Shown here: piece after piece, positions 1-64,000 of the stretch
Layout of the letters: every line of letters starts with the position of its first letter
Numbering within the stretch: position 1 is the stretch's first letter
Assembly: GCA_040222015.1 (NCBI GenBank)
Contig: JAVJWO010000040.1
Location: 1-64,000, forward strand
Length of the DNA: 64,000 nt
Origin: Coleofasciculus chthonoplastes F2-STO-03
GTDB lineage: Bacteria > Cyanobacteriota > Cyanobacteriia > Cyanobacteriales > Coleofasciculaceae
Direction of reading: 5' to 3'
The notes under the pieces: model-generated
Databases searched by the model: none
Told to the model about the DNA's origin: nothing
The model's input: only the letters and a program-made list of their open reading frames with translations
Translations under genes and position numbers: made by a program

Positions 1-1217
1 ACTGTGCGGATTGGTTAAAGCAGTTTCAGCAAAAAGTTGATCATTACAAAACTCGTTCTTTCTCCGATTGGATATTTTCCGATTATACTGAATCTTTCAA
101 AAATCAGTTCATTGCCACCTTAAAATCTCGATATACCTTAGAGAAAAATAACATTGACGAACTGTTGTCAACTCCCATTTTTGCCGCGACTGACCGTACC
201 TTACGCAATCACCTAACTCAGTTGTCTCAGCTTAAAAATCCGTTCCTAGAGCGACAACCGATCAATCCCCAAGCTACAACCAAAAAGCCAATTCACAAAT
301 TCCGCAAACGGTCAACGGCTGCTATCCGTGAACGATTCGCGACCGAACCTAATTTTCAACTTGAGGGAACCTTAGAATTCTTTACCAATGATGTATCTGA
401 TATTGCTCAACTATTATTCACAAAAATTAATGGCGAACAACGCTTATTTATTCATCATGACTATGTAGTCAAAGAAGACTTGCGGGAAACCTCAGCGGAT
501 TTAGCCGATCGCCTTAAAAAAGTTTGGCAAGAGACTCCCACGCCACCGCTACAAATTACCTATCACAGTGCTTACTTAAATCAAACTCAAAACTACACCG
601 TTTATCCAGTTTGCCTATATTATTATCAGCGGGCTTACTACCTCTGCGCCTTTGGTCAAAGACCACAGAAAACGGCAACCCAACCGCCAGTCGGATGGTA
701 TAACTACCGTTTAGAACGGATAACTAAACACCAAAAACTGTCTTGGGATACTCCCCATCTCCCTTTCTCCAAATCTGACATTATCAACGATCCTGAACAG
801 TACAATCCAGCTTATATTCAACAGGAATTAGACGCCGCTTATGGCTTTGATTTCTATGAAAACTCTGAGTTAAGCCTGCTGCGGTTTGATCCTGATTTTG
901 CCCAGCGTTACATCGACAACTCCTTCCGTCATCCCACCTTTGAGAAACTGGAGAGTTCTGAAGCAGCACAGGCATTAATTGAGCAATTAAACTTACCCAA
1001 TTCCCAACAACTTTTAGCCCATATTCACGCCTATCCCAATGCCGCTTATTACATTTTCCGCTATCGCCAGCAGGACAATACTGTAATCATGCGTCTTCGC
1101 GCTTGGGGATCTAAAGTAGAAGTCATTTTTCCAGATGAATTGCGACAGTGCATGAGACAGGATATAGAACAAACCTGGCAACTCTATCAAACCAATGACA
1201 TAAGACATAAGACATAA
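1..1217 (+). CDS. WYL-domain CRISPR-associated protein (TIGR03985-like), 5' partial
   Basis: Frame of ORF 165..1217 stays open back to base 3 (CADWLKQF...). Motifs YYYQRAYYLCAFG, WYNYRLERI, YGFDFY and RLRAWG..VEV match cyanobacterial WYL/WCX CRISPR-linked proteins. Confidence 0.75.
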   Translation, partial: CADWLKQFQQKVDHYKTRSFSDWIFSDYTESFKNQFIATLKSRYTLEKNNIDELLSTPIFAATDRTLRNHLTQLSQLKNPFLERQPINPQATTKKPIHKFRKRSTAAIRERFATEPNFQLEGTLEFFTNDVSDIAQLLFTKINGEQRLFIHHDYVVKEDLRETSADLADRLKKVWQETPTPPLQITYHSAYLNQTQNYTVYPVCLYYYQRAYYLCAFGQRPQKTATQPPVGWYNYRLERITKHQKLSWDTPHLPFSKSDIINDPEQYNPAYIQQELDAAYGFDFYENSELSLLRFDPDFAQRYIDNSFRHPTFEKLESSEAAQALIEQLNLPNSQQLLAHIHAYPNAAYYIFRYRQQDNTVIMRLRAWGSKVEVIFPDELRQCMRQDIEQTWQLYQTNDIRHKT

Positions 1218-1224
1218 GACAACT

Positions 1225-2601
1225 TTAATTGTCCCCACCGACTGAATCACGCAACGTTTCGACTGTCAAAACTTGCGGTGGCGTTGCATCTGGTGGATAC
1301 AAAAAATCGAATTGCACTAATCTTTGACTTGATGGTGGCATTTTCAGTGTCACTAAGGGTTCCCCTTCTTGTCCTCGCTGTTGGACTAAATGCCAATACC
1401 CGGTTCGAGGTAATCTAGCATCATCGTTATACCGTAATCGCACCGTTCCTCGGAAAAAGACTTGGGGCGATGGTGGTTCCATAAAGCGTAATCCCTGCTG
1501 AATTTGCTCTTGTTTTAGAGGCGTTTGTAGGGATACGGTAACTGTTTTTGTCTCCTGAGTTGGATTCACCAACGGTAAGGTTAAACTATATTGCACGCCA
1601 TAGTTTCCATGGGCAAAATAGGCAGTATCAGGATAACGTACCAGCATCCTCGCACTCTGGCTTTGATCCGTTCCTAAACGTCCACCGGGTAAGGTACTCA
1701 ATCCATAAGAAAAGGCTTCTCCTGGTTCAGGAATCGTCAAAACCTGGGAGGTGGGACTATCAGTTAACTGAGTTTGCCACTGTGCTCCTTGAGCCACACC
1801 TGCAACCCGACCATAGATGATTTTACCTGTTGTTGAGTCAGGTGGAGTCGGGGCGCGATCGCGGGGTTTAGCTAATTCTCCTGTATCCAATAACTGCTGC
1901 CATTCTACCAGGGTGGGGGCGCGTTCATTTCCCGCCTCATCGGTGGGTGCATAACGGGCGAGACTGGCTAGATACACTTGTCCATCACTGCGTAACCGCA
2001 TTAACGTGGAACGCCCATTAATCGGCGGTTCTAATAATTTAACCGGAATCGGTAAATTGAGTAACAGGCGGCTTTCTTGAGGCGGAATCACCACTTGCGG
2101 CGGAAAGTCGGCTTGGCGATATCCTCTCAAAATATCACTCATCACTCGACTACCGGGACCTGCATATACTGTACCTTGGGGATTCTCAACTTGAGAGGGT
2201 AACTGGATAAACGGTGCATCAGGTTGACTTAAGTAACTAGCCGCTTGCAAAATATCAACCGTGACCGATTCTTCACCCGGATTATGCACAAGTAGTCCCA
2301 AATATAGCGTCCGTAAATCATCAGGTGTTGGCGCTTTAGCAACATGATGGGCAAAGATATCAAAACGTCCCTGAAAGGGGAAGTTTAAGTGGGCGCTAGG
2401 AGTGGCTTTGTTATTTCCCGGAAACGTGGAGAGTAAAATTCCCTCGATTTGCACAAGTTCCGGACTATTACTATTGAAAACAGGAACCTGATCTAATTGT
2501 CCCGGTAACGGACGCACGTCTTGCGGTTGGACAATCTCCACTGGGGGTGGGGGTGTAGGTGTAGCTTGGGCGAGGGGAAAAATGGGCAAAAATGCAAACA
2601 T
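1225..2601 (-). CDS. DUF3370-family secreted protein
   Basis: PVFNSNSPE, GILLSTFP and AHGNYGVQY motifs; signal-like N-terminus. Confidence 0.8.
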   Translation of the reverse strand: MFAFLPIFPLAQATPTPPPPVEIVQPQDVRPLPGQLDQVPVFNSNSPELVQIEGILLSTFPGNNKATPSAHLNFPFQGRFDIFAHHVAKAPTPDDLRTLYLGLLVHNPGEESVTVDILQAASYLSQPDAPFIQLPSQVENPQGTVYAGPGSRVMSDILRGYRQADFPPQVVIPPQESRLLLNLPIPVKLLEPPINGRSTLMRLRSDGQVYLASLARYAPTDEAGNERAPTLVEWQQLLDTGELAKPRDRAPTPPDSTTGKIIYGRVAGVAQGAQWQTQLTDSPTSQVLTIPEPGEAFSYGLSTLPGGRLGTDQSQSARMLVRYPDTAYFAHGNYGVQYSLTLPLVNPTQETKTVTVSLQTPLKQEQIQQGLRFMEPPSPQVFFRGTVRLRYNDDARLPRTGYWHLVQQRGQEGEPLVTLKMPPSSQRLVQFDFLYPPDATPPQVLTVETLRDSVGGDN

Positions 2602-2949
2602 GTAAGAATCAAGGTTTAAAATTTAGGGAATGGGGAACAAAGAAAATAAGTTTACCTCATTACTTTGAGAATCGCCATATAGCCGACTATAGCGCTTGGC
2701 GATCAATACAGATTCATCCTTCAGGACTGTGCAAAAGTCGCTAATAGAGGCATGTAGGGGCGACCCGCTGCATAAATGGACAATTCCAATCTGCTCAATT
2801 GGATCGGGTCGCCCTCCTCAAACCTTGACATAACTGTTTATTGGAAGTAGGAAATTTTGGCATAATATTACTTTCATTATTTAGGGCTTTGGTATACAAT
2901 AAGACAGGTATCATTATTATATAAGATTCATAGGGTATCTCTCTAGTTA

Positions 2950-3867
2950 ATGAAAAATTCCATGCAAGCCAAACCATTTTTAAAATGGGCAGGTGGGAAA
3001 AACCAACTCATTAAAGAAATTGATAAAAATTTGCCTGAAGAGTTAAATCAGGGAAAAATTAATCGATATATTGAACCCTTTGTCGGTGGTGGGGCAGTAT
3101 TTCTATATATTGCCCAGTTGGGCAAAATCGAAGAATTTTTTATTTGTGATATTAATCCTGAACTAATTCTAGCATATAAGACGATCCAGAAAAATGTAGA
3201 AGACTTGATTGAACTTCTATTAAAGCTTCAAGAAAAATTTTTATCTTTCGATGCCGATGAACGAAAGCAATATTTCTATCAAATCCGCTCTCAATTCAAT
3301 CTACAGCGTCAACAAATAGACTTTCATACCTATTACCCAGACTGGGTTGAGAGAACCGCTCACCTAATTTTTCTCAACCGTACCTGTTTTAATGGATTGT
3401 TCCGAGTTAATTCCAAAGGAGAATTTAATGTTCCAATCGGTCGATATAAAAATCCAAAAATTTGTCAGGCAGATAACCTAATAGCGGTGGCTCAAATTCT
3501 GCAAAACACTAAGATTCATTATGGAGATTTTACCGACTCTGAAGCTTTTGTGGATAATCGATCGTTGGTTTATTTCGATCCTCCCTACAGACCTCTAAAC
3601 AAAACAGCTAACTTTACGTCCTATTCTCAAGAAATTTTTGATGATTCATCACAGTTAAGATTACGAGATTTTTTTCGGGTGCTTGATCAGAAGGGAGCCA
3701 AGTTACTTTTGAGTAACTCTGACCCCAAAAATGAAGATTCGACAGATGAGTTTTTTGACAGTGCTTATGCAGGATACCCTATAAAACGAGTAAAGGCGAA
3801 ACGTAATATTAATAGTAAGGCAACCAAACGAGGACAAATTAATGAATTATTAATTGCAAATTATTGA
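2950..3867 (+). CDS. Dam/D12-class N6-adenine DNA methyltransferase
   Basis: KPFLKWAGGK, EPFVGGGAV, FNGLFRVNSKGEFNVP and catalytic DPPY. Confidence 0.93.
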   Translation: MKNSMQAKPFLKWAGGKNQLIKEIDKNLPEELNQGKINRYIEPFVGGGAVFLYIAQLGKIEEFFICDINPELILAYKTIQKNVEDLIELLLKLQEKFLSFDADERKQYFYQIRSQFNLQRQQIDFHTYYPDWVERTAHLIFLNRTCFNGLFRVNSKGEFNVPIGRYKNPKICQADNLIAVAQILQNTKIHYGDFTDSEAFVDNRSLVYFDPPYRPLNKTANFTSYSQEIFDDSSQLRLRDFFRVLDQKGAKLLLSNSDPKNEDSTDEFFDSAYAGYPIKRVKAKRNINSKATKRGQINELLIANY

Positions 3868-3902
3868 TTGGCTAATTAATTAAATAAATTCATCAAAATG
3901 GC

Positions 3903-4097
3903 ATGAAATTTAATCCGGTTTTTCAACACTATATAGATTGCTCAAATACATCCGAAATTTTTCAGTATTTACAAGATACATTAACGGATTCGATAATTGA
4001 ATCCTATAGCCACTTTAGCCCAAAATTGATAAAAATCTCCGTAGAATGTATTGTAGAAGTATTGTTGTTGTCCAGTAATCGGGGTGCTGAAACATGA
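3903..4097 (+). pseudogene. Probable truncated N-terminus of the cognate (DpnII-like) restriction endonuclease
   Basis: AT-rich short ORF directly after the MTase. The first ~33 aa (MKFNPVF...FQYLQDTLTDSI) resemble GATC REase N-termini, then the sequence turns unrelated. Confidence 0.4.
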
Positions 4098-4936
4098 ACA
4101 CCCGCACAATCACCCAACTTTCTCTCATTGTCCTGAGTCTGACTACTGCGATCGCGCCAGCTCATTCGAGTCGTCAAACCTTCCCGACTCAAGCTATGGT
4201 GGCTCAATCTGGAGGCTATCTGTTGGCTCAATCAGGAGGAGGCGTCAATCTTGACGCATTACCGACCGGCTTTCATTTTTTCCGAGACATTTCCGATGAC
4301 CAAAATTATCTGATTTTGGAAAAAAGAGGCAACCTAGTGGTTGGTTATGGCTATAAGTATCAAACTGACTTGAGTTATTGTTATCGAGGCACAGCAAAAG
4401 GCAACTTCATCACTGATGCTGCGTCAGCCAAACCAATTGTTACCTCTCTCCGTGAAGCGTGGGAATTTGCAGAGAACCGCAACATCAATCTAAACAACTA
4501 CCAAAAAATATCTTTAGAAAACATTCAATCTAATATTGATTTCCAACAAAGGCTGTATGAATGCAGAAGACTCTTAGCCGAAGCACCCACCTCCGCCGTT
4601 AACGCTTGGACAGATTTTTTCTTCTATCGCCTTTACCCTCAAATGCAAGGGGAGAAGCTTCAACCCTCACAAACTCAATTACAGCAAGAGTGGGTAGCGA
4701 TTCGCCGCGCGATCGCGGATAAAATTAGGTGGACGCCACGAGACTGTGAACAACCGCCAGAATCTAATGGATATGATGTGGTTAATTATAATCCAAATGA
4801 AGTTGCTGATGCCGTTTTCTATGCCCGTCATCCTGAACTTAATGGACGCAAGATTCGTCCGGGGGAAACGAATCTAGCCAGAGAATGGAGTGGGATTCAA
4901 AGACGCCTCCCTGAGTTTGTCTGCGATAACCCCTGA
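4094..4936 (+). CDS. Secreted hypothetical protein with two internal D-x-x-F-Y-x-x-x-P-x-x-x-G repeats
   Basis: Signal peptide; repeats TDFFFYRLYPQMQGEKL...EW and ADAVFYARHPELNGRKI...EW. Confidence 0.7.
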   Translation: MNTRTITQLSLIVLSLTTAIAPAHSSRQTFPTQAMVAQSGGYLLAQSGGGVNLDALPTGFHFFRDISDDQNYLILEKRGNLVVGYGYKYQTDLSYCYRGTAKGNFITDAASAKPIVTSLREAWEFAENRNINLNNYQKISLENIQSNIDFQQRLYECRRLLAEAPTSAVNAWTDFFFYRLYPQMQGEKLQPSQTQLQQEWVAIRRAIADKIRWTPRDCEQPPESNGYDVVNYNPNEVADAVFYARHPELNGRKIRPGETNLAREWSGIQRRLPEFVCDNP

Positions 4937-4942
4937 ATTTTG

Positions 4943-5992
4943 TTATTTAACTTTATTTCCCGCTAACTCAGCAATAACTTGCTCCAATCCAGCAACAACT
5001 CGCGCTAATCGTTCATAGTCTACTTTATCGGGTGTATCTTCGTCAGTATGATAGTAAGGATAGCGAAAGGGTGCTGTATCTGTTACCATAACACCGGGAT
5101 AACCTTGCTGCCAAAATGCCCACTGATCTGACCAACCCACACCGGGAATTAGATTAGGTAACGTCGCGCCCTCAGAGGGGAATTTGGCATGGCGGCGGAA
5201 GGATTCAATGACGTTGTGAACGAGTTTTATTGACCCTAAGTTGCCGACAAACGCGATAAAATTTCCTTGTAAGGGATAAATCTGGTCTAAGGGAAACGGA
5301 TATTGCTGAGAACCAATTTTATTGGAATAATAACCCATGGTTTCTAAACTCAGCATCGCCACAATATTCTCATTGCGATCGCGGCATTGTTTAGCATAGA
5401 CGAAACTCCCCATCTGAGCCGTCTGAAAAAAGGGCGGTTCTTCATTCACAAATTCTACAAACCGCAGGGTTCTATCTGGCTTTTTTCCCGCAAATAAACG
5501 CGCTAGTTCTAAGGTTGCGGCTGCGCCTGTACCGTTATCATTCGCGGCTGGACTGGTATAAACTGAATCGTAATGACCGCCAACGACAACGATTTCCTGA
5601 GGTTTTTCAGTGCCAATAATTTCAACTTCAAGATTGTAATAGGGTTGATTGTCTATTTCGTATCCTTGTCGCTTGACTTGATAGCCGGATTCTGATAAAT
5701 GCTGCTCCAAAAAATTTGTCGCCGCGATTAAACCGTCATAGTATAAATAGTTGCGTCGCCCAATTTCACCCGCCAATTTTTCTACATCTTGCTGAAGCGC
5801 AGTTTGCAAGGCTATTTCGTTTTGAGTTAGAGGTGGGAGTTCACCGTTATAACTTTCTCCAGGCATTCGGATCATGAGGAACCACGCGCCAAGTAGGACT
5901 ATTACAAGGATTAGACTCAGTATAGCGAGTCGGATGGCTCCGGAGCGATTCAGTAGAGGAATTTTCCACTCGATAGTTGAGTCATTGGTCAT
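4943..5992 (-). CDS. M28-family metallopeptidase, membrane anchored
   Basis: GGHYDS, ANDNGTG, NEEPP, SDQWAF and YHTDEDT motifs; N-terminal TM helix. Confidence 0.9.
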   Translation of the reverse strand: MTNDSTIEWKIPLLNRSGAIRLAILSLILVIVLLGAWFLMIRMPGESYNGELPPLTQNEIALQTALQQDVEKLAGEIGRRNYLYYDGLIAATNFLEQHLSESGYQVKRQGYEIDNQPYYNLEVEIIGTEKPQEIVVVGGHYDSVYTSPAANDNGTGAAATLELARLFAGKKPDRTLRFVEFVNEEPPFFQTAQMGSFVYAKQCRDRNENIVAMLSLETMGYYSNKIGSQQYPFPLDQIYPLQGNFIAFVGNLGSIKLVHNVIESFRRHAKFPSEGATLPNLIPGVGWSDQWAFWQQGYPGVMVTDTAPFRYPYYHTDEDTPDKVDYERLARVVAGLEQVIAELAGNKVK

Positions 5993-6019
5993 TTGTCATT
6001 GGTCATTTGTCATTGGTCA
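5983..6019. repeat. Heptamer STRR tandem repeat (tcattgg/tcatttg)
   Basis: Seen directly. Confidence 0.85.
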
Positions 6020-6032
6020 AGTCGCGGCGGGT

Positions 6033-6062
6033 GTAGGGTGCGTTACGCTTCGCTAACGCACC
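6033..6062. repeat. GTAG-initiated palindromic REP-like repeat (related copies at 45925-45954 and ~56812-56836)
   Basis: gtagggtgcgttacgcttcgctaacgcacc hairpin. Confidence 0.75.
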
Positions 6063-6157
6063 ATTTCAAACGATAGTAGTGAAAGTGAGCCCCTACACAA
6101 TCTTCCCTATCTTCCAGACGTTCCAGCGGAACGTCTCTACAACCCCAGCTTCCTTTA

Positions 6158-6442
6158 CTAGGAAACCACCTCATCATTATTATTGGGCTTGGGAGGTAAG
6201 GTACAACAGTTAATCTCATTCAAACAAACTTTACCCCACTGCAACGCCCAACGCACCAGTGCGACTCGATTATCGGTATGGGTCTTCTGCAAAATATTAC
6301 TAATATGATTATCGACGGTACGCTTACTGATTTCCAAGTCCTGGGCAATCTCCTGATTGGTTAAACCAACGGCGACCAGGTCTACAATTTGTAATTCCCG
6401 GTCTGAGAGAGAAACCGACTTATCTGACTTGCCACCAGCCAT
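6158..6442 (-). CDS. pedR: Small LuxR-type redox-responsive regulator PedR
   Basis: LSDRELQI...SKRTVDNHISNIL HTH plus C-terminal WGKVCL..NCC typical of PedR. Confidence 0.85.
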   Translation of the reverse strand: MAGGKSDKSVSLSDRELQIVDLVAVGLTNQEIAQDLEISKRTVDNHISNILQKTHTDNRVALVRWALQWGKVCLNEINCCTLPPKPNNNDEVVS

Positions 6443-6585
6443 AGGTATTTTGCCCTTGGTAAATCTACTTATGCCTTTTTAATTCTAACGAACTATGGGA
6501 TACCTACACGCCATAACTCATCCTGGTTTGAGAGATTCTTTTTAACCAAAGGTTAAGGCTCTGGTAGTCTGAGGGAAAAGTTGAG

Positions 6586-7572
6586 GTGTATATTGCCGTG
6601 ACTAATCCTCGTGTTCTCTGCCTCGGTGAAATTTTATTCGATCGCCTAGCTAATCAGGTGGGGCGATCTCTGGAACAAGTAGAATCCTGGACGCCTTATC
6701 CTGGGGGAGCGCCAGCGAATGTGGCTTGCGCGTTGGTTAAGTTGGGAACCCCGGCGGCGTTTATCGGATCGGTGGGAGTCGATGAGCCAGGAAACCAACT
6801 TGTCCAATTATTAGAGGATGTGGGTGTGGATAGTAGTGGGGTTCAACGTCATCCTACCGCACCAACCCGACAGGTTTACGTCCTGCGCTCAGAAAAGGGC
6901 GATCGCGAATTTGCTGGGTTTGGTGATTTTGACACGTCCCAATTTGCTGACGCTTTCCTTGATGCCTCGAAGTTACCCGAATCCTTATTTGAGGGGGCTG
7001 ATTATTTAGTTTTGGGTACTCTGGAGTTAGCCTATCCCCAAACCCGACAAGCGATTTACAAAGCCTTGGATCTCGCCAATCGCTATGATGTCAAAGTTTT
7101 AGTGGATATTAATTGGCGTCCGATGTTTTGGTCAGATCCTAGTGAAGCAAAACCACTGATTGAAGAATTTGTCAAGCAAATCGATTTTCTTAAAATAGCC
7201 AAAGAAGAAGCCGAGTTATTCTTTGATACCTCAGATGCAGGGGCGATTACCCATCGTCTGGATTCAGTAGAAGGGGTTTTGGTTACCAATGGAGATCAAG
7301 ACACAACCTATTGTCTCGGTGAACAGGAGGGTATCTTCTCACCCTTTACCCTGAATGTGCAAGATACCACAGGGGCGGGTGATGGTTTTGTCGCTGGCTT
7401 TATTCACCAACTTTGTCAGAATGGGTTTAAATGTCTAGCGACGCCAGAGTCAGCACGAGATGTGGTCAAATACGCCAGTGCTGTGGGTGGATTAACGACG
7501 CTCAAACCTGGTGCGATCGCGGCTCAACCAACCCGACGCGAGGTGGAAGCGTTTCTCAAGGACAATGGTTAA
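6586..7572 (+). CDS. PfkB-family carbohydrate kinase (fructokinase-like)
   Basis: PGGAPANVA and DTTGAGDGFVAG signatures. Confidence 0.93.
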   Translation: MYIAVTNPRVLCLGEILFDRLANQVGRSLEQVESWTPYPGGAPANVACALVKLGTPAAFIGSVGVDEPGNQLVQLLEDVGVDSSGVQRHPTAPTRQVYVLRSEKGDREFAGFGDFDTSQFADAFLDASKLPESLFEGADYLVLGTLELAYPQTRQAIYKALDLANRYDVKVLVDINWRPMFWSDPSEAKPLIEEFVKQIDFLKIAKEEAELFFDTSDAGAITHRLDSVEGVLVTNGDQDTTYCLGEQEGIFSPFTLNVQDTTGAGDGFVAGFIHQLCQNGFKCLATPESARDVVKYASAVGGLTTLKPGAIAAQPTRREVEAFLKDNG

Positions 7573-7782
7573 TTAGATGTAACGGTTTTCCTCAGATCAA
7601 CCGTGCTGTTGCGATCGCTCTGTTTGATTTAAATTGTCTTGCGATCGCTTCTTGCGTTCTGCATATTCATGAAAGTTCACGACTTGAGGCTCAGAGGCAG
7701 GTATATCATCATTAGGGTTGGGTCGGGAAACCTCCGGTGGAAGGGGTGGATCAATCATCGTAAAGTGCTGAATTGGAGGCAT

Positions 7783-8088
7783 TTAAACTTTATGATACGT
7801 GACCCCACGAAATCGAAATTTTTTCACCGATGACGGCTGAGGTTGTCGTAGCTGAACCCCTTGATTTCGGGGAACACTGTTACCGGAATTGGTAACACTC
7901 TGTTGAGTTATCGGGGTCAGCTTTCCGTTAACCATGGTTATTTTTTTCTGTTGTAGTAAGTCTTTCAATGTGTCCCAATTTTCCTGAGGATGCTGTTTTA
8001 GCCAAGCGTCCACAGCTTTCATTGCTGGGACAGGAGGAAGACTAAATTGCATCAAAAGAATGGCGAAAACTTTTCCTTCAGTTGTCAT
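7783..8088 (-). CDS. Small hypothetical protein with C-terminal FRGVTY motif
   Basis: ORF with AAGGAG-free but purine/A-rich upstream region; ends in an xRGVxY motif common in small cyanobacterial proteins. Confidence 0.55.
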   Translation of the reverse strand: MTTEGKVFAILLMQFSLPPVPAMKAVDAWLKQHPQENWDTLKDLLQQKKITMVNGKLTPITQQSVTNSGNSVPRNQGVQLRQPQPSSVKKFRFRGVTYHKV

Positions 8089-8644
8089 TTTTTAAGGAGG
8101 TAAGGAAGCAATTGATTTGGACAGAAGATACACTTTACAGGAGTGATATAGCTCTGAGAAAAGAAAACCCTGATGCTAATTTTCCATTTTGTTAAGAAAG
8201 TTATCTATAATTGTCTTCGGCATCTGGATGCAACTGCCTCAGCCATTTCTCGTGACTTTTTTCAGCTATTTAGCGGATTGACAATATTCGTCATTGGTCT
8301 TTTGTCCTTTGTCCTTTGTTTGCTTCCCTGCTCCCCTTGCTCGGGTTTAGTGAAGTTTCTAGTGGGGAGACGAACGACGCTCAAACCCAGTGCGATCGCT
8401 CTGTCACCTGATGATCTTGCGATCGCTTCTTGTCTTCTGCTTATTCATGTTGAGGCTCAGACATGGGTATATCCATTACAGAAATAAGCTTCTGAAGGGA
8501 AAATTGTCAATAGCTTTTTCTTAAAGATTAAATGAAGATTAAGGACTATGTTAGTAAAGATTCTGTAAAGATGATGCTTCATTATAAATTTATGTTAGAA
8601 GAATATATATGCAATGTATGCGAGAAGCGATGTTGGGGTGAAAA

Positions 8645-11600
8645 ATGCTCTTGGGAAAAACCGATAATGATGATAATACCTTAATCGTTCCCTTCAATGT
8701 TCTTACACCTAACCTAGAAGTATCAGCAGCACAAGTCACTGATGCTAATGGGAATCCAGTAACATCGGTAGCGGCAGATGAAAGAGTGACTCTGTCTTGG
8801 ACAGTATTAAACAGTAGTACCACAGCAACGGCGGGAGCCAATTGGTGGGATAGAATCTATATTTCCCAAGATACAACCCTTGATAGTTCGGATACTTTAT
8901 TACTGAGCGAATATACAAGTTCGTTTACACCGTTGGCAGCGGGAAATGACTATACCATTAACCACAATGCGACTATCCCGGAAATTGCTACAGGGGATTA
9001 CTTCTTCCTGTTTAAGGCTGATGGCAGTGAGAATCAACAAGAAGCCGATGAAACCGATAATATTAGAGCGATTCCAATTCAAATTGATGCACCGAATTTA
9101 GAAGTATCAGCAGCACAAGTCACTGATGGTGATGGAAATCCGGTAACATCGGTAGCGGCAGATGAAACGGTTACTCTTTCTTGGACAGTATTTAATAGTA
9201 GTACCACAGCAACGGCAGGAGCAGATTGGTTCGATAGGGTTTATATTTCCCAAGATACAACCCTTGACAGTTCTGATATTCGGTTGGTGAACTATTTTAT
9301 CAACTCCCATACACCGTTAGTGGCGGGAAATAATTATACAGTTACCAGTAACCCGATTATTCCAGAAATCCCGACAGGGGATTACTTCTTCCTGTTTAAG
9401 GCTGATGGCAGTGAGAACCAACAAGAAGCCGATGAAACTGATAATATTAGAGCGATTCCGATTCAAATTGATGCACCTAACCTAGAAGTATCATCAGCAC
9501 AAGTCACTGATGGTAATGGGAATCCGGTAACATCGGTAGCCGCCGATGAAACGGTTACTCTTTCTTGGACAGTATTTAATAGCAGTACCACAGCAACGGC
9601 AGGAGCCAATTGGTGGGATAGAATCTATATTTCCCAAGATGAGACTCTTGATAGTTCAGATACTTTATTACTGAGCGAATATACAAGTTCGTTTACACCG
9701 TTAGCAGCGGGAAATGACTATACCATTAACCACAATGCGACTATCCCGGAAATTGCTACAGGGGATTACTTCTTCCTGTTTAAGGCTGATGGCAGTGAGA
9801 ATCAACAAGAAGCCGATGAAACTGATAATATTAGAGCGATTCCGATTCAGATTGATGCACCTAACCTAGAAGTATCAGCAGCACAAGTCACTGATGCTAA
9901 TGGGAATCCAGTAACATCGGTAGCCGTAGATGAAACGGTTACTCTGTCTTGGACAGTATTTAATAGTAGCACCACGGCAACGGCAGGAGCAGATTGGTAC
10001 GATAGAGTCTATATTTCCCAAGATACAACCCTTGACAGTTCTGATGTTCGGTTGGTGAACTATTTTATCAACTCCCATACACCGTTAGTGGCGGGAAATA
10101 ATTATACAGTTACCAGTAACCCGATTATTCCAGAAATCCCGACAGGGGATTACTTCTTCCTGTTTAAGGCTGATGGCAGTGAGCAACAACAAGAAGCCGA
10201 TGAAACCGATAATATTAGAGCGATTCCGATTCAAATTGATGCACCTAACCTAGAAGTATCATCAGCACAAGTCACTGATGGTGATGGAAATCCGGTAACA
10301 TCGGTAGCGGCAGATGAAACAGTTACTCTGTCTTGGACAGTCTTAAATAGTAGTACCACGGCAACGGCAGGAGCAAATTGGTACGATAGAGTCTATATTT
10401 CCCAAGATACAACCCTTGATAGTTCAGATGTTCAGTTGCTCAACAGAAATACAGCATCATTGACACCGTTAGCAGCAACAGATAACTATACAGTTACTAA
10501 CAACGTAACTATCCCGGAAATTGCGACAGGGAATTATTTCTTTCTGTTTAAGGCTGATGGCTATGAGGAACAACAAGAAACAGATGAAACTGATAATATT
10601 ACGGCGATTCCAATTCAGATTAGTCCGCCTGCTGACTTGGTAGTCAACTCCGTAACTGCACCAGCAACAGCCAACTTTGGTGATACCATTACTATTGATT
10701 GGCAAGTTGCCAACTCAGGAATAGGAACGACTACCAGAACATGGCGCGATCGCGTCTTTCTTTCTAGTGATAATACCATCAGTACAAATGATACTATCTT
10801 ACTGACCGAATTCGCTCCAACGACTCTCGCTTCAGGTCAAACCTACAATCAGTCAGTATCCGTTACTTTACCCTTAAATAACTCCATCACAGCGGGGACT
10901 TACTTCCTCTTGGCTGAGACTGATAACCTTGAGCAACAGTTCGAGACGAACGAAACCAATAATGTTAACTCAACCCAAATTGAACTGACGATTCCGCCAA
11001 CACCAGACTTAATTGTTAGTAACATTATCGCTCCAACTACCGCTGTTTCAGGACAAGGGATAGAGGTTTCTTGGACATTGACGAATCAAGGGGATGGCAC
11101 AGCTAGTGGCACTTGGACTGACCAAGTTTTCCTCTCGGACAATCTAACCGTTGGTAACGATCAATTCCTCGATTCCTTTACTTTTACCGGGACTCTTGCA
11201 CCCGGAGAATCGATAACTCGCACCCAGATAGTGACTGCGCCAATCGATTTCGCTGGTGATCACTATTTCGTCGTTGATACGGATACAAATAACCAAATTT
11301 TTGAGTTTACTGAGGACAATAATAACAGCGCGATCGATGACCAGGCAATCAGTCTAGAATTGTCCCCTACTCCCAACCTACAAGTAACCAGTGTTACAGC
11401 ACCAACAACAGCCTTCTCTAGTCAGGAAACCGTTGTCGCATGGATTGTCACCAATAGCGGCACAGCGGCTACCAGTACACCGATTTGGACGGATCAAGTC
11501 TGGCTATCTCTAGACCAAATCTTAGATAACAATGATACGTTATTGGGTTCAACAACGAATCCCAGCTTTCTCAATGTAGGCGATAGTTATAGTAATAGTC

Positions 11601-14212
11601 TTACCGTTACGCTACCCCAAGGAATTGATGGTGATTACTTTTTCATTGTCCAAACTGATGCCGGGAATCAAGTCTTTGAATTAAATAACGAAACTGACAA
11701 TAATGGAGTTAGTCAAATCCTCACTATTAATGACGTTAACGAATCTCCCAGAATTACTTCTAACTCCACTCCTAACCTAGATGAAAACACGACTCTAGTT
11801 ACTACCATTACCGCAACTGATCCTGATGGCGATATTCCTACCTTCTCGATTACCGGAGGAACCGATAGTAGTCTCTTTACCCTTGATGCCAACACAGGAG
11901 AATTAAGCTTTAACAACCCTGCCAACTTCGAGACTCCCCTAGATGCCGATGGAAATAACAGTTACGACGTAGAAATTACGGCTGATGATGGTAATGGCGG
12001 TAGCGATAGTCAATCCCTCACGATTACCGTTAACGTCGTTAACGAATCTCCCACAATTACCTCTAACTCCACTCCTAACCTAGATGAAAACACAACCTTA
12101 GTTACCACCATTACCGCCACTGATCCTGATGGCGATACTCCCACCTTCTCCATTACCGGAGGAACCGATAGTAGTCTCTTTACCCTTGATGCCAACACAG
12201 GAGAATTAAGCTTTAACAACCCTGCCAACTTTGAGTCTCCCCTAGATGCCGATGGAAATAACAGTTACGACGTAGAAATTACGGCTGATGATGGTAATGG
12301 CGGTAGCGATAGTCAATCCCTCACGATTACCGTTAACGATGTTAACGAAACTCCCCTCGCTAACAACGATAACTTCAGTACGGATGAAGCTACCGCCTTC
12401 ACGACTACCAATGTTTTAGACAACGACAATGACCCCGATTCTAGCGATACAATCAGCGTTTCTAACCTTGATACCACAACCACTTTAGGTTTAGTCATCA
12501 ATAACGGTGATGGCACATTCTACTACGATCCAAATGGTCAATTTGAATCCCTCGCTGTCGGAGAAACAGCTATCGATAACTTTAGCTACACAATCGACGA
12601 CGGTAACGGCAACACTGACACCGCTACCGTTAACATTACCCTCAACGGCGTTAACGATATTCCCATTGCCAATGATGATAATTTCACCATCAACGAAGAC
12701 TCTGCTTTCACCACAGCCAACTTCTTAGACAATGACAGCGACATCGACAGCAATGATACTCTTACCTTCGCCAGTCTCGATACCAGCAATACCCTCGGCA
12801 CCGTCACGCTGAATGCCGATAATACCCTCACCTACAACCCCAATCATGCCTTCGCTTTTCTTACCCAAGGAGAAACCGCTACCGACAGCTTCATCTACAC
12901 CCTATACGACGGCAACGGTGGCATCGATACCGCCACAGTCACCGTAACCATTAATGGTAGCAACGACGCACCCACCCTGAGTACCATTAACAAATCCGGG
13001 GATGAAGACACGACGATTTCCTTCACGGCGACTGACTTTACCACTGTATTTAATGATGCTGAAGGAGATAGTCTCAGCCAAATTAATATCCTATCTCTCC
13101 CTGCTAACGGTGTCCTCCGTTTAAACGGTACCGCCGTAACCCCAGGGGAAACTATTGCGGCGATCAACCTAGATAACCTCAGCTTTACTCCCGATGCCAA
13201 CTTCAATGGCACCACCAGCTTTATCTGGAATGCCGCTGATGGTTCCCTATTTGCTTCGGGTGCAGCCGTTAATCTTGCGATCGCGTCGGTGAATGATAAC
13301 CCAGTGAGTGGAGATGATCAGGCTACGACTCTAGAAAATACAGCCGTAACTATCGATATCCTGGCTAATGATAGTGATCCGGTAGAAGGAGACTCTGTAT
13401 TTATAGACAGCTTTGATGCCATTTCCCTTCTGGGTAGCACAATTAGCCAAGATGATAACGGCACACCTAATGACTTAACTGATGATCAACTTGTTTATAC
13501 GCCTGAATTTGGCTTTGTCGGCACAGATAGCTTCACCTACACAATCTCTGATGGCAATGGGGGAACATCCACCGCCACCGTGGATGTCGTTGTCGAACCC
13601 ATCCAGGATATGACTCTCTTTGGCACTCCCCTCGACGATACCCTTGTCGCTAATATCGGTGACGATACCCTCTTCGGTTTAACCGGTGAGGATATCCTGA
13701 ATGGAAAAGCAGGGGATGACTTTGCCGACGGTGGTGCTGATGATGATCAGCTTCAGGGAGAGGCTGGAAATGATACCCTTTTGGGTAATTCAGGGAATGA
13801 CTTCCTCGATGGCGGAGAGGGTGATGACATCTTAGACGGCGATACCGGAGATGACATCCTGTTTGGTGATTTAGGCAACGATACCCTCAACGGTGGTGCA
13901 GATCGTGACTTCCTCAGTGGCGGAGTAGGAGACGATCTCCTGGATGGTGGCACCGGTAGCGATCGCCTATTTGGTGGTGCTGGTGCTGATAAGTTCCGGT
14001 TACAATCTGGTACGGGAGGGGATCTGATTTTTGATTTTAGCGATGGTGAGGATTCTTTTTTACTCACCGATGGTTTAACCTTCGGGCAGTTAAGTATTAT
14101 ATCTAATGGTTACAGTACCTTAATTCGTGATAGTGGTAGCAGTGAATTATTAGTGACAGTTTTAGGTGTATCAGACTCTTTAATTACTCAAGCTGACTTT
14201 ACTCAGGGTTAG
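8645..14212 (+). CDS. Large secreted CARDB/cadherin/Ig-like repeat protein with RTX Ca-binding C-terminus (probable type I-secreted adhesin)
   Basis: ~8 CARDB-like repeats (DLxV...E.DE.DN), 2 cadherin repeats (TATDPDGD), Ig-like/VCBS repeats (ANDD..F), GGxGxD nonapeptides and a T1SS-like tail. Confidence 0.88.
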   Translation: MLLGKTDNDDNTLIVPFNVLTPNLEVSAAQVTDANGNPVTSVAADERVTLSWTVLNSSTTATAGANWWDRIYISQDTTLDSSDTLLLSEYTSSFTPLAAGNDYTINHNATIPEIATGDYFFLFKADGSENQQEADETDNIRAIPIQIDAPNLEVSAAQVTDGDGNPVTSVAADETVTLSWTVFNSSTTATAGADWFDRVYISQDTTLDSSDIRLVNYFINSHTPLVAGNNYTVTSNPIIPEIPTGDYFFLFKADGSENQQEADETDNIRAIPIQIDAPNLEVSSAQVTDGNGNPVTSVAADETVTLSWTVFNSSTTATAGANWWDRIYISQDETLDSSDTLLLSEYTSSFTPLAAGNDYTINHNATIPEIATGDYFFLFKADGSENQQEADETDNIRAIPIQIDAPNLEVSAAQVTDANGNPVTSVAVDETVTLSWTVFNSSTTATAGADWYDRVYISQDTTLDSSDVRLVNYFINSHTPLVAGNNYTVTSNPIIPEIPTGDYFFLFKADGSEQQQEADETDNIRAIPIQIDAPNLEVSSAQVTDGDGNPVTSVAADETVTLSWTVLNSSTTATAGANWYDRVYISQDTTLDSSDVQLLNRNTASLTPLAATDNYTVTNNVTIPEIATGNYFFLFKADGYEEQQETDETDNITAIPIQISPPADLVVNSVTAPATANFGDTITIDWQVANSGIGTTTRTWRDRVFLSSDNTISTNDTILLTEFAPTTLASGQTYNQSVSVTLPLNNSITAGTYFLLAETDNLEQQFETNETNNVNSTQIELTIPPTPDLIVSNIIAPTTAVSGQGIEVSWTLTNQGDGTASGTWTDQVFLSDNLTVGNDQFLDSFTFTGTLAPGESITRTQIVTAPIDFAGDHYFVVDTDTNNQIFEFTEDNNNSAIDDQAISLELSPTPNLQVTSVTAPTTAFSSQETVVAWIVTNSGTAATSTPIWTDQVWLSLDQILDNNDTLLGSTTNPSFLNVGDSYSNSLTVTLPQGIDGDYFFIVQTDAGNQVFELNNETDNNGVSQILTINDVNESPRITSNSTPNLDENTTLVTTITATDPDGDIPTFSITGGTDSSLFTLDANTGELSFNNPANFETPLDADGNNSYDVEITADDGNGGSDSQSLTITVNVVNESPTITSNSTPNLDENTTLVTTITATDPDGDTPTFSITGGTDSSLFTLDANTGELSFNNPANFESPLDADGNNSYDVEITADDGNGGSDSQSLTITVNDVNETPLANNDNFSTDEATAFTTTNVLDNDNDPDSSDTISVSNLDTTTTLGLVINNGDGTFYYDPNGQFESLAVGETAIDNFSYTIDDGNGNTDTATVNITLNGVNDIPIANDDNFTINEDSAFTTANFLDNDSDIDSNDTLTFASLDTSNTLGTVTLNADNTLTYNPNHAFAFLTQGETATDSFIYTLYDGNGGIDTATVTVTINGSNDAPTLSTINKSGDEDTTISFTATDFTTVFNDAEGDSLSQINILSLPANGVLRLNGTAVTPGETIAAINLDNLSFTPDANFNGTTSFIWNAADGSLFASGAAVNLAIASVNDNPVSGDDQATTLENTAVTIDILANDSDPVEGDSVFIDSFDAISLLGSTISQDDNGTPNDLTDDQLVYTPEFGFVGTDSFTYTISDGNGGTSTATVDVVVEPIQDMTLFGTPLDDTLVANIGDDTLFGLTGEDILNGKAGDDFADGGADDDQLQGEAGNDTLLGNSGNDFLDGGEGDDILDGDTGDDILFGDLGNDTLNGGADRDFLSGGVGDDLLDGGTGSDRLFGGAGADKFRLQSGTGGDLIFDFSDGEDSFLLTDGLTFGQLSIISNGYSTLIRDSGSSELLVTVLGVSDSLITQADFTQG
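8708..10620 (+). repeat. Five tandem ~384-bp intragenic CARDB repeats in A-B-A-B-A' pattern
   Basis: Near-identical PNLEVS(A/S)AQVTD...IPIQI units; units 1 and 3 share LLLSEYTSSF, units 2 and 4 share RLVNYFINSH. Confidence 0.9.
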
Positions 14213-14222
14213 AAATCAAAGT

Positions 14223-14314
14223 CAGGACTTACGCAGCAACACCACTTATGGGGGTAAAGGTGCGTTACGCAAGCGCTTTCACACCCTACGAATAGAGGCT
14301 TTGCGTAAGTCCTA
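14223..14314. mobile_element. MITE with 12-13 bp TIRs and probable 5-bp TSD, carrying a REP-like hairpin
   Basis: aggacttacgca ... tgcgtaagtcct, flanked on both sides by aaagt. Confidence 0.7.
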
Positions 14315-14423
14315 AAAGTAAAAACCAATATTAAGATCGCTATAGTAGGCACAAGGTCTACCAACCGCGCTGAAGCGCTTACTACAAAACGTTCCGAACG
14401 TCTCTACATCCCCATCTGCACTC

Positions 14424-15653
14424 ATGTCATTATCCCCCCAAGAAAAATCCTTAAGACACCTAATTGCCGATAAAATTGTGGCGACACCAAATCGGCGTAT
14501 TTCATTTGCCGAATATATGGATTTAGTCCTTTATCATCCCCAACAGGGATATTATGCTACGGGTGCAGTTAATATTGGCTCGGAAGGAGACTTTTTTACC
14601 TCATCCCATCTGGGTCATGATTTTGGTGAGTTACTGGCGGAACAGTTTGCCCAAATGTGGGAGATTCTGGGACACCCCGAACCCTTTACATTAGTAGAAA
14701 TGGGAGCGGGTCAAGGATTAGTTGCGGCTGATGTTTTGAATTATTTATATCAACAGTATCCGGGCTGTTTTGCGGCGTTAGACTATATCATTGTCGAAAA
14801 AGCGGCTGGATTAATCAGTAAACAGCAGCAATTTTTAAACCAGTTGAAGTTACCTAACTTACCGTTACGCTGGTGTAGCTTTGATGAGATATCGGACAAT
14901 TCAGTTATAGGTTGCTGTTTTTCTAACGAACTCGTGGATGCCTTTCCAGTGCATCAAGTTGTGCTGGAAAAGAGACAGCTTCGGGAAGTGTATGTGACAA
15001 CAGTAACGATAGAAGTAGATGAGATTCATTTTGGAGAAGTTACCGATGATAGTTCTACACCTCAGTTAAACGAGTATTTTCAGTGGATGGAAGTTGATTT
15101 ATATTCGGGGGCGTATCCAGATGGATATCGGAGTGAAGTAAATTTGGCGGCGTTAGATTGGATGAAGACGATTGCTAATAAGTTAAAACGAGGGTTTTTG
15201 TTGACCATTGATTATGGATATTCTGCCGATCGCTATTATTTACCCACCCGATATCAGGGAACATTGAAATGCTATTATAATCACCGCCATCATGATAATC
15301 CTTATGTAAATATTGGGCAACAAGATATTACCGCCCATGTAAATTTTACGGCGTTGGAACGGCAAGGAGAATTGTCTGGATTGCAAACCGTGGAATTGAC
15401 CAAACAAGGATTATTTTTAATGGCATTAGGATTAGGCGATCGCATCTCAGCATTGTCAGGATTAGGAAGCCATCAGGGACAAGCGATCGCGGGGGCGCAG
15501 GATGTGATTAGAATTATGCAGCGTCGGGATGCCTTACATCAACTGATTGATCCCACGGGATTGGGGGGTTTTACTGTGCTAGTGCAGTCTAAGGGGTTGA
15601 GTCAAGAAAAAGCGCGATCGCTTAAAGGATTAACAGTTCCGCCAATGGCTTAA
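14424..15653 (+). CDS. SAM-dependent methyltransferase, MidA/NDUFAF7 family
   Basis: GDFFTS, VEMGAGQG, SNELVDAFP, IDYGY and QDITAHVNF. Confidence 0.92.
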   Translation: MSLSPQEKSLRHLIADKIVATPNRRISFAEYMDLVLYHPQQGYYATGAVNIGSEGDFFTSSHLGHDFGELLAEQFAQMWEILGHPEPFTLVEMGAGQGLVAADVLNYLYQQYPGCFAALDYIIVEKAAGLISKQQQFLNQLKLPNLPLRWCSFDEISDNSVIGCCFSNELVDAFPVHQVVLEKRQLREVYVTTVTIEVDEIHFGEVTDDSSTPQLNEYFQWMEVDLYSGAYPDGYRSEVNLAALDWMKTIANKLKRGFLLTIDYGYSADRYYLPTRYQGTLKCYYNHRHHDNPYVNIGQQDITAHVNFTALERQGELSGLQTVELTKQGLFLMALGLGDRISALSGLGSHQGQAIAGAQDVIRIMQRRDALHQLIDPTGLGGFTVLVQSKGLSQEKARSLKGLTVPPMA

Positions 15654-15767
15654 TTTGTTGTATGTCCTTTGTCAAAAGATGTAGGGGCTTTCTTTAGGGA
15701 TTAGATGAGTAAACCCACCTCAACATAAACAACTTGCACCCGCCCTAATCCCCACCTAAATTTATCA

Positions 15768-16032
15768 ATTAACCTCAAACCCGACAACAAAATACACCTG
15801 ATTTTCAACCGCGATCGCACGCCAAAGATGTAGGGGAGATGGGGGATTGATGTGATCAGATAGGGTGGAGCAGGGCGGGTTTTGTAGAAAGGTTATCGGT
15901 TTGTCTGTTAATTTTGCCCCTAAACCCGCCCCTACATTAGATTCACTGCCCCGATATCAGATTTATATATTAACCTGAAACCGGATAATAAAACCCACCT
16001 GATTCTTAACTGCGATCGCATCCTAAAAATGC
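15768..16032. repeat. Two degenerate ~60-bp direct repeats with an intervening REP-like hairpin
   Basis: attaacctcaaacccgacaacaaaatacacctgattttcaaccgcgatcgca versus attaacctgaaaccggataataaaacccacctgattcttaactgcgatcgca. Confidence 0.65.
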
Positions 16033-16360
16033 CGGGTATGAACATTTTTAACATTTCCTATTACAGCCGACATGCTTTATGTCCAGGCACAATATGCTAC
16101 GTTTTCCACCAAGTATCCGGGATACCCGTCAAGTTATCTACACAAATCTTAACAAAGAAGCCGATCAGCCAATCAAACCTTATCGTGAATTCTAAGCATA
16201 TATACTGTATAAATTTTGATGATTTATATGATGATTTATCATTTCGTCTTGACAAGTATCGGTTTGCATCACAAGTCGATGATTAGAGGATAACTCTATT
16301 TCTCTGGCTAGAAAATATTCTTAATAAATGGCAAATGACTGATGACCAATAACCATTAAG

Positions 16361-17056
16361 TCACAAAACTCCCTTAGAACTGGGAATCATTCCAGCGCGA
16401 CGGGTATCAATTTCTGTTGCCATACGAACCGATCGCGCAAATGCTTTAAATGTGGCTTCAATAATATGATGAGAATTAATTCCATCCAGTTGGCGGATAT
16501 GCAACGTCATTTTGCTGTGGTTCACCAATGCGACAAAGAATTCCCGCACCAGTTGCGTGTCATAGGTGCCAACCCGTTGAGTCGGAATCTCTAAACCATA
16601 GCTTAAATGAGGGCGCCCCGAAAAATCGAGTGCCACTTGGACTAATGCCTCATCCAAGGGTGCGATAAAATGACCAAAGCGGACAATCCCTTTGCGATCG
16701 CCTAATGCCTGAGCAAATGCCTGTCCCAGTGTAATGCCCACGTCTTCATTGGTATGGTGATCGTCAATTTCGATATCACCCGTGGCTTTCACGTCTAGAT
16801 CAATTAACCCATGAGAGGATAACTGGTGCAACATGTGATCCAAAAACGGGATACCTGTATCAGCACTACAGGTTCCTGTACCATCGAAATTCAGGCTCAC
16901 CTGGACATCGGTTTCACCTGTGGTACGTTTCACCGTTGCTGTCCGGGCAGGGAATAGAGGAGGCTGAGACTGGGAACTGATATTTGTGCGATCGCTGGTT
17001 TGCATAGTCGCTTTTGACATTAAAACACCGTTTCTTATTGTCTCACACCTAATCAC
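16361..17056 (-). CDS. hisB: Imidazoleglycerol-phosphate dehydratase (true start probably downstream, near 17004-17019)
   Basis: [22 protein letters not shown] and NSHHIIEA. Confidence 0.97.
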
Positions 17057-17155
17057 CTAGATTCGTATTCCATATCTTCCTCTAGAGATGCGCCATGGCG
17101 CGTCTCTACATTCATTTTTCGACGTATCAACTATTTAACTAACAACTATACCTTG

Positions 17156-17237
17156 CCCTGTTCCCTGTTCCCTGTTCCCTGTTCCCTGTTCCCTGTTCCC
17201 TGTTCCCTGTTCCCTGTTCCCTGTTCCCTGTTCCCTG
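17156..17237. repeat. Heptamer STRR (ccctgtt)n
   Basis: About 11-12 perfect copies. Confidence 0.95.
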
Positions 17238-17242
17238 ACATT

Positions 17243-18022
17243 TCAAGGAAGTTTTAACTGAGCTTGGGCGTTGAAAAACTGACGATAAATACCCCGAGTC
17301 ACCAAGATTGTAGTCGAGAGGTTAGTTGTCGCAATCATAAACATGATTAAAATTTGGTAAGATGCCGCATTCAACGGGTCAATTCCACTCAAAAGTTGAC
17401 CTGTAATAATTCCCGGTAATGTGACAATCCCCACCACCATCATTTGATTTAGGGTAGGAATCAATCCGGCGCGGATAGCATCTTTGCGGTATCCCGCCAC
17501 AGCTTGTTGCGGGGTAGCGCCTAAACTCAGGTGCGTTTCAATTTCCAAACGACTACTGGTAATCGTACTTACCAAGCGTTCACCCGCGATCGCAGATCCA
17601 TTCATGGCATTGCCCAAAACAATACCACCCAAGGGAATCAGATACTGGGGCTGATACCAGGTTTCCGGTTGAATAATCAGTAGATTGGTATAAATCAACG
17701 TTAAGGCACTACAGAAGAAAATCGAACCGAATACTACCCAGAATAGTCGGGGTATTTTTTTCCCAATCCGGTTACGGGCGGTAATTGCTGCAATGGTTAG
17801 CATTACCAGTAAAACGGCTAAAACTGCCAAGGGGTTATCTAAGGCAAAGACAACTCCCAGAAAAAACCCCACAACCAAAAGCTGTATCACCGTTCGCCCT
17901 GTCGCGATCGCTAACGGTAACTCCAATCCTAAACCCTGCCAACTGGATAAACCAATGGCGATTGCCATCATGCCCAATCCCCAAACTAAATCAAAGGGGT
18001 CAAGTTGAATAAAAGCGTTCAC
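17243..18022 (-). CDS. fetB: FetB/UPF0014-family ABC permease
   Basis: RTVIQL, YLIPLGGIVLGNAMN, LSLGAT and GIVTLPG. Confidence 0.85.
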   Translation of the reverse strand: MNAFIQLDPFDLVWGLGMMAIAIGLSSWQGLGLELPLAIATGRTVIQLLVVGFFLGVVFALDNPLAVLAVLLVMLTIAAITARNRIGKKIPRLFWVVFGSIFFCSALTLIYTNLLIIQPETWYQPQYLIPLGGIVLGNAMNGSAIAGERLVSTITSSRLEIETHLSLGATPQQAVAGYRKDAIRAGLIPTLNQMMVVGIVTLPGIITGQLLSGIDPLNAASYQILIMFMIATTNLSTTILVTRGIYRQFFNAQAQLKLP

Positions 18023-18159
18023 CGAGGTTATATCTCCTTCTTTAAAGCAATAAGTATCTGAACATAAATTCTGTTCCCTGTTTCCTGTTCCCTATTCCCT
18101 GACGAATGACGAATGACGATCTCTACGCTAGCATTTGCAGGAAGAGTAGGAAAACCAGC

Positions 18160-18276
18160 GTGGACAATCACATATTCGATTTAGTCATTGGCGGGTTCGC
18201 GATCGCGATATTAGCCGGGGGTTTACTGATGCTGTTTAAGGGAATCTTCGCATTTGGAGACCAAGACAAGCAGTAA
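18160..18276 (+). CDS. 38-aa single-TM small protein (absent from ORF track)
   Basis: GTG start after GAGTAGGA; translation MDNHIFDLVIGGFAIAILAGGLLMLFKGIFAFGDQDKQ. Confidence 0.6.
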   Translation: MDNHIFDLVIGGFAIAILAGGLLMLFKGIFAFGDQDKQ

Positions 18277-18289
18277 ACATCGCTTATAC

Positions 18290-18330
18290 CAAAGAAAACC
18301 CCCGCTAGTTCCGTCAATCTAGCGGGGGTA
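18290..18330 (-). terminator. Rho-independent terminator hairpin (U-tract on minus strand; may be bidirectional)
   Basis: acccccgctag-loop-ctagcgggggt; the minus strand continues ttttcttt. Confidence 0.75.
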
Positions 18331-18906
18331 AAGCAGGGGGATTAGGGTGCATTCTGATTGGGTTCATCCCCCTTAAAAAATAGTATGAACGCCTCATTAA
18401 ATGACAGATTTGGCTCATTCACAGTAATGGTTCTGCCGGACTTATTATGCTAAATTGCCTCAAATGACTCGCATCTTTGACTACGAAATCTGATTACACC
18501 GATTGTCTAATTAGGCGCTGTTGATAGTTCTACGGTAGGAAACTTGTACAAAGGTGTGGGAAAGGGTATGACATTTTTCAGATTGACCCTCTTTCGCCTT
18601 GAGCAATGGTGCGTTACACGTCGCTATCCTCACGATGGCGGCGTGACACAGCTAAAATGGGAATAGAATCGGCGAAAAACGCCAAGGCTTTCCTATGGGT
18701 AGAGGTAATCTTAATCAAGTTTTCTCCAAGAGAGTTAGTCATCACAAAAACAAAAAAATTAGTCCTAATAACTTGATAACTTGATTGGGAAGGAAGATAA
18801 CGGTTGACGACGATATGACTTCCAAGCTAGACGTAGCCGCACAGAGAATAAACCCCAAGGGTTTGGGTGGCATCACCCATCTTCGCGATCGCGAAGATGG
18901 AATATC

Positions 18907-19941
18907 TCAAGTATCCACCATCAGCTTCAGACGCACAATCTGTTCGCCTGTTTCATCGAGGGGAACTTCAATCACGTCATTGGTGAGACGATCCAGACAG
19001 TTGAGGAGCGATCGCAGATGAGGGGTACTTGCCCCGGTATCGACGTATAATCGGTCGGATAGGCTACTCAGCCGTTTCCAGGTGGTATAAAGTTTACCCA
19101 CGCTTTGTTCCAAAACGGATGCCTGTTTGACCAAATCAGCCGCCGTATTTAAGCAGTCTAGGCGCAGGGCTTCCTGGAGTGCCAATTCCATATCCAACGA
19201 CGAGTGCTGAATCGCTTGCACCTGGGCAGCGGCGTCGAGGTATTTTGCCAAGAAACGGGCGTCTGATGTGGTTTGTTTCACCGTATCCACATCAGGATTT
19301 GCCGCCACTTCCTCTTGTAACGGTTTCAGGTGGGATTCTGGCAACTTCTCCATTTCTTTAACTAACGGTGCTAGATAACGGGCGGGCATAGTTCCGGCTG
19401 AGGCTTTTTCCTTGACTTCATCAGGGAGTAACTCTGAGGACATGGCTGTCCATTCATCGGCTAGCTGCTTCACCTCACGCCGCGTGATCCGATCGCCTTG
19501 TTGCGCCTTATCGCTAACCAGTTGTTGCACTTCGGGGGCAGATTTGGCAGTTTCCACAAATGCCCGCTTACTGAAATTACGGATTGCATCGGGGTTGAGT
19601 TTGCCTTCGGCGAGGAGGGTATCGGCACTATTTGCCAGTTCGATCAGGGAATATGCCTGACTCTTACTAATTTCGCGACTTTTCAGCCAGTTGAGAAAGC
19701 CCGTACCGCGTCCATCCCCCCCTTTTTTCTCGCGATCGCGCACCACACGCAGAATCCGCCCGCGCCAGATCTCGGTTTGTAAGTCGAAGCGATCGCACAC
19801 TCGCCAAGCATTATCGACAAGTTGCTGAAAGTCGTATTCCTGAATATCCTCATCCTCTGGATCAGGAAGCTGGAAACTCAAATCAACGGGTTCTTCAAGG
19901 ACAGCCGCGAGTTCGGCAGTGGATTCGGGGATTTCAACCAT
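18907..19941 (-). CDS. Conserved cyanobacterial hypothetical protein
   Basis: 344-aa ORF; DRFDLQTEIWRGRIL and FSKRAF motifs; function unknown. Confidence 0.8.
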   Translation of the reverse strand: MVEIPESTAELAAVLEEPVDLSFQLPDPEDEDIQEYDFQQLVDNAWRVCDRFDLQTEIWRGRILRVVRDREKKGGDGRGTGFLNWLKSREISKSQAYSLIELANSADTLLAEGKLNPDAIRNFSKRAFVETAKSAPEVQQLVSDKAQQGDRITRREVKQLADEWTAMSSELLPDEVKEKASAGTMPARYLAPLVKEMEKLPESHLKPLQEEVAANPDVDTVKQTTSDARFLAKYLDAAAQVQAIQHSSLDMELALQEALRLDCLNTAADLVKQASVLEQSVGKLYTTWKRLSSLSDRLYVDTGASTPHLRSLLNCLDRLTNDVIEVPLDETGEQIVRLKLMVDT

Positions 19942-20143
19942 AGGGATGCTAATCGTCGAGCGATCAAACGGGGTGATTACAGCTTTTCAAATTATAGAGG
20001 GACGCCACCACTAGAGTAATAGGGGTGAGGCTGGTGCGGGTAATGCACAAGATATGCCAATCGGCAAGGATTCAGCTCACTTTTTTGGCATCAATTATGC
20101 TATGCCTATAGATAGTCAGGTCGGCTACTCCCCTATCCCCGTT

Positions 20144-20415
20144 ATGCCCCAGGATTTTTCGGGTCAAAATCTCCAAGGTCGTTCATTTAAGGGTCAAGAT
20201 CTCACGGGTGCTAATTTTAGCGTGACCAAAGTCACGCCCAGTTTGCAGGGGGTTTTGCTGAAACAGTTCATGGAACTCAGATAGGTGGCACTATTCACAA
20301 CTATGCATTTAATGTTTTAAAAAAGGGAGGTACTGAAGTATTCAAAGAAGCAATTGACCATCCCCTAATTAATATTTTGCTAGCAATGATGGAAGGCTGG
20401 CAATCGACTGAGTAG
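20144..20415 (+). pseudogene. Internally deleted pentapeptide-repeat protein gene
   Basis: N-terminus MPQDFSGQNLQGRSFKGQDLTGANFS joined out of frame to a typical C-terminus LKKGGTEVFKEAIDHPLINILLAMMEGWQ*. Confidence 0.7.
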
Positions 20416-20482
20416 AATTAGATTGTAGTCAATATATCTCATTTTGATATCAAATTCAGGTTGACTACCCTCTTTATAATGC

Positions 20483-20529
20483 AGTCCGCGCAGGCGGACT
20501 TTGTTTGTGTAGCTGCGATTTTAATCGCC
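20483..20529. repeat. 47-bp dispersed repeat (copies at 25760-25806 and 30909-30955)
   Basis: agtccgcg(c/t)aggcggactttg(t/c)ttgtgtagc(t/a)gcgattt(t/c)aatcgcc. Confidence 0.9.
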
Positions 20530-20948
20530 TAGTCGAAAGGGAGACTGCGATCTGCGATCGCGAAATTCTTGGATTAAGGCTAAATTGAGCAACAGGGTGG
20601 AGTGATCTGATTCCTCATCGCTTATGTCAAAAAATCCTGACATAAACCTGTCTCTAGTTTCGGCAAATGCTTCTGTGATAAAAAATACGTACTTTTCGTC
20701 TCATCCGTAGTAGCGGATCGGTAAGATAAGAGCAGATAGCCCGTGATGGAATAGTCATCACGCCCTTACATCTCACTTAAGGCGATCGCAAACCGATGAC
20801 AACGCTGCACTCGGATAGGAGGCTGGCGACTGAAGATAAATAGGGGTTGATTTTTCTAGGTTGCGGTAGTATCTCTAGGAGGAGAATCATCCCTCACGCG
20901 ATCGCGAATAGAGTCTGGTTGTTTCCTTAATGATGACAGCTTCAGGTT

Positions 20949-21752
20949 ATGACTACATTAAACCCTACAATTCCCGTTGATTCCGAACACCTAAAGACTA
21001 TAAGTATATTTGAACTCATCCCTCAAGAAGTTCTTAAATGGATTAATGATTTATCCTGGGAAGAGCGACGCTATGTTTTATCGCTGTGTCATTTAATCTG
21101 TACGGTTCCCTTAGATAAACAAGCAGAATTTTTAGATAACTATACGGCAGACAGCTTAGTGTTAAAACTCCTCCAAGAGCAAGCCCCTAAAGATTGGGTA
21201 ACTCGCTCGTTCAAAAAACTCCACATTAAGCAAAAACTTACGAATACTGTCTTAAAAGGCTATATTAAACAGTATTACGTTCATTCTGCCCAAGACTTAC
21301 GCACCAAACCTGATCGCGACATCGAGTATTTAGAGTCTGTTCTCCATCTCATTAATGATCCCGAAGAGCGGAATAATCTATTTCATTACATCTTAGGTAG
21401 TGAAATTATCAAAATGCTTTTCCAAATGAGCTGGCTGCAACATGAGCGATTTTATCGTTTACAGAAAAATCAGGAATATTTTATTAACCATTATATTAAG
21501 CCCATTCAACATACCCATCGCTTGAATGGTCTGGTTGTCCCTAAAGACGAAACCCTTTTCTTTGCGAAGCGGGATTACTTTATCAAAAAGCCGGATATTA
21601 GAAACAAACAATTAACTGAATTACTAATGTTTACTTTTACAACCGCTCAAGTCAGTAACCTTGGCTTTTTTATTAGCCATAATCTTGATTTTGTTATGTT
21701 TGACTATGACTCTATTTTTAACTCAGAACCAGAATGCATTTTTCTTTGCTGA
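20949..21752 (+). CDS. Conserved cyanobacterial hypothetical protein, paralog 1
   Basis: Shares MSWLQHER..LQKNQE.FI..YIKPIQ and FFAKRDY with the next ORF. Confidence 0.8.
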   Translation: MTTLNPTIPVDSEHLKTISIFELIPQEVLKWINDLSWEERRYVLSLCHLICTVPLDKQAEFLDNYTADSLVLKLLQEQAPKDWVTRSFKKLHIKQKLTNTVLKGYIKQYYVHSAQDLRTKPDRDIEYLESVLHLINDPEERNNLFHYILGSEIIKMLFQMSWLQHERFYRLQKNQEYFINHYIKPIQHTHRLNGLVVPKDETLFFAKRDYFIKKPDIRNKQLTELLMFTFTTAQVSNLGFFISHNLDFVMFDYDSIFNSEPECIFLC

Positions 21753-21829
21753 TCGGACTTTTTTAAGAATTGTAATCAAAGCGAAGACGGAACAGATACA
21801 GCACTTTCCGCTCTTATGAGATACGTTTG

Positions 21830-21985
21830 ATCCCCCTAAATCCCCCCTGCAACAAAAGCTCTCGCATCCTCTCTCCTCCCCCCTGCAACAAAAGTGAAAC
21901 ATCCTCTGTCCTCCCCCATGCAACAAAAGTGAAACATCCTCTCTCCTCCCCCCTCTTGTAGGGGGGAACGAGGGGGGTAGGGGGA
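21830..21985. repeat. C/G-rich tandem plus hairpin repeat element (similar to 53980-54140)
   Basis: Three cctccccc..gcaacaaaag units and a ccccctcttgtagggggg hairpin. Confidence 0.7.
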
Positions 21986-22100
21986 CTTTAACGGTAGCAG
22001 GGTGTGTTAATACAGCCGTTACCGCTGTAAGCGATCAGTTGGCAGATCAGCAAAGATGCTGTTAAATTTATTATTTCCCCGACCGTGACCGCTAAAACCG

Positions 22101-22925
22101 TTGTTTATGATAGTTTCAACGATGCTAACCAAGAACTCGAACAGTCTAGAAGAAACTCAAGGGATTGGCGTCCTAGAGAAGATTACATTAGCTGTGAAAA
22201 AATGGGCAAATACCCTTCCCTCAGATCAGCGAAAGCATATTATGTCCCTTTGTTATTTAATGTGTGCGACTTCACCAGAAATACAAGCTGAATTGACGGG
22301 TTTTTTAGATGATTATGTAGCTGATAGTTTGGTGGAGGAGATTTTGCAAGATCGAATCCGCCTTCAGCTAGTCACCAAGTATTTGCGAAAATTCTGTATT
22401 GAAAAAGAACTCAATCCTTTGGTGTTAAACAGCTATATCGAACAATTTTGTATTCATTCAGCACAAACGTTACAAAAAGAACCCGAACTCTATTTAGAGT
22501 TTGTGCTGCGACTGATTCACAGTCCAGAAGAACGTCATAATCTTTTCAATTATATTTTGGGCTGTGAAGTGATCAAAATGATATTTCAGATGAGCTGGCT
22601 ACAACACGAGCGATTGTATCAGCTTCAGAAAAATCAAGAAAGTTTTATCCGGAGTTATATTAAGCCTATCCAATATTCTCATCGAATTAATGGAATTGTT
22701 GTACCAAAAAATGAAAAGGTATTTTTTGCTAAGCGCGATTACTATATCAAGCAGCCCAATATTTATGAAAAGAAACTTATTGAATTAGTTTCATCTACTT
22801 TTACCCATCAAATAATCCTAAATTTAGGATTTTCAATAAGCTGTAATCTAGATTTTTTGACGTTTGACTATGACTATATCTATAGTAATGAGGAACCTGA
22901 GTGTATATTTTATGCCACTGTTTAA
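22101..22925 (+). CDS. Conserved cyanobacterial hypothetical protein, paralog 2
   Basis: Tandem paralog of 20949..21752. Confidence 0.8.
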   Translation: MFMIVSTMLTKNSNSLEETQGIGVLEKITLAVKKWANTLPSDQRKHIMSLCYLMCATSPEIQAELTGFLDDYVADSLVEEILQDRIRLQLVTKYLRKFCIEKELNPLVLNSYIEQFCIHSAQTLQKEPELYLEFVLRLIHSPEERHNLFNYILGCEVIKMIFQMSWLQHERLYQLQKNQESFIRSYIKPIQYSHRINGIVVPKNEKVFFAKRDYYIKQPNIYEKKLIELVSSTFTHQIILNLGFSISCNLDFLTFDYDYIYSNEEPECIFYATV

Positions 22926-23395
22926 CGGTTTATGACTGCCAAAAATCCTTTGATGACCAGCAAGCCAAGAGTAGCGATAATGATTACGGCTATAAGTAAC
23001 CCTAGCAAAAGCAAGACCAGAAAAAACCAATCCGTCTGTTTTTCAGGTTGAGGACTATCCCAATACGTTTCCAGCAGTTCGATATTTTTAGCATTTGCTT
23101 TCCAGGTTGCATCAGCAATATCGCCCACGATGGGTACAGAACCAATGACTGTATCCAAAAGAATATTAATAACCATTTGTCCTAATAGCGATCGCGGGAT
23201 ACCGATCCGTGCTGCTTCGAGTACGATATAGGTAGAGAACGCTGTTCCTAAAAAATCACCTGCCCCCGGTAACAAACCTAACACAGGATCTAGACCGAAA
23301 CGCCATGGTGTTCCCGGAATGGGAATGGCATTGTCGAGCAAATGGCTCAACCGACGCAGACGCTTGAGAGTAGACGTTTTGGAATTATGGGTCAT
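22922..23395 (-). CDS. DUF4112 membrane protein
   Basis: LLDNAIPIPGT.WRFGLDPVLGLLPGAGD and VPIVGD. Confidence 0.88.
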   Translation of the reverse strand: MTHNSKTSTLKRLRRLSHLLDNAIPIPGTPWRFGLDPVLGLLPGAGDFLGTAFSTYIVLEAARIGIPRSLLGQMVINILLDTVIGSVPIVGDIADATWKANAKNIELLETYWDSPQPEKQTDWFFLVLLLLGLLIAVIIIATLGLLVIKGFLAVINR

Positions 23396-24330
23396 TGGAT
23401 TTTGGATTCGGATATCTCAGATATTGCTTTTAACTCAGGTTTCTCAATTGATAGCTCTTTAGCCGCTTGCATTGCCTCTCCTACTGTAAGATTAAGTTGA
23501 TCTCCTAATAAAAGTACCAGAGATGTCATGTATAACCAAAGCTGTAAAACAATCACTGCCCCCAAAGCGCCATAAATTTTGTGATAATTGCTGAAATTCG
23601 ACGCCACGTAATTCCGAAACACACCAGATACAATCGCCCATAATACGGCAGCTAAAACGGCTCCAGGTATAATCGGGTTTCCCTGACGCCAGTGGCTGAT
23701 GCCAAAGCGGTAGATAATTGCAAAGACGATGGCAACTAAGCTTAAGGCAATGAGCCAACTTAAAAGCCGTAAGAGGGTCAACAAGATGACAACAATACTT
23801 TTATATTCCACCAAGTTGACCGCCCAGTTACTAATAAACAAGATAAATGAGGCGATGAATAGGAGTAAAACACTGCCTAGAGTCAAACCCATAGCAATTA
23901 ACTTAGCTTTCCAAAAAGGTCGAGTTTTTTCTGAGGAAATTTGATTAATTTGGTCAAGGGCATTCATCGCCGCATTCAGCGCCCCAGATGACACCCAAAT
24001 TGCCATAATGAAGCTTAAGGAAAATAAACCCCGATTGTCTGTGAGGTTAATTCCCTCGGCAAAATTACGCATCAGTTCCATCGCCTGCTCTGGCGCTACT
24101 TCACCGAGTTGATCGGCTGGATTCGTCCAAGGGAAAAATTGTTTGAATAACTCAATCACGGTGAAAATCACCAAAATTGCGGGAAACAGGGCTAACATGG
24201 CGTTATATGCCATCTGAGAAGACAAACTCAAGAGCCGATGTTTTAAGGCACGACTGACGGTGATTCTCAGGGTTGCCAGATTCAGATACCGAAAAAAATG
24301 TAAGAAACGGAGTAGACGGGGACGTAGCAT
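23392..24330 (-). CDS. YihY/virulence factor BrkB-family membrane protein
   Basis: AYNAMLALFP and YGALGAVIVLQLWLY; multiple TM helices. Confidence 0.9.
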   Translation of the reverse strand: MLRPRLLRFLHFFRYLNLATLRITVSRALKHRLLSLSSQMAYNAMLALFPAILVIFTVIELFKQFFPWTNPADQLGEVAPEQAMELMRNFAEGINLTDNRGLFSLSFIMAIWVSSGALNAAMNALDQINQISSEKTRPFWKAKLIAMGLTLGSVLLLFIASFILFISNWAVNLVEYKSIVVILLTLLRLLSWLIALSLVAIVFAIIYRFGISHWRQGNPIIPGAVLAAVLWAIVSGVFRNYVASNFSNYHKIYGALGAVIVLQLWLYMTSLVLLLGDQLNLTVGEAMQAAKELSIEKPELKAISEISESKIQ

Positions 24331-24465
24331 AAAGAATGGGTGGGCTAGCAGTATCGTTCACCCTTACTGTGCCAAATTTTTAGACCCTTAAATATAAACA
24401 GGAGTCAGTCTAGGGATCTACACAACTCCCTATTTGTCCAGAAACCCCTACAGGAGCAGTCTGCG

Positions 24466-24921
24466 ATGAGCAACGATGTCAGACAATGGTTAGCCGAAAT
24501 CAAGGAACTGAAACAGCAACTCGCCGATAGTATTCGCGATCGCGATGCTGCCAATGAATCTGCGGCTAACTGGCGTCGCCTCTACAATACTGAAGCCCAG
24601 CAACGCCGCACTGAAGCCCGACTCGCCCAACAACAGCTCGACGCCCTCACACTTGAAGTTCAGCAACTGCAACAGGAGAAGGCTCAATTAAAAGCTCAAG
24701 ATCCCGACGCCACCTCTGCTATTGAACAGGAGGTGGCAAAACTGCAAACCCTAGAACAGTTGCAACAAAAACTGATCGAGGTGATGATGGAGCGCGATCG
24801 CCTCATCAATGCCTTAAAAATTGAGCAAGCCAATCACGCCCAAACCCGCAACAGCTTAACCGCTGTCATTGGCGATACAATTGACCAGTTGACCAAGCAA
24901 CGTGGCACGGCAGAAAAATGA
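24466..24921 (+). CDS. Conserved coiled-coil hypothetical protein
   Basis: Heptad-rich; SAANWRRLYNTEAQQRR. Confidence 0.75.
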   Translation: MSNDVRQWLAEIKELKQQLADSIRDRDAANESAANWRRLYNTEAQQRRTEARLAQQQLDALTLEVQQLQQEKAQLKAQDPDATSAIEQEVAKLQTLEQLQQKLIEVMMERDRLINALKIEQANHAQTRNSLTAVIGDTIDQLTKQRGTAEK

Positions 24922-25212
24922 GGGATTCATCATTCAGAATTCTCGGCTGATTTATGAAAAAGGTAACAATTTTGTAATCAGATCCCCCCCTCCAGGCAGA
25001 GGCATGATCAATTCTCTGGATAGAATAGCGAAAAATATCGAGAGCATCCCTCTCATCCTTAAGGAGTATTTTTCACCGGAACTTGCTTCTGTGAAGAAAC
25101 CTTGAATTTATAGTATAGCTCTTTGGTATAATTTACATTTCGGCTCATTTAATGAGATAATAGAATCGTGAGGTAAAGAACGGAAAAAAACTTGAAAATA
25201 AAGGGGGAACTT

Positions 25213-25674
25213 ATGCAACATAAGATTCTAGCAATGATAACCTTACTCACTCCCCTAGTGTTCGCTAGCTCCGTCAAAGCTGAAAATCCACTTCATGTGC
25301 AACAGTTATTATCCACTGGAGCCTGTGCAAACTGCGATCTATCGGGAGCTAATCTCAAAGGTGCCCATCTGATTGGCGCTGACTTGAGAGAGGCAAATCT
25401 GCAAGGTGCCAACCTGAGCCACGCGAACCTTGAAGGTGCTGATCTACGCGAGGCAAATTTGGCAGGGGCGAATTTGACAGGCGCGTTTGTCACCAACGCG
25501 GATATGAAAGAAGCGAATTTAAACCGGGTTGATTTTACAGAAGCCACGATTTACGATGCCAACGTCTATGGCGCATCAATGCAGGATATGACCATCAGTA
25601 ATGCTGACATATTCTACACAGGCATCGGTGTAGGGGGTGAAGGAGCAGAAGACGTCGTTCCAGATTGGTATTAG
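25213..25674 (+). CDS. Secreted pentapeptide-repeat protein
   Basis: Signal peptide, CxxC and A(D/N)LxxA repeats; ATG at 25213 follows AAGGGG. Confidence 0.9.
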   Translation: MQHKILAMITLLTPLVFASSVKAENPLHVQQLLSTGACANCDLSGANLKGAHLIGADLREANLQGANLSHANLEGADLREANLAGANLTGAFVTNADMKEANLNRVDFTEATIYDANVYGASMQDMTISNADIFYTGIGVGGEGAEDVVPDWY

Positions 25675-25797
25675 TCAACTGACTCCTTTCCTGCTCTGAA
25701 ATAGCAGAGTAAGCAAAGGTAACCCCGCAATGGTTTACCTTTGCTTTCATTTTCTCCTTAGTCCGCGTAGGCGGACTTTGTTTGTGTAGCAGCGATT

Positions 25798-26805
25798 TCA
25801 ATCGCCTCCTCTTGCTAAAATCTCTCCCCCAGCTACCCGCATACCATTAGCAAAGTCCCAAGCCGACTGAGCGCGTTTACCAGCTAGCTTAACTTCGCGC
25901 AGTAGCAACAATCCTTCACCTGTTTGAATAATCAGTCCAAGTCCCTTAATAATACTCACCACTTCTCCGGGACGCCCAGAGGCTTCTCGTACAGACAACC
26001 ATTGTTGCTCCGGAATCTTTAAATCTGTAGGTAACTGGGGAAAGTAAGCCTCTCCCAGAGGAGCAGTTGCCAGGATTTTCAGGGATTGATCCCGAAATGA
26101 GGCGACACAATTCGGTATAAATCCTCTGATCTGATTGTGTATTTCTATGGCAGATCGTGACCAATCGACAGCATAATCTGACTTTTGAATCAGGGGCGCA
26201 TACGTCGCTTGGGAATTATTCTGGGCGATGGGTTGAACATCCCCTTGGTTGAGCTTCAGCAGCGTTTCGATTAACAAATCCGCCCCCAAATCCGACAGTT
26301 TTACAGCTAACTGATGGGCATCGTCTAATAGCCCAATGGGTGTGTGAGCCTTCAGTAACATGGGTCCCGTGTCCATCCCAGCATCCATAAGCATCGTAGT
26401 AATGCCAGTTTCTGTTTCGCCCTGATACAAACACCACTGGATGGGGGCGGCTCCCCGGTATTTCGGCAACAGTGAACCATGGACATTCACACAGCCGAGT
26501 CTGGGCATATCGAGAATTTCTTGAGACAGAATCTGTCCATAAGCAACAACGACAAATACATCTGCCTCAGCTTGTTTGAGTTGGCTCAGGGTTTCTGCAT
26601 GCTTTTTCACCCGTTTGGGTTGCCAGACTTGCAGTTGATGAGTTAGCGCCAAGGTTTTTATGGGTGAAGGAGATAGTTTATTTCCCCGCCCTCGACGTTT
26701 ATCGGGTTGAGTTACCACACCCAGGACATTAAATTCTGAATGGTTGATTAAGCGTTCTAAAGTAGGTACAGCGAATTTAGGCGTACCGAATAAAATAACC
26801 TTCAT
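25798..26805 (-). CDS. fmt: Methionyl-tRNA formyltransferase
   Basis: [30 protein letters not shown] and MDAGMDTG. Confidence 0.97.
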
Positions 26806-26877
26806 CTTATACTTTCAGTCAAAAATAAACACTAAACTCTAACTAAACTATTGTTCAACAAATGACATAAGACAATT

Positions 26878-27759
26878 TTACTCGACAGCAATTTCAATTC
26901 GGCGATTGCGTTGCTGATTCGCATCGGTATCATTTGCCACAAGGGGACGAGTTTCACCATAACCGACAACTAACCAGCGGTAGTCATCCCCAAAAGCGCG
27001 AGCGAAATACTGCTCCACAGCTTTGGCACGACGAAATGACAATTCGCGATTATCCTCAGGTTCACCCTGGCTATCTGTATGAGCGGCGATGCGGATGGTA
27101 CTTGACGGATAGTTACGTAAATCTGCAATAATTTTGTCTAAAATCAAGCCGGCTTCTGGACGCAGTAGGCTGTTGTTGCCCTCAAATAAAACATCACTCG
27201 GTAATGTCACCTTCAAGGTTTGGCTAGAACCGAATGAGTCCGATGAAGCTGCTATTACAGTAGCATTCGGATTATTCCCATTGGATGTTGCCTCTTCAGG
27301 GGGAGGTTGAACGCCTTCTAGTTGCAGCGCGATCGCTTGCAATCTGGCTTCTAAGGATTCATTGGGGCGACTACTGCCCAGTTGGGCTTCTAAGGTGGCA
27401 ACTCCCTCACTCAATGATCGCAGTTGACCTTGCAGTTGCGTAAGCTGGGCTTGCACCTGTTGTCTCTGTACAGGAGTAAGTTGAGGTGGCGAACCTGTCG
27501 GTTCTGGTATCGATGTTGGGGTAGTATGGGGAGAAACGACTGGCATCTGCCCTTCAAAATGGCTTACCATTTTGAGGAAAAAGGGTTTTTCTGGGTTGGT
27601 TCTGGGATAGAACGTGGCAAGGACAATGCCCAAAATTAGGGCTACGCCGCCACTGACGCCCAATAATAGCACTCGGAATATAAAAACGAGAAACCAAGGG
27701 CGTTGAGACCTCAAAGAGGCAGAAGTCGTTTTATCTGCTGAATGAGCGGATTGAATCAC
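26878..27759 (-). CDS. OmpA/MotB peptidoglycan-binding membrane protein
   Basis: LPSDVLF, AHTD, NRELSFRRA, GYGETRP and NRRIEI. Confidence 0.9.
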   Translation of the reverse strand: MIQSAHSADKTTSASLRSQRPWFLVFIFRVLLLGVSGGVALILGIVLATFYPRTNPEKPFFLKMVSHFEGQMPVVSPHTTPTSIPEPTGSPPQLTPVQRQQVQAQLTQLQGQLRSLSEGVATLEAQLGSSRPNESLEARLQAIALQLEGVQPPPEEATSNGNNPNATVIAASSDSFGSSQTLKVTLPSDVLFEGNNSLLRPEAGLILDKIIADLRNYPSSTIRIAAHTDSQGEPEDNRELSFRRAKAVEQYFARAFGDDYRWLVVGYGETRPLVANDTDANQQRNRRIEIAVE

Positions 27760-27869
27760 CGATTTTCCTGAATTTTATTCAGACCCTAGAAGAATAACAC
27801 CAATACACCCATTAATTCGATCATGCCACCTCTAACTAGACAACGGGGAGATGAGGGAGATGAGGGAGA

Positions 27870-28050
27870 CGTGTCAAGAGAGGATTATTTAAGTCAAGTA
27901 ATGGACGTGTAATTAATGCGGACATCAACGGAAGTATCCAAATTATCCGCAAGTATCTTCCAGAGGCGTTTACCGCCCTTGGTAGTAGTGAGCTGTGCCG
28001 TGCAGCCAATACGGGTCAATCCAGTTTGAAAGACTGAACCCATAAGTTTC
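27870..28050 (+). mobile_element. tnpB: IS200/IS605 tnpB 3' remnant
   Basis: Translates RVKRGLFKSSNGRVINADINGSIQIIRK (RuvC-III NAD motif); no 5' part. Confidence 0.75.
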
Positions 28051-28169
28051 TATAAGTTCAGTCTACACGGTTCCTTAGCTTGATATACATAGACTAAAGA
28101 ACACTGCCATAGTTCCCAAAACGTTGCTCCTCACACAAGACGCACCGTTTAGCAACCTCACCTATATCG

Positions 28170-29072
28170 ATGTTCAAAATAATAGTCCGCTTATTCAGAT
28201 GGTTTTATTCACAACCATACCTCTTACTGTTCGCTCCTTGGCTACTGATGACCTATAACGTATCTGCCCAAGCTCAACAGGTTCATACCCCTGAACCCGC
28301 CCATTTCCCTATAGAAACCGACCCCCCATCGGTGTCTTCTGCTCCAGCGAATCTCGACGTGACTGAAGAAACTGCTCCCGATATGATTGAGACCGTAGAG
28401 CAGATTGATCCTCTCGATAGTCCTCATCCCATCCCTTGGAATTGGGTGTTGACGACCCAAGCGGAACTAGCGGCGAGTGACACCTTTGGTTTACGCTACT
28501 ACCGCAGCCAATCATTGATTTCTCCAGACGGTCAATACGCCGCCTATAGCCGCATTTCCATGCAAGGGCAACCTGAATTCTATCGCAGCCGGGTTACCAG
28601 TGTGATGTTCCTAGAAGATTTGCAGACCGGAGATTTGCAAACGCTTACGGCGTCATCTCCCTTATCTGATAATCCTTTAGTCAGTAATGAAGATGCTGAT
28701 ATGCCAGGAACATTCGCTATTTTGATCCCCGTGTCTTGGTCTCCGTCTAGCGATCGCCTTTTAGCACGACAGTTTGAAGGTCTGTTCAGTACATCCTTTG
28801 CTTCAGATTATGCAGTGATTTGGGATCGCCAGAAAAATCGCACGTATACCGTCGCCCCTGAGCCAATTGACTATACCCATGCTGTGTTATTGGGGTGGAG
28901 TCAAACCTATCCCGATCAGGTTCTGTTTCGTGTCGGTGAACTTGGTGATGATCGTTGGCCCGTGTTGTCAGTGAATTTCCAAGGTGAAACCACCCTCGCC
29001 TTTGACGATGAACCGATTGTGTACGGTCAAGTGGTTAACCAGGTTTGGACGGGACCTCAAGCACGTTGGTAA
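28170..29072 (+). CDS. Conserved cyanobacterial secreted hypothetical protein
   Basis: Signal-like N-terminus; SPDGQYAAYSRI and LIPVSWS motifs (beta-propeller-like). Confidence 0.75.
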   Translation: MFKIIVRLFRWFYSQPYLLLFAPWLLMTYNVSAQAQQVHTPEPAHFPIETDPPSVSSAPANLDVTEETAPDMIETVEQIDPLDSPHPIPWNWVLTTQAELAASDTFGLRYYRSQSLISPDGQYAAYSRISMQGQPEFYRSRVTSVMFLEDLQTGDLQTLTASSPLSDNPLVSNEDADMPGTFAILIPVSWSPSSDRLLARQFEGLFSTSFASDYAVIWDRQKNRTYTVAPEPIDYTHAVLLGWSQTYPDQVLFRVGELGDDRWPVLSVNFQGETTLAFDDEPIVYGQVVNQVWTGPQARW

Positions 29073-29084
29073 AGAGAAAAGAAC

Positions 29085-29301
29085 GTTGATGATAATGCCT
29101 CAGTCAACATAGAACAGGCTGGGCTTCAAGTTTTTCAAGAAGTCGGGGCCCTAGCAGACCCACATAAACGGACGGGGAGCGCGTGTAAGACCTCATCTGG
29201 GGCAGTGCGCGGTGAGCCGTCAACCCACCGAGAGTACGTGCAGTTAACACTGTTCGACGCTTTTAGGAATCACCGTCCTTGTAGGGCGGTGAGGATGTCA
29301 A
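29085..29301 (+). mobile_element. tnpB: IS605-type tnpB C-terminal remnant with right end (reRNA/omegaRNA region)
   Basis: VDDNASVNIEQAG...QLTLFDAF* followed by hairpin caccgtcc-ttgta-gggcggtg and gatgTCAA end. Confidence 0.75.
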
Positions 29302-29324
29302 CTGTTCCATAACCATCTGAATCC

Positions 29325-29780
29325 ATGGGTCGTATTTGGTATTTTGTCCAAACGGTATTGGGGATTATTTTCCGCCATCCAGTCCTCGGTACAAGTATTA
29401 TCCCTGTTTTACCGGATGGACAAATTGTACTGATTCGGCGTCGTGATAACGGAAAATGGGGATTACCTGGAGGGATGGTGGATTGGGGTCAAGACATTCC
29501 CACAACCGTGCGGCGGGAGTTGGCAGAAGAAACGGGACTAGAGTTGCTGGCAATTCGCCGATTGGTGGGAATCTACTCAGCCGCCGATCGCGATCCCAGA
29601 GTTCATTCGGTTTGTGTTGTCGTCGAAGCGGAGGTTCAGGGAACAATGCAGATAAACGATGTGTGGGAAATTACGGCAGTTCAAGCCTTTGAACGTTCAG
29701 CGATCCCGATGGGCAACCTGAGTCACGATCATGGGCGACAGTTGCAGGACTATTTTGACGGTAAAACCACTGTTGCCTAA
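29325..29780 (+). CDS. NUDIX hydrolase
   Basis: WGLPGG...RELAEETGL Nudix box. Confidence 0.93.
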   Translation: MGRIWYFVQTVLGIIFRHPVLGTSIIPVLPDGQIVLIRRRDNGKWGLPGGMVDWGQDIPTTVRRELAEETGLELLAIRRLVGIYSAADRDPRVHSVCVVVEAEVQGTMQINDVWEITAVQAFERSAIPMGNLSHDHGRQLQDYFDGKTTVA

Positions 29781-29947
29781 ATGTTCATGAAAAATTATTG
29801 GACGCTTCTATTCTTCAGGTATCCCGCTATCCCTCCCCAGCTTAGGACGCGGCGACTCGCTTCGCTAAGGTTGAAGCTGAGGACTCGCAGCGAATCTTAT
29901 TGAATTTCGAGTGAAAAGATGTAGACTGCTACTTTAAATATTGAGTT

Positions 29948-30781
29948 TTGAAACACCCGGCAACTAGGATGAATTTAACCTTACGGAATTCCCGAATTAA
30001 GCTACCTTTGGGACAAGTTTTTTGGCGCGAAGTGGGACAAGGACCCACTCTTATATTTTTACACGGGTCTTGGAGCGATAGTAGTCAGTGGCTACCCCTA
30101 ATTGAGTACCTCCATCAAGATTATCATTGCTTTGCCCTTGACTTATTAGGATTTGGTGACTCCCAAACGCCGCAACTGCACTACTCAATTCAGGTTGAGG
30201 TTGAGTGTTTGTTCCACTTTATCGAGGCGTTACACCTTCCCGAAGTTTACCTGGTTGGTCATTCCTTAGGCGCTTGGATTGCTGCTAGTTATACGTTGCA
30301 TCACCCGGAACAGGTTCAGGGATTAGTGTTATTAGCGCCTGAAGGCATTCGAGACGATGGAGACTGGAAAACTTGGCAGTGGCGGAAGTGGTTAGTCGGG
30401 CGTCCTCCCCTTGCCTATACTATCCTGCGATCGCTCTTACCTCTAGCGCGGCTTTTTGGGCGTCACAAAGATATTGAGAGAGCGTTAAAACAGCGACAAC
30501 AATTGCTGCAATCCCCAACAGCTTGTCAATTGTTGTTCCGACGACGGCGGGTGGAAATTCAAGGGGAATTATTACACGAACATCTACCCAAGTTAGACAT
30601 CCCTACGCTGATTCTTCAAGGAAAACAAGACTCACTTGAAGTGATTGATCACGCTCAAGCGTATGCCAACCATAGCCCTAATACTAAATTACAGATGATT
30701 GACCAAGCCGGAAACGACATAGCGGAAACCGTACCGGGAATTGTCGCTCAGCATATTGATTATTTTGTTAAATATCAGTAG
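29948..30781 (+). CDS. Alpha/beta hydrolase
   Basis: FLHG, DLLGFGDS and GHSLG nucleophile elbow. Confidence 0.9.
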   Translation: MKHPATRMNLTLRNSRIKLPLGQVFWREVGQGPTLIFLHGSWSDSSQWLPLIEYLHQDYHCFALDLLGFGDSQTPQLHYSIQVEVECLFHFIEALHLPEVYLVGHSLGAWIAASYTLHHPEQVQGLVLLAPEGIRDDGDWKTWQWRKWLVGRPPLAYTILRSLLPLARLFGRHKDIERALKQRQQLLQSPTACQLLFRRRRVEIQGELLHEHLPKLDIPTLILQGKQDSLEVIDHAQAYANHSPNTKLQMIDQAGNDIAETVPGIVAQHIDYFVKYQ

Positions 30782-30872
30782 AAGGGTAGGAGAGTAGGAA
30801 GTTAATGCTCCCTTCCCCCTAACTATGGGTATGATAGACGCACTTGCCCAGCCGGACATGGTATCATTCATC

Positions 30873-30989
30873 ATACCAAATCCGGGTTAGCTACCCCCGC
30901 TATAACCCAGTCCGCGCAGGCGGACTTTGCTTGTGTAGCAGCGATTTCAATCGCCATGACAAAAAAGGTTTTTCAAGCGGATTTGGTAT
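30873..30989. mobile_element. MITE with 12-bp TIR and 8-bp TSD, carrying the 47-bp repeat
   Basis: ataccaaatccg ... cggatttggtat, flanked by cattcatc on both sides. Confidence 0.75.
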
Positions 30990-31007
30990 CATTCATCATT
31001 TCATACA

Positions 31008-31586
31008 ATGTCAATTGCTCCTTGGCGAGTTCCCCTATCTCGCGCCCTTCATCGCAACCGCAGCTTACCCTATGCTCGCTACTTTCAACTAGCAACTGTT
31101 TGTCCAGATGGGTATCCGGCTAATCGCACCGTTGTTTTTCGGGGTTTTTTCGATAACCACTTAAAAATTATTACCGATGCTCGCAGTCATAAAGTTAATC
31201 AAATTTATCATAATTCTGGGGCAGAAATTTGCTGGTATTTTCCCAATACTCGCGAACAATTTCGATTAAGAGGTCAGCTTATTCTGATCGGAGAAGATTA
31301 TCCCGAATTGACCTTAAAAAATGAGCGTCAAACAACCTGGCAAAGGCTTTCTGATGCAGCGCGTGTGCAATTTGCTTGGTCGAATCCGGGTGAACCTAGA
31401 GTAGAAAGTGATCCGGCGTTTTCCCAACCGCCACCTGATCCGGAGCAACCGTTGCCCAATTTCTGCCTCCTATTGCTCGAACCGATACAGGTGGATCACC
31501 TGGAATTGCGCGGTGATCCGCAAAACCGATCGCGTTATACTCAAGAGTGCGATCGCCAATGGATCAAACAAGCAATAAATCCCTGA
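31008..31586 (+). CDS. FMN-binding pyridoxamine 5'-phosphate oxidase-like protein
   Basis: QLATV, PANRTVVFRGF, TDARS.K, EQFRLRG and VDHLEL. Confidence 0.88.
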   Translation: MSIAPWRVPLSRALHRNRSLPYARYFQLATVCPDGYPANRTVVFRGFFDNHLKIITDARSHKVNQIYHNSGAEICWYFPNTREQFRLRGQLILIGEDYPELTLKNERQTTWQRLSDAARVQFAWSNPGEPRVESDPAFSQPPPDPEQPLPNFCLLLLEPIQVDHLELRGDPQNRSRYTQECDRQWIKQAINP

Positions 31587-31629
31587 ATTTTCCTTTAGGC
31601 TAATCGTCTGAGGTTCTGGATTCAATCTG

Positions 31630-31930
31630 ATTATTCCTTAGCCTCAAACGTGACTTTATCATAGACATCCTGGATAGATATGTCAAAATGAATCGAGGCT
31701 AAAGAAAAAATACTGCTTTGATCATAGTATTCTGAAAATATCCATTTATTTTCATCAGCTTTAGCATAGTGTTGGAGATGAACCTTGTATTGGTCGATGA
31801 GTAGATATTCTCGAAAACTTGGTATCGTGCGATAAGCCGAAAATTTTTGATCACAATCATAGCTGCGGGTAGTTTGAGGATGCGCCTGGTTTTCGACGTG
31901 AATCAGAAAGAATGAATCTTGTTCCCTTTG
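31630..31930 (-). pseudogene. Uma2 endonuclease C-terminal remnant fused to an Rpn/PD-(D/E)xK fragment
   Basis: Minus-strand translation FFLIHVENQA, then TRSYD..KFSAYRTIPSFREYLLIDQ... (frameshift) ...DVYDKVTF. Confidence 0.65.
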
Positions 31931-32084
31931 AGGTTACACCAAATCTTGGGTAAGCTAGCATAGCTGTGCGAAAAAAATTGTATAGACGTGTCGTTTGCTC
32001 AAAAATGGTTATGGATCAGGGAGTTGGCTGCTGTTGTGCGATCGCGCATCTACTAACTGACCTTTTGGTTATATCATAATTAAC

Positions 32085-32241
32085 CTTCGTTTTCACGGTA
32101 TGTGGCACAAAGAAAGTATGTTTTGTGTGGAAGAGTGGGAGATGGTGTAGGGGCGGGTTTCACTACTATCTTGTCGGTTGCACCCTTTCTTTCACTAAAC
32201 CCGCCCCGATGCAAGTGTCTAGGTTTCCCGTGAAAAGTCAG
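32085..32241. mobile_element. MITE (…ttttcac / gtgaaaagtcag ends) with degenerate 10-bp TSD
   Basis: Flanks cataattaac / cacaattaac; internal gtaggggcgggttt...aaacccgcccc hairpin shared with 56686-56927. Confidence 0.7.
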
Positions 32242-32476
32242 CACAATTAACCCAAGTCCTTCAATTGACTCAAGTCTGATTGGGGCATTAGGCTAGACGT
32301 AGCCGGATGCTAGAAACAGGTAGATAAGTCTAGAGATTAGTAACAGTTAGCACAGAGAGAGTAAAAACCGCGATCGCGTTTTGGTTCAACGGCATTGGTT
32401 CACTTTAAAACACGAGGATATGTTGATTAATGAGTGAGTATATTTTAGCACAAATTTAAGCCATCCAACAAGAATT

Positions 32477-35400
32477 TTACTCAATTGGAAAACTGGGAAT
32501 TAATTGATCAATCTCTTCCATGAGTTCCATGGTTTTCTTGAGAGCAACCACGACTTTTTGATAGTGCAATAGTTCATCAAAGGATAAGGTACGTTTGGCT
32601 TTATTGCGGTCTTTCAGCCATTTGCTTAAGACTTGATAACCACCAATCTTAAATTCCCACACATCGGGAGCGATGCCTTCAAAATAGCGGGTTTTGTTGA
32701 TGTAAACTCGCTGTTCTTTGGGTTTGTAGGTGACTTCGGTAACAGCATTGTCACCATCGCCGCCTATTTTGGTAATTAGGTTGTTGAGTTTATTAGATTT
32801 CATCAGGTGCAGATCGACTAATTCTTGACCTTTTGCCCCTAAGTCTTTGAAGAGTTTATCGTTGCTGGTTAAGGGGACACGGGGAAAGTCGATTTTGAGG
32901 AATTCGGCATAGCGTTGGCGATAGGTGGGGCTGTGGAAAATAGCGTAGATATAGTAAAAAATGGCTTCTGGAGTGGGGATGTAGCCAAGTTTTTCTCTAA
33001 TGGCGGCAATGAAGTCTGAAGAGAAATTAGGAGATTTTTCAATAAATAAATTACCTTGATTGTTTTGAGTATCAGGATAAATATATAAAGGAGCAACATA
33101 AGCATTATCCGCAGAGGATAAAATTGTTTTGTCTACTAATCCCTGAGCTACTAAAAAATTAGAAACTACTTGCTCACGACTATTACGTATGAAACACATA
33201 GCAACATTATCACCAGCCAGTAAGTGGCTCATAACCTCTGGGCGAGGCATACAGATTAAGCCACGAGAAGTACCAGTATAGTATGTAAATCGAGTATCGA
33301 AGGGACGATAGGAGATTTGATGTATTCTTGATACATCTAGTTTAGATGACCGCACATCTTTTTGGGCTAGACTTATTTTCCAATCACGAGAGTCATTTCC
33401 CAAGCTATATTTTTTTCTTGCTGCTTCTTCTTCTAAATTAATAAAATCTCTTAATGTTTTTTCGACGTTATTTTTTTTCCAATGTATTGCGAAATCATCT
33501 CTTGCCGAGTACAAACCTACAGAGTTTACAGGCATTACTTCATTGATTTTCCACTCGCTTTCATACTCTGCCTCTGAATCAACCTTCATGGGTACAAAGC
33601 GGTATTCTGGTGAACGTGGGTTAATCGCTTCCCAGTTCACAGTTTCTATACTATTAATTGACAGCCAATAGTATTTGCCGCCAGATATTTTTTGTTTGCC
33701 ATTATCTTTTCCAATAACTTCACAAACACCCCATAAATCTGCATGATATACATCCGCTATTTTAGCGTTATTAAAATTTCTTTTTTTGACAAAAAATCCA
33801 ATTGCTACGCCTGGTTTAATCTCAAAAACGTTTTCATCTTTTGAACCATCAGGATTAATCTCAGGAGGTTTAGATCTTCCGTGTAAATCAAGAATATAAA
33901 TTTCATCAAAGGTCTGCATTAAATTTTGACGCATTCCCCGAAAAGTAGAATTCTTTAAGTATCCATGATTAGTGATGAAGGCTAATATACCGTAACCTGT
34001 TGTTTCAATTCGCCATTGAGCAAAGCGTATAAATTTCACATAATCATCTTGTAAACCTTTTGGATTTTTTTCTCTTAAATCTTTGTTGTCAACCTTGTAG
34101 TAGTCTCGCACTAGACCACTTATCCATTTTCCTGTGTTTAATGATTCATAAGAGTAAGGAGGATTGCCTAACACCACCATTACAGGTGCATCTTGCTTCA
34201 CCGTCGCGGCTTCATTGGCTTCCTGCGCCACAAACTGACCAAATAAAATCTCTGACTTTTTCAGTGCCTCATCCAGTGTATTGGTTAAATAAATCCCTAA
34301 TCGCTGTTTCCCCTTAAATTGATACCCCAATTCTTGCAGTGCCAACCCTAGCTTAAGGTGAGCAATTGCATAAGGTGCCATCAATAACTCAAAGCCAAAC
34401 AAGCGATTCAACAAGTTATCTTCCACATAGCTATCCCACTGGTTCGCCATGCCAATGTCTTCCAGATTGCGATAAATATGCTTAATTACCTCATACAAAA
34501 ACGTACCCGTACCCGTTGCCGGATCAAGAATTTGCACTCTCGGCTTCTGGGTTTTTGGATCTTTGGCATTATCGGCTAAACCTAACGGCAAATCAAACCG
34601 TTCTTTGAGAATCGCATCAACGGAACGGACAATAAACGACACCACAGGTTCCGGTGTGTAATAAACCCCGCGACTCTTTCGCAAGGCTTTATTATACGCC
34701 GCCAGAAATGTCTCGTAAAAATGCACAACTGGATCATCTTGGCGAGTGCGCTGCCCAAAATTTTCGAGAATGCTACCCATATCTACTTGAGCCAGCAATT
34801 GCACTAGATCATCAATTGCCCAATCAATCTGACTCACCGCATCAGTTTCCACAATCGTATTAAATAAGCGCTTTAAAAATGGATTTGTTGCCGGAATATA
34901 AGTGCCAGCCGTGCGACGGGTAAACCCCTCACCGCCTGGATTTTGGGCATGACCGACTCGTGCCGCAAATAGCCCATAAGATATCGTCTGAGCATACATA
35001 TCGGCAAAGTCAGGATCAGTTAATTGGGGGAGTAATACTTCACTAAATCCCTGCTTTAATTGATGTAATTCTCCCTGATTTACTTCCTGGCTCAGAGCCG
35101 TTAGAGTTGCCAACCGAATTGCCTTAGTTAACCTTGCCATCTGTTGGGCTAAGTTTTCAGGATTGCTGATAATCTCCCCTGTATAGTTGAGAAACTGCTC
35201 CAACAGGGCGGCAATCTTTTCCGTAGAGACGCGCCATGGCGCGTCTCTACAATTGTCGTTAATATCGGCTAATACCTGCTTCAGTCGGCGCTTCCCATTG
35301 ACATACCAGCGAAACTCTAGATAGTTGGTTAACACCAGATTGGGGAACGATTCGAGATAGCGCTGCAATTGCTCTGTTTTTTCAATCGAATTGAGATCTA

Positions 35401-35623
35401 ATCCAACATCTTTAGCTTCCACATAACCCACCAGCAAGTCTCGCCGCTTTACCGTAAAATCGGGAATCCCGGCTTTGTTGCCTTTTTCTTCGATAACGGC
35501 ATCAATTCCATTAGCCGGATCATCCAGTAAGGCTTTTAAGGCGGGGTAATGGCTGCGTTCACTTCCTTTTTGTCGGTTTTTTTGGATGGATTTCAGATAA
35601 GACTCAAAGGAGACAGAGGGCAT
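32477..35623 (-). CDS. Single-polypeptide Type IIG/ISP-like restriction-modification enzyme (REase-N6-MTase-TRD)
   Basis: N-terminal PD..YVEAK nuclease, GVYYTP, LDPATGTG, GNPPY, and C-terminal LKIDFPRVP...IGGYQVL.KWLKDR. Confidence 0.88.
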   Translation of the reverse strand: MPSVSFESYLKSIQKNRQKGSERSHYPALKALLDDPANGIDAVIEEKGNKAGIPDFTVKRRDLLVGYVEAKDVGLDLNSIEKTEQLQRYLESFPNLVLTNYLEFRWYVNGKRRLKQVLADINDNCRDAPWRVSTEKIAALLEQFLNYTGEIISNPENLAQQMARLTKAIRLATLTALSQEVNQGELHQLKQGFSEVLLPQLTDPDFADMYAQTISYGLFAARVGHAQNPGGEGFTRRTAGTYIPATNPFLKRLFNTIVETDAVSQIDWAIDDLVQLLAQVDMGSILENFGQRTRQDDPVVHFYETFLAAYNKALRKSRGVYYTPEPVVSFIVRSVDAILKERFDLPLGLADNAKDPKTQKPRVQILDPATGTGTFLYEVIKHIYRNLEDIGMANQWDSYVEDNLLNRLFGFELLMAPYAIAHLKLGLALQELGYQFKGKQRLGIYLTNTLDEALKKSEILFGQFVAQEANEAATVKQDAPVMVVLGNPPYSYESLNTGKWISGLVRDYYKVDNKDLREKNPKGLQDDYVKFIRFAQWRIETTGYGILAFITNHGYLKNSTFRGMRQNLMQTFDEIYILDLHGRSKPPEINPDGSKDENVFEIKPGVAIGFFVKKRNFNNAKIADVYHADLWGVCEVIGKDNGKQKISGGKYYWLSINSIETVNWEAINPRSPEYRFVPMKVDSEAEYESEWKINEVMPVNSVGLYSARDDFAIHWKKNNVEKTLRDFINLEEEAARKKYSLGNDSRDWKISLAQKDVRSSKLDVSRIHQISYRPFDTRFTYYTGTSRGLICMPRPEVMSHLLAGDNVAMCFIRNSREQVVSNFLVAQGLVDKTILSSADNAYVAPLYIYPDTQNNQGNLFIEKSPNFSSDFIAAIREKLGYIPTPEAIFYYIYAIFHSPTYRQRYAEFLKIDFPRVPLTSNDKLFKDLGAKGQELVDLHLMKSNKLNNLITKIGGDGDNAVTEVTYKPKEQRVYINKTRYFEGIAPDVWEFKIGGYQVLSKWLKDRNKAKRTLSFDELLHYQKVVVALKKTMELMEEIDQLIPSFPIE
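35223..35250. repeat. 28-bp perfect palindrome (GTAG REP-like) inside the R-M gene; relatives at ~17083, 40808, 56857, 60738 and 63015
   Basis: gtagagacgcgccatggcgcgtctctac; encodes CRDAPWRVST in frame. Confidence 0.9.
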
Positions 35624-35640
35624 GGTACTTTAATGTTAGT

Positions 35641-36258
35641 ATGATGGGTAAAATTTTGTATAGATGCGCTAGGGTAAGTCTTTCATACATCGTAGATTAT
35701 GTAGAGACGCAGCAGGCTAAGTCTATCATCAGTGACATGAAGCAAGTTACAGTTTATCTCAACCACGGAAAACACTGTACCGGAAGCTCGGATAACGGCA
35801 GAACCACCACCGAGAACCATATCTTGTATCCCGGTGATATGTGTATTGTTGATCCTGCCCATTCAAACAAACACAAATACAGAGGTAGAATTGGCAGACT
35901 CGATGGAACCCAACGCAAAGGAATTCCCCGACTTTGTTTCACCGACAAAAAAGGCGGGTATGGTTACATTAATCCCGTTGATCTCTCTCCGCTCCCCGCC
36001 AATCTCCCCGCCATAACCAGCATCAAATCATCGTCCCAAAAACCACATCCCACCTTTCCGGTAGACTTACCGCCAAAAGTTCCCGGCGATAAAGACAGTC
36101 TACAACGCGCCATCTGTCTCCTGGGAAATCGCACTAAATCAGAACTGAAACAGAAACAGCAAACCGAATTAAGAGAACTGATTGGCACCTATCCCAACCC
36201 CCAGAGAGCCGCCGACTGGAAGAAAGGATTAAAGCAAGTGGTTAAACAGTCGGATTGA
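35641..36258 (+). CDS. Hypothetical protein (start may be ATG near 35737)
   Basis: ORF only; no family recognised. Confidence 0.5.
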   Translation: MMGKILYRCARVSLSYIVDYVETQQAKSIISDMKQVTVYLNHGKHCTGSSDNGRTTTENHILYPGDMCIVDPAHSNKHKYRGRIGRLDGTQRKGIPRLCFTDKKGGYGYINPVDLSPLPANLPAITSIKSSSQKPHPTFPVDLPPKVPGDKDSLQRAICLLGNRTKSELKQKQQTELRELIGTYPNPQRAADWKKGLKQVVKQSD

Positions 36259-36551
36259 GAGAGATGAGGATAGTATTATTGGGTACTTAACAAGCTATTT
36301 TGTTTCGCTAACCCCATCTAAATCAAAGATTCTAGATAGGGACTGCGCTCAACTTTCGTTCAAAACTTAATCTCAATGCCCTGAAATCCCCTGTAGACGG
36401 CAACTACACCCAATAATTACGGTTCTGCCCACTGATAAAGTTCATCATACAGAGGTAAAGTGTGAGTAGAAAGTACATAAAAATTTACAAATAAGGGTAA
36501 ATCGTTTACCCCTTCAGCTAATCATAAACCGCTCGGCAAAGGAAACCAACC

Positions 36552-39035
36552 ATGTTTGAACATTTTACAGACAGAGCTATCAAATCCATTATGCTCGCCC
36601 AGGAGGAAGCCCGTCGCTTGGGACATAACCTTGTGGGAACTGAGCAAATTCTCTTGGGGTTGCTGCGAGAAGGAACCAGTGTGGCGGCGATTGTCCTGAA
36701 AGATATGGATGTCACCCTGGAATCAACCCGGAAGGTGGTTGAAAAAATTATTGGTCGCGGTTCAGGCTTCGTTCCAGCGGAAATTCCCTTCACTCCCAAA
36801 GCCAAACGCCTGTTTGAGCAATCCTTTAAAGAAGCTCGACAACTGGGGCATAATTATATTGGTCCAGAGCATTTGTTACTCGCCATTCTGCAAGACAGCG
36901 ACAGCGTTGCGGGTAAAGTGTTGCAAAGTTTAGGTGTCAACCCCTCCACCGCCCGCACCAAGCTGATTCAAGCCATTGGTGAAGTGGCGGCGGCTGCAAC
37001 CGCTAGAGGACCCGGTACTTCAATGATGGGTCGCACATCAAAGTCTGCGACTCTGGAAGAATTTGGCAGGAATCTCACCCAGTTAGCCGCAGAGGGTAAG
37101 TTAGACCCTGTGGTGGGTCGTGTCAAGGAAATCGAACGGATTATTCAGATTTTAGGACGCCGAACCAAGAATAATCCCGTATTATTGGGAGAACCGGGCG
37201 TTGGCAAAACCGCGATCGCAGAAGGATTGGCGCAACGGATTTCCGATAGTCAGGTGCCAGAACTGTTGGAAAATAAGCAGGTGATCAGCCTGGATATCGG
37301 CTCACTGATTTCCGGGACTCGTTTCCGGGGTGACTTCGAGGAACGCATCAAGCAGATTATGCAGGAAGTACGTGAATCGGGGAATATTATCCTGGTGATT
37401 GACGAACTTCATACCTTAGTCGGTGCTGGGGCGATAGAAGGCGGATTAGATGCGGCGAATATCCTCAAACCGGCTTTATCGCGAGGCGAACTCCAGTGTG
37501 TCGGGGCGACGACGTTGGATGAATATCGCAAGCATATTGAGCGTGACGCCGCCTTAGAACGCCGTTTCCAACCAATTATGGTGGGTGAACCCTCGGTTGA
37601 GGAAACCATTGAAATTTTGCAGGGGTTGCGGGATGCTTATGAGCAGCATCACCGGGTAGAAATCTCTGATCATGCGTTAGATGCAGCGGCGAAACTGTCA
37701 GATCGTTATATCAGCGATCGCTTCTTACCGGATAAAGCCATTGACTTGATTGATGAAGCTGGAAGCCGGGTGCATCTGATTCATTGTCAGCCCTCTCCAG
37801 CCACGCGAGACATCAAGCGTCAAATGCGTCAGGTGACCAAAGAAAAAGAAGAAGCCGTTCGTCTCCAGGACTTTGAGAAAGCCGCCCAATTGCGCGATCG
37901 CGAACATGAACTGGAAACTCAGCTTCAGGCGATTCTGCAAGAGGAAACCGATGAAGATAGCCCAATGCAGACACCTCTGGTGAATGAGGAAGATATTGCC
38001 CACATTGTCTCCTCTTGGACAGGTGTACCGGTCAACAAGCTAACCGAATCCGAATCAGCCCTGCTGCTACATATAGAAGATACCTTGCACCAACGCTTAA
38101 TTGGTCAAGAAGAAGCCGTTACAGCCGTCTCCAAAGCGATTCGGCGGGCGCGGGTGGGGTTAAAAGACCCGAATCGACCCATTGCTAGCTTTATCTTCTC
38201 TGGACCCACGGGAGTGGGTAAGACGGAACTGGCGAAAGCATTAGCGGCTTATTTCTTCGGGTCAGAAGAGGCGATGATTCGCTTGGATATGTCCGAATAC
38301 ATGGACCCACACACCGTCTCTAAGCTAATCGGTTCGCCTCCCGGATTTGTTGGCTACGACGAAGGCGGTCAACTCACAGAAGCCGTCCGGCGTCAACCCT
38401 ACACGGTACTCCTATTTGACGAAATTGAAAAAGCCCACCCCGATGTCTTCAATAGCCTCTTACAACTGTTGGATGATGGTCGGTTGACGGATGCTAAGGG
38501 TCGTACCGTAGACTTCAAGAACACTCTGATTATCATGACCTCGAACATCGGTTCGCGGGTAATTGAAAAAGGTGGCGGTGGTTTCGGATTTGAAGATTCA
38601 GACAATCTGGCTGAGTCCCAATACAACCGGATTCGCAGCCGAGTGAACGATGAACTCAAGAACTATTTCCGTCCAGAGTTCCTCAATCGCCTTGACGATA
38701 TTATCGTCTTCCGTCAGTTAAACCGAGATGAGATTAAGCAAATTACGGATCTCCTGTTGGTGGAAGTGTCAACGCGCTTAATGGAACAAGGAATTATCCT
38801 AGAAGTGACCGAACGGTTCAAAGAGCGTTTAGTCGAAGAAGGGTATGATCCCAGTTACGGGGCGCGACCGTTACGTCGGACGATTATGCGGCTATTAGAA
38901 GATAGTTTAGCCGAAGCGATGTTAGCGAGTCAGATCCTTGAAGGAGAAACCGCTGTGGTTGATGTGAATGAGAAGGGTGAAGTGACGGTGATACCCGGTG
39001 AATCGCCAGCGCGATTGCTACAACCGGTTGGTTAG
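36552..39035 (+). CDS. clpC: ATP-dependent Clp protease ATP-binding subunit ClpC
   Basis: Clp-N repeats, [11 protein letters not shown] linker, GPTGVGKT and RPEFLNRLD. Confidence 0.95.
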
Positions 39036-39314
39036 AATTTAGCAACCTCTTTCAGATGTAGCATGTAATTTGTTCTAGACGTAGCATGCTACGTCTTTTT
39101 TTTACGACCAAAACCACCGAATTAGCCACATCACCAAAGCCGCAACAAAGGCGACTGTTGATACCAACTTGCAGTCAAAGAGGTAATCTGTCATGCTGAG
39201 CGAAAGGCACTGTAGCGAAGCATCTGGACTGATTCTGACGCTCGTTCCTGGCGATAGCTTCGCTCTCATAAGACATAAGACGAATGACAAATGATACTAC
39301 TCATCCCCCTATAA

Positions 39315-40784
39315 TTGAGTAAAATCAAGAGCAACGTAGCCCAAATGAGTGCAACAAATAGCGCTAAAAAAATAAAATTCGGTACAGATGGCTGGCGGGG
39401 AATCATCGCTGATGATTTTACCTTCGCCAATGTCTGTAAGGTAACTCGTGCGATCGCACGTTATCTGGATACAGCCTACGGCAAAGACCGCCCGGTATTA
39501 GTCGCTTATGATACTCGCTTCCTGGCTGATGAGTTTGCCCGCACTGCAGCTGAGGTTTTGGCAGACTTGGGCTGGACGGTGAAAATTGTCAACCGGGATT
39601 GTCCGACGCCAGTGATTGCCTATCAAGCGCGTCAACTCAACTCAGCCGGGGCGCTGATGTTTACAGCCTCCCATAACCCCGCTGCCTATTGCGGGATTAA
39701 ATATATTCCGGATTATGCCGGTCCTGCTACCCCGGAAATTACGGATACCATCGTTGCCAATATTGCTGGGGCAGATGATGCCATGCCAAGTGGTAAGTCG
39801 GGTGATAAAATTTCTACCTTTGATCCAAAACCGGATTATTTACAGTTTATTTACACGCTACTAGATGTAGAACGGATTCGGCGGGCGCAACTTAACGTAA
39901 AATACGATGCCCTCTATTCCACCTCTCGCGGTTATTTAGATGATGTCCTAGAATACTGTGGCTGTCAGACTGAGGCATTCAACACCACCCGTGATGTCTT
40001 ATTTGGTGGCGGAATGCCTGAACCGAAAGGCGAGTATCTGGTGGGGTTAAGAGAAGCCGTGACGCGAGATAATGCGGATTTAGGTCTAGCCACCGATGGG
40101 GATAGCGATCGCTTTGGTATCGTAGATGAGCAGGGGACTGTGTTAACGCCCAATACGGTGCTATTGTTACTGGCACGTCACCTGATTAAGAACAAAGGTA
40201 AAAAAGGTGCGATCGTCCGTACTGTTGCCACAACTCACCTATTGGACAACTTTGCCCTGAAAAATGGTCTAGAAACTTACGAGACAGCCGTCGGGTTTAA
40301 ATACATCGGTCAGAAAATGCGGGAAACCGAGGTGCTGATTGGGGGTGAAGAATCTGGGGGATTGAGCATTATTGGGCATATTCCCGAAAAAGATGGTATT
40401 TTAGCCAATATGCTGGTGGCTGAAGCCATTGCCTACGAAGGTAAACCCCTAAGTCAGTTAGTCGAAGAAGCGATCAAAGAAGCCGATGGTCCAGTTTACA
40501 ACCAGCGCCTGGACTTGCATTTAAACGAGGCTCACAAAGCCGCCGTTTTAGACACTTGCACCAAAAATCCCCCTAAAGAAGTGGCTGGGATTAAGGTTAA
40601 AGAAGTCGGGCGCAAAGACGGGATTAAACTCTATTTATCAGAAGGAAGTTGGGTGCTACTACGTCCCTCAGGTACAGAACCTTTGATGCGGGTGTATATG
40701 GAAGCGGATTCTCCCGAAAAGCAAAATCAAATTGCTGAGGCGATGAAGCAGATGATTCAAAAGATGGAACCTGCAACAGTATAA
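39315..40784 (+). CDS. Phosphoglucomutase/phosphomannomutase
   Basis: FGTDGWRG, TASHNP, DGDSDR, GEESGG and RPSGTEP. Confidence 0.95.
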   Translation: MSKIKSNVAQMSATNSAKKIKFGTDGWRGIIADDFTFANVCKVTRAIARYLDTAYGKDRPVLVAYDTRFLADEFARTAAEVLADLGWTVKIVNRDCPTPVIAYQARQLNSAGALMFTASHNPAAYCGIKYIPDYAGPATPEITDTIVANIAGADDAMPSGKSGDKISTFDPKPDYLQFIYTLLDVERIRRAQLNVKYDALYSTSRGYLDDVLEYCGCQTEAFNTTRDVLFGGGMPEPKGEYLVGLREAVTRDNADLGLATDGDSDRFGIVDEQGTVLTPNTVLLLLARHLIKNKGKKGAIVRTVATTHLLDNFALKNGLETYETAVGFKYIGQKMRETEVLIGGEESGGLSIIGHIPEKDGILANMLVAEAIAYEGKPLSQLVEEAIKEADGPVYNQRLDLHLNEAHKAAVLDTCTKNPPKEVAGIKVKEVGRKDGIKLYLSEGSWVLLRPSGTEPLMRVYMEADSPEKQNQIAEAMKQMIQKMEPATV

Positions 40785-40868
40785 CTAAGGCTTGCTGAAT
40801 CACGGTTGTAGAGACGTTGCATGCAACGTCTCTACACAGTGGGCGGTAGAAAGATATTCAATGCGCGA

Positions 40869-40905
40869 GTTTTAATCCCTGATAGGGATTCAGGGGAATT
40901 CCCCG
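40869..40905. CRISPR. Solitary CRISPR-repeat-like unit (no array)
   Basis: gttttAATCCCTGATAGGGATTcaggggaattccccg (37 nt) resembles the cyanobacterial GTTTCAATCCCTGATAGGGATT... repeat family; only one copy seen. Confidence 0.5.
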
Positions 40906-40961
40906 TTAGAAGCGGTCAAACAGAGCCTAAATACACTATACTGCATCCACTGCCCTGAAGA

Positions 40962-41195
40962 TTGAGCATGAAAGCCTTAACTAATCTACTCACATCTCTA
41001 ATTGTCGCCGCGTGGATTGCTGCAATTGCTATCCTATCGGTACAAAATGCCACACTCGTCTCCCTAAGATTTCTCAACGTTGAATCTATTAAACTCCCTG
41101 TGGGAATTGTTTTGGCGTTGAGTGTGGGAATAGGATTGATTGTTGGGGCAATTATTCCGTGGGTATGGCAGATAGAAAGCAGAAGGCAGCAATAG
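40962..41195 (+). CDS. LapA/DUF1049-family small membrane protein
   Basis: Two TM helices with SVQNAT.VSL.FL...LPVG. Confidence 0.8.
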   Translation: MSMKALTNLLTSLIVAAWIAAIAILSVQNATLVSLRFLNVESIKLPVGIVLALSVGIGLIVGAIIPWVWQIESRRQQ

Positions 41196-41352
41196 TGGAT
41201 TAGGGATTTGATTTTGGCGGGAACCTTCGCCCCAATACAAGTTTTCTTTAATTAAAAAGTCAAAAGTCAAAAGCATGTCCGAAGTATCTACAGGAACTGC
41301 CAGGGATAAAATTCGTTGTGATTTAATATCCAGATGCAACACACAACCATAG

Positions 41353-41389
41353 GGAATCCCCAACGCTTTCAGCCGGGGGAGGATGTCAA
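41353..41389 (+). mobile_element. IS200/IS605 right-end remnant
   Basis: gaatcccc...ggggga-ggatgTCAA, the same terminus as 29268-29301; it supplies the Uma2 stop codon. Confidence 0.6.
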
Positions 41390-42018
41390 TGTCCCAACTG
41401 CTGCCTCAAGTCGCGAATAGCTGCGCTGGTATTGCGTTGATAGGCAATTTCTAAACATCGCGCCACTATCTGTGATAAATTCACATCTGGGAAATATTGA
41501 CTTTGCGATGCGATGCCATACTCATCACCCTGAAGTTGGTAAATCAACAGGTGTTGATTCCGAAATAACCAGACTTCCGGGACTCGATAGGGGAGATAAT
41601 CCTGCACATCGGAATAGCTGGTAATGTCAATTTCCAACACCAAATCCGGCGGTGGGTCGTTGCACCAATCAATTCGTTCCTTACCCGAAACGGTTTGCCA
41701 ATGATCAATGTAAAAGCAATAATCCGGCTCAATCCCACTTTCTTCTGGAAGTTGCATCGTTACTGGCGTAAACGAATCATACTCGCACCCGGTCGAATCA
41801 AGGAGCACCTTAATAATGTCCGCAATTAGACTGACATCTCTACCATGCTTGGGCAATGGCGACATAAGCAACACTTCTCCCGAACGATATTTGAGTCGAG
41901 GAATGGAATCATCTCCCCGCTGCTCACACAACGTTTGATACTCCTGCCAGGTAGCAGGCGATCTCACTACAGTTCCGGCTGAAAGATAAAGTTTTTCGGG
42001 CGAAATGACGGTAATCAT
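41386..42018 (-). CDS. Uma2-family (DUF820) endonuclease
   Basis: EPDYCFY, PPPDLVLEIDITS and VPEVW. Confidence 0.92.
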   Translation of the reverse strand: MITVISPEKLYLSAGTVVRSPATWQEYQTLCEQRGDDSIPRLKYRSGEVLLMSPLPKHGRDVSLIADIIKVLLDSTGCEYDSFTPVTMQLPEESGIEPDYCFYIDHWQTVSGKERIDWCNDPPPDLVLEIDITSYSDVQDYLPYRVPEVWLFRNQHLLIYQLQGDEYGIASQSQYFPDVNLSQIVARCLEIAYQRNTSAAIRDLRQQLGH

Positions 42019-42087
42019 ATCTTCATCCCCATATCCTTACTACCCCTGCTTTTCAGCTTAAGTTGACACCAATGGTTGTGCGATCGC

Positions 42088-42158
42088 CCCCATCTTCCCC
42101 ATCTTCCCCATCTTCCCCATCTTCCCCATCTTCCCCATCTTCCCCATCTTCCCCATCT
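42088..42158. repeat. 9-mer tandem repeat (ccccatctt)n
   Basis: About 8 copies. Confidence 0.95.
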
Positions 42159-42161
42159 TTC

Positions 42162-43373
42162 CTACCCCCCTCCAGACGCTACAGGTTCGGCTTGATAGCG
42201 AATCCCCGCTTGCTTCAGACGTCGCAACACCTCAGCCAAGCGATCGCACTCCGCAATCAAACTCACCCGCACATAGCCTTCACCGCCGACACCAAAGGCA
42301 TTTCCTGGCGTTACCACCACACCCGTTTGCTGGAGAACATCCAGAGCGAAATCCGTTGAATTTTGACCCGGTGGACAAGGAACCCACAAATACATCGTCG
42401 CCTTTGACTTGGGAATCCGCCACCCCAATTCAGCTAACCCTTGAATCAAAAAATCTCGGCGGCGACAGTAACGTTCTTGCACCTGATACACATAACTATC
42501 GGGTAAGTTTAATGCCGTTTCTGCGGCGGTTTGTAATACGGCAAAAATCCCGTAATCTAAATTCGTTTTTAACGTCCGTAATCCTTGAATAATATGGCGA
42601 TTTCCGACAACAAATCCAACCCGCCACCCTGCCATATTATAGGTTTTTGATAAAGTATGAAATTCTACGCCAATCTCCTTTGCACCCGGAATTTCTAATA
42701 AACTCGTGGGTTGATAGCCATCAAATGCTAGTTCGGCGTAACATAAATCATGCACCAACAGAATTGAGTAACGACGCGCAAAAGCCACAATTTCTTCAAA
42801 AAACTCACGGGGAGCCGTCGCTGTTGTTGGATTATTCGGATAGTTAAAATAGAGAATCTTTGCCCGTTGCGCCACATCCTCAGGAATAGCGGCTAAATCA
42901 ATCAGCCAATCATTTTCCGGCTTAAGGATCATGCTATGAATTTCAGCCCCAGCAATCAAGGGACCTCGGAAATGAGCCGGATACGCCGGACTCGGAACTA
43001 ATACCAAATCCCCTGGATTGACGTAAGCTAGAGCAAGGTGAGTCAATCCTTCTTTAGAACCCAACAGGGGTAGGGCTTCGCTATCGGGATCGAGAGTAAC
43101 TTGATAGCGGCGGTGATACCAACTGGTAATCCCATGGCGAAAATTTGCCGTTCCTTCAAACGGGGGATAGCCGTGATTAATCGGATAATTCAGGGCGTTG
43201 ATGGCTGCTTCAATCACTGGTGCAGGTGCTGAACCGTCAGGATTCCCCATGCCTAAATCAATTAAATCCAACCCTTGCTCACGGGCACGGGCTTTGAGTT
43301 CATCCAAACGAGCAAACACATAGGGGGGCAAGGCACTTAAGCGCTTGGCTGGGGTAATCCAATCTAAGTTCAT
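42162..43373 (-). CDS. PLP-dependent class I/II aminotransferase (LL-DAP/aspartate aminotransferase-like)
   Basis: DLGMGNPD, NYPNNPT, HDLCY and SKTYNMAGWRVG. Confidence 0.92.
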   Translation of the reverse strand: MNLDWITPAKRLSALPPYVFARLDELKARAREQGLDLIDLGMGNPDGSAPAPVIEAAINALNYPINHGYPPFEGTANFRHGITSWYHRRYQVTLDPDSEALPLLGSKEGLTHLALAYVNPGDLVLVPSPAYPAHFRGPLIAGAEIHSMILKPENDWLIDLAAIPEDVAQRAKILYFNYPNNPTTATAPREFFEEIVAFARRYSILLVHDLCYAELAFDGYQPTSLLEIPGAKEIGVEFHTLSKTYNMAGWRVGFVVGNRHIIQGLRTLKTNLDYGIFAVLQTAAETALNLPDSYVYQVQERYCRRRDFLIQGLAELGWRIPKSKATMYLWVPCPPGQNSTDFALDVLQQTGVVVTPGNAFGVGGEGYVRVSLIAECDRLAEVLRRLKQAGIRYQAEPVASGGG

Positions 43374-43473
43374 TTAAAAATGCAGCGTTCCTCAACTAGA
43401 AAATTATATCGGCATTGCCGGAAAATCGCTGAAGTCGGTGGGAAAATTTAAAGTCGGGCAGTGGAGAGCATTA

Positions 43474-43570
43474 TTCGTCATTTGTCATTTGTCATTTGTC
43501 ATTTGTCATTCGTCATTCGTCATTCGTCATTCGTTATTTGTCATTTGTCATTTGTCATTCGTCATTTGTC
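43474..43570. repeat. Heptamer STRR (gtcattt/gtcattc)n
   Basis: Seen directly. Confidence 0.9.
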
Positions 43571-43707
43571 CAAAAATTCTCGCATTGGATTAGGGCGGGT
43601 TTTGTTGATAGATTATCGGTGGGTATCCCAATTAAATCCCTAAACCCGCCCCTACAATTGACCGTGCAACCCTGAGCTGATCATTTCTGGAAAAACTTAA
43701 TATATTT

Positions 43708-44865
43708 TTAATCTTCTGTATCGTTTATCGCTGTGGATAAAACTGGACTGCAATTTTTTTCCACCAATGTTGTTGTCGAAACCATCGCTGCCATAAGTTG
43801 TTCAGGTGTCACATCAAACGGTAATCTGTGGATATCCGATTGCGGCTGACAAGCAATATCTGCCCCCTGGCGCAACTGTGCCAACGTGATATTCCCTAAC
43901 CCCAAATCATCAAGAGTTTGGGGTAAACCGATTTCGCGATAAAACTTTAATAACTGTTGTCGTGCAGATGCGGCAAGTTGATTCCCCTGTACCATTTCTT
44001 CTAAGCGCAATTGCACCAGAATCCCATAAGCGACTTTCTCCCCATGTAAAGCGCTGTGAGAACCAGGAAGATGGGTTAAACCATTATGCACCGCATGAGC
44101 CGCCACAGTACGACATTGCGCCCCACCTAAACCCCCAATCACACCCGCCAGCAAGACTGAAGCATCAACCACCTCTCGCCAAACCTCGCTCCCTGGCGTT
44201 TTTAGAGCGTCTGCTGACTTTTGAAACAGGATATCCCGTAACACCCTCGCCTGTTGCACCGCCGCAATAATTAAGGTTTGAGCCGAATCCCCACTACTCA
44301 CGGATGCCTCATACCATTTTGCTAAGGCGTCTCCAATTCCAGCGACTAAGGTACGTTGGGGGGCAGTTTCAATCAAGCTATAATCCAGAATCAGCAAATC
44401 TGGACAACGATTCAGACTTACATCGTACAGGAAAGCCCCTTCATTTGAGTAAATATTAGAAAGTGCTGTCCAAGCGGCACAAGTAGCGGCAGAGGTGGGA
44501 ATGGTTACAACTCGAAGGTGACATTGATGGGCTAAGAGTTTAGCGGTGTCTAAGGCTTTGCCACCCCCCACACCAATAATTAAGTCGGCTTGATGGCAGG
44601 TTGCTGCTTCTTTGAGGGATGCGAGGGAGACTTCACTGCAATCCGGACTATAAGATGCCGTAGCACAGTTTAACGACGGCTGTTTCAAAATCGGCTGTAG
44701 CTGCGGTGATAACGTCGCCAAGGTATGATTACCGCCAACAATCAGCGGACGATGACCCAAAGACGCGATCGCATCTCCAGATTGTGCTAATGCCGGGACA
44801 CCGCGCAACACCTGCGCTGGGGCAACTGTGAGCGACAGCAATGAGGGAGGAGCAGGGTTAGTCAT
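43708..44865 (-). CDS. Iron-containing alcohol/glycerol dehydrogenase family
   Basis: GVGGGKALD, PTSAATCA, GIGDALAK, AHAVHNG and HGEKVA. Confidence 0.9.
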   Translation of the reverse strand: MTNPAPPSLLSLTVAPAQVLRGVPALAQSGDAIASLGHRPLIVGGNHTLATLSPQLQPILKQPSLNCATASYSPDCSEVSLASLKEAATCHQADLIIGVGGGKALDTAKLLAHQCHLRVVTIPTSAATCAAWTALSNIYSNEGAFLYDVSLNRCPDLLILDYSLIETAPQRTLVAGIGDALAKWYEASVSSGDSAQTLIIAAVQQARVLRDILFQKSADALKTPGSEVWREVVDASVLLAGVIGGLGGAQCRTVAAHAVHNGLTHLPGSHSALHGEKVAYGILVQLRLEEMVQGNQLAASARQQLLKFYREIGLPQTLDDLGLGNITLAQLRQGADIACQPQSDIHRLPFDVTPEQLMAAMVSTTTLVEKNCSPVLSTAINDTED

Positions 44866-44934
44866 TTTTAGCAGAGGATTCAGCTAATTGATTTTTTATC
44901 TTACCTCATCTCCCCTATCTCCCCTAGCAACTCA

Positions 44935-45032
44935 GATGACGGCTTAGTTGCCTCCGTTGTCGTAGACTAAGGAAAAAGTAGACTAAGGAAAAAGGCACAG
45001 CACCAGGAATCACTGTACGGGTAAACGGGACA
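44935..45032 (-). pseudogene. ycf51: Degenerate internal fragment of ycf51 (copy of 61197-61278)
   Basis: 26 bp identical (44947-44972 = 61209-61234) plus flanking similarity and a 16-bp internal duplication. Confidence 0.85.
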
Positions 45033-45041
45033 AATTGCTAG

Positions 45042-45875
45042 TTATCCAAATTGCCAAATTGCCAATTCTTTACCTACATTTAACTGTGCATTGTCACCGA
45101 ACGTGAACGTTCTTTCTGGATGCGGTTGATCCTTCATCGTACAAACAACTTGGCGAATTCGATACCTTGGAGCAACATTCTGGGATACTTGTACCGTAAA
45201 ACCATCAGAACGATAGATGGTAATATCTCCGACGCCAGATGAGTGATAGCCAAAAGATCGAAGCAGTAATCCGAGTTCCTCATGTTCCGATACAGTCAAT
45301 TCAAGATGAACCTCTGATATATCTTCAAATAAAGACGTTTCGCAAGTATCCAATGTTTTCAGATACGCCCCACGGTCAAAGCAACCCCCAGGGGTAAGTT
45401 TGATGTTTTTATACTCTAAATAATCCTGATCAAATTCCATTAACCACGCAGCGAAGGCTTCTCTCTCTGATGGGTTGAGTGTCAAGTAATGAAACCAGGG
45501 AACTTTGCCATTTTCGGTTTGACGAACTTGCAAATCACAAAACGTTTCTTTGGCGCCGAAGGCTCTTAGTTGTTCCGCTACACTATCAATTTGTCCGGCT
45601 TGTTGAGTATTGAACCCAATACCCGAAAACCCTTCCTTCAATCCTTCAGCACCTCCTGGAGGAAAAAGTTCAAGATAGGCATAGTTGCCCCTGAGATAAA
45701 TTCCCGACCAACTCTCTGTATCCGTTTCTACGGTATCTCTGGATATTGTGCAGAATGATTGGTTAATGAACTCGGATTGGGCGATTGATTCTAGGGTGTC
45801 TGTGTCGAGCGTCACATATAAATGGTTAAATTCTATTCCCATAGTCTTACTTATTGATCTCAAACCAAGTTGCAT
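45042..45875 (-). CDS. DUF5829-like / VOC-fold hypothetical protein
   Basis: FNHLYVTLD, SWSGIYL.G..AYLELF, VPWF and WLMEF. Confidence 0.6.
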   Translation of the reverse strand: MQLGLRSISKTMGIEFNHLYVTLDTDTLESIAQSEFINQSFCTISRDTVETDTESWSGIYLRGNYAYLELFPPGGAEGLKEGFSGIGFNTQQAGQIDSVAEQLRAFGAKETFCDLQVRQTENGKVPWFHYLTLNPSEREAFAAWLMEFDQDYLEYKNIKLTPGGCFDRGAYLKTLDTCETSLFEDISEVHLELTVSEHEELGLLLRSFGYHSSGVGDITIYRSDGFTVQVSQNVAPRYRIRQVVCTMKDQPHPERTFTFGDNAQLNVGKELAIWQFG

Positions 45876-46167
45876 TCTATTATGTCTAGGAAGAGCGAAG
45901 CCTAGTTACCCATAACCTTTATCTGTAGGGTGCGTTAGCGGAGCGTAACGCACCATCTTAGCGAAGCGTAACGCACCATCAAGACCTCTAAAATTGTGGG
46001 ATAGATTTGACGGTTTGATGGTCGCACGTCGGTGCGCCCCTACAATTCTAATCTACCATTTTAGGTGTGCCGAGCCAGTCGAGTAACCCAACAGGCTAAC
46101 GATGGTGTTGGGTTTCGCTTACGCTCTACCCAACCTACGAGAACTCTGGCAATCTTGTTATGACTGT

Positions 46168-46222
46168 TGACAAATGACAAATGACAAATGACAAATGACA
46201 AATGACAAATGACAAATGACAA
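46168..46222. repeat. Heptamer STRR (tgacaaa)n
   Basis: Seen directly. Confidence 0.9.
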
Positions 46223-46226
46223 AGAA

Positions 46227-49200
46227 TCAACTGTGAGACTTTCCAGGGATTGACCAGCGCTTGATCCGACCAATGGTGACGGGCATATTCAGCGCCACAT
46301 CTAGGGTAAACCGGAAGACTCGCCGCGATCGCCGACCGTTTTCCGGGTCAAAGAAGATTAGTAATACATCCCAGCAATCGCTATTAATCCGGCAGTAGGG
46401 GCTTTTCTTCACCTCAATGGTGTCCAGTTGACGCTCAGAGGCGATCGCTTCGGCAAAGACGGAGGCGGATTGGAAGATGTTGGTGGCGGCGAAGTTGAGG
46501 GCGCGATCGCGTGAGGTTTGTCCCAGGTTACGCAAGTCGTGGTAGACGCGGTTCAGGAAGGCGCTCAAGGCTTCCCGGATTAGGGGTTCTTGGTCGGGGT
46601 CAAATCGGTTACTAATGGCGGCTAGGGCAGCGTTTACTAGGGCGTTGACGGTCCAACCATACATCCCGCGCACGTTATTTACGGTTACAACAGGCACGAC
46701 TTCCCCGGAAAAGAGTTCCACAGTGCGGGTGGTGCGGCGAGCGGGTAGACTGATCCGCTCCACAAAGCCATCGCTGGTGTCTGGCTCTAATTGCCCTGCT
46801 AACATCAGCAGGAAAACTTCGTAAATGTCGTCGGCAAAGGGTCCTTTGGGTTCTAAGACATAGATGGTGTTTTGATCCAGGTTGAGTGTCCAGATTAGGG
46901 AGCGCCGTTCGTCGGGGTAGCGATCTAGGTGTTCCAGCATTTGGCGCGGATCGTAGGGGTCTGGCGGTACCATGATGCCATCAATTTCGGCAGGTGCCAT
47001 TAGTTGCTTGAATGTATCGCGGCGGGCTTCGTCGCCAAAGTCGTAGCCCAGGGTGCCAAGGGCGTAAACGTTACCGGAAAAGGCGGTGCTGGCTTCAACA
47101 GTGGCGGGGTTGGCTAGTGCAGCATCGGAGTCAGCCGCCGCGATAACCGAGGCTTCTGTGGGTGTAGCGGGTTGTACGGCGGGGCTGGCGGGGGTGGGCA
47201 TGGCATAGCCAGGGCGTTGGGTGCGGGTTACTTGGTCGCCAGCAAAGGAAATCGTGACCGAGGGTTGACCAAATAGCACCTTCATCGCGCCAGAGATATT
47301 CACAAAGCCGCGTAAACAGCGATCGGGTTCTTCGACAACATCGGGGTCACAAGGAATGGCGGTGTTGAGGAGTGCCATGCGGACGGCTTCGGCATCGACG
47401 GGTTTGCCTTCTTGCAGTTGCAGACTCATCAGCAGGGCAGAAATCCCGGTCATTACTGGTGCAGCAATACTTGTACCCTTTTGGCGTACAGGTTCATCTG
47501 TGGCGGGTTGTGCACACAGAACATCCTCACCCGGAGTCATGATGCCCTCTTCTGCATAGTTACCACCCCAATTGCTATAGGGTTGGGGCATACCATCTTT
47601 TTTCATCGCTCCCACAGCCAGGGTTCCTGGTAGCACAGCGGGAATACACCAGCATTCGCCTTTATCGTTGCCAGCGGGAGCCACAATCAAGATGTTGTTG
47701 TCTTGACACTTTTTCACAGTTTGGACTAGGAGTTCTTCCCCTTTACCTGTTTGGGTAGGACGACAAGCGGCACAGTGAATAATGTTTGCCCCCAAATCCA
47801 GGGCTAACTCGAAGCTACGGGCAAGATTCAAAGGAGACATCATTTCCGAGCTGCCCATGCTGTTGATTGGTACATTAATCACTCGACAGTTGGGTGCCAA
47901 ACCGGGAGCTGGGGTGTGTTCCTGACCCACAATTACGCTGGTGACATGACAAGCATGGCGATCCATATAAATGCGGTCGGCAAGCGAGTCGGACAGAGCC
48001 GCTTCTAAAGCCGCCAGTTTAGCTTTGCCTTTCAAATCACTGTTATCGATTTCCCGGTATGTTGCGTGGTCTTCTGGAGAAATCGGCTCTGGAGTCTCAT
48101 GCCAATAGGGAAAAACCTTAGAGACTTCAGCACCCTCAAAACACGACAATGTATGGTCGGGGCTACCGTCCAAAATTACGATCGTGATGCGAGGATCACC
48201 CAGAGTTTGGTTGCGTAGGTTTACCAGTCCGGGAATGGAATTATCCAGGTCATGGGGGTGGAGTGCCACCGATATTTGGGTTGCAGAACTCTCAACCTCA
48301 CTTGCTAAGATAGCTGCCAATTCAATTTTATCTTCCCCACTATCTGATTCAATTTTATTCGCAAAAACATCTGAATTTATTGTTTCCACCGATTCTTCTA
48401 AAGCATCTATCTCAAAAGCCTGAGTGACAATTTCCTCAACTTGAATTAATGCCTTGTCAGACGCGCACACAGACTCTGTAGTATCTGTAGGTTGAGTTAA
48501 GGAGCGACACTCAACATCAGCAGGCTCAGGTTCCACTTCATCCTTATCAAATGCCTCTTCATTCACTGAATTTGACACCTCTGATGAGTCTACAGAAATA
48601 TCAAACTTAGTGTATGACTTAACCCTACTTGCGGCAACATCCCAGTTCAGTCTTGATCCCAACATAAACTCACCCACCGCCGACTCTTGCACATAGTCCA
48701 ACCTAGCTGCTCGCCCAAAACCATCACTATCTCCACTTCCCAGAGCACAGGGAGCCAGCCCCATATTCGTCGCGACTAAGTAAAGGTTGTACTGCAACAC
48801 CCCAACGTGTTTGAGTACTAACGCATAGGCAACGGAGCGATACTTGCGGAATAGCCGTCCAAACCGCGCCGTAATCACTAGAAGTACTTGTGGTTTTGGT
48901 TCATAGTAAACATAAGGTTCCAGAGCCAAGACATTCTCCGACTCAGCAATCTGCTCTAGTTGGTGATTCAGTGGGTCGTAATGATATAGCCCTTTGAGCA
49001 AACCTTCGCAATGTCGCACTACCAGATAAATCTCTAGCTCGTACATTGCTCCGGCACTAGGGTAGGGACGGCGTCTCGACTCACCATATTCAAAGTCAAG
49101 CTCCAAACCTGCTTGCCGTTTCCAATCATCACCAAACTTATCTTCAGGTCGGTAAATTTCTTTGACACGCGCCGTACGATAAAGCAGTTCACCTAATTGC

Positions 49201-50069
49201 TCAATCCTAATTGGATGCATTTCATCGTATTCTCGAATCGATTCCCTTGCTTCGATTGCTTCCGTTAGCTTGGCATCGTTGCACATCAACCCCTCTAGGC
49301 TCGGACGTGGCAGTGGTGTAATTTTGTGGCTCATGGGCGGCTTGATCACCGGAAAATCCGACCATTGGTCAATACAACGCTGGATATCCTCTCCTGGGTA
49401 GTCATGGCGACCCAAGCGGCTGCGGCTGTGGAAAAGCAAGTTATGGAAGTCCCAAAGCTGAAGCGAGGGGGATTCAGAGTCAACGCTTAGGAAGCCCGAT
49501 GCCCATAACAGGTCGAGAAACTGATAGGCTGTTTCCGGTCCCAGATAGGGAGGAGGAGTTAATCTGGCTAGAAACTGGGGCTGGGCGAGTTGGGCTATTA
49601 GCGCACTAGCCCGCCAGTCGAGAAGTTTTACCCGAAACGGCGAAAGTGGGGATTCCAGCACCATCGCATTTTCGTAGGAATGCTGGTAGGCAAAGCGCGA
49701 GAGGCTCACACTTGAATGTGTCCAAGCAGGTTCGATCAGGTTAAGCTTGGCAGTTTGTACCATCGGGATCGCTACGGCTAGCGGCAATACCGCATAACAT
49801 AGCCAACCTCGTTCTTCTAGCTGTTGCAACGTCACTGCGAACTGCTCCCCAGCAGCCTTACCTTCTCGTTCTGCTAGGGCTTGCACCAGTGCTTCGGCAG
49901 TGGTACGACCTTCCTGAAGGTGTTTGAGAGCGTTGCTAAGTCCAGGGGTTGTGGCAAGGTTCAGCAAGGCAGTCGAAGTTAGCCCTCTCGCCGCTAGGGT
50001 ATATTGGTCTTCAGACGTTGTGATTTCAATAGCAGGGTTGAGAGAAATGGCAAAGGGGTAGATGATCAT
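46227..50069 (-). CDS. patG: Cyanobactin PatG-family azoline oxidase - macrocyclase - DUF protein
   Basis: SagB/ThcOx oxidase (RRPYPSAGAMYELE, YALVLKHVG), subtilisin triad (ILDG, HACHV, GTSIA) with helical insertion, and C-terminal DUF (GYDFGDEARRD, SPYCR..SDCWD). Confidence 0.95.
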   Translation of the reverse strand: MIIYPFAISLNPAIEITTSEDQYTLAARGLTSTALLNLATTPGLSNALKHLQEGRTTAEALVQALAEREGKAAGEQFAVTLQQLEERGWLCYAVLPLAVAIPMVQTAKLNLIEPAWTHSSVSLSRFAYQHSYENAMVLESPLSPFRVKLLDWRASALIAQLAQPQFLARLTPPPYLGPETAYQFLDLLWASGFLSVDSESPSLQLWDFHNLLFHSRSRLGRHDYPGEDIQRCIDQWSDFPVIKPPMSHKITPLPRPSLEGLMCNDAKLTEAIEARESIREYDEMHPIRIEQLGELLYRTARVKEIYRPEDKFGDDWKRQAGLELDFEYGESRRRPYPSAGAMYELEIYLVVRHCEGLLKGLYHYDPLNHQLEQIAESENVLALEPYVYYEPKPQVLLVITARFGRLFRKYRSVAYALVLKHVGVLQYNLYLVATNMGLAPCALGSGDSDGFGRAARLDYVQESAVGEFMLGSRLNWDVAASRVKSYTKFDISVDSSEVSNSVNEEAFDKDEVEPEPADVECRSLTQPTDTTESVCASDKALIQVEEIVTQAFEIDALEESVETINSDVFANKIESDSGEDKIELAAILASEVESSATQISVALHPHDLDNSIPGLVNLRNQTLGDPRITIVILDGSPDHTLSCFEGAEVSKVFPYWHETPEPISPEDHATYREIDNSDLKGKAKLAALEAALSDSLADRIYMDRHACHVTSVIVGQEHTPAPGLAPNCRVINVPINSMGSSEMMSPLNLARSFELALDLGANIIHCAACRPTQTGKGEELLVQTVKKCQDNNILIVAPAGNDKGECWCIPAVLPGTLAVGAMKKDGMPQPYSNWGGNYAEEGIMTPGEDVLCAQPATDEPVRQKGTSIAAPVMTGISALLMSLQLQEGKPVDAEAVRMALLNTAIPCDPDVVEEPDRCLRGFVNISGAMKVLFGQPSVTISFAGDQVTRTQRPGYAMPTPASPAVQPATPTEASVIAAADSDAALANPATVEASTAFSGNVYALGTLGYDFGDEARRDTFKQLMAPAEIDGIMVPPDPYDPRQMLEHLDRYPDERRSLIWTLNLDQNTIYVLEPKGPFADDIYEVFLLMLAGQLEPDTSDGFVERISLPARRTTRTVELFSGEVVPVVTVNNVRGMYGWTVNALVNAALAAISNRFDPDQEPLIREALSAFLNRVYHDLRNLGQTSRDRALNFAATNIFQSASVFAEAIASERQLDTIEVKKSPYCRINSDCWDVLLIFFDPENGRRSRRVFRFTLDVALNMPVTIGRIKRWSIPGKSHS

Positions 50070-50125
50070 AGTTATGAATTTTGTTAAATCAATTCCTCAT
50101 TTGCATAACATTTCGTTAAATTTTT

Positions 50126-51073
50126 TCACAAAATCTTGATGCTATGCCTTGATTTATCTAGTTGGGTGTAGTAAAATCTAAATTCATTTAAGCAATTGTT
50201 CTCCGTTTCTCGCTCAGTAACACCTACCCAAGTGAATGCATTAGCCTCTTGATTTTTGCAAAAGGAATAGATTCTGTTACCCAAATCGTTAAAGGAAAAA
50301 TAATTAGGAATATATTCGATTTCCTTAAAACCAAAATATAAAACTGGCTCTAAATTTGCCTTAGAGAAGCCCACATTAAGAAGGTCTGAAGCCTCAAAGA
50401 TGGAAACAATTTTTTTTGTAAATTTTTTTCGTATGTAAGGTCTTAAGCATCTTCCCCAATTACCCCGAAGTTCATGTTTGCCTCCCGGAGTAGTAGCATA
50501 TAGCTCTATATAGCTACGACCATCCAAGAAAAAATCAAATCCGATCAGTGTTACACTTTTTAACAGAATTTCTGTCAATTCAGCTGAGTAGTGACCCCCA
50601 TCAAGAGTGAGCGCTGTCCTCACCAGCTCTTCAGGATTTTCCTCTCTATTGATATGAATGTGTATTTTTACACTGGAGTCCTCAAGTTTCGGGTGTAAAT
50701 CGATTCCTACAGTATTGCCAACAATTTTTTTAGACTCAATATGTATGGCTAAGAAACGCTGAAGCAAGTCGCGGTTAATTTCAACACCTATCCGAGTTTC
50801 GATTCGATCTAAAAACTGTAGAGCTTGTACCAAAGATTTTGGCCAGGTATGTACTAGCTCACCACGAGCTGCAAAACGCCCTGCGAATAACCGATTGCCT
50901 TCAACTTTGCAAGAGGCTTCAATACCACAAGGGTATTCTATTTCAAGAACTACTTCCTCAAAAATCTTGATAGGAAATGTTGGTTCTACATCAAAAACAT
51001 TTTGATGGGTACGCATAAACTGGAGACGACGCTCTCGCAGCTGATGATATTGTAGTATGGAAGTTATGGTCAC
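50126..51073 (-). CDS. Cyanobactin ABBA prenyltransferase, TruF1/LynF-like (apparently catalytically intact)
   Basis: IEASCK, FAGRF, VGIDL, SVKIH, IELY, PVLYF and FRFYY motifs. Confidence 0.9.
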   Translation of the reverse strand: MTITSILQYHQLRERRLQFMRTHQNVFDVEPTFPIKIFEEVVLEIEYPCGIEASCKVEGNRLFAGRFAARGELVHTWPKSLVQALQFLDRIETRIGVEINRDLLQRFLAIHIESKKIVGNTVGIDLHPKLEDSSVKIHIHINREENPEELVRTALTLDGGHYSAELTEILLKSVTLIGFDFFLDGRSYIELYATTPGGKHELRGNWGRCLRPYIRKKFTKKIVSIFEASDLLNVGFSKANLEPVLYFGFKEIEYIPNYFSFNDLGNRIYSFCKNQEANAFTWVGVTERETENNCLNEFRFYYTQLDKSRHSIKIL

Positions 51074-51182
51074 AATTTCATTTCCTCACGAGAAATATAT
51101 TCACATTAATTTGATGAAGTATAAAAAACCGTGGTTAGGTTGTTACGGCTGATTCCTGCTTGAAATTCTTTTGAAATATAAA

Positions 51183-52142
51183 CTATCCCACATAATGTTG
51201 ACATTGATCGCGTTTATTATATGAAAAACTGAAATTTTCCAATCTATAACTGTTTAACTCTCGCTCCTTGAAAGTTAAGGCAGCGTAATTCACACAATCC
51301 TGACTTATAACAAAATCGTAAATTCTATTTCCCAAGCTGTTGAACAAAACATATTTTTTCAGGTCTCTAATATTTCTAACATGGACAGATAAACTTGGTT
51401 CCACTTTTGTCCTAGGAAAATGAATGATCAAAAATAAGGAAGCTTCAAATAGGGATATGACTTTTTTAGAAAAGTGTTTCTGAATATAAGGCGTCAAATA
51501 TATTCCTCGATTTCTGGGGAAATCTTTCCCTTGACCTCCTGGAGAGCCAGACCAAAGTTCCACATCGCTGCGACCATTCAAAAAAAGATTGAATCCAATC
51601 AAAACCGTATCTTTAAGCAGTACCTGTAATAATTCAGGCGAGTAGCTACCACCATCAAGTGTGAGGGCTGTCCTTACTAACTCTTCCGGATCTTCTGCCA
51701 ATTCAAGATGCATATATATTTTAATGCAAGAATTCTCAATTTTTGGTCGCAAGTCAATTCCTATTGTGTTATTTGTAATTTTGTGAGAGCCAATATGAAC
51801 TTCTACAAACTGCTGTAGCAAATCACGATTAAGTTTAATGCCCACTCTACTTTCAACTTTATTCAATAATTTTACAGCATCGTTTAAGGAACTAGGCCAG
51901 GTATGCTCTTCATGAGAAACCTGATAATCTGTAGCAAAAAGCTGATCGCCTTCAACATGGCAAGTCGGTTCAACACCACAAGCGCCTTCCATACTTTGAA
52001 CGGCTTCTTCAAAGAGAGAGAGAATAAAGATTGGTTCTAAATCGAAAGCATCTTGATGGATACGCATAAACTGGAGACGATGCTCTCGCAAATTGTTTTG
52101 TTTAAATATACGAGTTAGATTCATAAGATATTCTTGTTTCAA
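51183..52142 (-). CDS. Cyanobactin PatF/TruF2-like prenyltransferase homolog (motifs degenerate)
   Basis: Same family (RLQFMR.HQ.AFD, NNTIGIDL, FNSLGNRIY), but FATDY, VELW and FSFSY replace the R/Y motifs. Confidence 0.88.
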   Translation of the reverse strand: MKQEYLMNLTRIFKQNNLREHRLQFMRIHQDAFDLEPIFILSLFEEAVQSMEGACGVEPTCHVEGDQLFATDYQVSHEEHTWPSSLNDAVKLLNKVESRVGIKLNRDLLQQFVEVHIGSHKITNNTIGIDLRPKIENSCIKIYMHLELAEDPEELVRTALTLDGGSYSPELLQVLLKDTVLIGFNLFLNGRSDVELWSGSPGGQGKDFPRNRGIYLTPYIQKHFSKKVISLFEASLFLIIHFPRTKVEPSLSVHVRNIRDLKKYVLFNSLGNRIYDFVISQDCVNYAALTFKERELNSYRLENFSFSYNKRDQCQHYVG

Positions 52143-52585
52143 AGAGTAAGTTGAATTTACGCGATCTAGTGGGAACTATTTTATTGAGTTACAGTTTATA
52201 GTCACAGAAAATTCTCGCTAAAGGCATGAGATACATTTTTAACCTAAAGAAGGCGAGGTAGATGAGATAACTGCATAGTTTTATGTATGTTTTAGTTTAC
52301 CTCAAGCCTCGCCTTTAGAGTAAAGCCTAGATAAAACTTCAGTGTTCAGACAGTTAACCACTGTGCAACCGAGACAAATAGACTTCACCTACAGCAAATA
52401 TACTGCACGAAGGCATCAACTGAGTTTTTTCACCAGCTTGCTTTTTTACGTTTTATTTTCCAGCACTCTGTTTGAGTTTTTTCCGTCTAGAAATTAAGGA
52501 AAACGCCAAAGCGCACCTCACGCAGTATAAGTATATTAGAGTGCAGATGCTTCTACACCTAATCGTCAGATGCTTCTACACCTAA

Positions 52586-52801
52586 TCAATCATCATAGGA
52601 GCAGGCACAAGTAGGAGCACACATGGATGCACCTACGCCATCATCATAGGAGCAGGCACAAGTAGGAGCACAAATAGATGCACCTACACCACTACCACCT
52701 AGAGCTTCCTCACAGAGTTCAGCCAAGTGGCTGGGGAGTTTACCATTGGTGCTGCGGATCACGGGTTTGCCTTGTTGGGGCAGAATGTTTTTCTTGTCCA
52801 T
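52586..52801 (-). CDS. patE: Cyanobactin precursor peptide (71 aa), cores ICAPTCAC and MCAPTCAC
   Basis: MDKKNILPQQGKPV leader, LAELCEEAL RSI, GVGAS RSII, SYDD RSIII; GAGGA RBS before ATG 52801. Confidence 0.97.
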   Translation of the reverse strand: MDKKNILPQQGKPVIRSTNGKLPSHLAELCEEALGGSGVGASICAPTCACSYDDGVGASMCAPTCACSYDD

Positions 52802-52929
52802 TGGACTAATCCTCATATTGTTGTTTACTTTGTTAACCCGTTGGGGTGGGTTAGTCCCCTTCCACCTTGCGGCGAAGCTTGTTAGTTGGCACCTGGTTTG
52901 AAGAGAATTATGAGTTGCCAATCAAATTC

Positions 52930-53352
52930 TTAAATATCTGGTGGATGCCAATTTTCAGCCACCCAAATTTGGCGTGATCCGATCGCATAGTCGTTGTTGA
53001 CTTTTAGAGCAGAGACAGTGGCTCGACCAACTGCGGTCAATCCCTTAATTTGTGTACCTTCCTCTATCCAGGCAAAATGTTCAGCCCAAACCTGTTTCCG
53101 GGGATGAAACAGGGTGACAAGTTTTCCTGTTTGGGGGTCAATCCCTTGAGTCTTGGCTCCTTTAAACAGATTGCAGCGATAGCATGAAGCCGCCAGATTA
53201 GCGCGATCGCTACTTCCGCCTAGAGCGCGAGGAATAATGTGGTCAATCACAAGTGGCATTCCGATTAAACATTGTTGGGTTTGACAATATTCGCAACATT
53301 CCTGGGCTTGCGAAATCACCTGTTGACGAATCCCTGGAGAGACAAAGGACAT
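52930..53352 (-). CDS. HNH endonuclease
   Basis: CEYC, IDHIIP, NLAASCYRCN and LFHPR. Confidence 0.9.
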   Translation of the reverse strand: MSFVSPGIRQQVISQAQECCEYCQTQQCLIGMPLVIDHIIPRALGGSSDRANLAASCYRCNLFKGAKTQGIDPQTGKLVTLFHPRKQVWAEHFAWIEEGTQIKGLTAVGRATVSALKVNNDYAIGSRQIWVAENWHPPDI

Positions 53353-53355
53353 GGG

Positions 53356-53769
53356 TTAGTTGCCAGAGAGTTGGCTCAAATCGCGGATGGGCTGCCCTCG
53401 CCACCGTAAGATGGCACAGGCATGAGCTTTTTTGAGCATGAATCGATCCGCAGCTTGGGAGAGTTCCTGCAATTCTTGATGCTCGGCTTCTGAGAGTAAG
53501 CCCTCCTGATTGCGTTCTAGCAGGGTGATATGGCGTTCCTGTTGCTCCACAGGAATCTGGCTTTGGGCAATTTGCCGCAGAGCTTCAACGCTCAGAGTTG
53601 GCAGGGTTAACAGTTCACTCCGAGCTTCAACCGGAGCCGTTTCAATCGCCGGGGGTAAATTGCCGGTGATACTTTGAATCACCAGATAGGACAACGGTTG
53701 GTTGGTCAGTTCTGCCAGTCGAGATAGGCGTTCAAAGGCAGATTCAGGCAGGTCGATGGTAAGTTGCAT
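53356..53769 (-). CDS. Partner (antitoxin-like) protein of the HNH gene
   Basis: MQLTIDLPE N-terminus and LKKAHACAILRWRG C-terminus; translationally adjacent to the HNH gene. Confidence 0.7.
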   Translation of the reverse strand: MQLTIDLPESAFERLSRLAELTNQPLSYLVIQSITGNLPPAIETAPVEARSELLTLPTLSVEALRQIAQSQIPVEQQERHITLLERNQEGLLSEAEHQELQELSQAADRFMLKKAHACAILRWRGQPIRDLSQLSGN

Positions 53770-53839
53770 GATGATGTTGATTTATGTCAAAGACAACTTA
53801 TTAGACAACTTGTAAAATTTCTGGAGTTGGCAGAGGCTT

Positions 53840-54274
53840 TCCTGTTTGCCTGTAGCCATTGGCTTTGGCAATAGTGGATGTATCCAAGATGTATCCAATA
53901 GGAATCTTACTTTTGGTCGGGATCTGGAAAACCTCTCTCCAAACCTCTCTCCTGCAAGGAGAGAGGCTTTGAATTCTCCCCCTTCCGTGGAACAAAAGCG
54001 AAGCATCCTCTGTCCTCCCCCCGTGCAAAAAAAGCGAAGCATCCTCTGTCCTCCCCCCTCTTGTAGGGGGGAATGAGGGGGGTTGGGGGGAATGAGGGGG
54101 GTTGGGGGGAATGAGGGGGGTTGGGAAGGGGGCTGGGGGGAAAGGGTTTGATATCGATTTTTCTAGATGGCGTGAAAAGTCAGAATAGGAATGGCTACCT
54201 TTACCACGTTTTGGTAAGAGTGTAAACCCAGCTTGTTGAAACATTTGCTTTAGCTCCCTGATTGTCTTAGGCAT
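53840..54274 (-). pseudogene. hicA: hicA-family toxin gene interrupted by a MITE
   Basis: MPKTIRELKQMFQQAGF...GKGSHSY | insertion | SYWIH..PLLPKP; an extra 11-bp duplication (ttggatacatc) frameshifts the 3' part. Confidence 0.8.
53906..54183. mobile_element. 278-bp MITE with perfect 9-bp TSD
   Basis: Ends cttactttt / aaaagtcag; aataggaat at 53897-53905 and 54184-54192. Confidence 0.88.
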
Positions 54275-54289
54275 TTCACAAACTAGCTC

Positions 54290-56620
54290 TTAAAATGGCA
54301 TCGGTGTCGGGTTCATCTGCGCCTCAGTGAGCGGTTCATCCCGCCACCCCAGCTTCACTGGCACATCATAGAGCCGCCCTGCCCCAAACCGTGACCAAAA
54401 ATGGCGCATCTCTGGCACAATCACCTTAACCACATTTAAACCAATGTCTGGTCGGGTTTGATCCAGCACCAAGGTTTCTAGCCCCGCTTGCTGGGCAATC
54501 TCCACACAGGCGAGTACCTCGGCGTAAATATCATCTCCCCAAAGCTTGGGGTAATCCTGGGCAGTCTTCAGGGGTTGCTTGGCATCAGGAACCAGATAGG
54601 GATGATCCGCCAACTTCGCATTCAGTAACCAATCCGCTGCATCGCTTTTCAGGTTCTCATCTGGCACCTTGTCCAGTTCCAAACCCAGTTGATTCACCTC
54701 TGTCAGGGCGCGAAGGATGGCAATCGTGGGGTCAAGGTGCGCTCCAAAGCCGAGAATCAGCCGTTCCGAGGTTCCAGTCTGCCGATTCGACACGCCGACA
54801 AACGCGGGAATGCCTAAATCTGCCGTCAAATCCAGCACCCACAACTCTCGGTCATGGTCCCGGTAGTACCGCTGCAACGCCTGGAAATACGGCTCATCAA
54901 AGCTGCTCAAATCCACCGCTGGACGGCTCAGGCGGTTGTACCACCACAGCGCCACACTGTCGCGCTCCACCAGTTCCAGAAACCCTTGCAGGATTGCCTC
55001 TTCCAAGGTGTTCCCCGCCGCATTACCGTTGGAGTCACCTCGGCAGAAGCGGTGTGCTGGGGGCAAGGGGTAATGGTAGTAGCACATTGCCGTGGGTAAA
55101 TACTTATGCGTCTGCTGCGTGAGGGACCACATTGGCGTCCAATCAATCGCCTGACTCGGAGCAAACCGTTGAGGAATCCAATCATGAGCCACCGTTGCCT
55201 GCTCATTCAGGGTGTCCCGATTGGCATATTGCGCTTCACTAAAGCACAAACACCGCTGCGGATGAATCGCCAAGTCTTCCAGTTCCGCCAAGGTAGCCCG
55301 TCTCCGGGGTTCATCCCCCTGAAAGATACCGGAATAGCGCTCCACCGCCTCACACAACCCACTCGCCCGGGATTGGCTATCGGTTTTGCCTTTACCGGAA
55401 CTCTTGTGTTTCAAGGTATTCCGTAGCCCCCGCAGGGAGGTGGAACTACCAAAACTATGCCCCGCTTTGTAGGTATGCACCAAGGGATTCGCGGGGTCAG
55501 AAATCCGCACCAGTTCCGTTACCACCCCCGTCACTGGACTAATGAGATGCTGATATTTCTGCACCGTCTGTTCTGGGGTAGTAGCACGATGACCGCCATC
55601 CTGGGTGAACTGCTTGGGACGCGACTCCAGGTTCAGCCGCTCAAACCCCCGCCGTTGCAAGAGTTGCGGGTTACCACAGGTGGGACATTGAGGACGCCGG
55701 ATCAGGGCATGGGTTTTCAAATCCGGGAGCATCTGGTTGAACGTGATAATCTTGCCCTCTAGGGTGGGGAAAAACACTGTTCCCGATGTCGTGGTATTGA
55801 TATAGTGCTTAACCACCCACTTAGCAATCTCCGTCGCCGCCAACTGTAACCCGGTTTGCTGAGTTGAGGGCAGCGTCGCCCGTGCTGTGGGAAAGCAACC
55901 CAGCATCCCCTGCCCATTCTCACCATTGCGCTGCTGCTGTTCCTGTTTTTGCCGCAACACCGACGACTCCACTTCCCGGTTCCCCCGGAGGGGATGGGCA
56001 AGACAGTGCCAACACCCCGTCTTCCCCGGCACAAATACCGGACCCAGCCACAGCACACTACCCACCGGCTTCACCAGTAACCAAGGTTGCTGACGCTCTA
56101 AAGCTTGCTGGTTAATCGTCGCCAGTTCCGGTTGCAAATAGTCATCGGTTAAGACAACATTCAGCGCCGTTGGCGAATCCGCGTCGGGAGGTGCCACGGA
56201 AATGCCCACGTCCCCCAGAGCAGCTTTCAGGGCTGCCACCGTCACCTCACTAATCCCCTGACCCACCGTTGTCAGCGTCACCGACTGCTGTAGCCCCTGG
56301 GCTGCCACGGGGGGGGCAATCCCTAACTCACTCCAGAATGCCGCCACGTCTGAAGATAGCTCTGGCGCCGCTTCGGTGAGATACCCCTTCTCTGCCAAGC
56401 GATTTAGCACATAGTCGATGTAGTCTGGGGGGACTTCCCCATCCAGCTTTTCGACAATCTGCTCTAGGGTGTATTGCCCATTTAACAGGGGCAGAATCTG
56501 GCAGTAGAGTTGTCCGGTGAGGGCGTGGTTGCCCTGTTCACCCAGGAGATACACCTGCTTCGGCTCGATGATCTCCACATGGAAGTGGGGCTTAATTTGG
56601 GGCAGTGTCGTGGATTCCAT
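54290..56620 (-). CDS. patD: Cyanobactin YcaO heterocyclase (PatD/TruD/LynD family)
   Basis: RRE/E1-like N-terminus, SGKGKT, EAVERYS, SNGNAAG, ELVERD and C-terminal PTPMPF. Confidence 0.97.
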   Translation of the reverse strand: MESTTLPQIKPHFHVEIIEPKQVYLLGEQGNHALTGQLYCQILPLLNGQYTLEQIVEKLDGEVPPDYIDYVLNRLAEKGYLTEAAPELSSDVAAFWSELGIAPPVAAQGLQQSVTLTTVGQGISEVTVAALKAALGDVGISVAPPDADSPTALNVVLTDDYLQPELATINQQALERQQPWLLVKPVGSVLWLGPVFVPGKTGCWHCLAHPLRGNREVESSVLRQKQEQQQRNGENGQGMLGCFPTARATLPSTQQTGLQLAATEIAKWVVKHYINTTTSGTVFFPTLEGKIITFNQMLPDLKTHALIRRPQCPTCGNPQLLQRRGFERLNLESRPKQFTQDGGHRATTPEQTVQKYQHLISPVTGVVTELVRISDPANPLVHTYKAGHSFGSSTSLRGLRNTLKHKSSGKGKTDSQSRASGLCEAVERYSGIFQGDEPRRRATLAELEDLAIHPQRCLCFSEAQYANRDTLNEQATVAHDWIPQRFAPSQAIDWTPMWSLTQQTHKYLPTAMCYYHYPLPPAHRFCRGDSNGNAAGNTLEEAILQGFLELVERDSVALWWYNRLSRPAVDLSSFDEPYFQALQRYYRDHDRELWVLDLTADLGIPAFVGVSNRQTGTSERLILGFGAHLDPTIAILRALTEVNQLGLELDKVPDENLKSDAADWLLNAKLADHPYLVPDAKQPLKTAQDYPKLWGDDIYAEVLACVEIAQQAGLETLVLDQTRPDIGLNVVKVIVPEMRHFWSRFGAGRLYDVPVKLGWRDEPLTEAQMNPTPMPF

Positions 56621-56685
56621 AGCGCGAACAGTCGGTGATTAAGTGTGAGTGCAAGAAGGCAGAAGGCAGAAGGCAGAAGGTGGGG

Positions 56686-56927
56686 CGGACTTTTCACAGT
56701 ATGTAGCCCAATGTGAGTGTGAATTGTGTAGGGGCGGGTTTCACCACTCTCTTTTCGGTTGCAACTAGATGTAACTAAACCCGCCCCGACTCAGGTTTTG
56801 AGTCTCTATCTGTAGGGTGTGTTAGCGTAACGCACCATTGCCACTAAACCCGCCCCGACGCGCCATGGCGCGTCTCTACAGATGCCGCGTCTCTACAATA
56901 GTTTTTAGGCGTCCCGTGAAAAGTCAA
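56686..56927. mobile_element. MITE (gacttttcac...gtgaaaagtc TIRs) with stacked REP-like cargo
   Basis: TIRs plus internal similarity to 32085-32241. Confidence 0.7.
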
Positions 56928-56932
56928 GACGA

Positions 56933-57808
56933 TTAAGCCCAGATACGCCCCCGACGGAAAGACTTGGATTTGCTCCCAGATTTTTTTGCCTCCTCCCGGG
57001 CGTAGTCCCACCAATAGGAGTAGTCTTGTAGCCCAGTCATCGACGTCGGCACGTAGGACTTTGGGGGTTCAGGCGTAGGCGTCTCGTTAGCTGGAGGGGC
57101 GTCTGACGCCTTATCTTCAGAGTTTTGGCTGCTCGATTTCTTGCTCATGTTAATCTCCTTATAATAAATAGGGGTCTGGCTACCACAAATAATTTGCTCA
57201 AGAACTGCCGCAAAATTTGTTGGCGCATCCACAGCGGCGAAAAACTGTCCCTGGGTTTCAGCCGCAACTCTGGCATATTCTGGCTGAATAGTGTCACGGT
57301 GCTTGCTTTTGGACATACCCAAATAGGTATGAACTCGAACGTGAGAAGCTTGGGCGCTTTGAATTGCTAAATTCGCCGCCTCAATATCCGCTGCCTCAGT
57401 TTTGCCACCACCGCCTTCCAGGGCTTCATCACCCAGATAAAATAGGGAACGATAAGCTTGCTCTCGCCAATCGAAATGGTTTGAGACATCTTCAATAGCA
57501 CGAGCAGCATCTTCTTGAGCACCCGCTGAGGGAAGTTCACCTCGCTTGCGCCCCCGCAGTTTAGCCTCAGCCACTCCACAGTCTTTTGTGAGGTAAGTTC
57601 GCAGCGTGCGCTTAAATGCCGTCCCGCGCCATCGCCCCTCAATCCCCAGCCAAACCACCCGCAAATCCGCCGGACAGTTCGCCTCGGCTGCGGTAATCGC
57701 GGCTGCCACCGCATCACTGACGGCATTGGCAACATCTTTCATCGAAGGACTTGTATCCATCAGGATCACCAAATCAACGAGTGGTATTGTGCTAGCAGAA
57801 TTACTCAT
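56933..57808 (-). CDS. patC: vWA-domain protein fused in frame to PatC-family peptide
   Basis: MIDAS DTSPS and LGDE motifs in the N-part; C-terminal TGLQDYSYWW...FRRGRIWA. The PatC part (56933-57148) has its own AAGGAG RBS. Confidence 0.85.
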   Translation of the reverse strand: MSNSASTIPLVDLVILMDTSPSMKDVANAVSDAVAAAITAAEANCPADLRVVWLGIEGRWRGTAFKRTLRTYLTKDCGVAEAKLRGRKRGELPSAGAQEDAARAIEDVSNHFDWREQAYRSLFYLGDEALEGGGGKTEAADIEAANLAIQSAQASHVRVHTYLGMSKSKHRDTIQPEYARVAAETQGQFFAAVDAPTNFAAVLEQIICGSQTPIYYKEINMSKKSSSQNSEDKASDAPPANETPTPEPPKSYVPTSMTGLQDYSYWWDYAREEAKKSGSKSKSFRRGRIWA

Positions 57809-57851
57809 AGGGATACTGACGTCACCTTTACTTCTCAAACCATTGACCGAA

Positions 57852-58088
57852 TTAAAAGAAGCTTCCCATGCCGCCAAAGCCACCCCAACCCTGGCTAGCA
57901 CTTGAGTGCATCACTTGGTTAAAACTGCGGTTGGCATAGGCGGACGGATCGTTATAGTTAGCGCCATGGAGCAAATCCATGCGAATATGCACCAAATCTT
58001 CGAGCCGACCATTTTCCACATCCACGCATAGTGCTGGCTGGACGAAATGGGGTCGTTTGACCGGGGGAGACAATACAGGTAGTCGCAT
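57852..58088 (-). CDS. patB: Cyanobactin PatB-family protein
   Basis: MRLP.LSPPVKRPHF...LLHGANYNDP. Confidence 0.92.
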   Translation of the reverse strand: MRLPVLSPPVKRPHFVQPALCVDVENGRLEDLVHIRMDLLHGANYNDPSAYANRSFNQVMHSSASQGWGGFGGMGSFF

Positions 58089-58214
58089 TGTTGAAAATCC
58101 TCCACAATTAACGTATAGAGTGAACAGGGGTGTCGGGTTAGGTGTTCATTGTCGGGACACAGCACTACCGTGCCTGTACAACTATCCCAACCCTGACCCC
58201 AATTTGGCTGTCCC

Positions 58215-60212
58215 TTAGTAAGGGGAAGACCAGGAACGGACTTCGCCCAAGGTAACCGGAACCAGGTCACTCACATCAATCGTAAATCGGAAAATCTTCT
58301 TGGCACGACGATTATTTTCCGGGTCGAAGAATTTCAGCTTCACATCCCAACAGTCGCTATCCATACGACAGAAGGGACTTTTCTCCACGGTGATGCTATC
58401 GAGTTCCATCCCCACCGCAACCGCTTGGCTGAAGGTTTGCGCCGCTTGGAAGGCGTTGGTAACCGCGAAGTTAAGGGCGCGGTCTTGAGACGTAGTACCC
58501 AAGTTGCGGAGGTCGTAGTAGATGCGGTTGAGGAATCCATCCAACGTCTGACGGATACGACCTTCATCCGCTGTTGTTTCCTCAGTTTGTACGGCTTCCA
58601 TCGCCGCACTCACCAAGTTGTTCACCTTCCAGCCGTAGATGCCCCGGGTTCCCAGGGGTTCAATCACGGGGATAACTTGACCGGAGAAGAGCTTAACCGT
58701 GCGCTTGGTTAAAATACCCGGAATACTGACGCGCTCCACGTATTCAGCATCATTTTCGGCTTGGATTTGACCCGCCAAAAGTTCCTGCAGGGCGCGGTAG
58801 GCATCGACGGCAAAGGGACCCGTGGGCGCGATCGCATAAACTGGAGTCAGTTCAACATTGAGCGTCCAAATCAGCGATCGCGATTCCGACATATTATCTC
58901 CCAGATAGTCCACCATCTGGCGGGCATCATAGGGGTTTGCCGGCACCATCGTCCCCTGAAAGTCAAAGGGCGGCATCAGTTGCTTAAACGAGTCCCGACG
59001 GGCTTCTGAGCCGAAATCATAACCCAGAGTTCCCAAAACATAGACAATTTCACCGAGAGAGGGGATCTCGCTGGGGGCTTCGCTGGCGGTAACGGAATGA
59101 GCAGTAAGATTGGGCATAGTGGGCATAGCAGGGGGTTGGGGTACAGAATTCATCAGGTTTTGCAGGTTGGGACTGTTCGTGGGCATTGCCCCTGGGGGTG
59201 AAGACGGGGCGGACTCAGCGCTTGGCGCTTCTGTCCCACTGGTCAACCCCCCCACACACCCGCAACCTGCGCCTTCCACGCCTGCTTCATCAACGGTGGC
59301 TGCATCAACGGCTGATGCAAGTTCCTCTGACATAGTTCCTCCTGTTAGTAACGTTACAGCTCCAGATATGTTGAGTTTGCCCGCCAGACACCGCTGGGCA
59401 TCAGCGGGCAGGTCAAAGTCACAGGGCAATGCACTCTGCAACAACACTTGACGCACTCTTTGGGGGTCAGGGATTTCCCCCCGTTCCCGTTGCAGACTCA
59501 GCAGCAGCGCCGCCACCCCCGACACAATCGGCGTGGCAAAGCTCGTACCACTCAGCGTCTGAGTTCCCCCACCGGGTTTTGCCCCCAAGACATCCTTGCC
59601 GAGGGCAAGAATGCCTTGAGTCTTATAGGTGTCACCCCAGTTACTAAAGTCCAAGGGCTTGCCGTTGGCATCCATGGCGCCAACAGCCAGGGCAGCGGGC
59701 AGGGCAGCCGGGACATGGAGACATTCGCAGCCATTGTTACCCGCCGCCGCAATCAGCAAAACATTCTGCTGCTCACATAAGCGCACCGCATTCTCCAGCC
59801 AGCCGTCGGCTTCCCCAAAATCCGTGAGTTGACCGCCACTGATGTTGATAACGTGCGCTCCGGCGTTCACTGCCCGCTCAATGCCCCGCGCCAAGTCTAA
59901 CTGGGATACACGGCGGCGATTATCGGAAAAGATGGGAACAATCACCCCTTGGCATTGCGGTGCAATCCCCGTCACCGGACTCCCCGGTTGACCCAAAATA
60001 ATGCTGGAAACATGGGTGCCGTGAACCGACATATTACCATCCGGACGAGCCTCCTCATTCACCAGAGACGGCAAGCGCGTCAGGGTTTTGCCGACAAAGC
60101 AAGGATGGGTTTGGTCAACCGGTCCATCCAACACGGCAATGCAAATATCCTTGTCACCCTGGGTCATCGCCATCAACTCCGGCAATGCAGGTATCGCCAA
60201 AACAGCAGACAT
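58215..60212 (-). CDS. patA: Cyanobactin PatA-family N-terminal protease
   Basis: VLDGP, HGTHV and SGTSFA triad; C-terminal DUF (GYDFGSEARRD, SPFCR.DSDCWD). Confidence 0.96.
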   Translation of the reverse strand: MSAVLAIPALPELMAMTQGDKDICIAVLDGPVDQTHPCFVGKTLTRLPSLVNEEARPDGNMSVHGTHVSSIILGQPGSPVTGIAPQCQGVIVPIFSDNRRRVSQLDLARGIERAVNAGAHVINISGGQLTDFGEADGWLENAVRLCEQQNVLLIAAAGNNGCECLHVPAALPAALAVGAMDANGKPLDFSNWGDTYKTQGILALGKDVLGAKPGGGTQTLSGTSFATPIVSGVAALLLSLQRERGEIPDPQRVRQVLLQSALPCDFDLPADAQRCLAGKLNISGAVTLLTGGTMSEELASAVDAATVDEAGVEGAGCGCVGGLTSGTEAPSAESAPSSPPGAMPTNSPNLQNLMNSVPQPPAMPTMPNLTAHSVTASEAPSEIPSLGEIVYVLGTLGYDFGSEARRDSFKQLMPPFDFQGTMVPANPYDARQMVDYLGDNMSESRSLIWTLNVELTPVYAIAPTGPFAVDAYRALQELLAGQIQAENDAEYVERVSIPGILTKRTVKLFSGQVIPVIEPLGTRGIYGWKVNNLVSAAMEAVQTEETTADEGRIRQTLDGFLNRIYYDLRNLGTTSQDRALNFAVTNAFQAAQTFSQAVAVGMELDSITVEKSPFCRMDSDCWDVKLKFFDPENNRRAKKIFRFTIDVSDLVPVTLGEVRSWSSPY

Positions 60213-60692
60213 AAATTAGTTCGTCCTGTCGCCCTAAAAATAGCTAAACTACTCGAATTAATTGGATATAAAGTGACCCTGCTATGGGTATTACAAGATA
60301 TACCTATAGCTCCGGTTTTGACCGATTAATACCAATATAGATATGGGTATTACTGTCTGATCGAAAATTCATTTTCAAATCTCTTTTTGTTTATAGCATA
60401 CTGATTTTTTTTTTTACAAGTGATTTTGTATTTTTTTAAAAGTCTATTTGATTTGTACCAATAATTTAGACAAAGCCATAGTAATAAGTGTGGGATGCAC
60501 AAATTGCCAGGTTTAATGCCTGTTTTATTGTTTATTCTTTTGAGCTAGAAACACTGTTTAGGGGTTTGGTGACCAAGCCCCTACGGTGGCTTGCTCGCCT
60601 CTTGAACGATGGGTTCAGATCGCGTTGGCGAAGCCTGTTCCTTCAGAACGTATGGCACTCAAACCCAAAAAAGACCAACTTGCCAGGTAAGA

Positions 60693-60801
60693 TATAGCAA
60701 TCGCCATAGCGGTTAGGACGCATCATTTAGTTGTTCCAGACGCGCCATGGCGCGTCTGGAACAACAGTTCGTTTGTCCTAATCGATGTGTCTACTGCTAT
60801 A
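60693..60801. mobile_element. MITE-like element (tatagca...tgctata, inner ttaggac/gtcctaa) with palindromic cargo
   Basis: Nested inverted repeats seen directly. Confidence 0.6.
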
Positions 60802-60932
60802 CTTGTTCTCCTTGTTAGTGATATTCACGAATTGTTTCACAAGTCGGTTCACTTGACAAATACAACCGTCCATTTTTGTAATAAAACATTACAATCTCTG
60901 GAACAGACTGTTTCAATACTTCCCCTGAAAAG

Positions 60933-61450
60933 TCACGTGGAGGTGTCTGGTAATTGAGCCAAGCGTTCTTTGTAAATATTGATCGTCATCTGTTCATCAT
61001 CACGCTTAGCCAGCGAGCGGCTGATTTTACCTACAACTAGGGGTTTAGATACACCGGGTTCTGGGTGGATCACAGTGCGGGCGCGAATAGTCAGTTGGTT
61101 ATTTTCTCCACCCAAACGCCCATAAGAAAAGAAGTCGCTGGCGGCTTGGCGCAGACTGGCTTCCAGTTGAGATTCGTTGATCTTTGTGGGTAAAGCGATA
61201 ACAGCTTGGTTGCCTCCGTTGTCGTAGACTAAGGTAAAGTGGACTGCACCAGGAATTACTGTATGGCTAAATGGGACGATACTCAGGGCAAATAAGCCGC
61301 CCGTCAGCACCCCCATAAAGCCCGTAATTCCCACCAGCCGAAATCGGATGCCCCATTTAAAGATAAAACCTAAGAGGCTAAGAACTCCGCAAACTAGGGT
61401 GAGAATGCCTATCCATTGGGTATAGGAGAGAAAGTCGGTCGTTGTTGGCA
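60933..61450 (-). CDS. ycf51: Ycf51 (DUF2518) family membrane protein
   Basis: WGIRFRLVGITGF, VYDNGG and RARTVIHPEPGVS. Confidence 0.9.
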
Positions 61451-61760
61451 TAGAAGATAACGTGTGTTGACTCGATAAACGCCAATGGCTACATCGTTGC
61501 AATTTGGTAACTTTTTTATCCTATCAGCGTTGCTTCATCCATGAATACCTTCCCTCAGATCAAAGCGGAAGATTTAGCGATGTCGGCGAAAAGCCTCTCA
61601 GTAGATTGGTGGAAATAAACCGAACTATATTAAATTCTGTAAATGCTCCTTGTCCAACTTATCCTCTCCTGCATCACTTTATTTTTAGCTTATTTTTATC
61701 CACGAATTAAAACCCAAAGCCTTACTTGCGCTGTTCCCTGTTGCCCGTTCCCCGTTCTCT

Positions 61761-62267
61761 TTAATGACCCACTCTAATTTCCTGCCGAGCTTTCTGAGTC
61801 CAAGCCTCATTAACTAGCAAATTGCCAGTAGACATTTTAAAATCAAATGGATGAGGAGGTTCAGGGACATCCAGAACACCACCTTGCCGATGAAATTTAA
61901 TTAACCTAACGATCCAAGTACAAAAGTCTAAAATTTCCTCAGGTAATAGCGTTAGATCAAAGTACCAGCTTTGATTAATTCCCCGACAATCTCGTCCCCA
62001 CAGCCTCGATTGAATGATACCTGCTCCTTTATTAATAGACACACGCAAAATAAAGGGTCGTTCCGGGAGTAATTCATCAGGGGCTGTGTGAACATAAATA
62101 CACAAATAATTCATGCGTTGCCGATCATCGATCCAAGATGCCATTGGCAAATTACCCGTTGATGAATTGCGGGTTGTAATCTTCACTGGCACGTTCATCT
62201 TTGCGGCAAATCGATCGTAGAACTCTTGCCTTAGCTGAGAAACCGTGCGTATAGCTTCTGGAGTCAT
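61761..62267 (-). CDS. Hypothetical protein
   Basis: 168-aa ORF downstream of rpsU. Confidence 0.65.
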   Translation of the reverse strand: MTPEAIRTVSQLRQEFYDRFAAKMNVPVKITTRNSSTGNLPMASWIDDRQRMNYLCIYVHTAPDELLPERPFILRVSINKGAGIIQSRLWGRDCRGINQSWYFDLTLLPEEILDFCTWIVRLIKFHRQGGVLDVPEPPHPFDFKMSTGNLLVNEAWTQKARQEIRVGH

Positions 62268-62297
62268 GATTATTGCATAAGAGTGAACACGTGAATG

Positions 62298-62501
62298 TTA
62301 AAACCGTTTTTTGCGATAGCGAGAAAGCCGCCGCAGTTGCTTATGCCTAGCAATGGCTTTACGTTTACGTTTTTGAATCGGCGTTTCAAAGTGGCGATGT
62401 TTTTTCATATCAGGAAAAATTCCCGCCTTGGAGACAGCTTGTTTAAATCGGCGGAGGGCTGACTCGATCCCTTCATGTTCACCGACAGTCACCTGTGCCA
62501 T
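62298..62501 (-). CDS. rpsU: 30S ribosomal protein S21
   Basis: [11 protein letters not shown]...HFETP..KRKRK; AAGGAGG RBS. Confidence 0.96.
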
Positions 62502-62724
62502 TTTATTTCCTCCTTAGCTTGAGTGAATTGCTCAATACCTGACAACATCTAGCAGAAATGCCTAAACTCCTACTCCAATCTTCAAGTTTGAATCTTATTC
62601 TTCCAAGCTGCCGCTTCAACTCTCGTAAGCGGCAGTCATTGACTATGAACGTAGAATTTAAAATATGAATGTAGAAGAGGAACGCAAGACAAAACCGATT
62701 GCTTCTATTGAGCCAAAGAAAATT

Positions 62725-63138
62725 GGAAAATCCCTACTGCCTTAGACTTGTTAACGACGGGAAGACATATTGTCTTCGCCTTTCATCGGTGCAGTTGCAG
62801 ACTCGTGCTTTTAGCCTGTACGCTTATGGGTCGGCTTGCGCCTAAACTTAAACTCGAATTATTCCGGTGAAAGTGAGCCTTGAAGTTGTTATCGAGCGCT
62901 ACTTTCCCAATATCATGCTTCTTAACCCGCTCTTTACCTGTTTAGTTTAACTGTTCAGTTTCCGCCGATTGGAACTACCTCTTAACTGGTCAATTCCAGC
63001 GCATTCCCAGGTACGTACAGACGCGCCGTGGCGCGTCTCTACTTCTCGATAAAGGCTGCTAAGCAAAACCTAGCCGGGTCAACACAGACTTTTCTAAGCC
63101 CTCGCTACAACCCTTAGACTTAGCGACGGGTTGTTGAC
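62725..63138 (-). mobile_element. Non-autonomous IS200/IS605 IscB-type element containing a degenerate HEARO/omegaRNA scaffold
   Basis: Minus strand begins GTCAACAACCC...GGGCTT...GTTGACC, then ACCTGGGAATGC...CCAGT and GATAACA..TCAAGGCTCACTTT; distal hairpin end TTCCCGTCG; no iscB ORF. Confidence 0.65.
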
Positions 63139-63212
63139 TCGATAGTCCAGCATCTAGGAGACATTGAGAAACACCACCATGAATTAGCTGATTGCACCCA
63201 CATTATTCTGGT

Positions 63213-63524
63213 TTAGTAACGTCGAGAGAATCCATCCCGGTTGCCGCCGCCGCGACGACCACCGCCTCCTTGACCCCGAGGTTCACGAGGTTTCGCTTTA
63301 TTGACTTTCAAATCCCGACCCATCCATTCAGCGCCGTCTAGAGCATCAATAGCGGCAGATTCTTCAGCTTCTGAGTCCATTTCCACAAAACCGAAGCCGC
63401 GCATCCGACCTGTTTCCCGATCCGTGGGTAACTGAACCCGCTTTACTGTCCCGTATTCAGCAAAAATACTGGTGATGTCTTCTTCCGTAGCATCATAGGA
63501 CAGGTTACCAATGTAAATTGACAT
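63213..63524 (-). CDS. rbp: RRM RNA-binding protein with Gly-rich tail (cold-inducible Rbp family)
   Basis: MSIYIGNLSY (RNP2) and RGFGFVEM (RNP1). Confidence 0.96.
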   Translation of the reverse strand: MSIYIGNLSYDATEEDITSIFAEYGTVKRVQLPTDRETGRMRGFGFVEMDSEAEESAAIDALDGAEWMGRDLKVNKAKPREPRGQGGGGRRGGGNRDGFSRRY

Positions 63525-63559
63525 AGAGTATCTCCAAAACCAATGAATGTAGAGACTTA

Positions 63560-63612
63560 TGATTCGGAGACATGCCTGTCCGTAAATCAAAACAAACGAT
63601 ACAGCCGAATAT
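63560..63612 (-). promoter_or_regulatory. Conserved rbp 5'-UTR boxes
   Basis: Minus strand TTCGGCTG, TTTGTTTTGA and TCTCCGAA, like the boxes described for cold-regulated cyanobacterial rbp genes. Confidence 0.65.
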
Positions 63613-63677
63613 AAACCTCGCTGATTATAATAACATCATTTATACACGACCCGGCTGACATTCTTCCAATCTAAAAT

Positions 63678-64000
63678 CTAAGCCACCCAAAGGTGCTGGG
63701 AAAATCGAACGGCGAAGCTGAGCAATACTAGAGTGAAAAATAGGAGTGTTGCCCATCCACATCGGGGATAACGAGCCAGCAGCAGACCTAAGGCGATCGC
63801 AAGGGATACAATCCCATAAGCATGGCGTTCAGCCGAAATGGTGCGACCTGGGCTTAAAATCACGGCTAAACTGCACAAGCCATAGGTGACGGCAACAGGT
63901 CTGAGTTTTGTCCGCTGTCGCACGAGTAAATAGCCACCCCCCCAAACCATAATCATATTAATTAACGGATCGCCGGCTAAAAGCCACAGGAGAATTCCCA
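63678..64000 (-). CDS. Membrane mannosyltransferase-like (GT-C) protein, 3' part
   Basis: Multi-TM C-terminus with S..R.AYG and terminal WVA; runs off the window end. Confidence 0.6.
   Translation of the reverse strand, partial: GILLWLLAGDPLINMIMVWGGGYLLVRQRTKLRPVAVTYGLCSLAVILSPGRTISAERHAYGIVSLAIALGLLLARYPRCGWATLLFFTLVLLSFAVRFSQHLWVA

Follow-up and report, generated by a model that had tools for sequence, protein, structure and literature searches.

The aestuaramide (lyn) pathway of Lyngbya aestuarii PCC 8106 combines a Cys-only D protein, an oxidase in G and an active F protein, and its products carry thiazoles plus a prenyl group (PMC4663559). The lyn precursor holds several cores containing Pro and Met, and the prenyl acceptor is Tyr. 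The trunkamide/patellin (tru) pathway has a Cys-only D, two adjacent F genes and a Thr left free for O-prenylation (PMC4663559), but TruG lacks an oxidase. The patellamide, ulicyclamide and tenuecyclamide (pat/ten) pathways follow the order A-B-C-D-E-F-G, with an oxidase in G, a D that cyclises Ser/Thr, a dead F and no active prenyltransferase. The available part of PMC4282754 describes TruD and LynD as Cys-specific, unlike PatD, MicD and TenD, and their processing of Ser/Thr as slow, not absent. In the tolypamide (tol) pathway, TolF O-prenylates Thr of a thiazoline macrocycle, according to the available part of PMC10496146. Pro octapeptides with three azol(in)es are already known: tawicyclamides A and B have one thiazoline beside two thiazoles. 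Mollamide C combines a thiazole with prenyl-Ser in a macrocycle and is the thiazole analogue of keenamide A, itself a prenyl-Ser peptide; mayotamides A and B are Met/Ile heptapeptides with three heterocycles (PMC7345825).

The locus described here lies in a window of 64,000 nucleotides from Coleofasciculus chthonoplastes F2-STO-03. It is moderately probable, judging from the sequence, that it yields, from a single precursor, two octapeptides cyclised head to tail, each with three Cys-derived rings and a likely prenyl group on its only Thr. The locus resembles lyn in its D, its G oxidase, an active-looking F (Fb) and a Pro- and Met-containing multi-core precursor; its cores lack Tyr, Fb falls outside the LynF clade with no LynF orthologue present, and a second, dead F (Fa) accompanies it. 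The paired F genes, Cys-only D and free Thr recall tru, and the gene order, oxidase and dead F recall pat/ten. An earlier note on this DNA called this a pat/tru hybrid logic. An oxidase with two F genes is indeed present, but "hybrid" overstates the novelty because a Cys-only D, an oxidase in G and an active F largely make up the aestuaramide layout (PMC4663559).

Gene content and the accessory island

44936..60909, no strand assigned, whole accessory island, about 16 kb, flanked by a glycerol-dehydrogenase-like gene and a DUF2518 gene
58215..60212, minus strand, A, N-terminal subtilisin-like protease plus C-terminal DUF (TIGR03895, 926 bits)
57852..58088, minus strand, B, PatB family protein of 78 aa (TIGR04220)
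52930..54274, minus strand, non-pathway insert between D and E with three ORFs
54152-54274, minus strand, HicA-like stub in the insert (weak assignment)
53356-53769, minus strand, 137-aa ORF in the insert
52930-53352, minus strand, HNH nuclease in the insert

The complete minus-strand set of A, B, C, D, E, F, F and G that had been claimed for this DNA was found, and all eight frames are intact and stop-free. The hallmarks of a cyanobactin cluster are present. A and G are subtilisin-like proteases with a C-terminal DUF, both above the TIGR03895 cut-off and with triad motifs (Asp, His and Ser motifs of A at residues 27-33, 64-70 and 222-228); E has a leader, RSI, RSII, core and RSIII; B matches TIGR04220 and C, fused to a von Willebrand A (vWA) domain, matches TIGR04447. 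The island is accessory, being absent from the equivalent site in all eight congeners compared. Additional to the earlier note are the vWA part of C, the three ORFs between D and E, the DUF5829 gene and the limits of the island.

It is quite unlikely that the island, as cargo that is silent or in decay, gives little or no product. Such a state would fit the empty site in 8/8 congeners, the broken vWA, oxidase or G genes of sister clusters, the HicA stub and HNH gene that interrupt the cluster, and promoter-like sites in no excess over shuffled sequence (22 vs 16.9, sd 4.1). Against it stand the whole pathway frames, the near-identical copies of E, Fa, Fb and G in other samples, and the presence of the 137-aa/HNH insert pair in other clusters as well. 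Contigs from RNA runs span E, Fa and parts of G, with one run deep over E; contigs of this kind can neither show transcription nor rank genes, and two RNA runs mirror the DNA run, so they are not evidence of transcription.

Precursor and cores

52586..52801, minus strand, E, precursor of 71 aa (TIGR03678)
52700-52726, minus strand, RSI LAELCEEAL in E
52652..52675, minus strand, core 1, ICAPTCAC, flanked by GVGAS (52676-52690) and SYDD (52640-52651)
52601..52624, minus strand, core 2, MCAPTCAC, flanked by GVGAS (52625-52639) and SYDD (52589-52600)

Both cores reported earlier between GVGAS and SYDD can be read directly off E, in which the leader is followed by GVGAS, ICAPTCAC, SYDD, GVGAS, MCAPTCAC and SYDD. 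MCAPTCAC occurs in two to three copies in three other deposited precursors, which speaks for the predicted products; RSI of E has Cys where these three relatives have Ser, which speaks against them. No second precursor was found in the same genome. Scanning 3/64 parts of the sequence collection with a degenerate DNA pattern of the core gave 119 loci, none with RSIII behind the core; these loci are chance matches.

The recomputed masses agree with those calculated by hand in the earlier note: 702.2076 for the Ile core as tri-thiazole and 770.2702 when prenylated, 720.1641 and 788.2267 for the Met core, and 6.047 more for the all-thiazoline forms. The earlier description of the cores as unrecognised was borne out by a literature search and one review table. 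Neither ICAPTCAC nor MCAPTCAC was found in the main texts searched, the one hit being an unrelated paper on cell therapy; supplementary data could still list them. The predicted N8O6S3 and N8O6S4 formulas are absent from Table 1 of PMC7345825. The tawicyclamides, mayotamides and mollamide C differ from the predicted products in residues and formulas. A search for Coleofasciculus with cyanobactin returned no relevant compound in the portions of the literature available. Monchicamides were rejected as a match, as their cores differ in the available part of PMC11774001. The two predicted octapeptides appear new relative to the literature searched.

Heterocyclase and oxidase-macrocyclase

54290..56620, minus strand, D, YcaO heterocyclase of the LynD/TruD (Cys-selective) group (TIGR03604)
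46227..50069, minus strand, G, FMN oxidase (TIGR03605) plus macrocyclase plus DUF (TIGR03895)

D is 84.6% identical to LynD, and its catalytic half shares 87% with LynD, 83% with TrfD of the TruD cluster and 77-78% with PatD/TenD; its tail is PTPMPF. Phylogeny places it in the LynD/TruD clade (SH-aLRT 93), away from PatD/TenD, and 13 of the 16 diagnostic columns show the Cys-only state against one in the PatD/TenD state. The earlier impression of a LynD-like, Cys-only enzyme thus holds, and D is predicted to be a Cys-selective heterocyclase that leaves Thr free. It is highly improbable that D also cyclises Thr to a methyloxazoline, giving a product with four heterocycles, like the patellamides, and no acceptor for a prenyl group: the slow Ser/Thr processing by TruD and LynD and the TenF type of Fa, a companion of Thr-cyclising pathways, speak for it, while the clade and diagnostic columns speak against it.

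The oxidase of G aligns with ThcOx and keeps the KY motif (residues 409-410), and the macrocyclase aligns with PatGmac, with the triad and both capping-helix Lys present. The two activities assigned to G in the earlier note are thus matched by conserved catalytic residues. A kinase-type G was rejected, no such domain being found. Given the Cys-only D and the residues kept in G, it is sound to predict octapeptide macrocycles that hold three thiazol(in)es and leave the Thr free.

The prenyltransferase-family pair

51183..52124, minus strand, Fa, pseudo-prenyltransferase of the TenF/BisF1 clade (TIGR04445, 322 bits)
50126..51073, minus strand, Fb, prenyltransferase retaining the catalytic residues and forming a branch of its own (TIGR04445, 366 bits)

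Each of the two proteins is a single domain of about 315 aa without a methyltransferase, and PatF and OcyF are the nearest matches among solved structures. The muscoride pathway has two F genes, and on this likeness the products could be linear end-capped peptides such as aeruginosamide or muscoride. This is the least probable outcome considered, given the domain architecture and structural matches of the F proteins and the macrocyclisation insert retained in G; the methyltransferase-prenyltransferase fusion of linear cyanobactins (age/vir) is also absent from the cluster.

Asp125, Lys136 and Arg66 are catalytic positions of cyanobactin prenyltransferases (PMC3668578). Fa was rejected as an active enzyme although it keeps Asp125 and Lys136, as the positions of Lys56, Arg66, His138, Asp180, Tyr192, Tyr246, Arg299 and Tyr301 are replaced. 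It is 62% identical to TenF and 45% to TruF2, of which it is no orthologue, and groups with TenF/BisF1; by its residues, Fa is catalytically dead. Fb keeps E52, K56, R66, D125, K136, H138, D180, E190, Y192, Y246, R299 and Y301, as do LynF, TruF1 and the Planktothrix F, and so carries the set common to active enzymes of the LynF, TruF1 and PagF types, which Fa lacks.

Fb is 42% identical to TruF1, 52% to LynF and 52% to the Tolypothrix F, which we take to be probably TolF. TruF1, the Tolypothrix F and Fb share a clade of 24 rows (96/93) that leaves out LynF and PagF types, and within this clade Fb sits on its own branch apart from the other two. AU tests against Fb joining the TruF1, Tolypothrix F and LynF groups gave borderline p values of 0.057, 0.042 and 0.041, so a close kinship with TruF1 is disfavoured but not firmly. 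The pair described earlier as TruF1-like and PatF-like must be revised: the active-looking member stands outside the TruF1 clade, and the dead one belongs to the TenF/BisF1 group.

The Thr is the sole hydroxyl residue of the predicted ring. Its prenylation, also proposed earlier, is likely from this lone Thr and the catalytic residues of Fb, not from orthology to TruF1, and to that extent the proposal stands. That these tri-thiazol(in)e macrocycles form but stay unprenylated, with Fb rejecting the core or being weakly active, is less likely but a serious possibility. Fb is no orthologue of a characterised Thr prenyltransferase, sits on a branch of its own and has odd pocket residues: His at position 127, usually Arg, a site reportedly without direct substrate binding; Asn at donor gate position 233; and Arg (R70) at the PagF F69 position. 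Position 282 is Trp, as in the Tyr enzymes, and the Leu and Phe pocket residues of LynF/PagF are absent. For two further clusters, dol and aph, a search for prenylated forms detected none, according to the available part of PMC12639078. On the other side, a 95%-identical relative differs at 14 positions, none among 19 scored pocket positions, with an unchanged catalytic set, and the dead F proteins of this family show many losses at catalytic sites where Fb shows none. Two related loci offer a comparison, not a statistical test: L007 has a Cys-only D, a core without hydroxyl (VCPCIC) and two dead F proteins, and L018 has a Cys-only D, the core TIPTVC and a TruF1 orthologue at 71%.

Predicted pathway

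Each chemical step is predicted, resting on genes, motifs, clades and island boundaries that were observed. In each core, D would cyclise all three Cys to thiazolines, leaving Thr untouched. A would cleave after GVGAS, and G would cleave before SYDD and close the ring. The G oxidase may then turn some or all thiazolines into thiazoles. After ring formation, Fb would place a dimethylallyl group on the Thr hydroxyl, in forward or reverse orientation, with Fa as a dead accessory of the PatF/TenF kind. The products are expected to occur in several oxidation states, alongside Met sulfoxides and forms that lack the prenyl group.

Accessory proteins

56933..57808, minus strand, vWA-PatC fusion of 291 aa, vWA (57149-57808) in frame with PatC (56933-57148)
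45042..45842, minus strand, DUF5829 protein with a double glyoxalase (VOC) fold, 3' of G

The C gene forms the C-terminal part of a 291-aa fusion of a von Willebrand A domain with PatC. TIGR04447 matches at 56933-57037, and the PatC part has its own AAGGAG and an ATG at 57148. The vWA part was below the cut-off in a Pfam profile search; it contains DTSPS, which fits the DxSxS motif, and its structure model (pLDDT 81) has a Rossmann-type fold, with integrin beta I and other vWA domains as best matches (E about 5e-6). The DUF5829 gene, a recurrent neighbour of G, belongs to the cyanobactin island. Its model (pLDDT 96) shows a paired VOC fold matching 3p8a, HPPD and extradiol dioxygenases, and N6, H7, E58 and E136 are conserved in the alignment. 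Nothing relevant linking DUF5829 or glyoxalases with cyanobactins was found in the portions of the literature available.

A wider reading joins these observations and is tentative, rather unlikely as a whole. Fb would represent a third lineage of Ser/Thr-type prenyltransferases with its own regiochemistry, giving prenyl-Thr tri-thiazole macrocycles, and an overlooked accessory layer would surround the pathway. In that layer the PatC motif would act as a portable C-terminal tag through which exchangeable domains (vWA, lectin or carbohydrate-binding) are attached to the A-B-G core, and self-protection or tailoring would be the role of DUF5829.

Significance

The locus provides two exact target masses for a common mat-building genus in which the literature searched gave no cyanobactin lead. 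TruF1 is hard to work with, and Thr/Ser prenyltransferases are therefore wanted as peptide-lipidation tools (PMC9231227); Fb may be a further branch of interest for this use. The roles of PatB, PatC and the DUF domains of cyanobactin clusters are unknown according to PMC4259220, and both the fusions of PatC and the link to DUF5829 offer testable handles on them.

Cluster organization and precursor

The cyanobactin genes A, B, C, D, E, F, F and G lie on the minus strand, as the earlier note had claimed, and internal stops are absent from all of the A–G pathway genes (ORF list and family scans). The precursor E is a 71-aa protein composed of two cassettes, GVGAS-ICAPTCAC-SYDD and GVGAS-MCAPTCAC-SYDD, which agrees with the cores and borders that had been proposed. 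The four product masses suggested earlier were correct to their stated precision when recomputed. A genome search found no second precursor of the cyanobactin E family in the same genome. Among named relatives, those from Coleofasciculus come closest, D being 93–98% identical, so the host very likely belongs to this genus. The cluster is real, complete and, as far as the macrocycle, probably well predicted.

Genes discussed below (window coordinates)
45042–45842, minus strand: DUF5829 gene
46227–50069, minus strand: G
50126–51073, minus strand: Fb, the second F gene
51183–52124, minus strand: Fa, the first F gene
56933–57808, minus strand: C, a vWA-PatC fusion

Directly past the precursor stop (52545–52582, minus strand) are two leftover GGTGTAGAAGCATCT copies (GVEAS-coding), which read as empty or lost cassettes. 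The window's pair of a 137-aa ORF and an HNH nuclease (52930–53769) also adjoins D or E, whole or cut, in other clusters (among them the comparison loci L016, L017, L018, L085 and L099).

The cluster is an accessory island (44936–60909). The flanking genes are directly joined at this site in all eight congeners searched, and the same empty junction occurs in contigs of four sequencing runs of hypersaline or marine origin. The left edge (44935–45031) starts with a 74%-identical partial copy of the DUF2518 gene (61197–61277) that flanks the right edge, possibly an insertion scar.

Heterocyclase, protease and macrocyclase

The heterocyclase D was claimed to be LynD-like, and this holds. Its best solved-structure match is LynD, and its catalytic half shares 87% identity with LynD, 83% with TrfD (same 90% cluster as TruD) and 77–78% with PatD and TenD. 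D falls inside the LynD/TruD clade, and not with PatD, in a 60-row tree (the window D, 7 rows from comparison loci and 52 hand-chosen from search matches). At 16 diagnostic columns, D has the Cys-only state in 13 and the PatD/TenD state in 1, versus 2 and 14 in a control locus with cores ending in Ser (L020). TruD and LynD are described as Cys-specific, and PatD, MicD and TenD as not, in the available part of PMC4282754. The D of a congener (L017:10737–13926, core SSTVCIC) has the same N-terminal half (89%) and a PatD-type catalytic half (79%); its selectivity seems to have been swapped by recombination.

A and G retain the Asp/His/Ser motifs. G aligns with PatGmac over the capping helices, where both lysines, which hold RSIII (SYDD), are present. 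G is suited by a C-terminal Cys once cyclodehydrated; both cores end in Cys and would thus suit it following cyclodehydration. The G oxidase aligns with ThcOx and keeps the KY motif. Full oxidation of the rings is not guaranteed; it may be incomplete, because mixed rings are known in the published tawicyclamides and lissoclinamides. The catalytic part of the oxidase (~residues 204 to 490 or 512) is deleted in frame in G genes of three different clusters.

Oxidase-deleted G genes (locus coordinates)
L007: 15576–18761
L097: 11735–14851
L018: 16710–19769

Prenyltransferase-family proteins Fa and Fb

Fa keeps the Asp125/Lys136 pair, which PatF lacks according to the available part of PMC3668578, and has eight other conserved positions replaced; we read it as catalytically dead. 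Fb keeps 12 of 12 scored core positions. The two had been proposed as a TruF1-like/PatF-like pair, which was not borne out: Fb shares 42% identity with TruF1 (and 52% with LynF and with a Tolypothrix F), and in a 33-row tree Fa clusters with TenF, BisF1 and an F from Microcystis (100/97). The Tolypothrix F is probably TolF (49% identity to TruF1; Met231 at the gate versus the published Met232). The nearest relatives of Fb, 95% copies aside, are proteins at 55–57%. In the 33-row tree, whose rows were picked from a 116-row tree that had dropped 20 PagF-like rows, Fb stands alone within a clade (96/93) that also contains TruF1, the Tolypothrix F and the dead Fs and excludes the LynF and PagF types. 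AU tests of Fb joining any one group were borderline against. The PagF pocket comprises F69, H138, W271 and Y292 (PMC12371840, available part); of these, Fb retains the His and the Trp, whereas F69 is replaced by Arg and Y292 by Thr, so its pocket is of neither the Tyr type nor the TruF1 type. A true TruF1 orthologue (71%) is present in a congener (L018) together with an oxidase-deleted G, so the window's F pair is something else.

The L018 cluster (7216–19769), from a free-living Coleofasciculus, has a Cys-only D, a dead second F and the core TIPTVC four times; it is a true tru-type cluster and likely a patellin-like producer.

Thr is the sole hydroxyl on the ring and is therefore the predicted prenylation site; overall, its prenylation is slightly favored. 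The cluster would be lyn-like, working with a tru-type acceptor (Thr), although it is a member of neither lyn nor tru.

Known chemistry and recurrence

The cores were claimed to match no known cyanobactin. Neither was found in the literature searched, and Table 1 of PMC7345825 (compounds to 2017) lists no predicted formula, whereas related scaffolds are already known (tawicyclamides, mayotamides and mollamide C). MCAPTCAC is repeated in three other deposited precursors, and a 5.2-kb hypersaline metagenome contig spanning E-Fa-Fb-G is ~95% identical; thus, the chemotype is not a one-off. Other loci hold further uncharacterized cores.

Other uncharacterized cores (locus coordinates)
L021: 12662–12904, FVPTIC and IICIC
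L100: 10154–10486, QCMPCVCVPVC
L097: 10121–10510, TAPCYC and IISNCLPICYC
L099: 7316–7639, FITIC

PatC fusions and the DUF5829 gene

C is a 291-aa frame with the PatC motif at its end, and in a structure model its first 220 residues adopt a vWA domain fold. A separate ribosome site and ATG for PatC lie within this frame, so the gene may yield both a long and a short form. Nodosilinea, Phormidium and two further genomes carry this fusion as well; two congeners retain PatC with a vWA part that is broken or missing. The available parts of the literature found on PatC fusions state the role of PatC as unknown. Open frames of at least 200 aa hold 30 of 80 above-cut-off PatC matches (hand count; 401 genomes of the order). 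Of 50 ORFs with the motif that were examined, 2 were fragments or false, and 29 distinct long ORFs form three unrelated groups, namely 12 CBM-like (weak Pfam match), 11 LamG-like (three checked) and 6 vWA. These shares are not frequencies, because the ORFs had been selected for frame length and vWA kinship.

LamG-like, CBM-like and vWA proteins ending in the PatC motif occur in L082–L094, some of which combine A, B and G with several C fusions, D, F and E not being found by the queries used; L092 (4612–13109), for example, carries three LamG-PatC genes along with A, B and G, and the same queries found no D, F or E. The same vWA domain without PatC is fused to DUF6923/DUF4394 repeats in L013 (9983–11797) and L014 (9992–11914), and in L114 (2599–3225) it lies a short distance downstream of another cluster.

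The DUF5829 gene lies inside the island, after G. The family is present in 13 of the 401 genomes, at most 1.5 kb from G or G remnants in ten; in the other three it is ~2.3 kb away, at a contig end, or on a different contig from G. As these genomes are related, this proximity is linkage and not a test. Of these 401 genomes, 70 have PatC-family matches, so most cyanobactin clusters are without a DUF5829 gene. The structure model shows a paired glyoxalase fold (pLDDT 96); that the protein acts in self-protection or tailoring is a guess.

The F branch of Fb, the PatC fusion and the DUF5829 gene lift the cluster slightly above routine.
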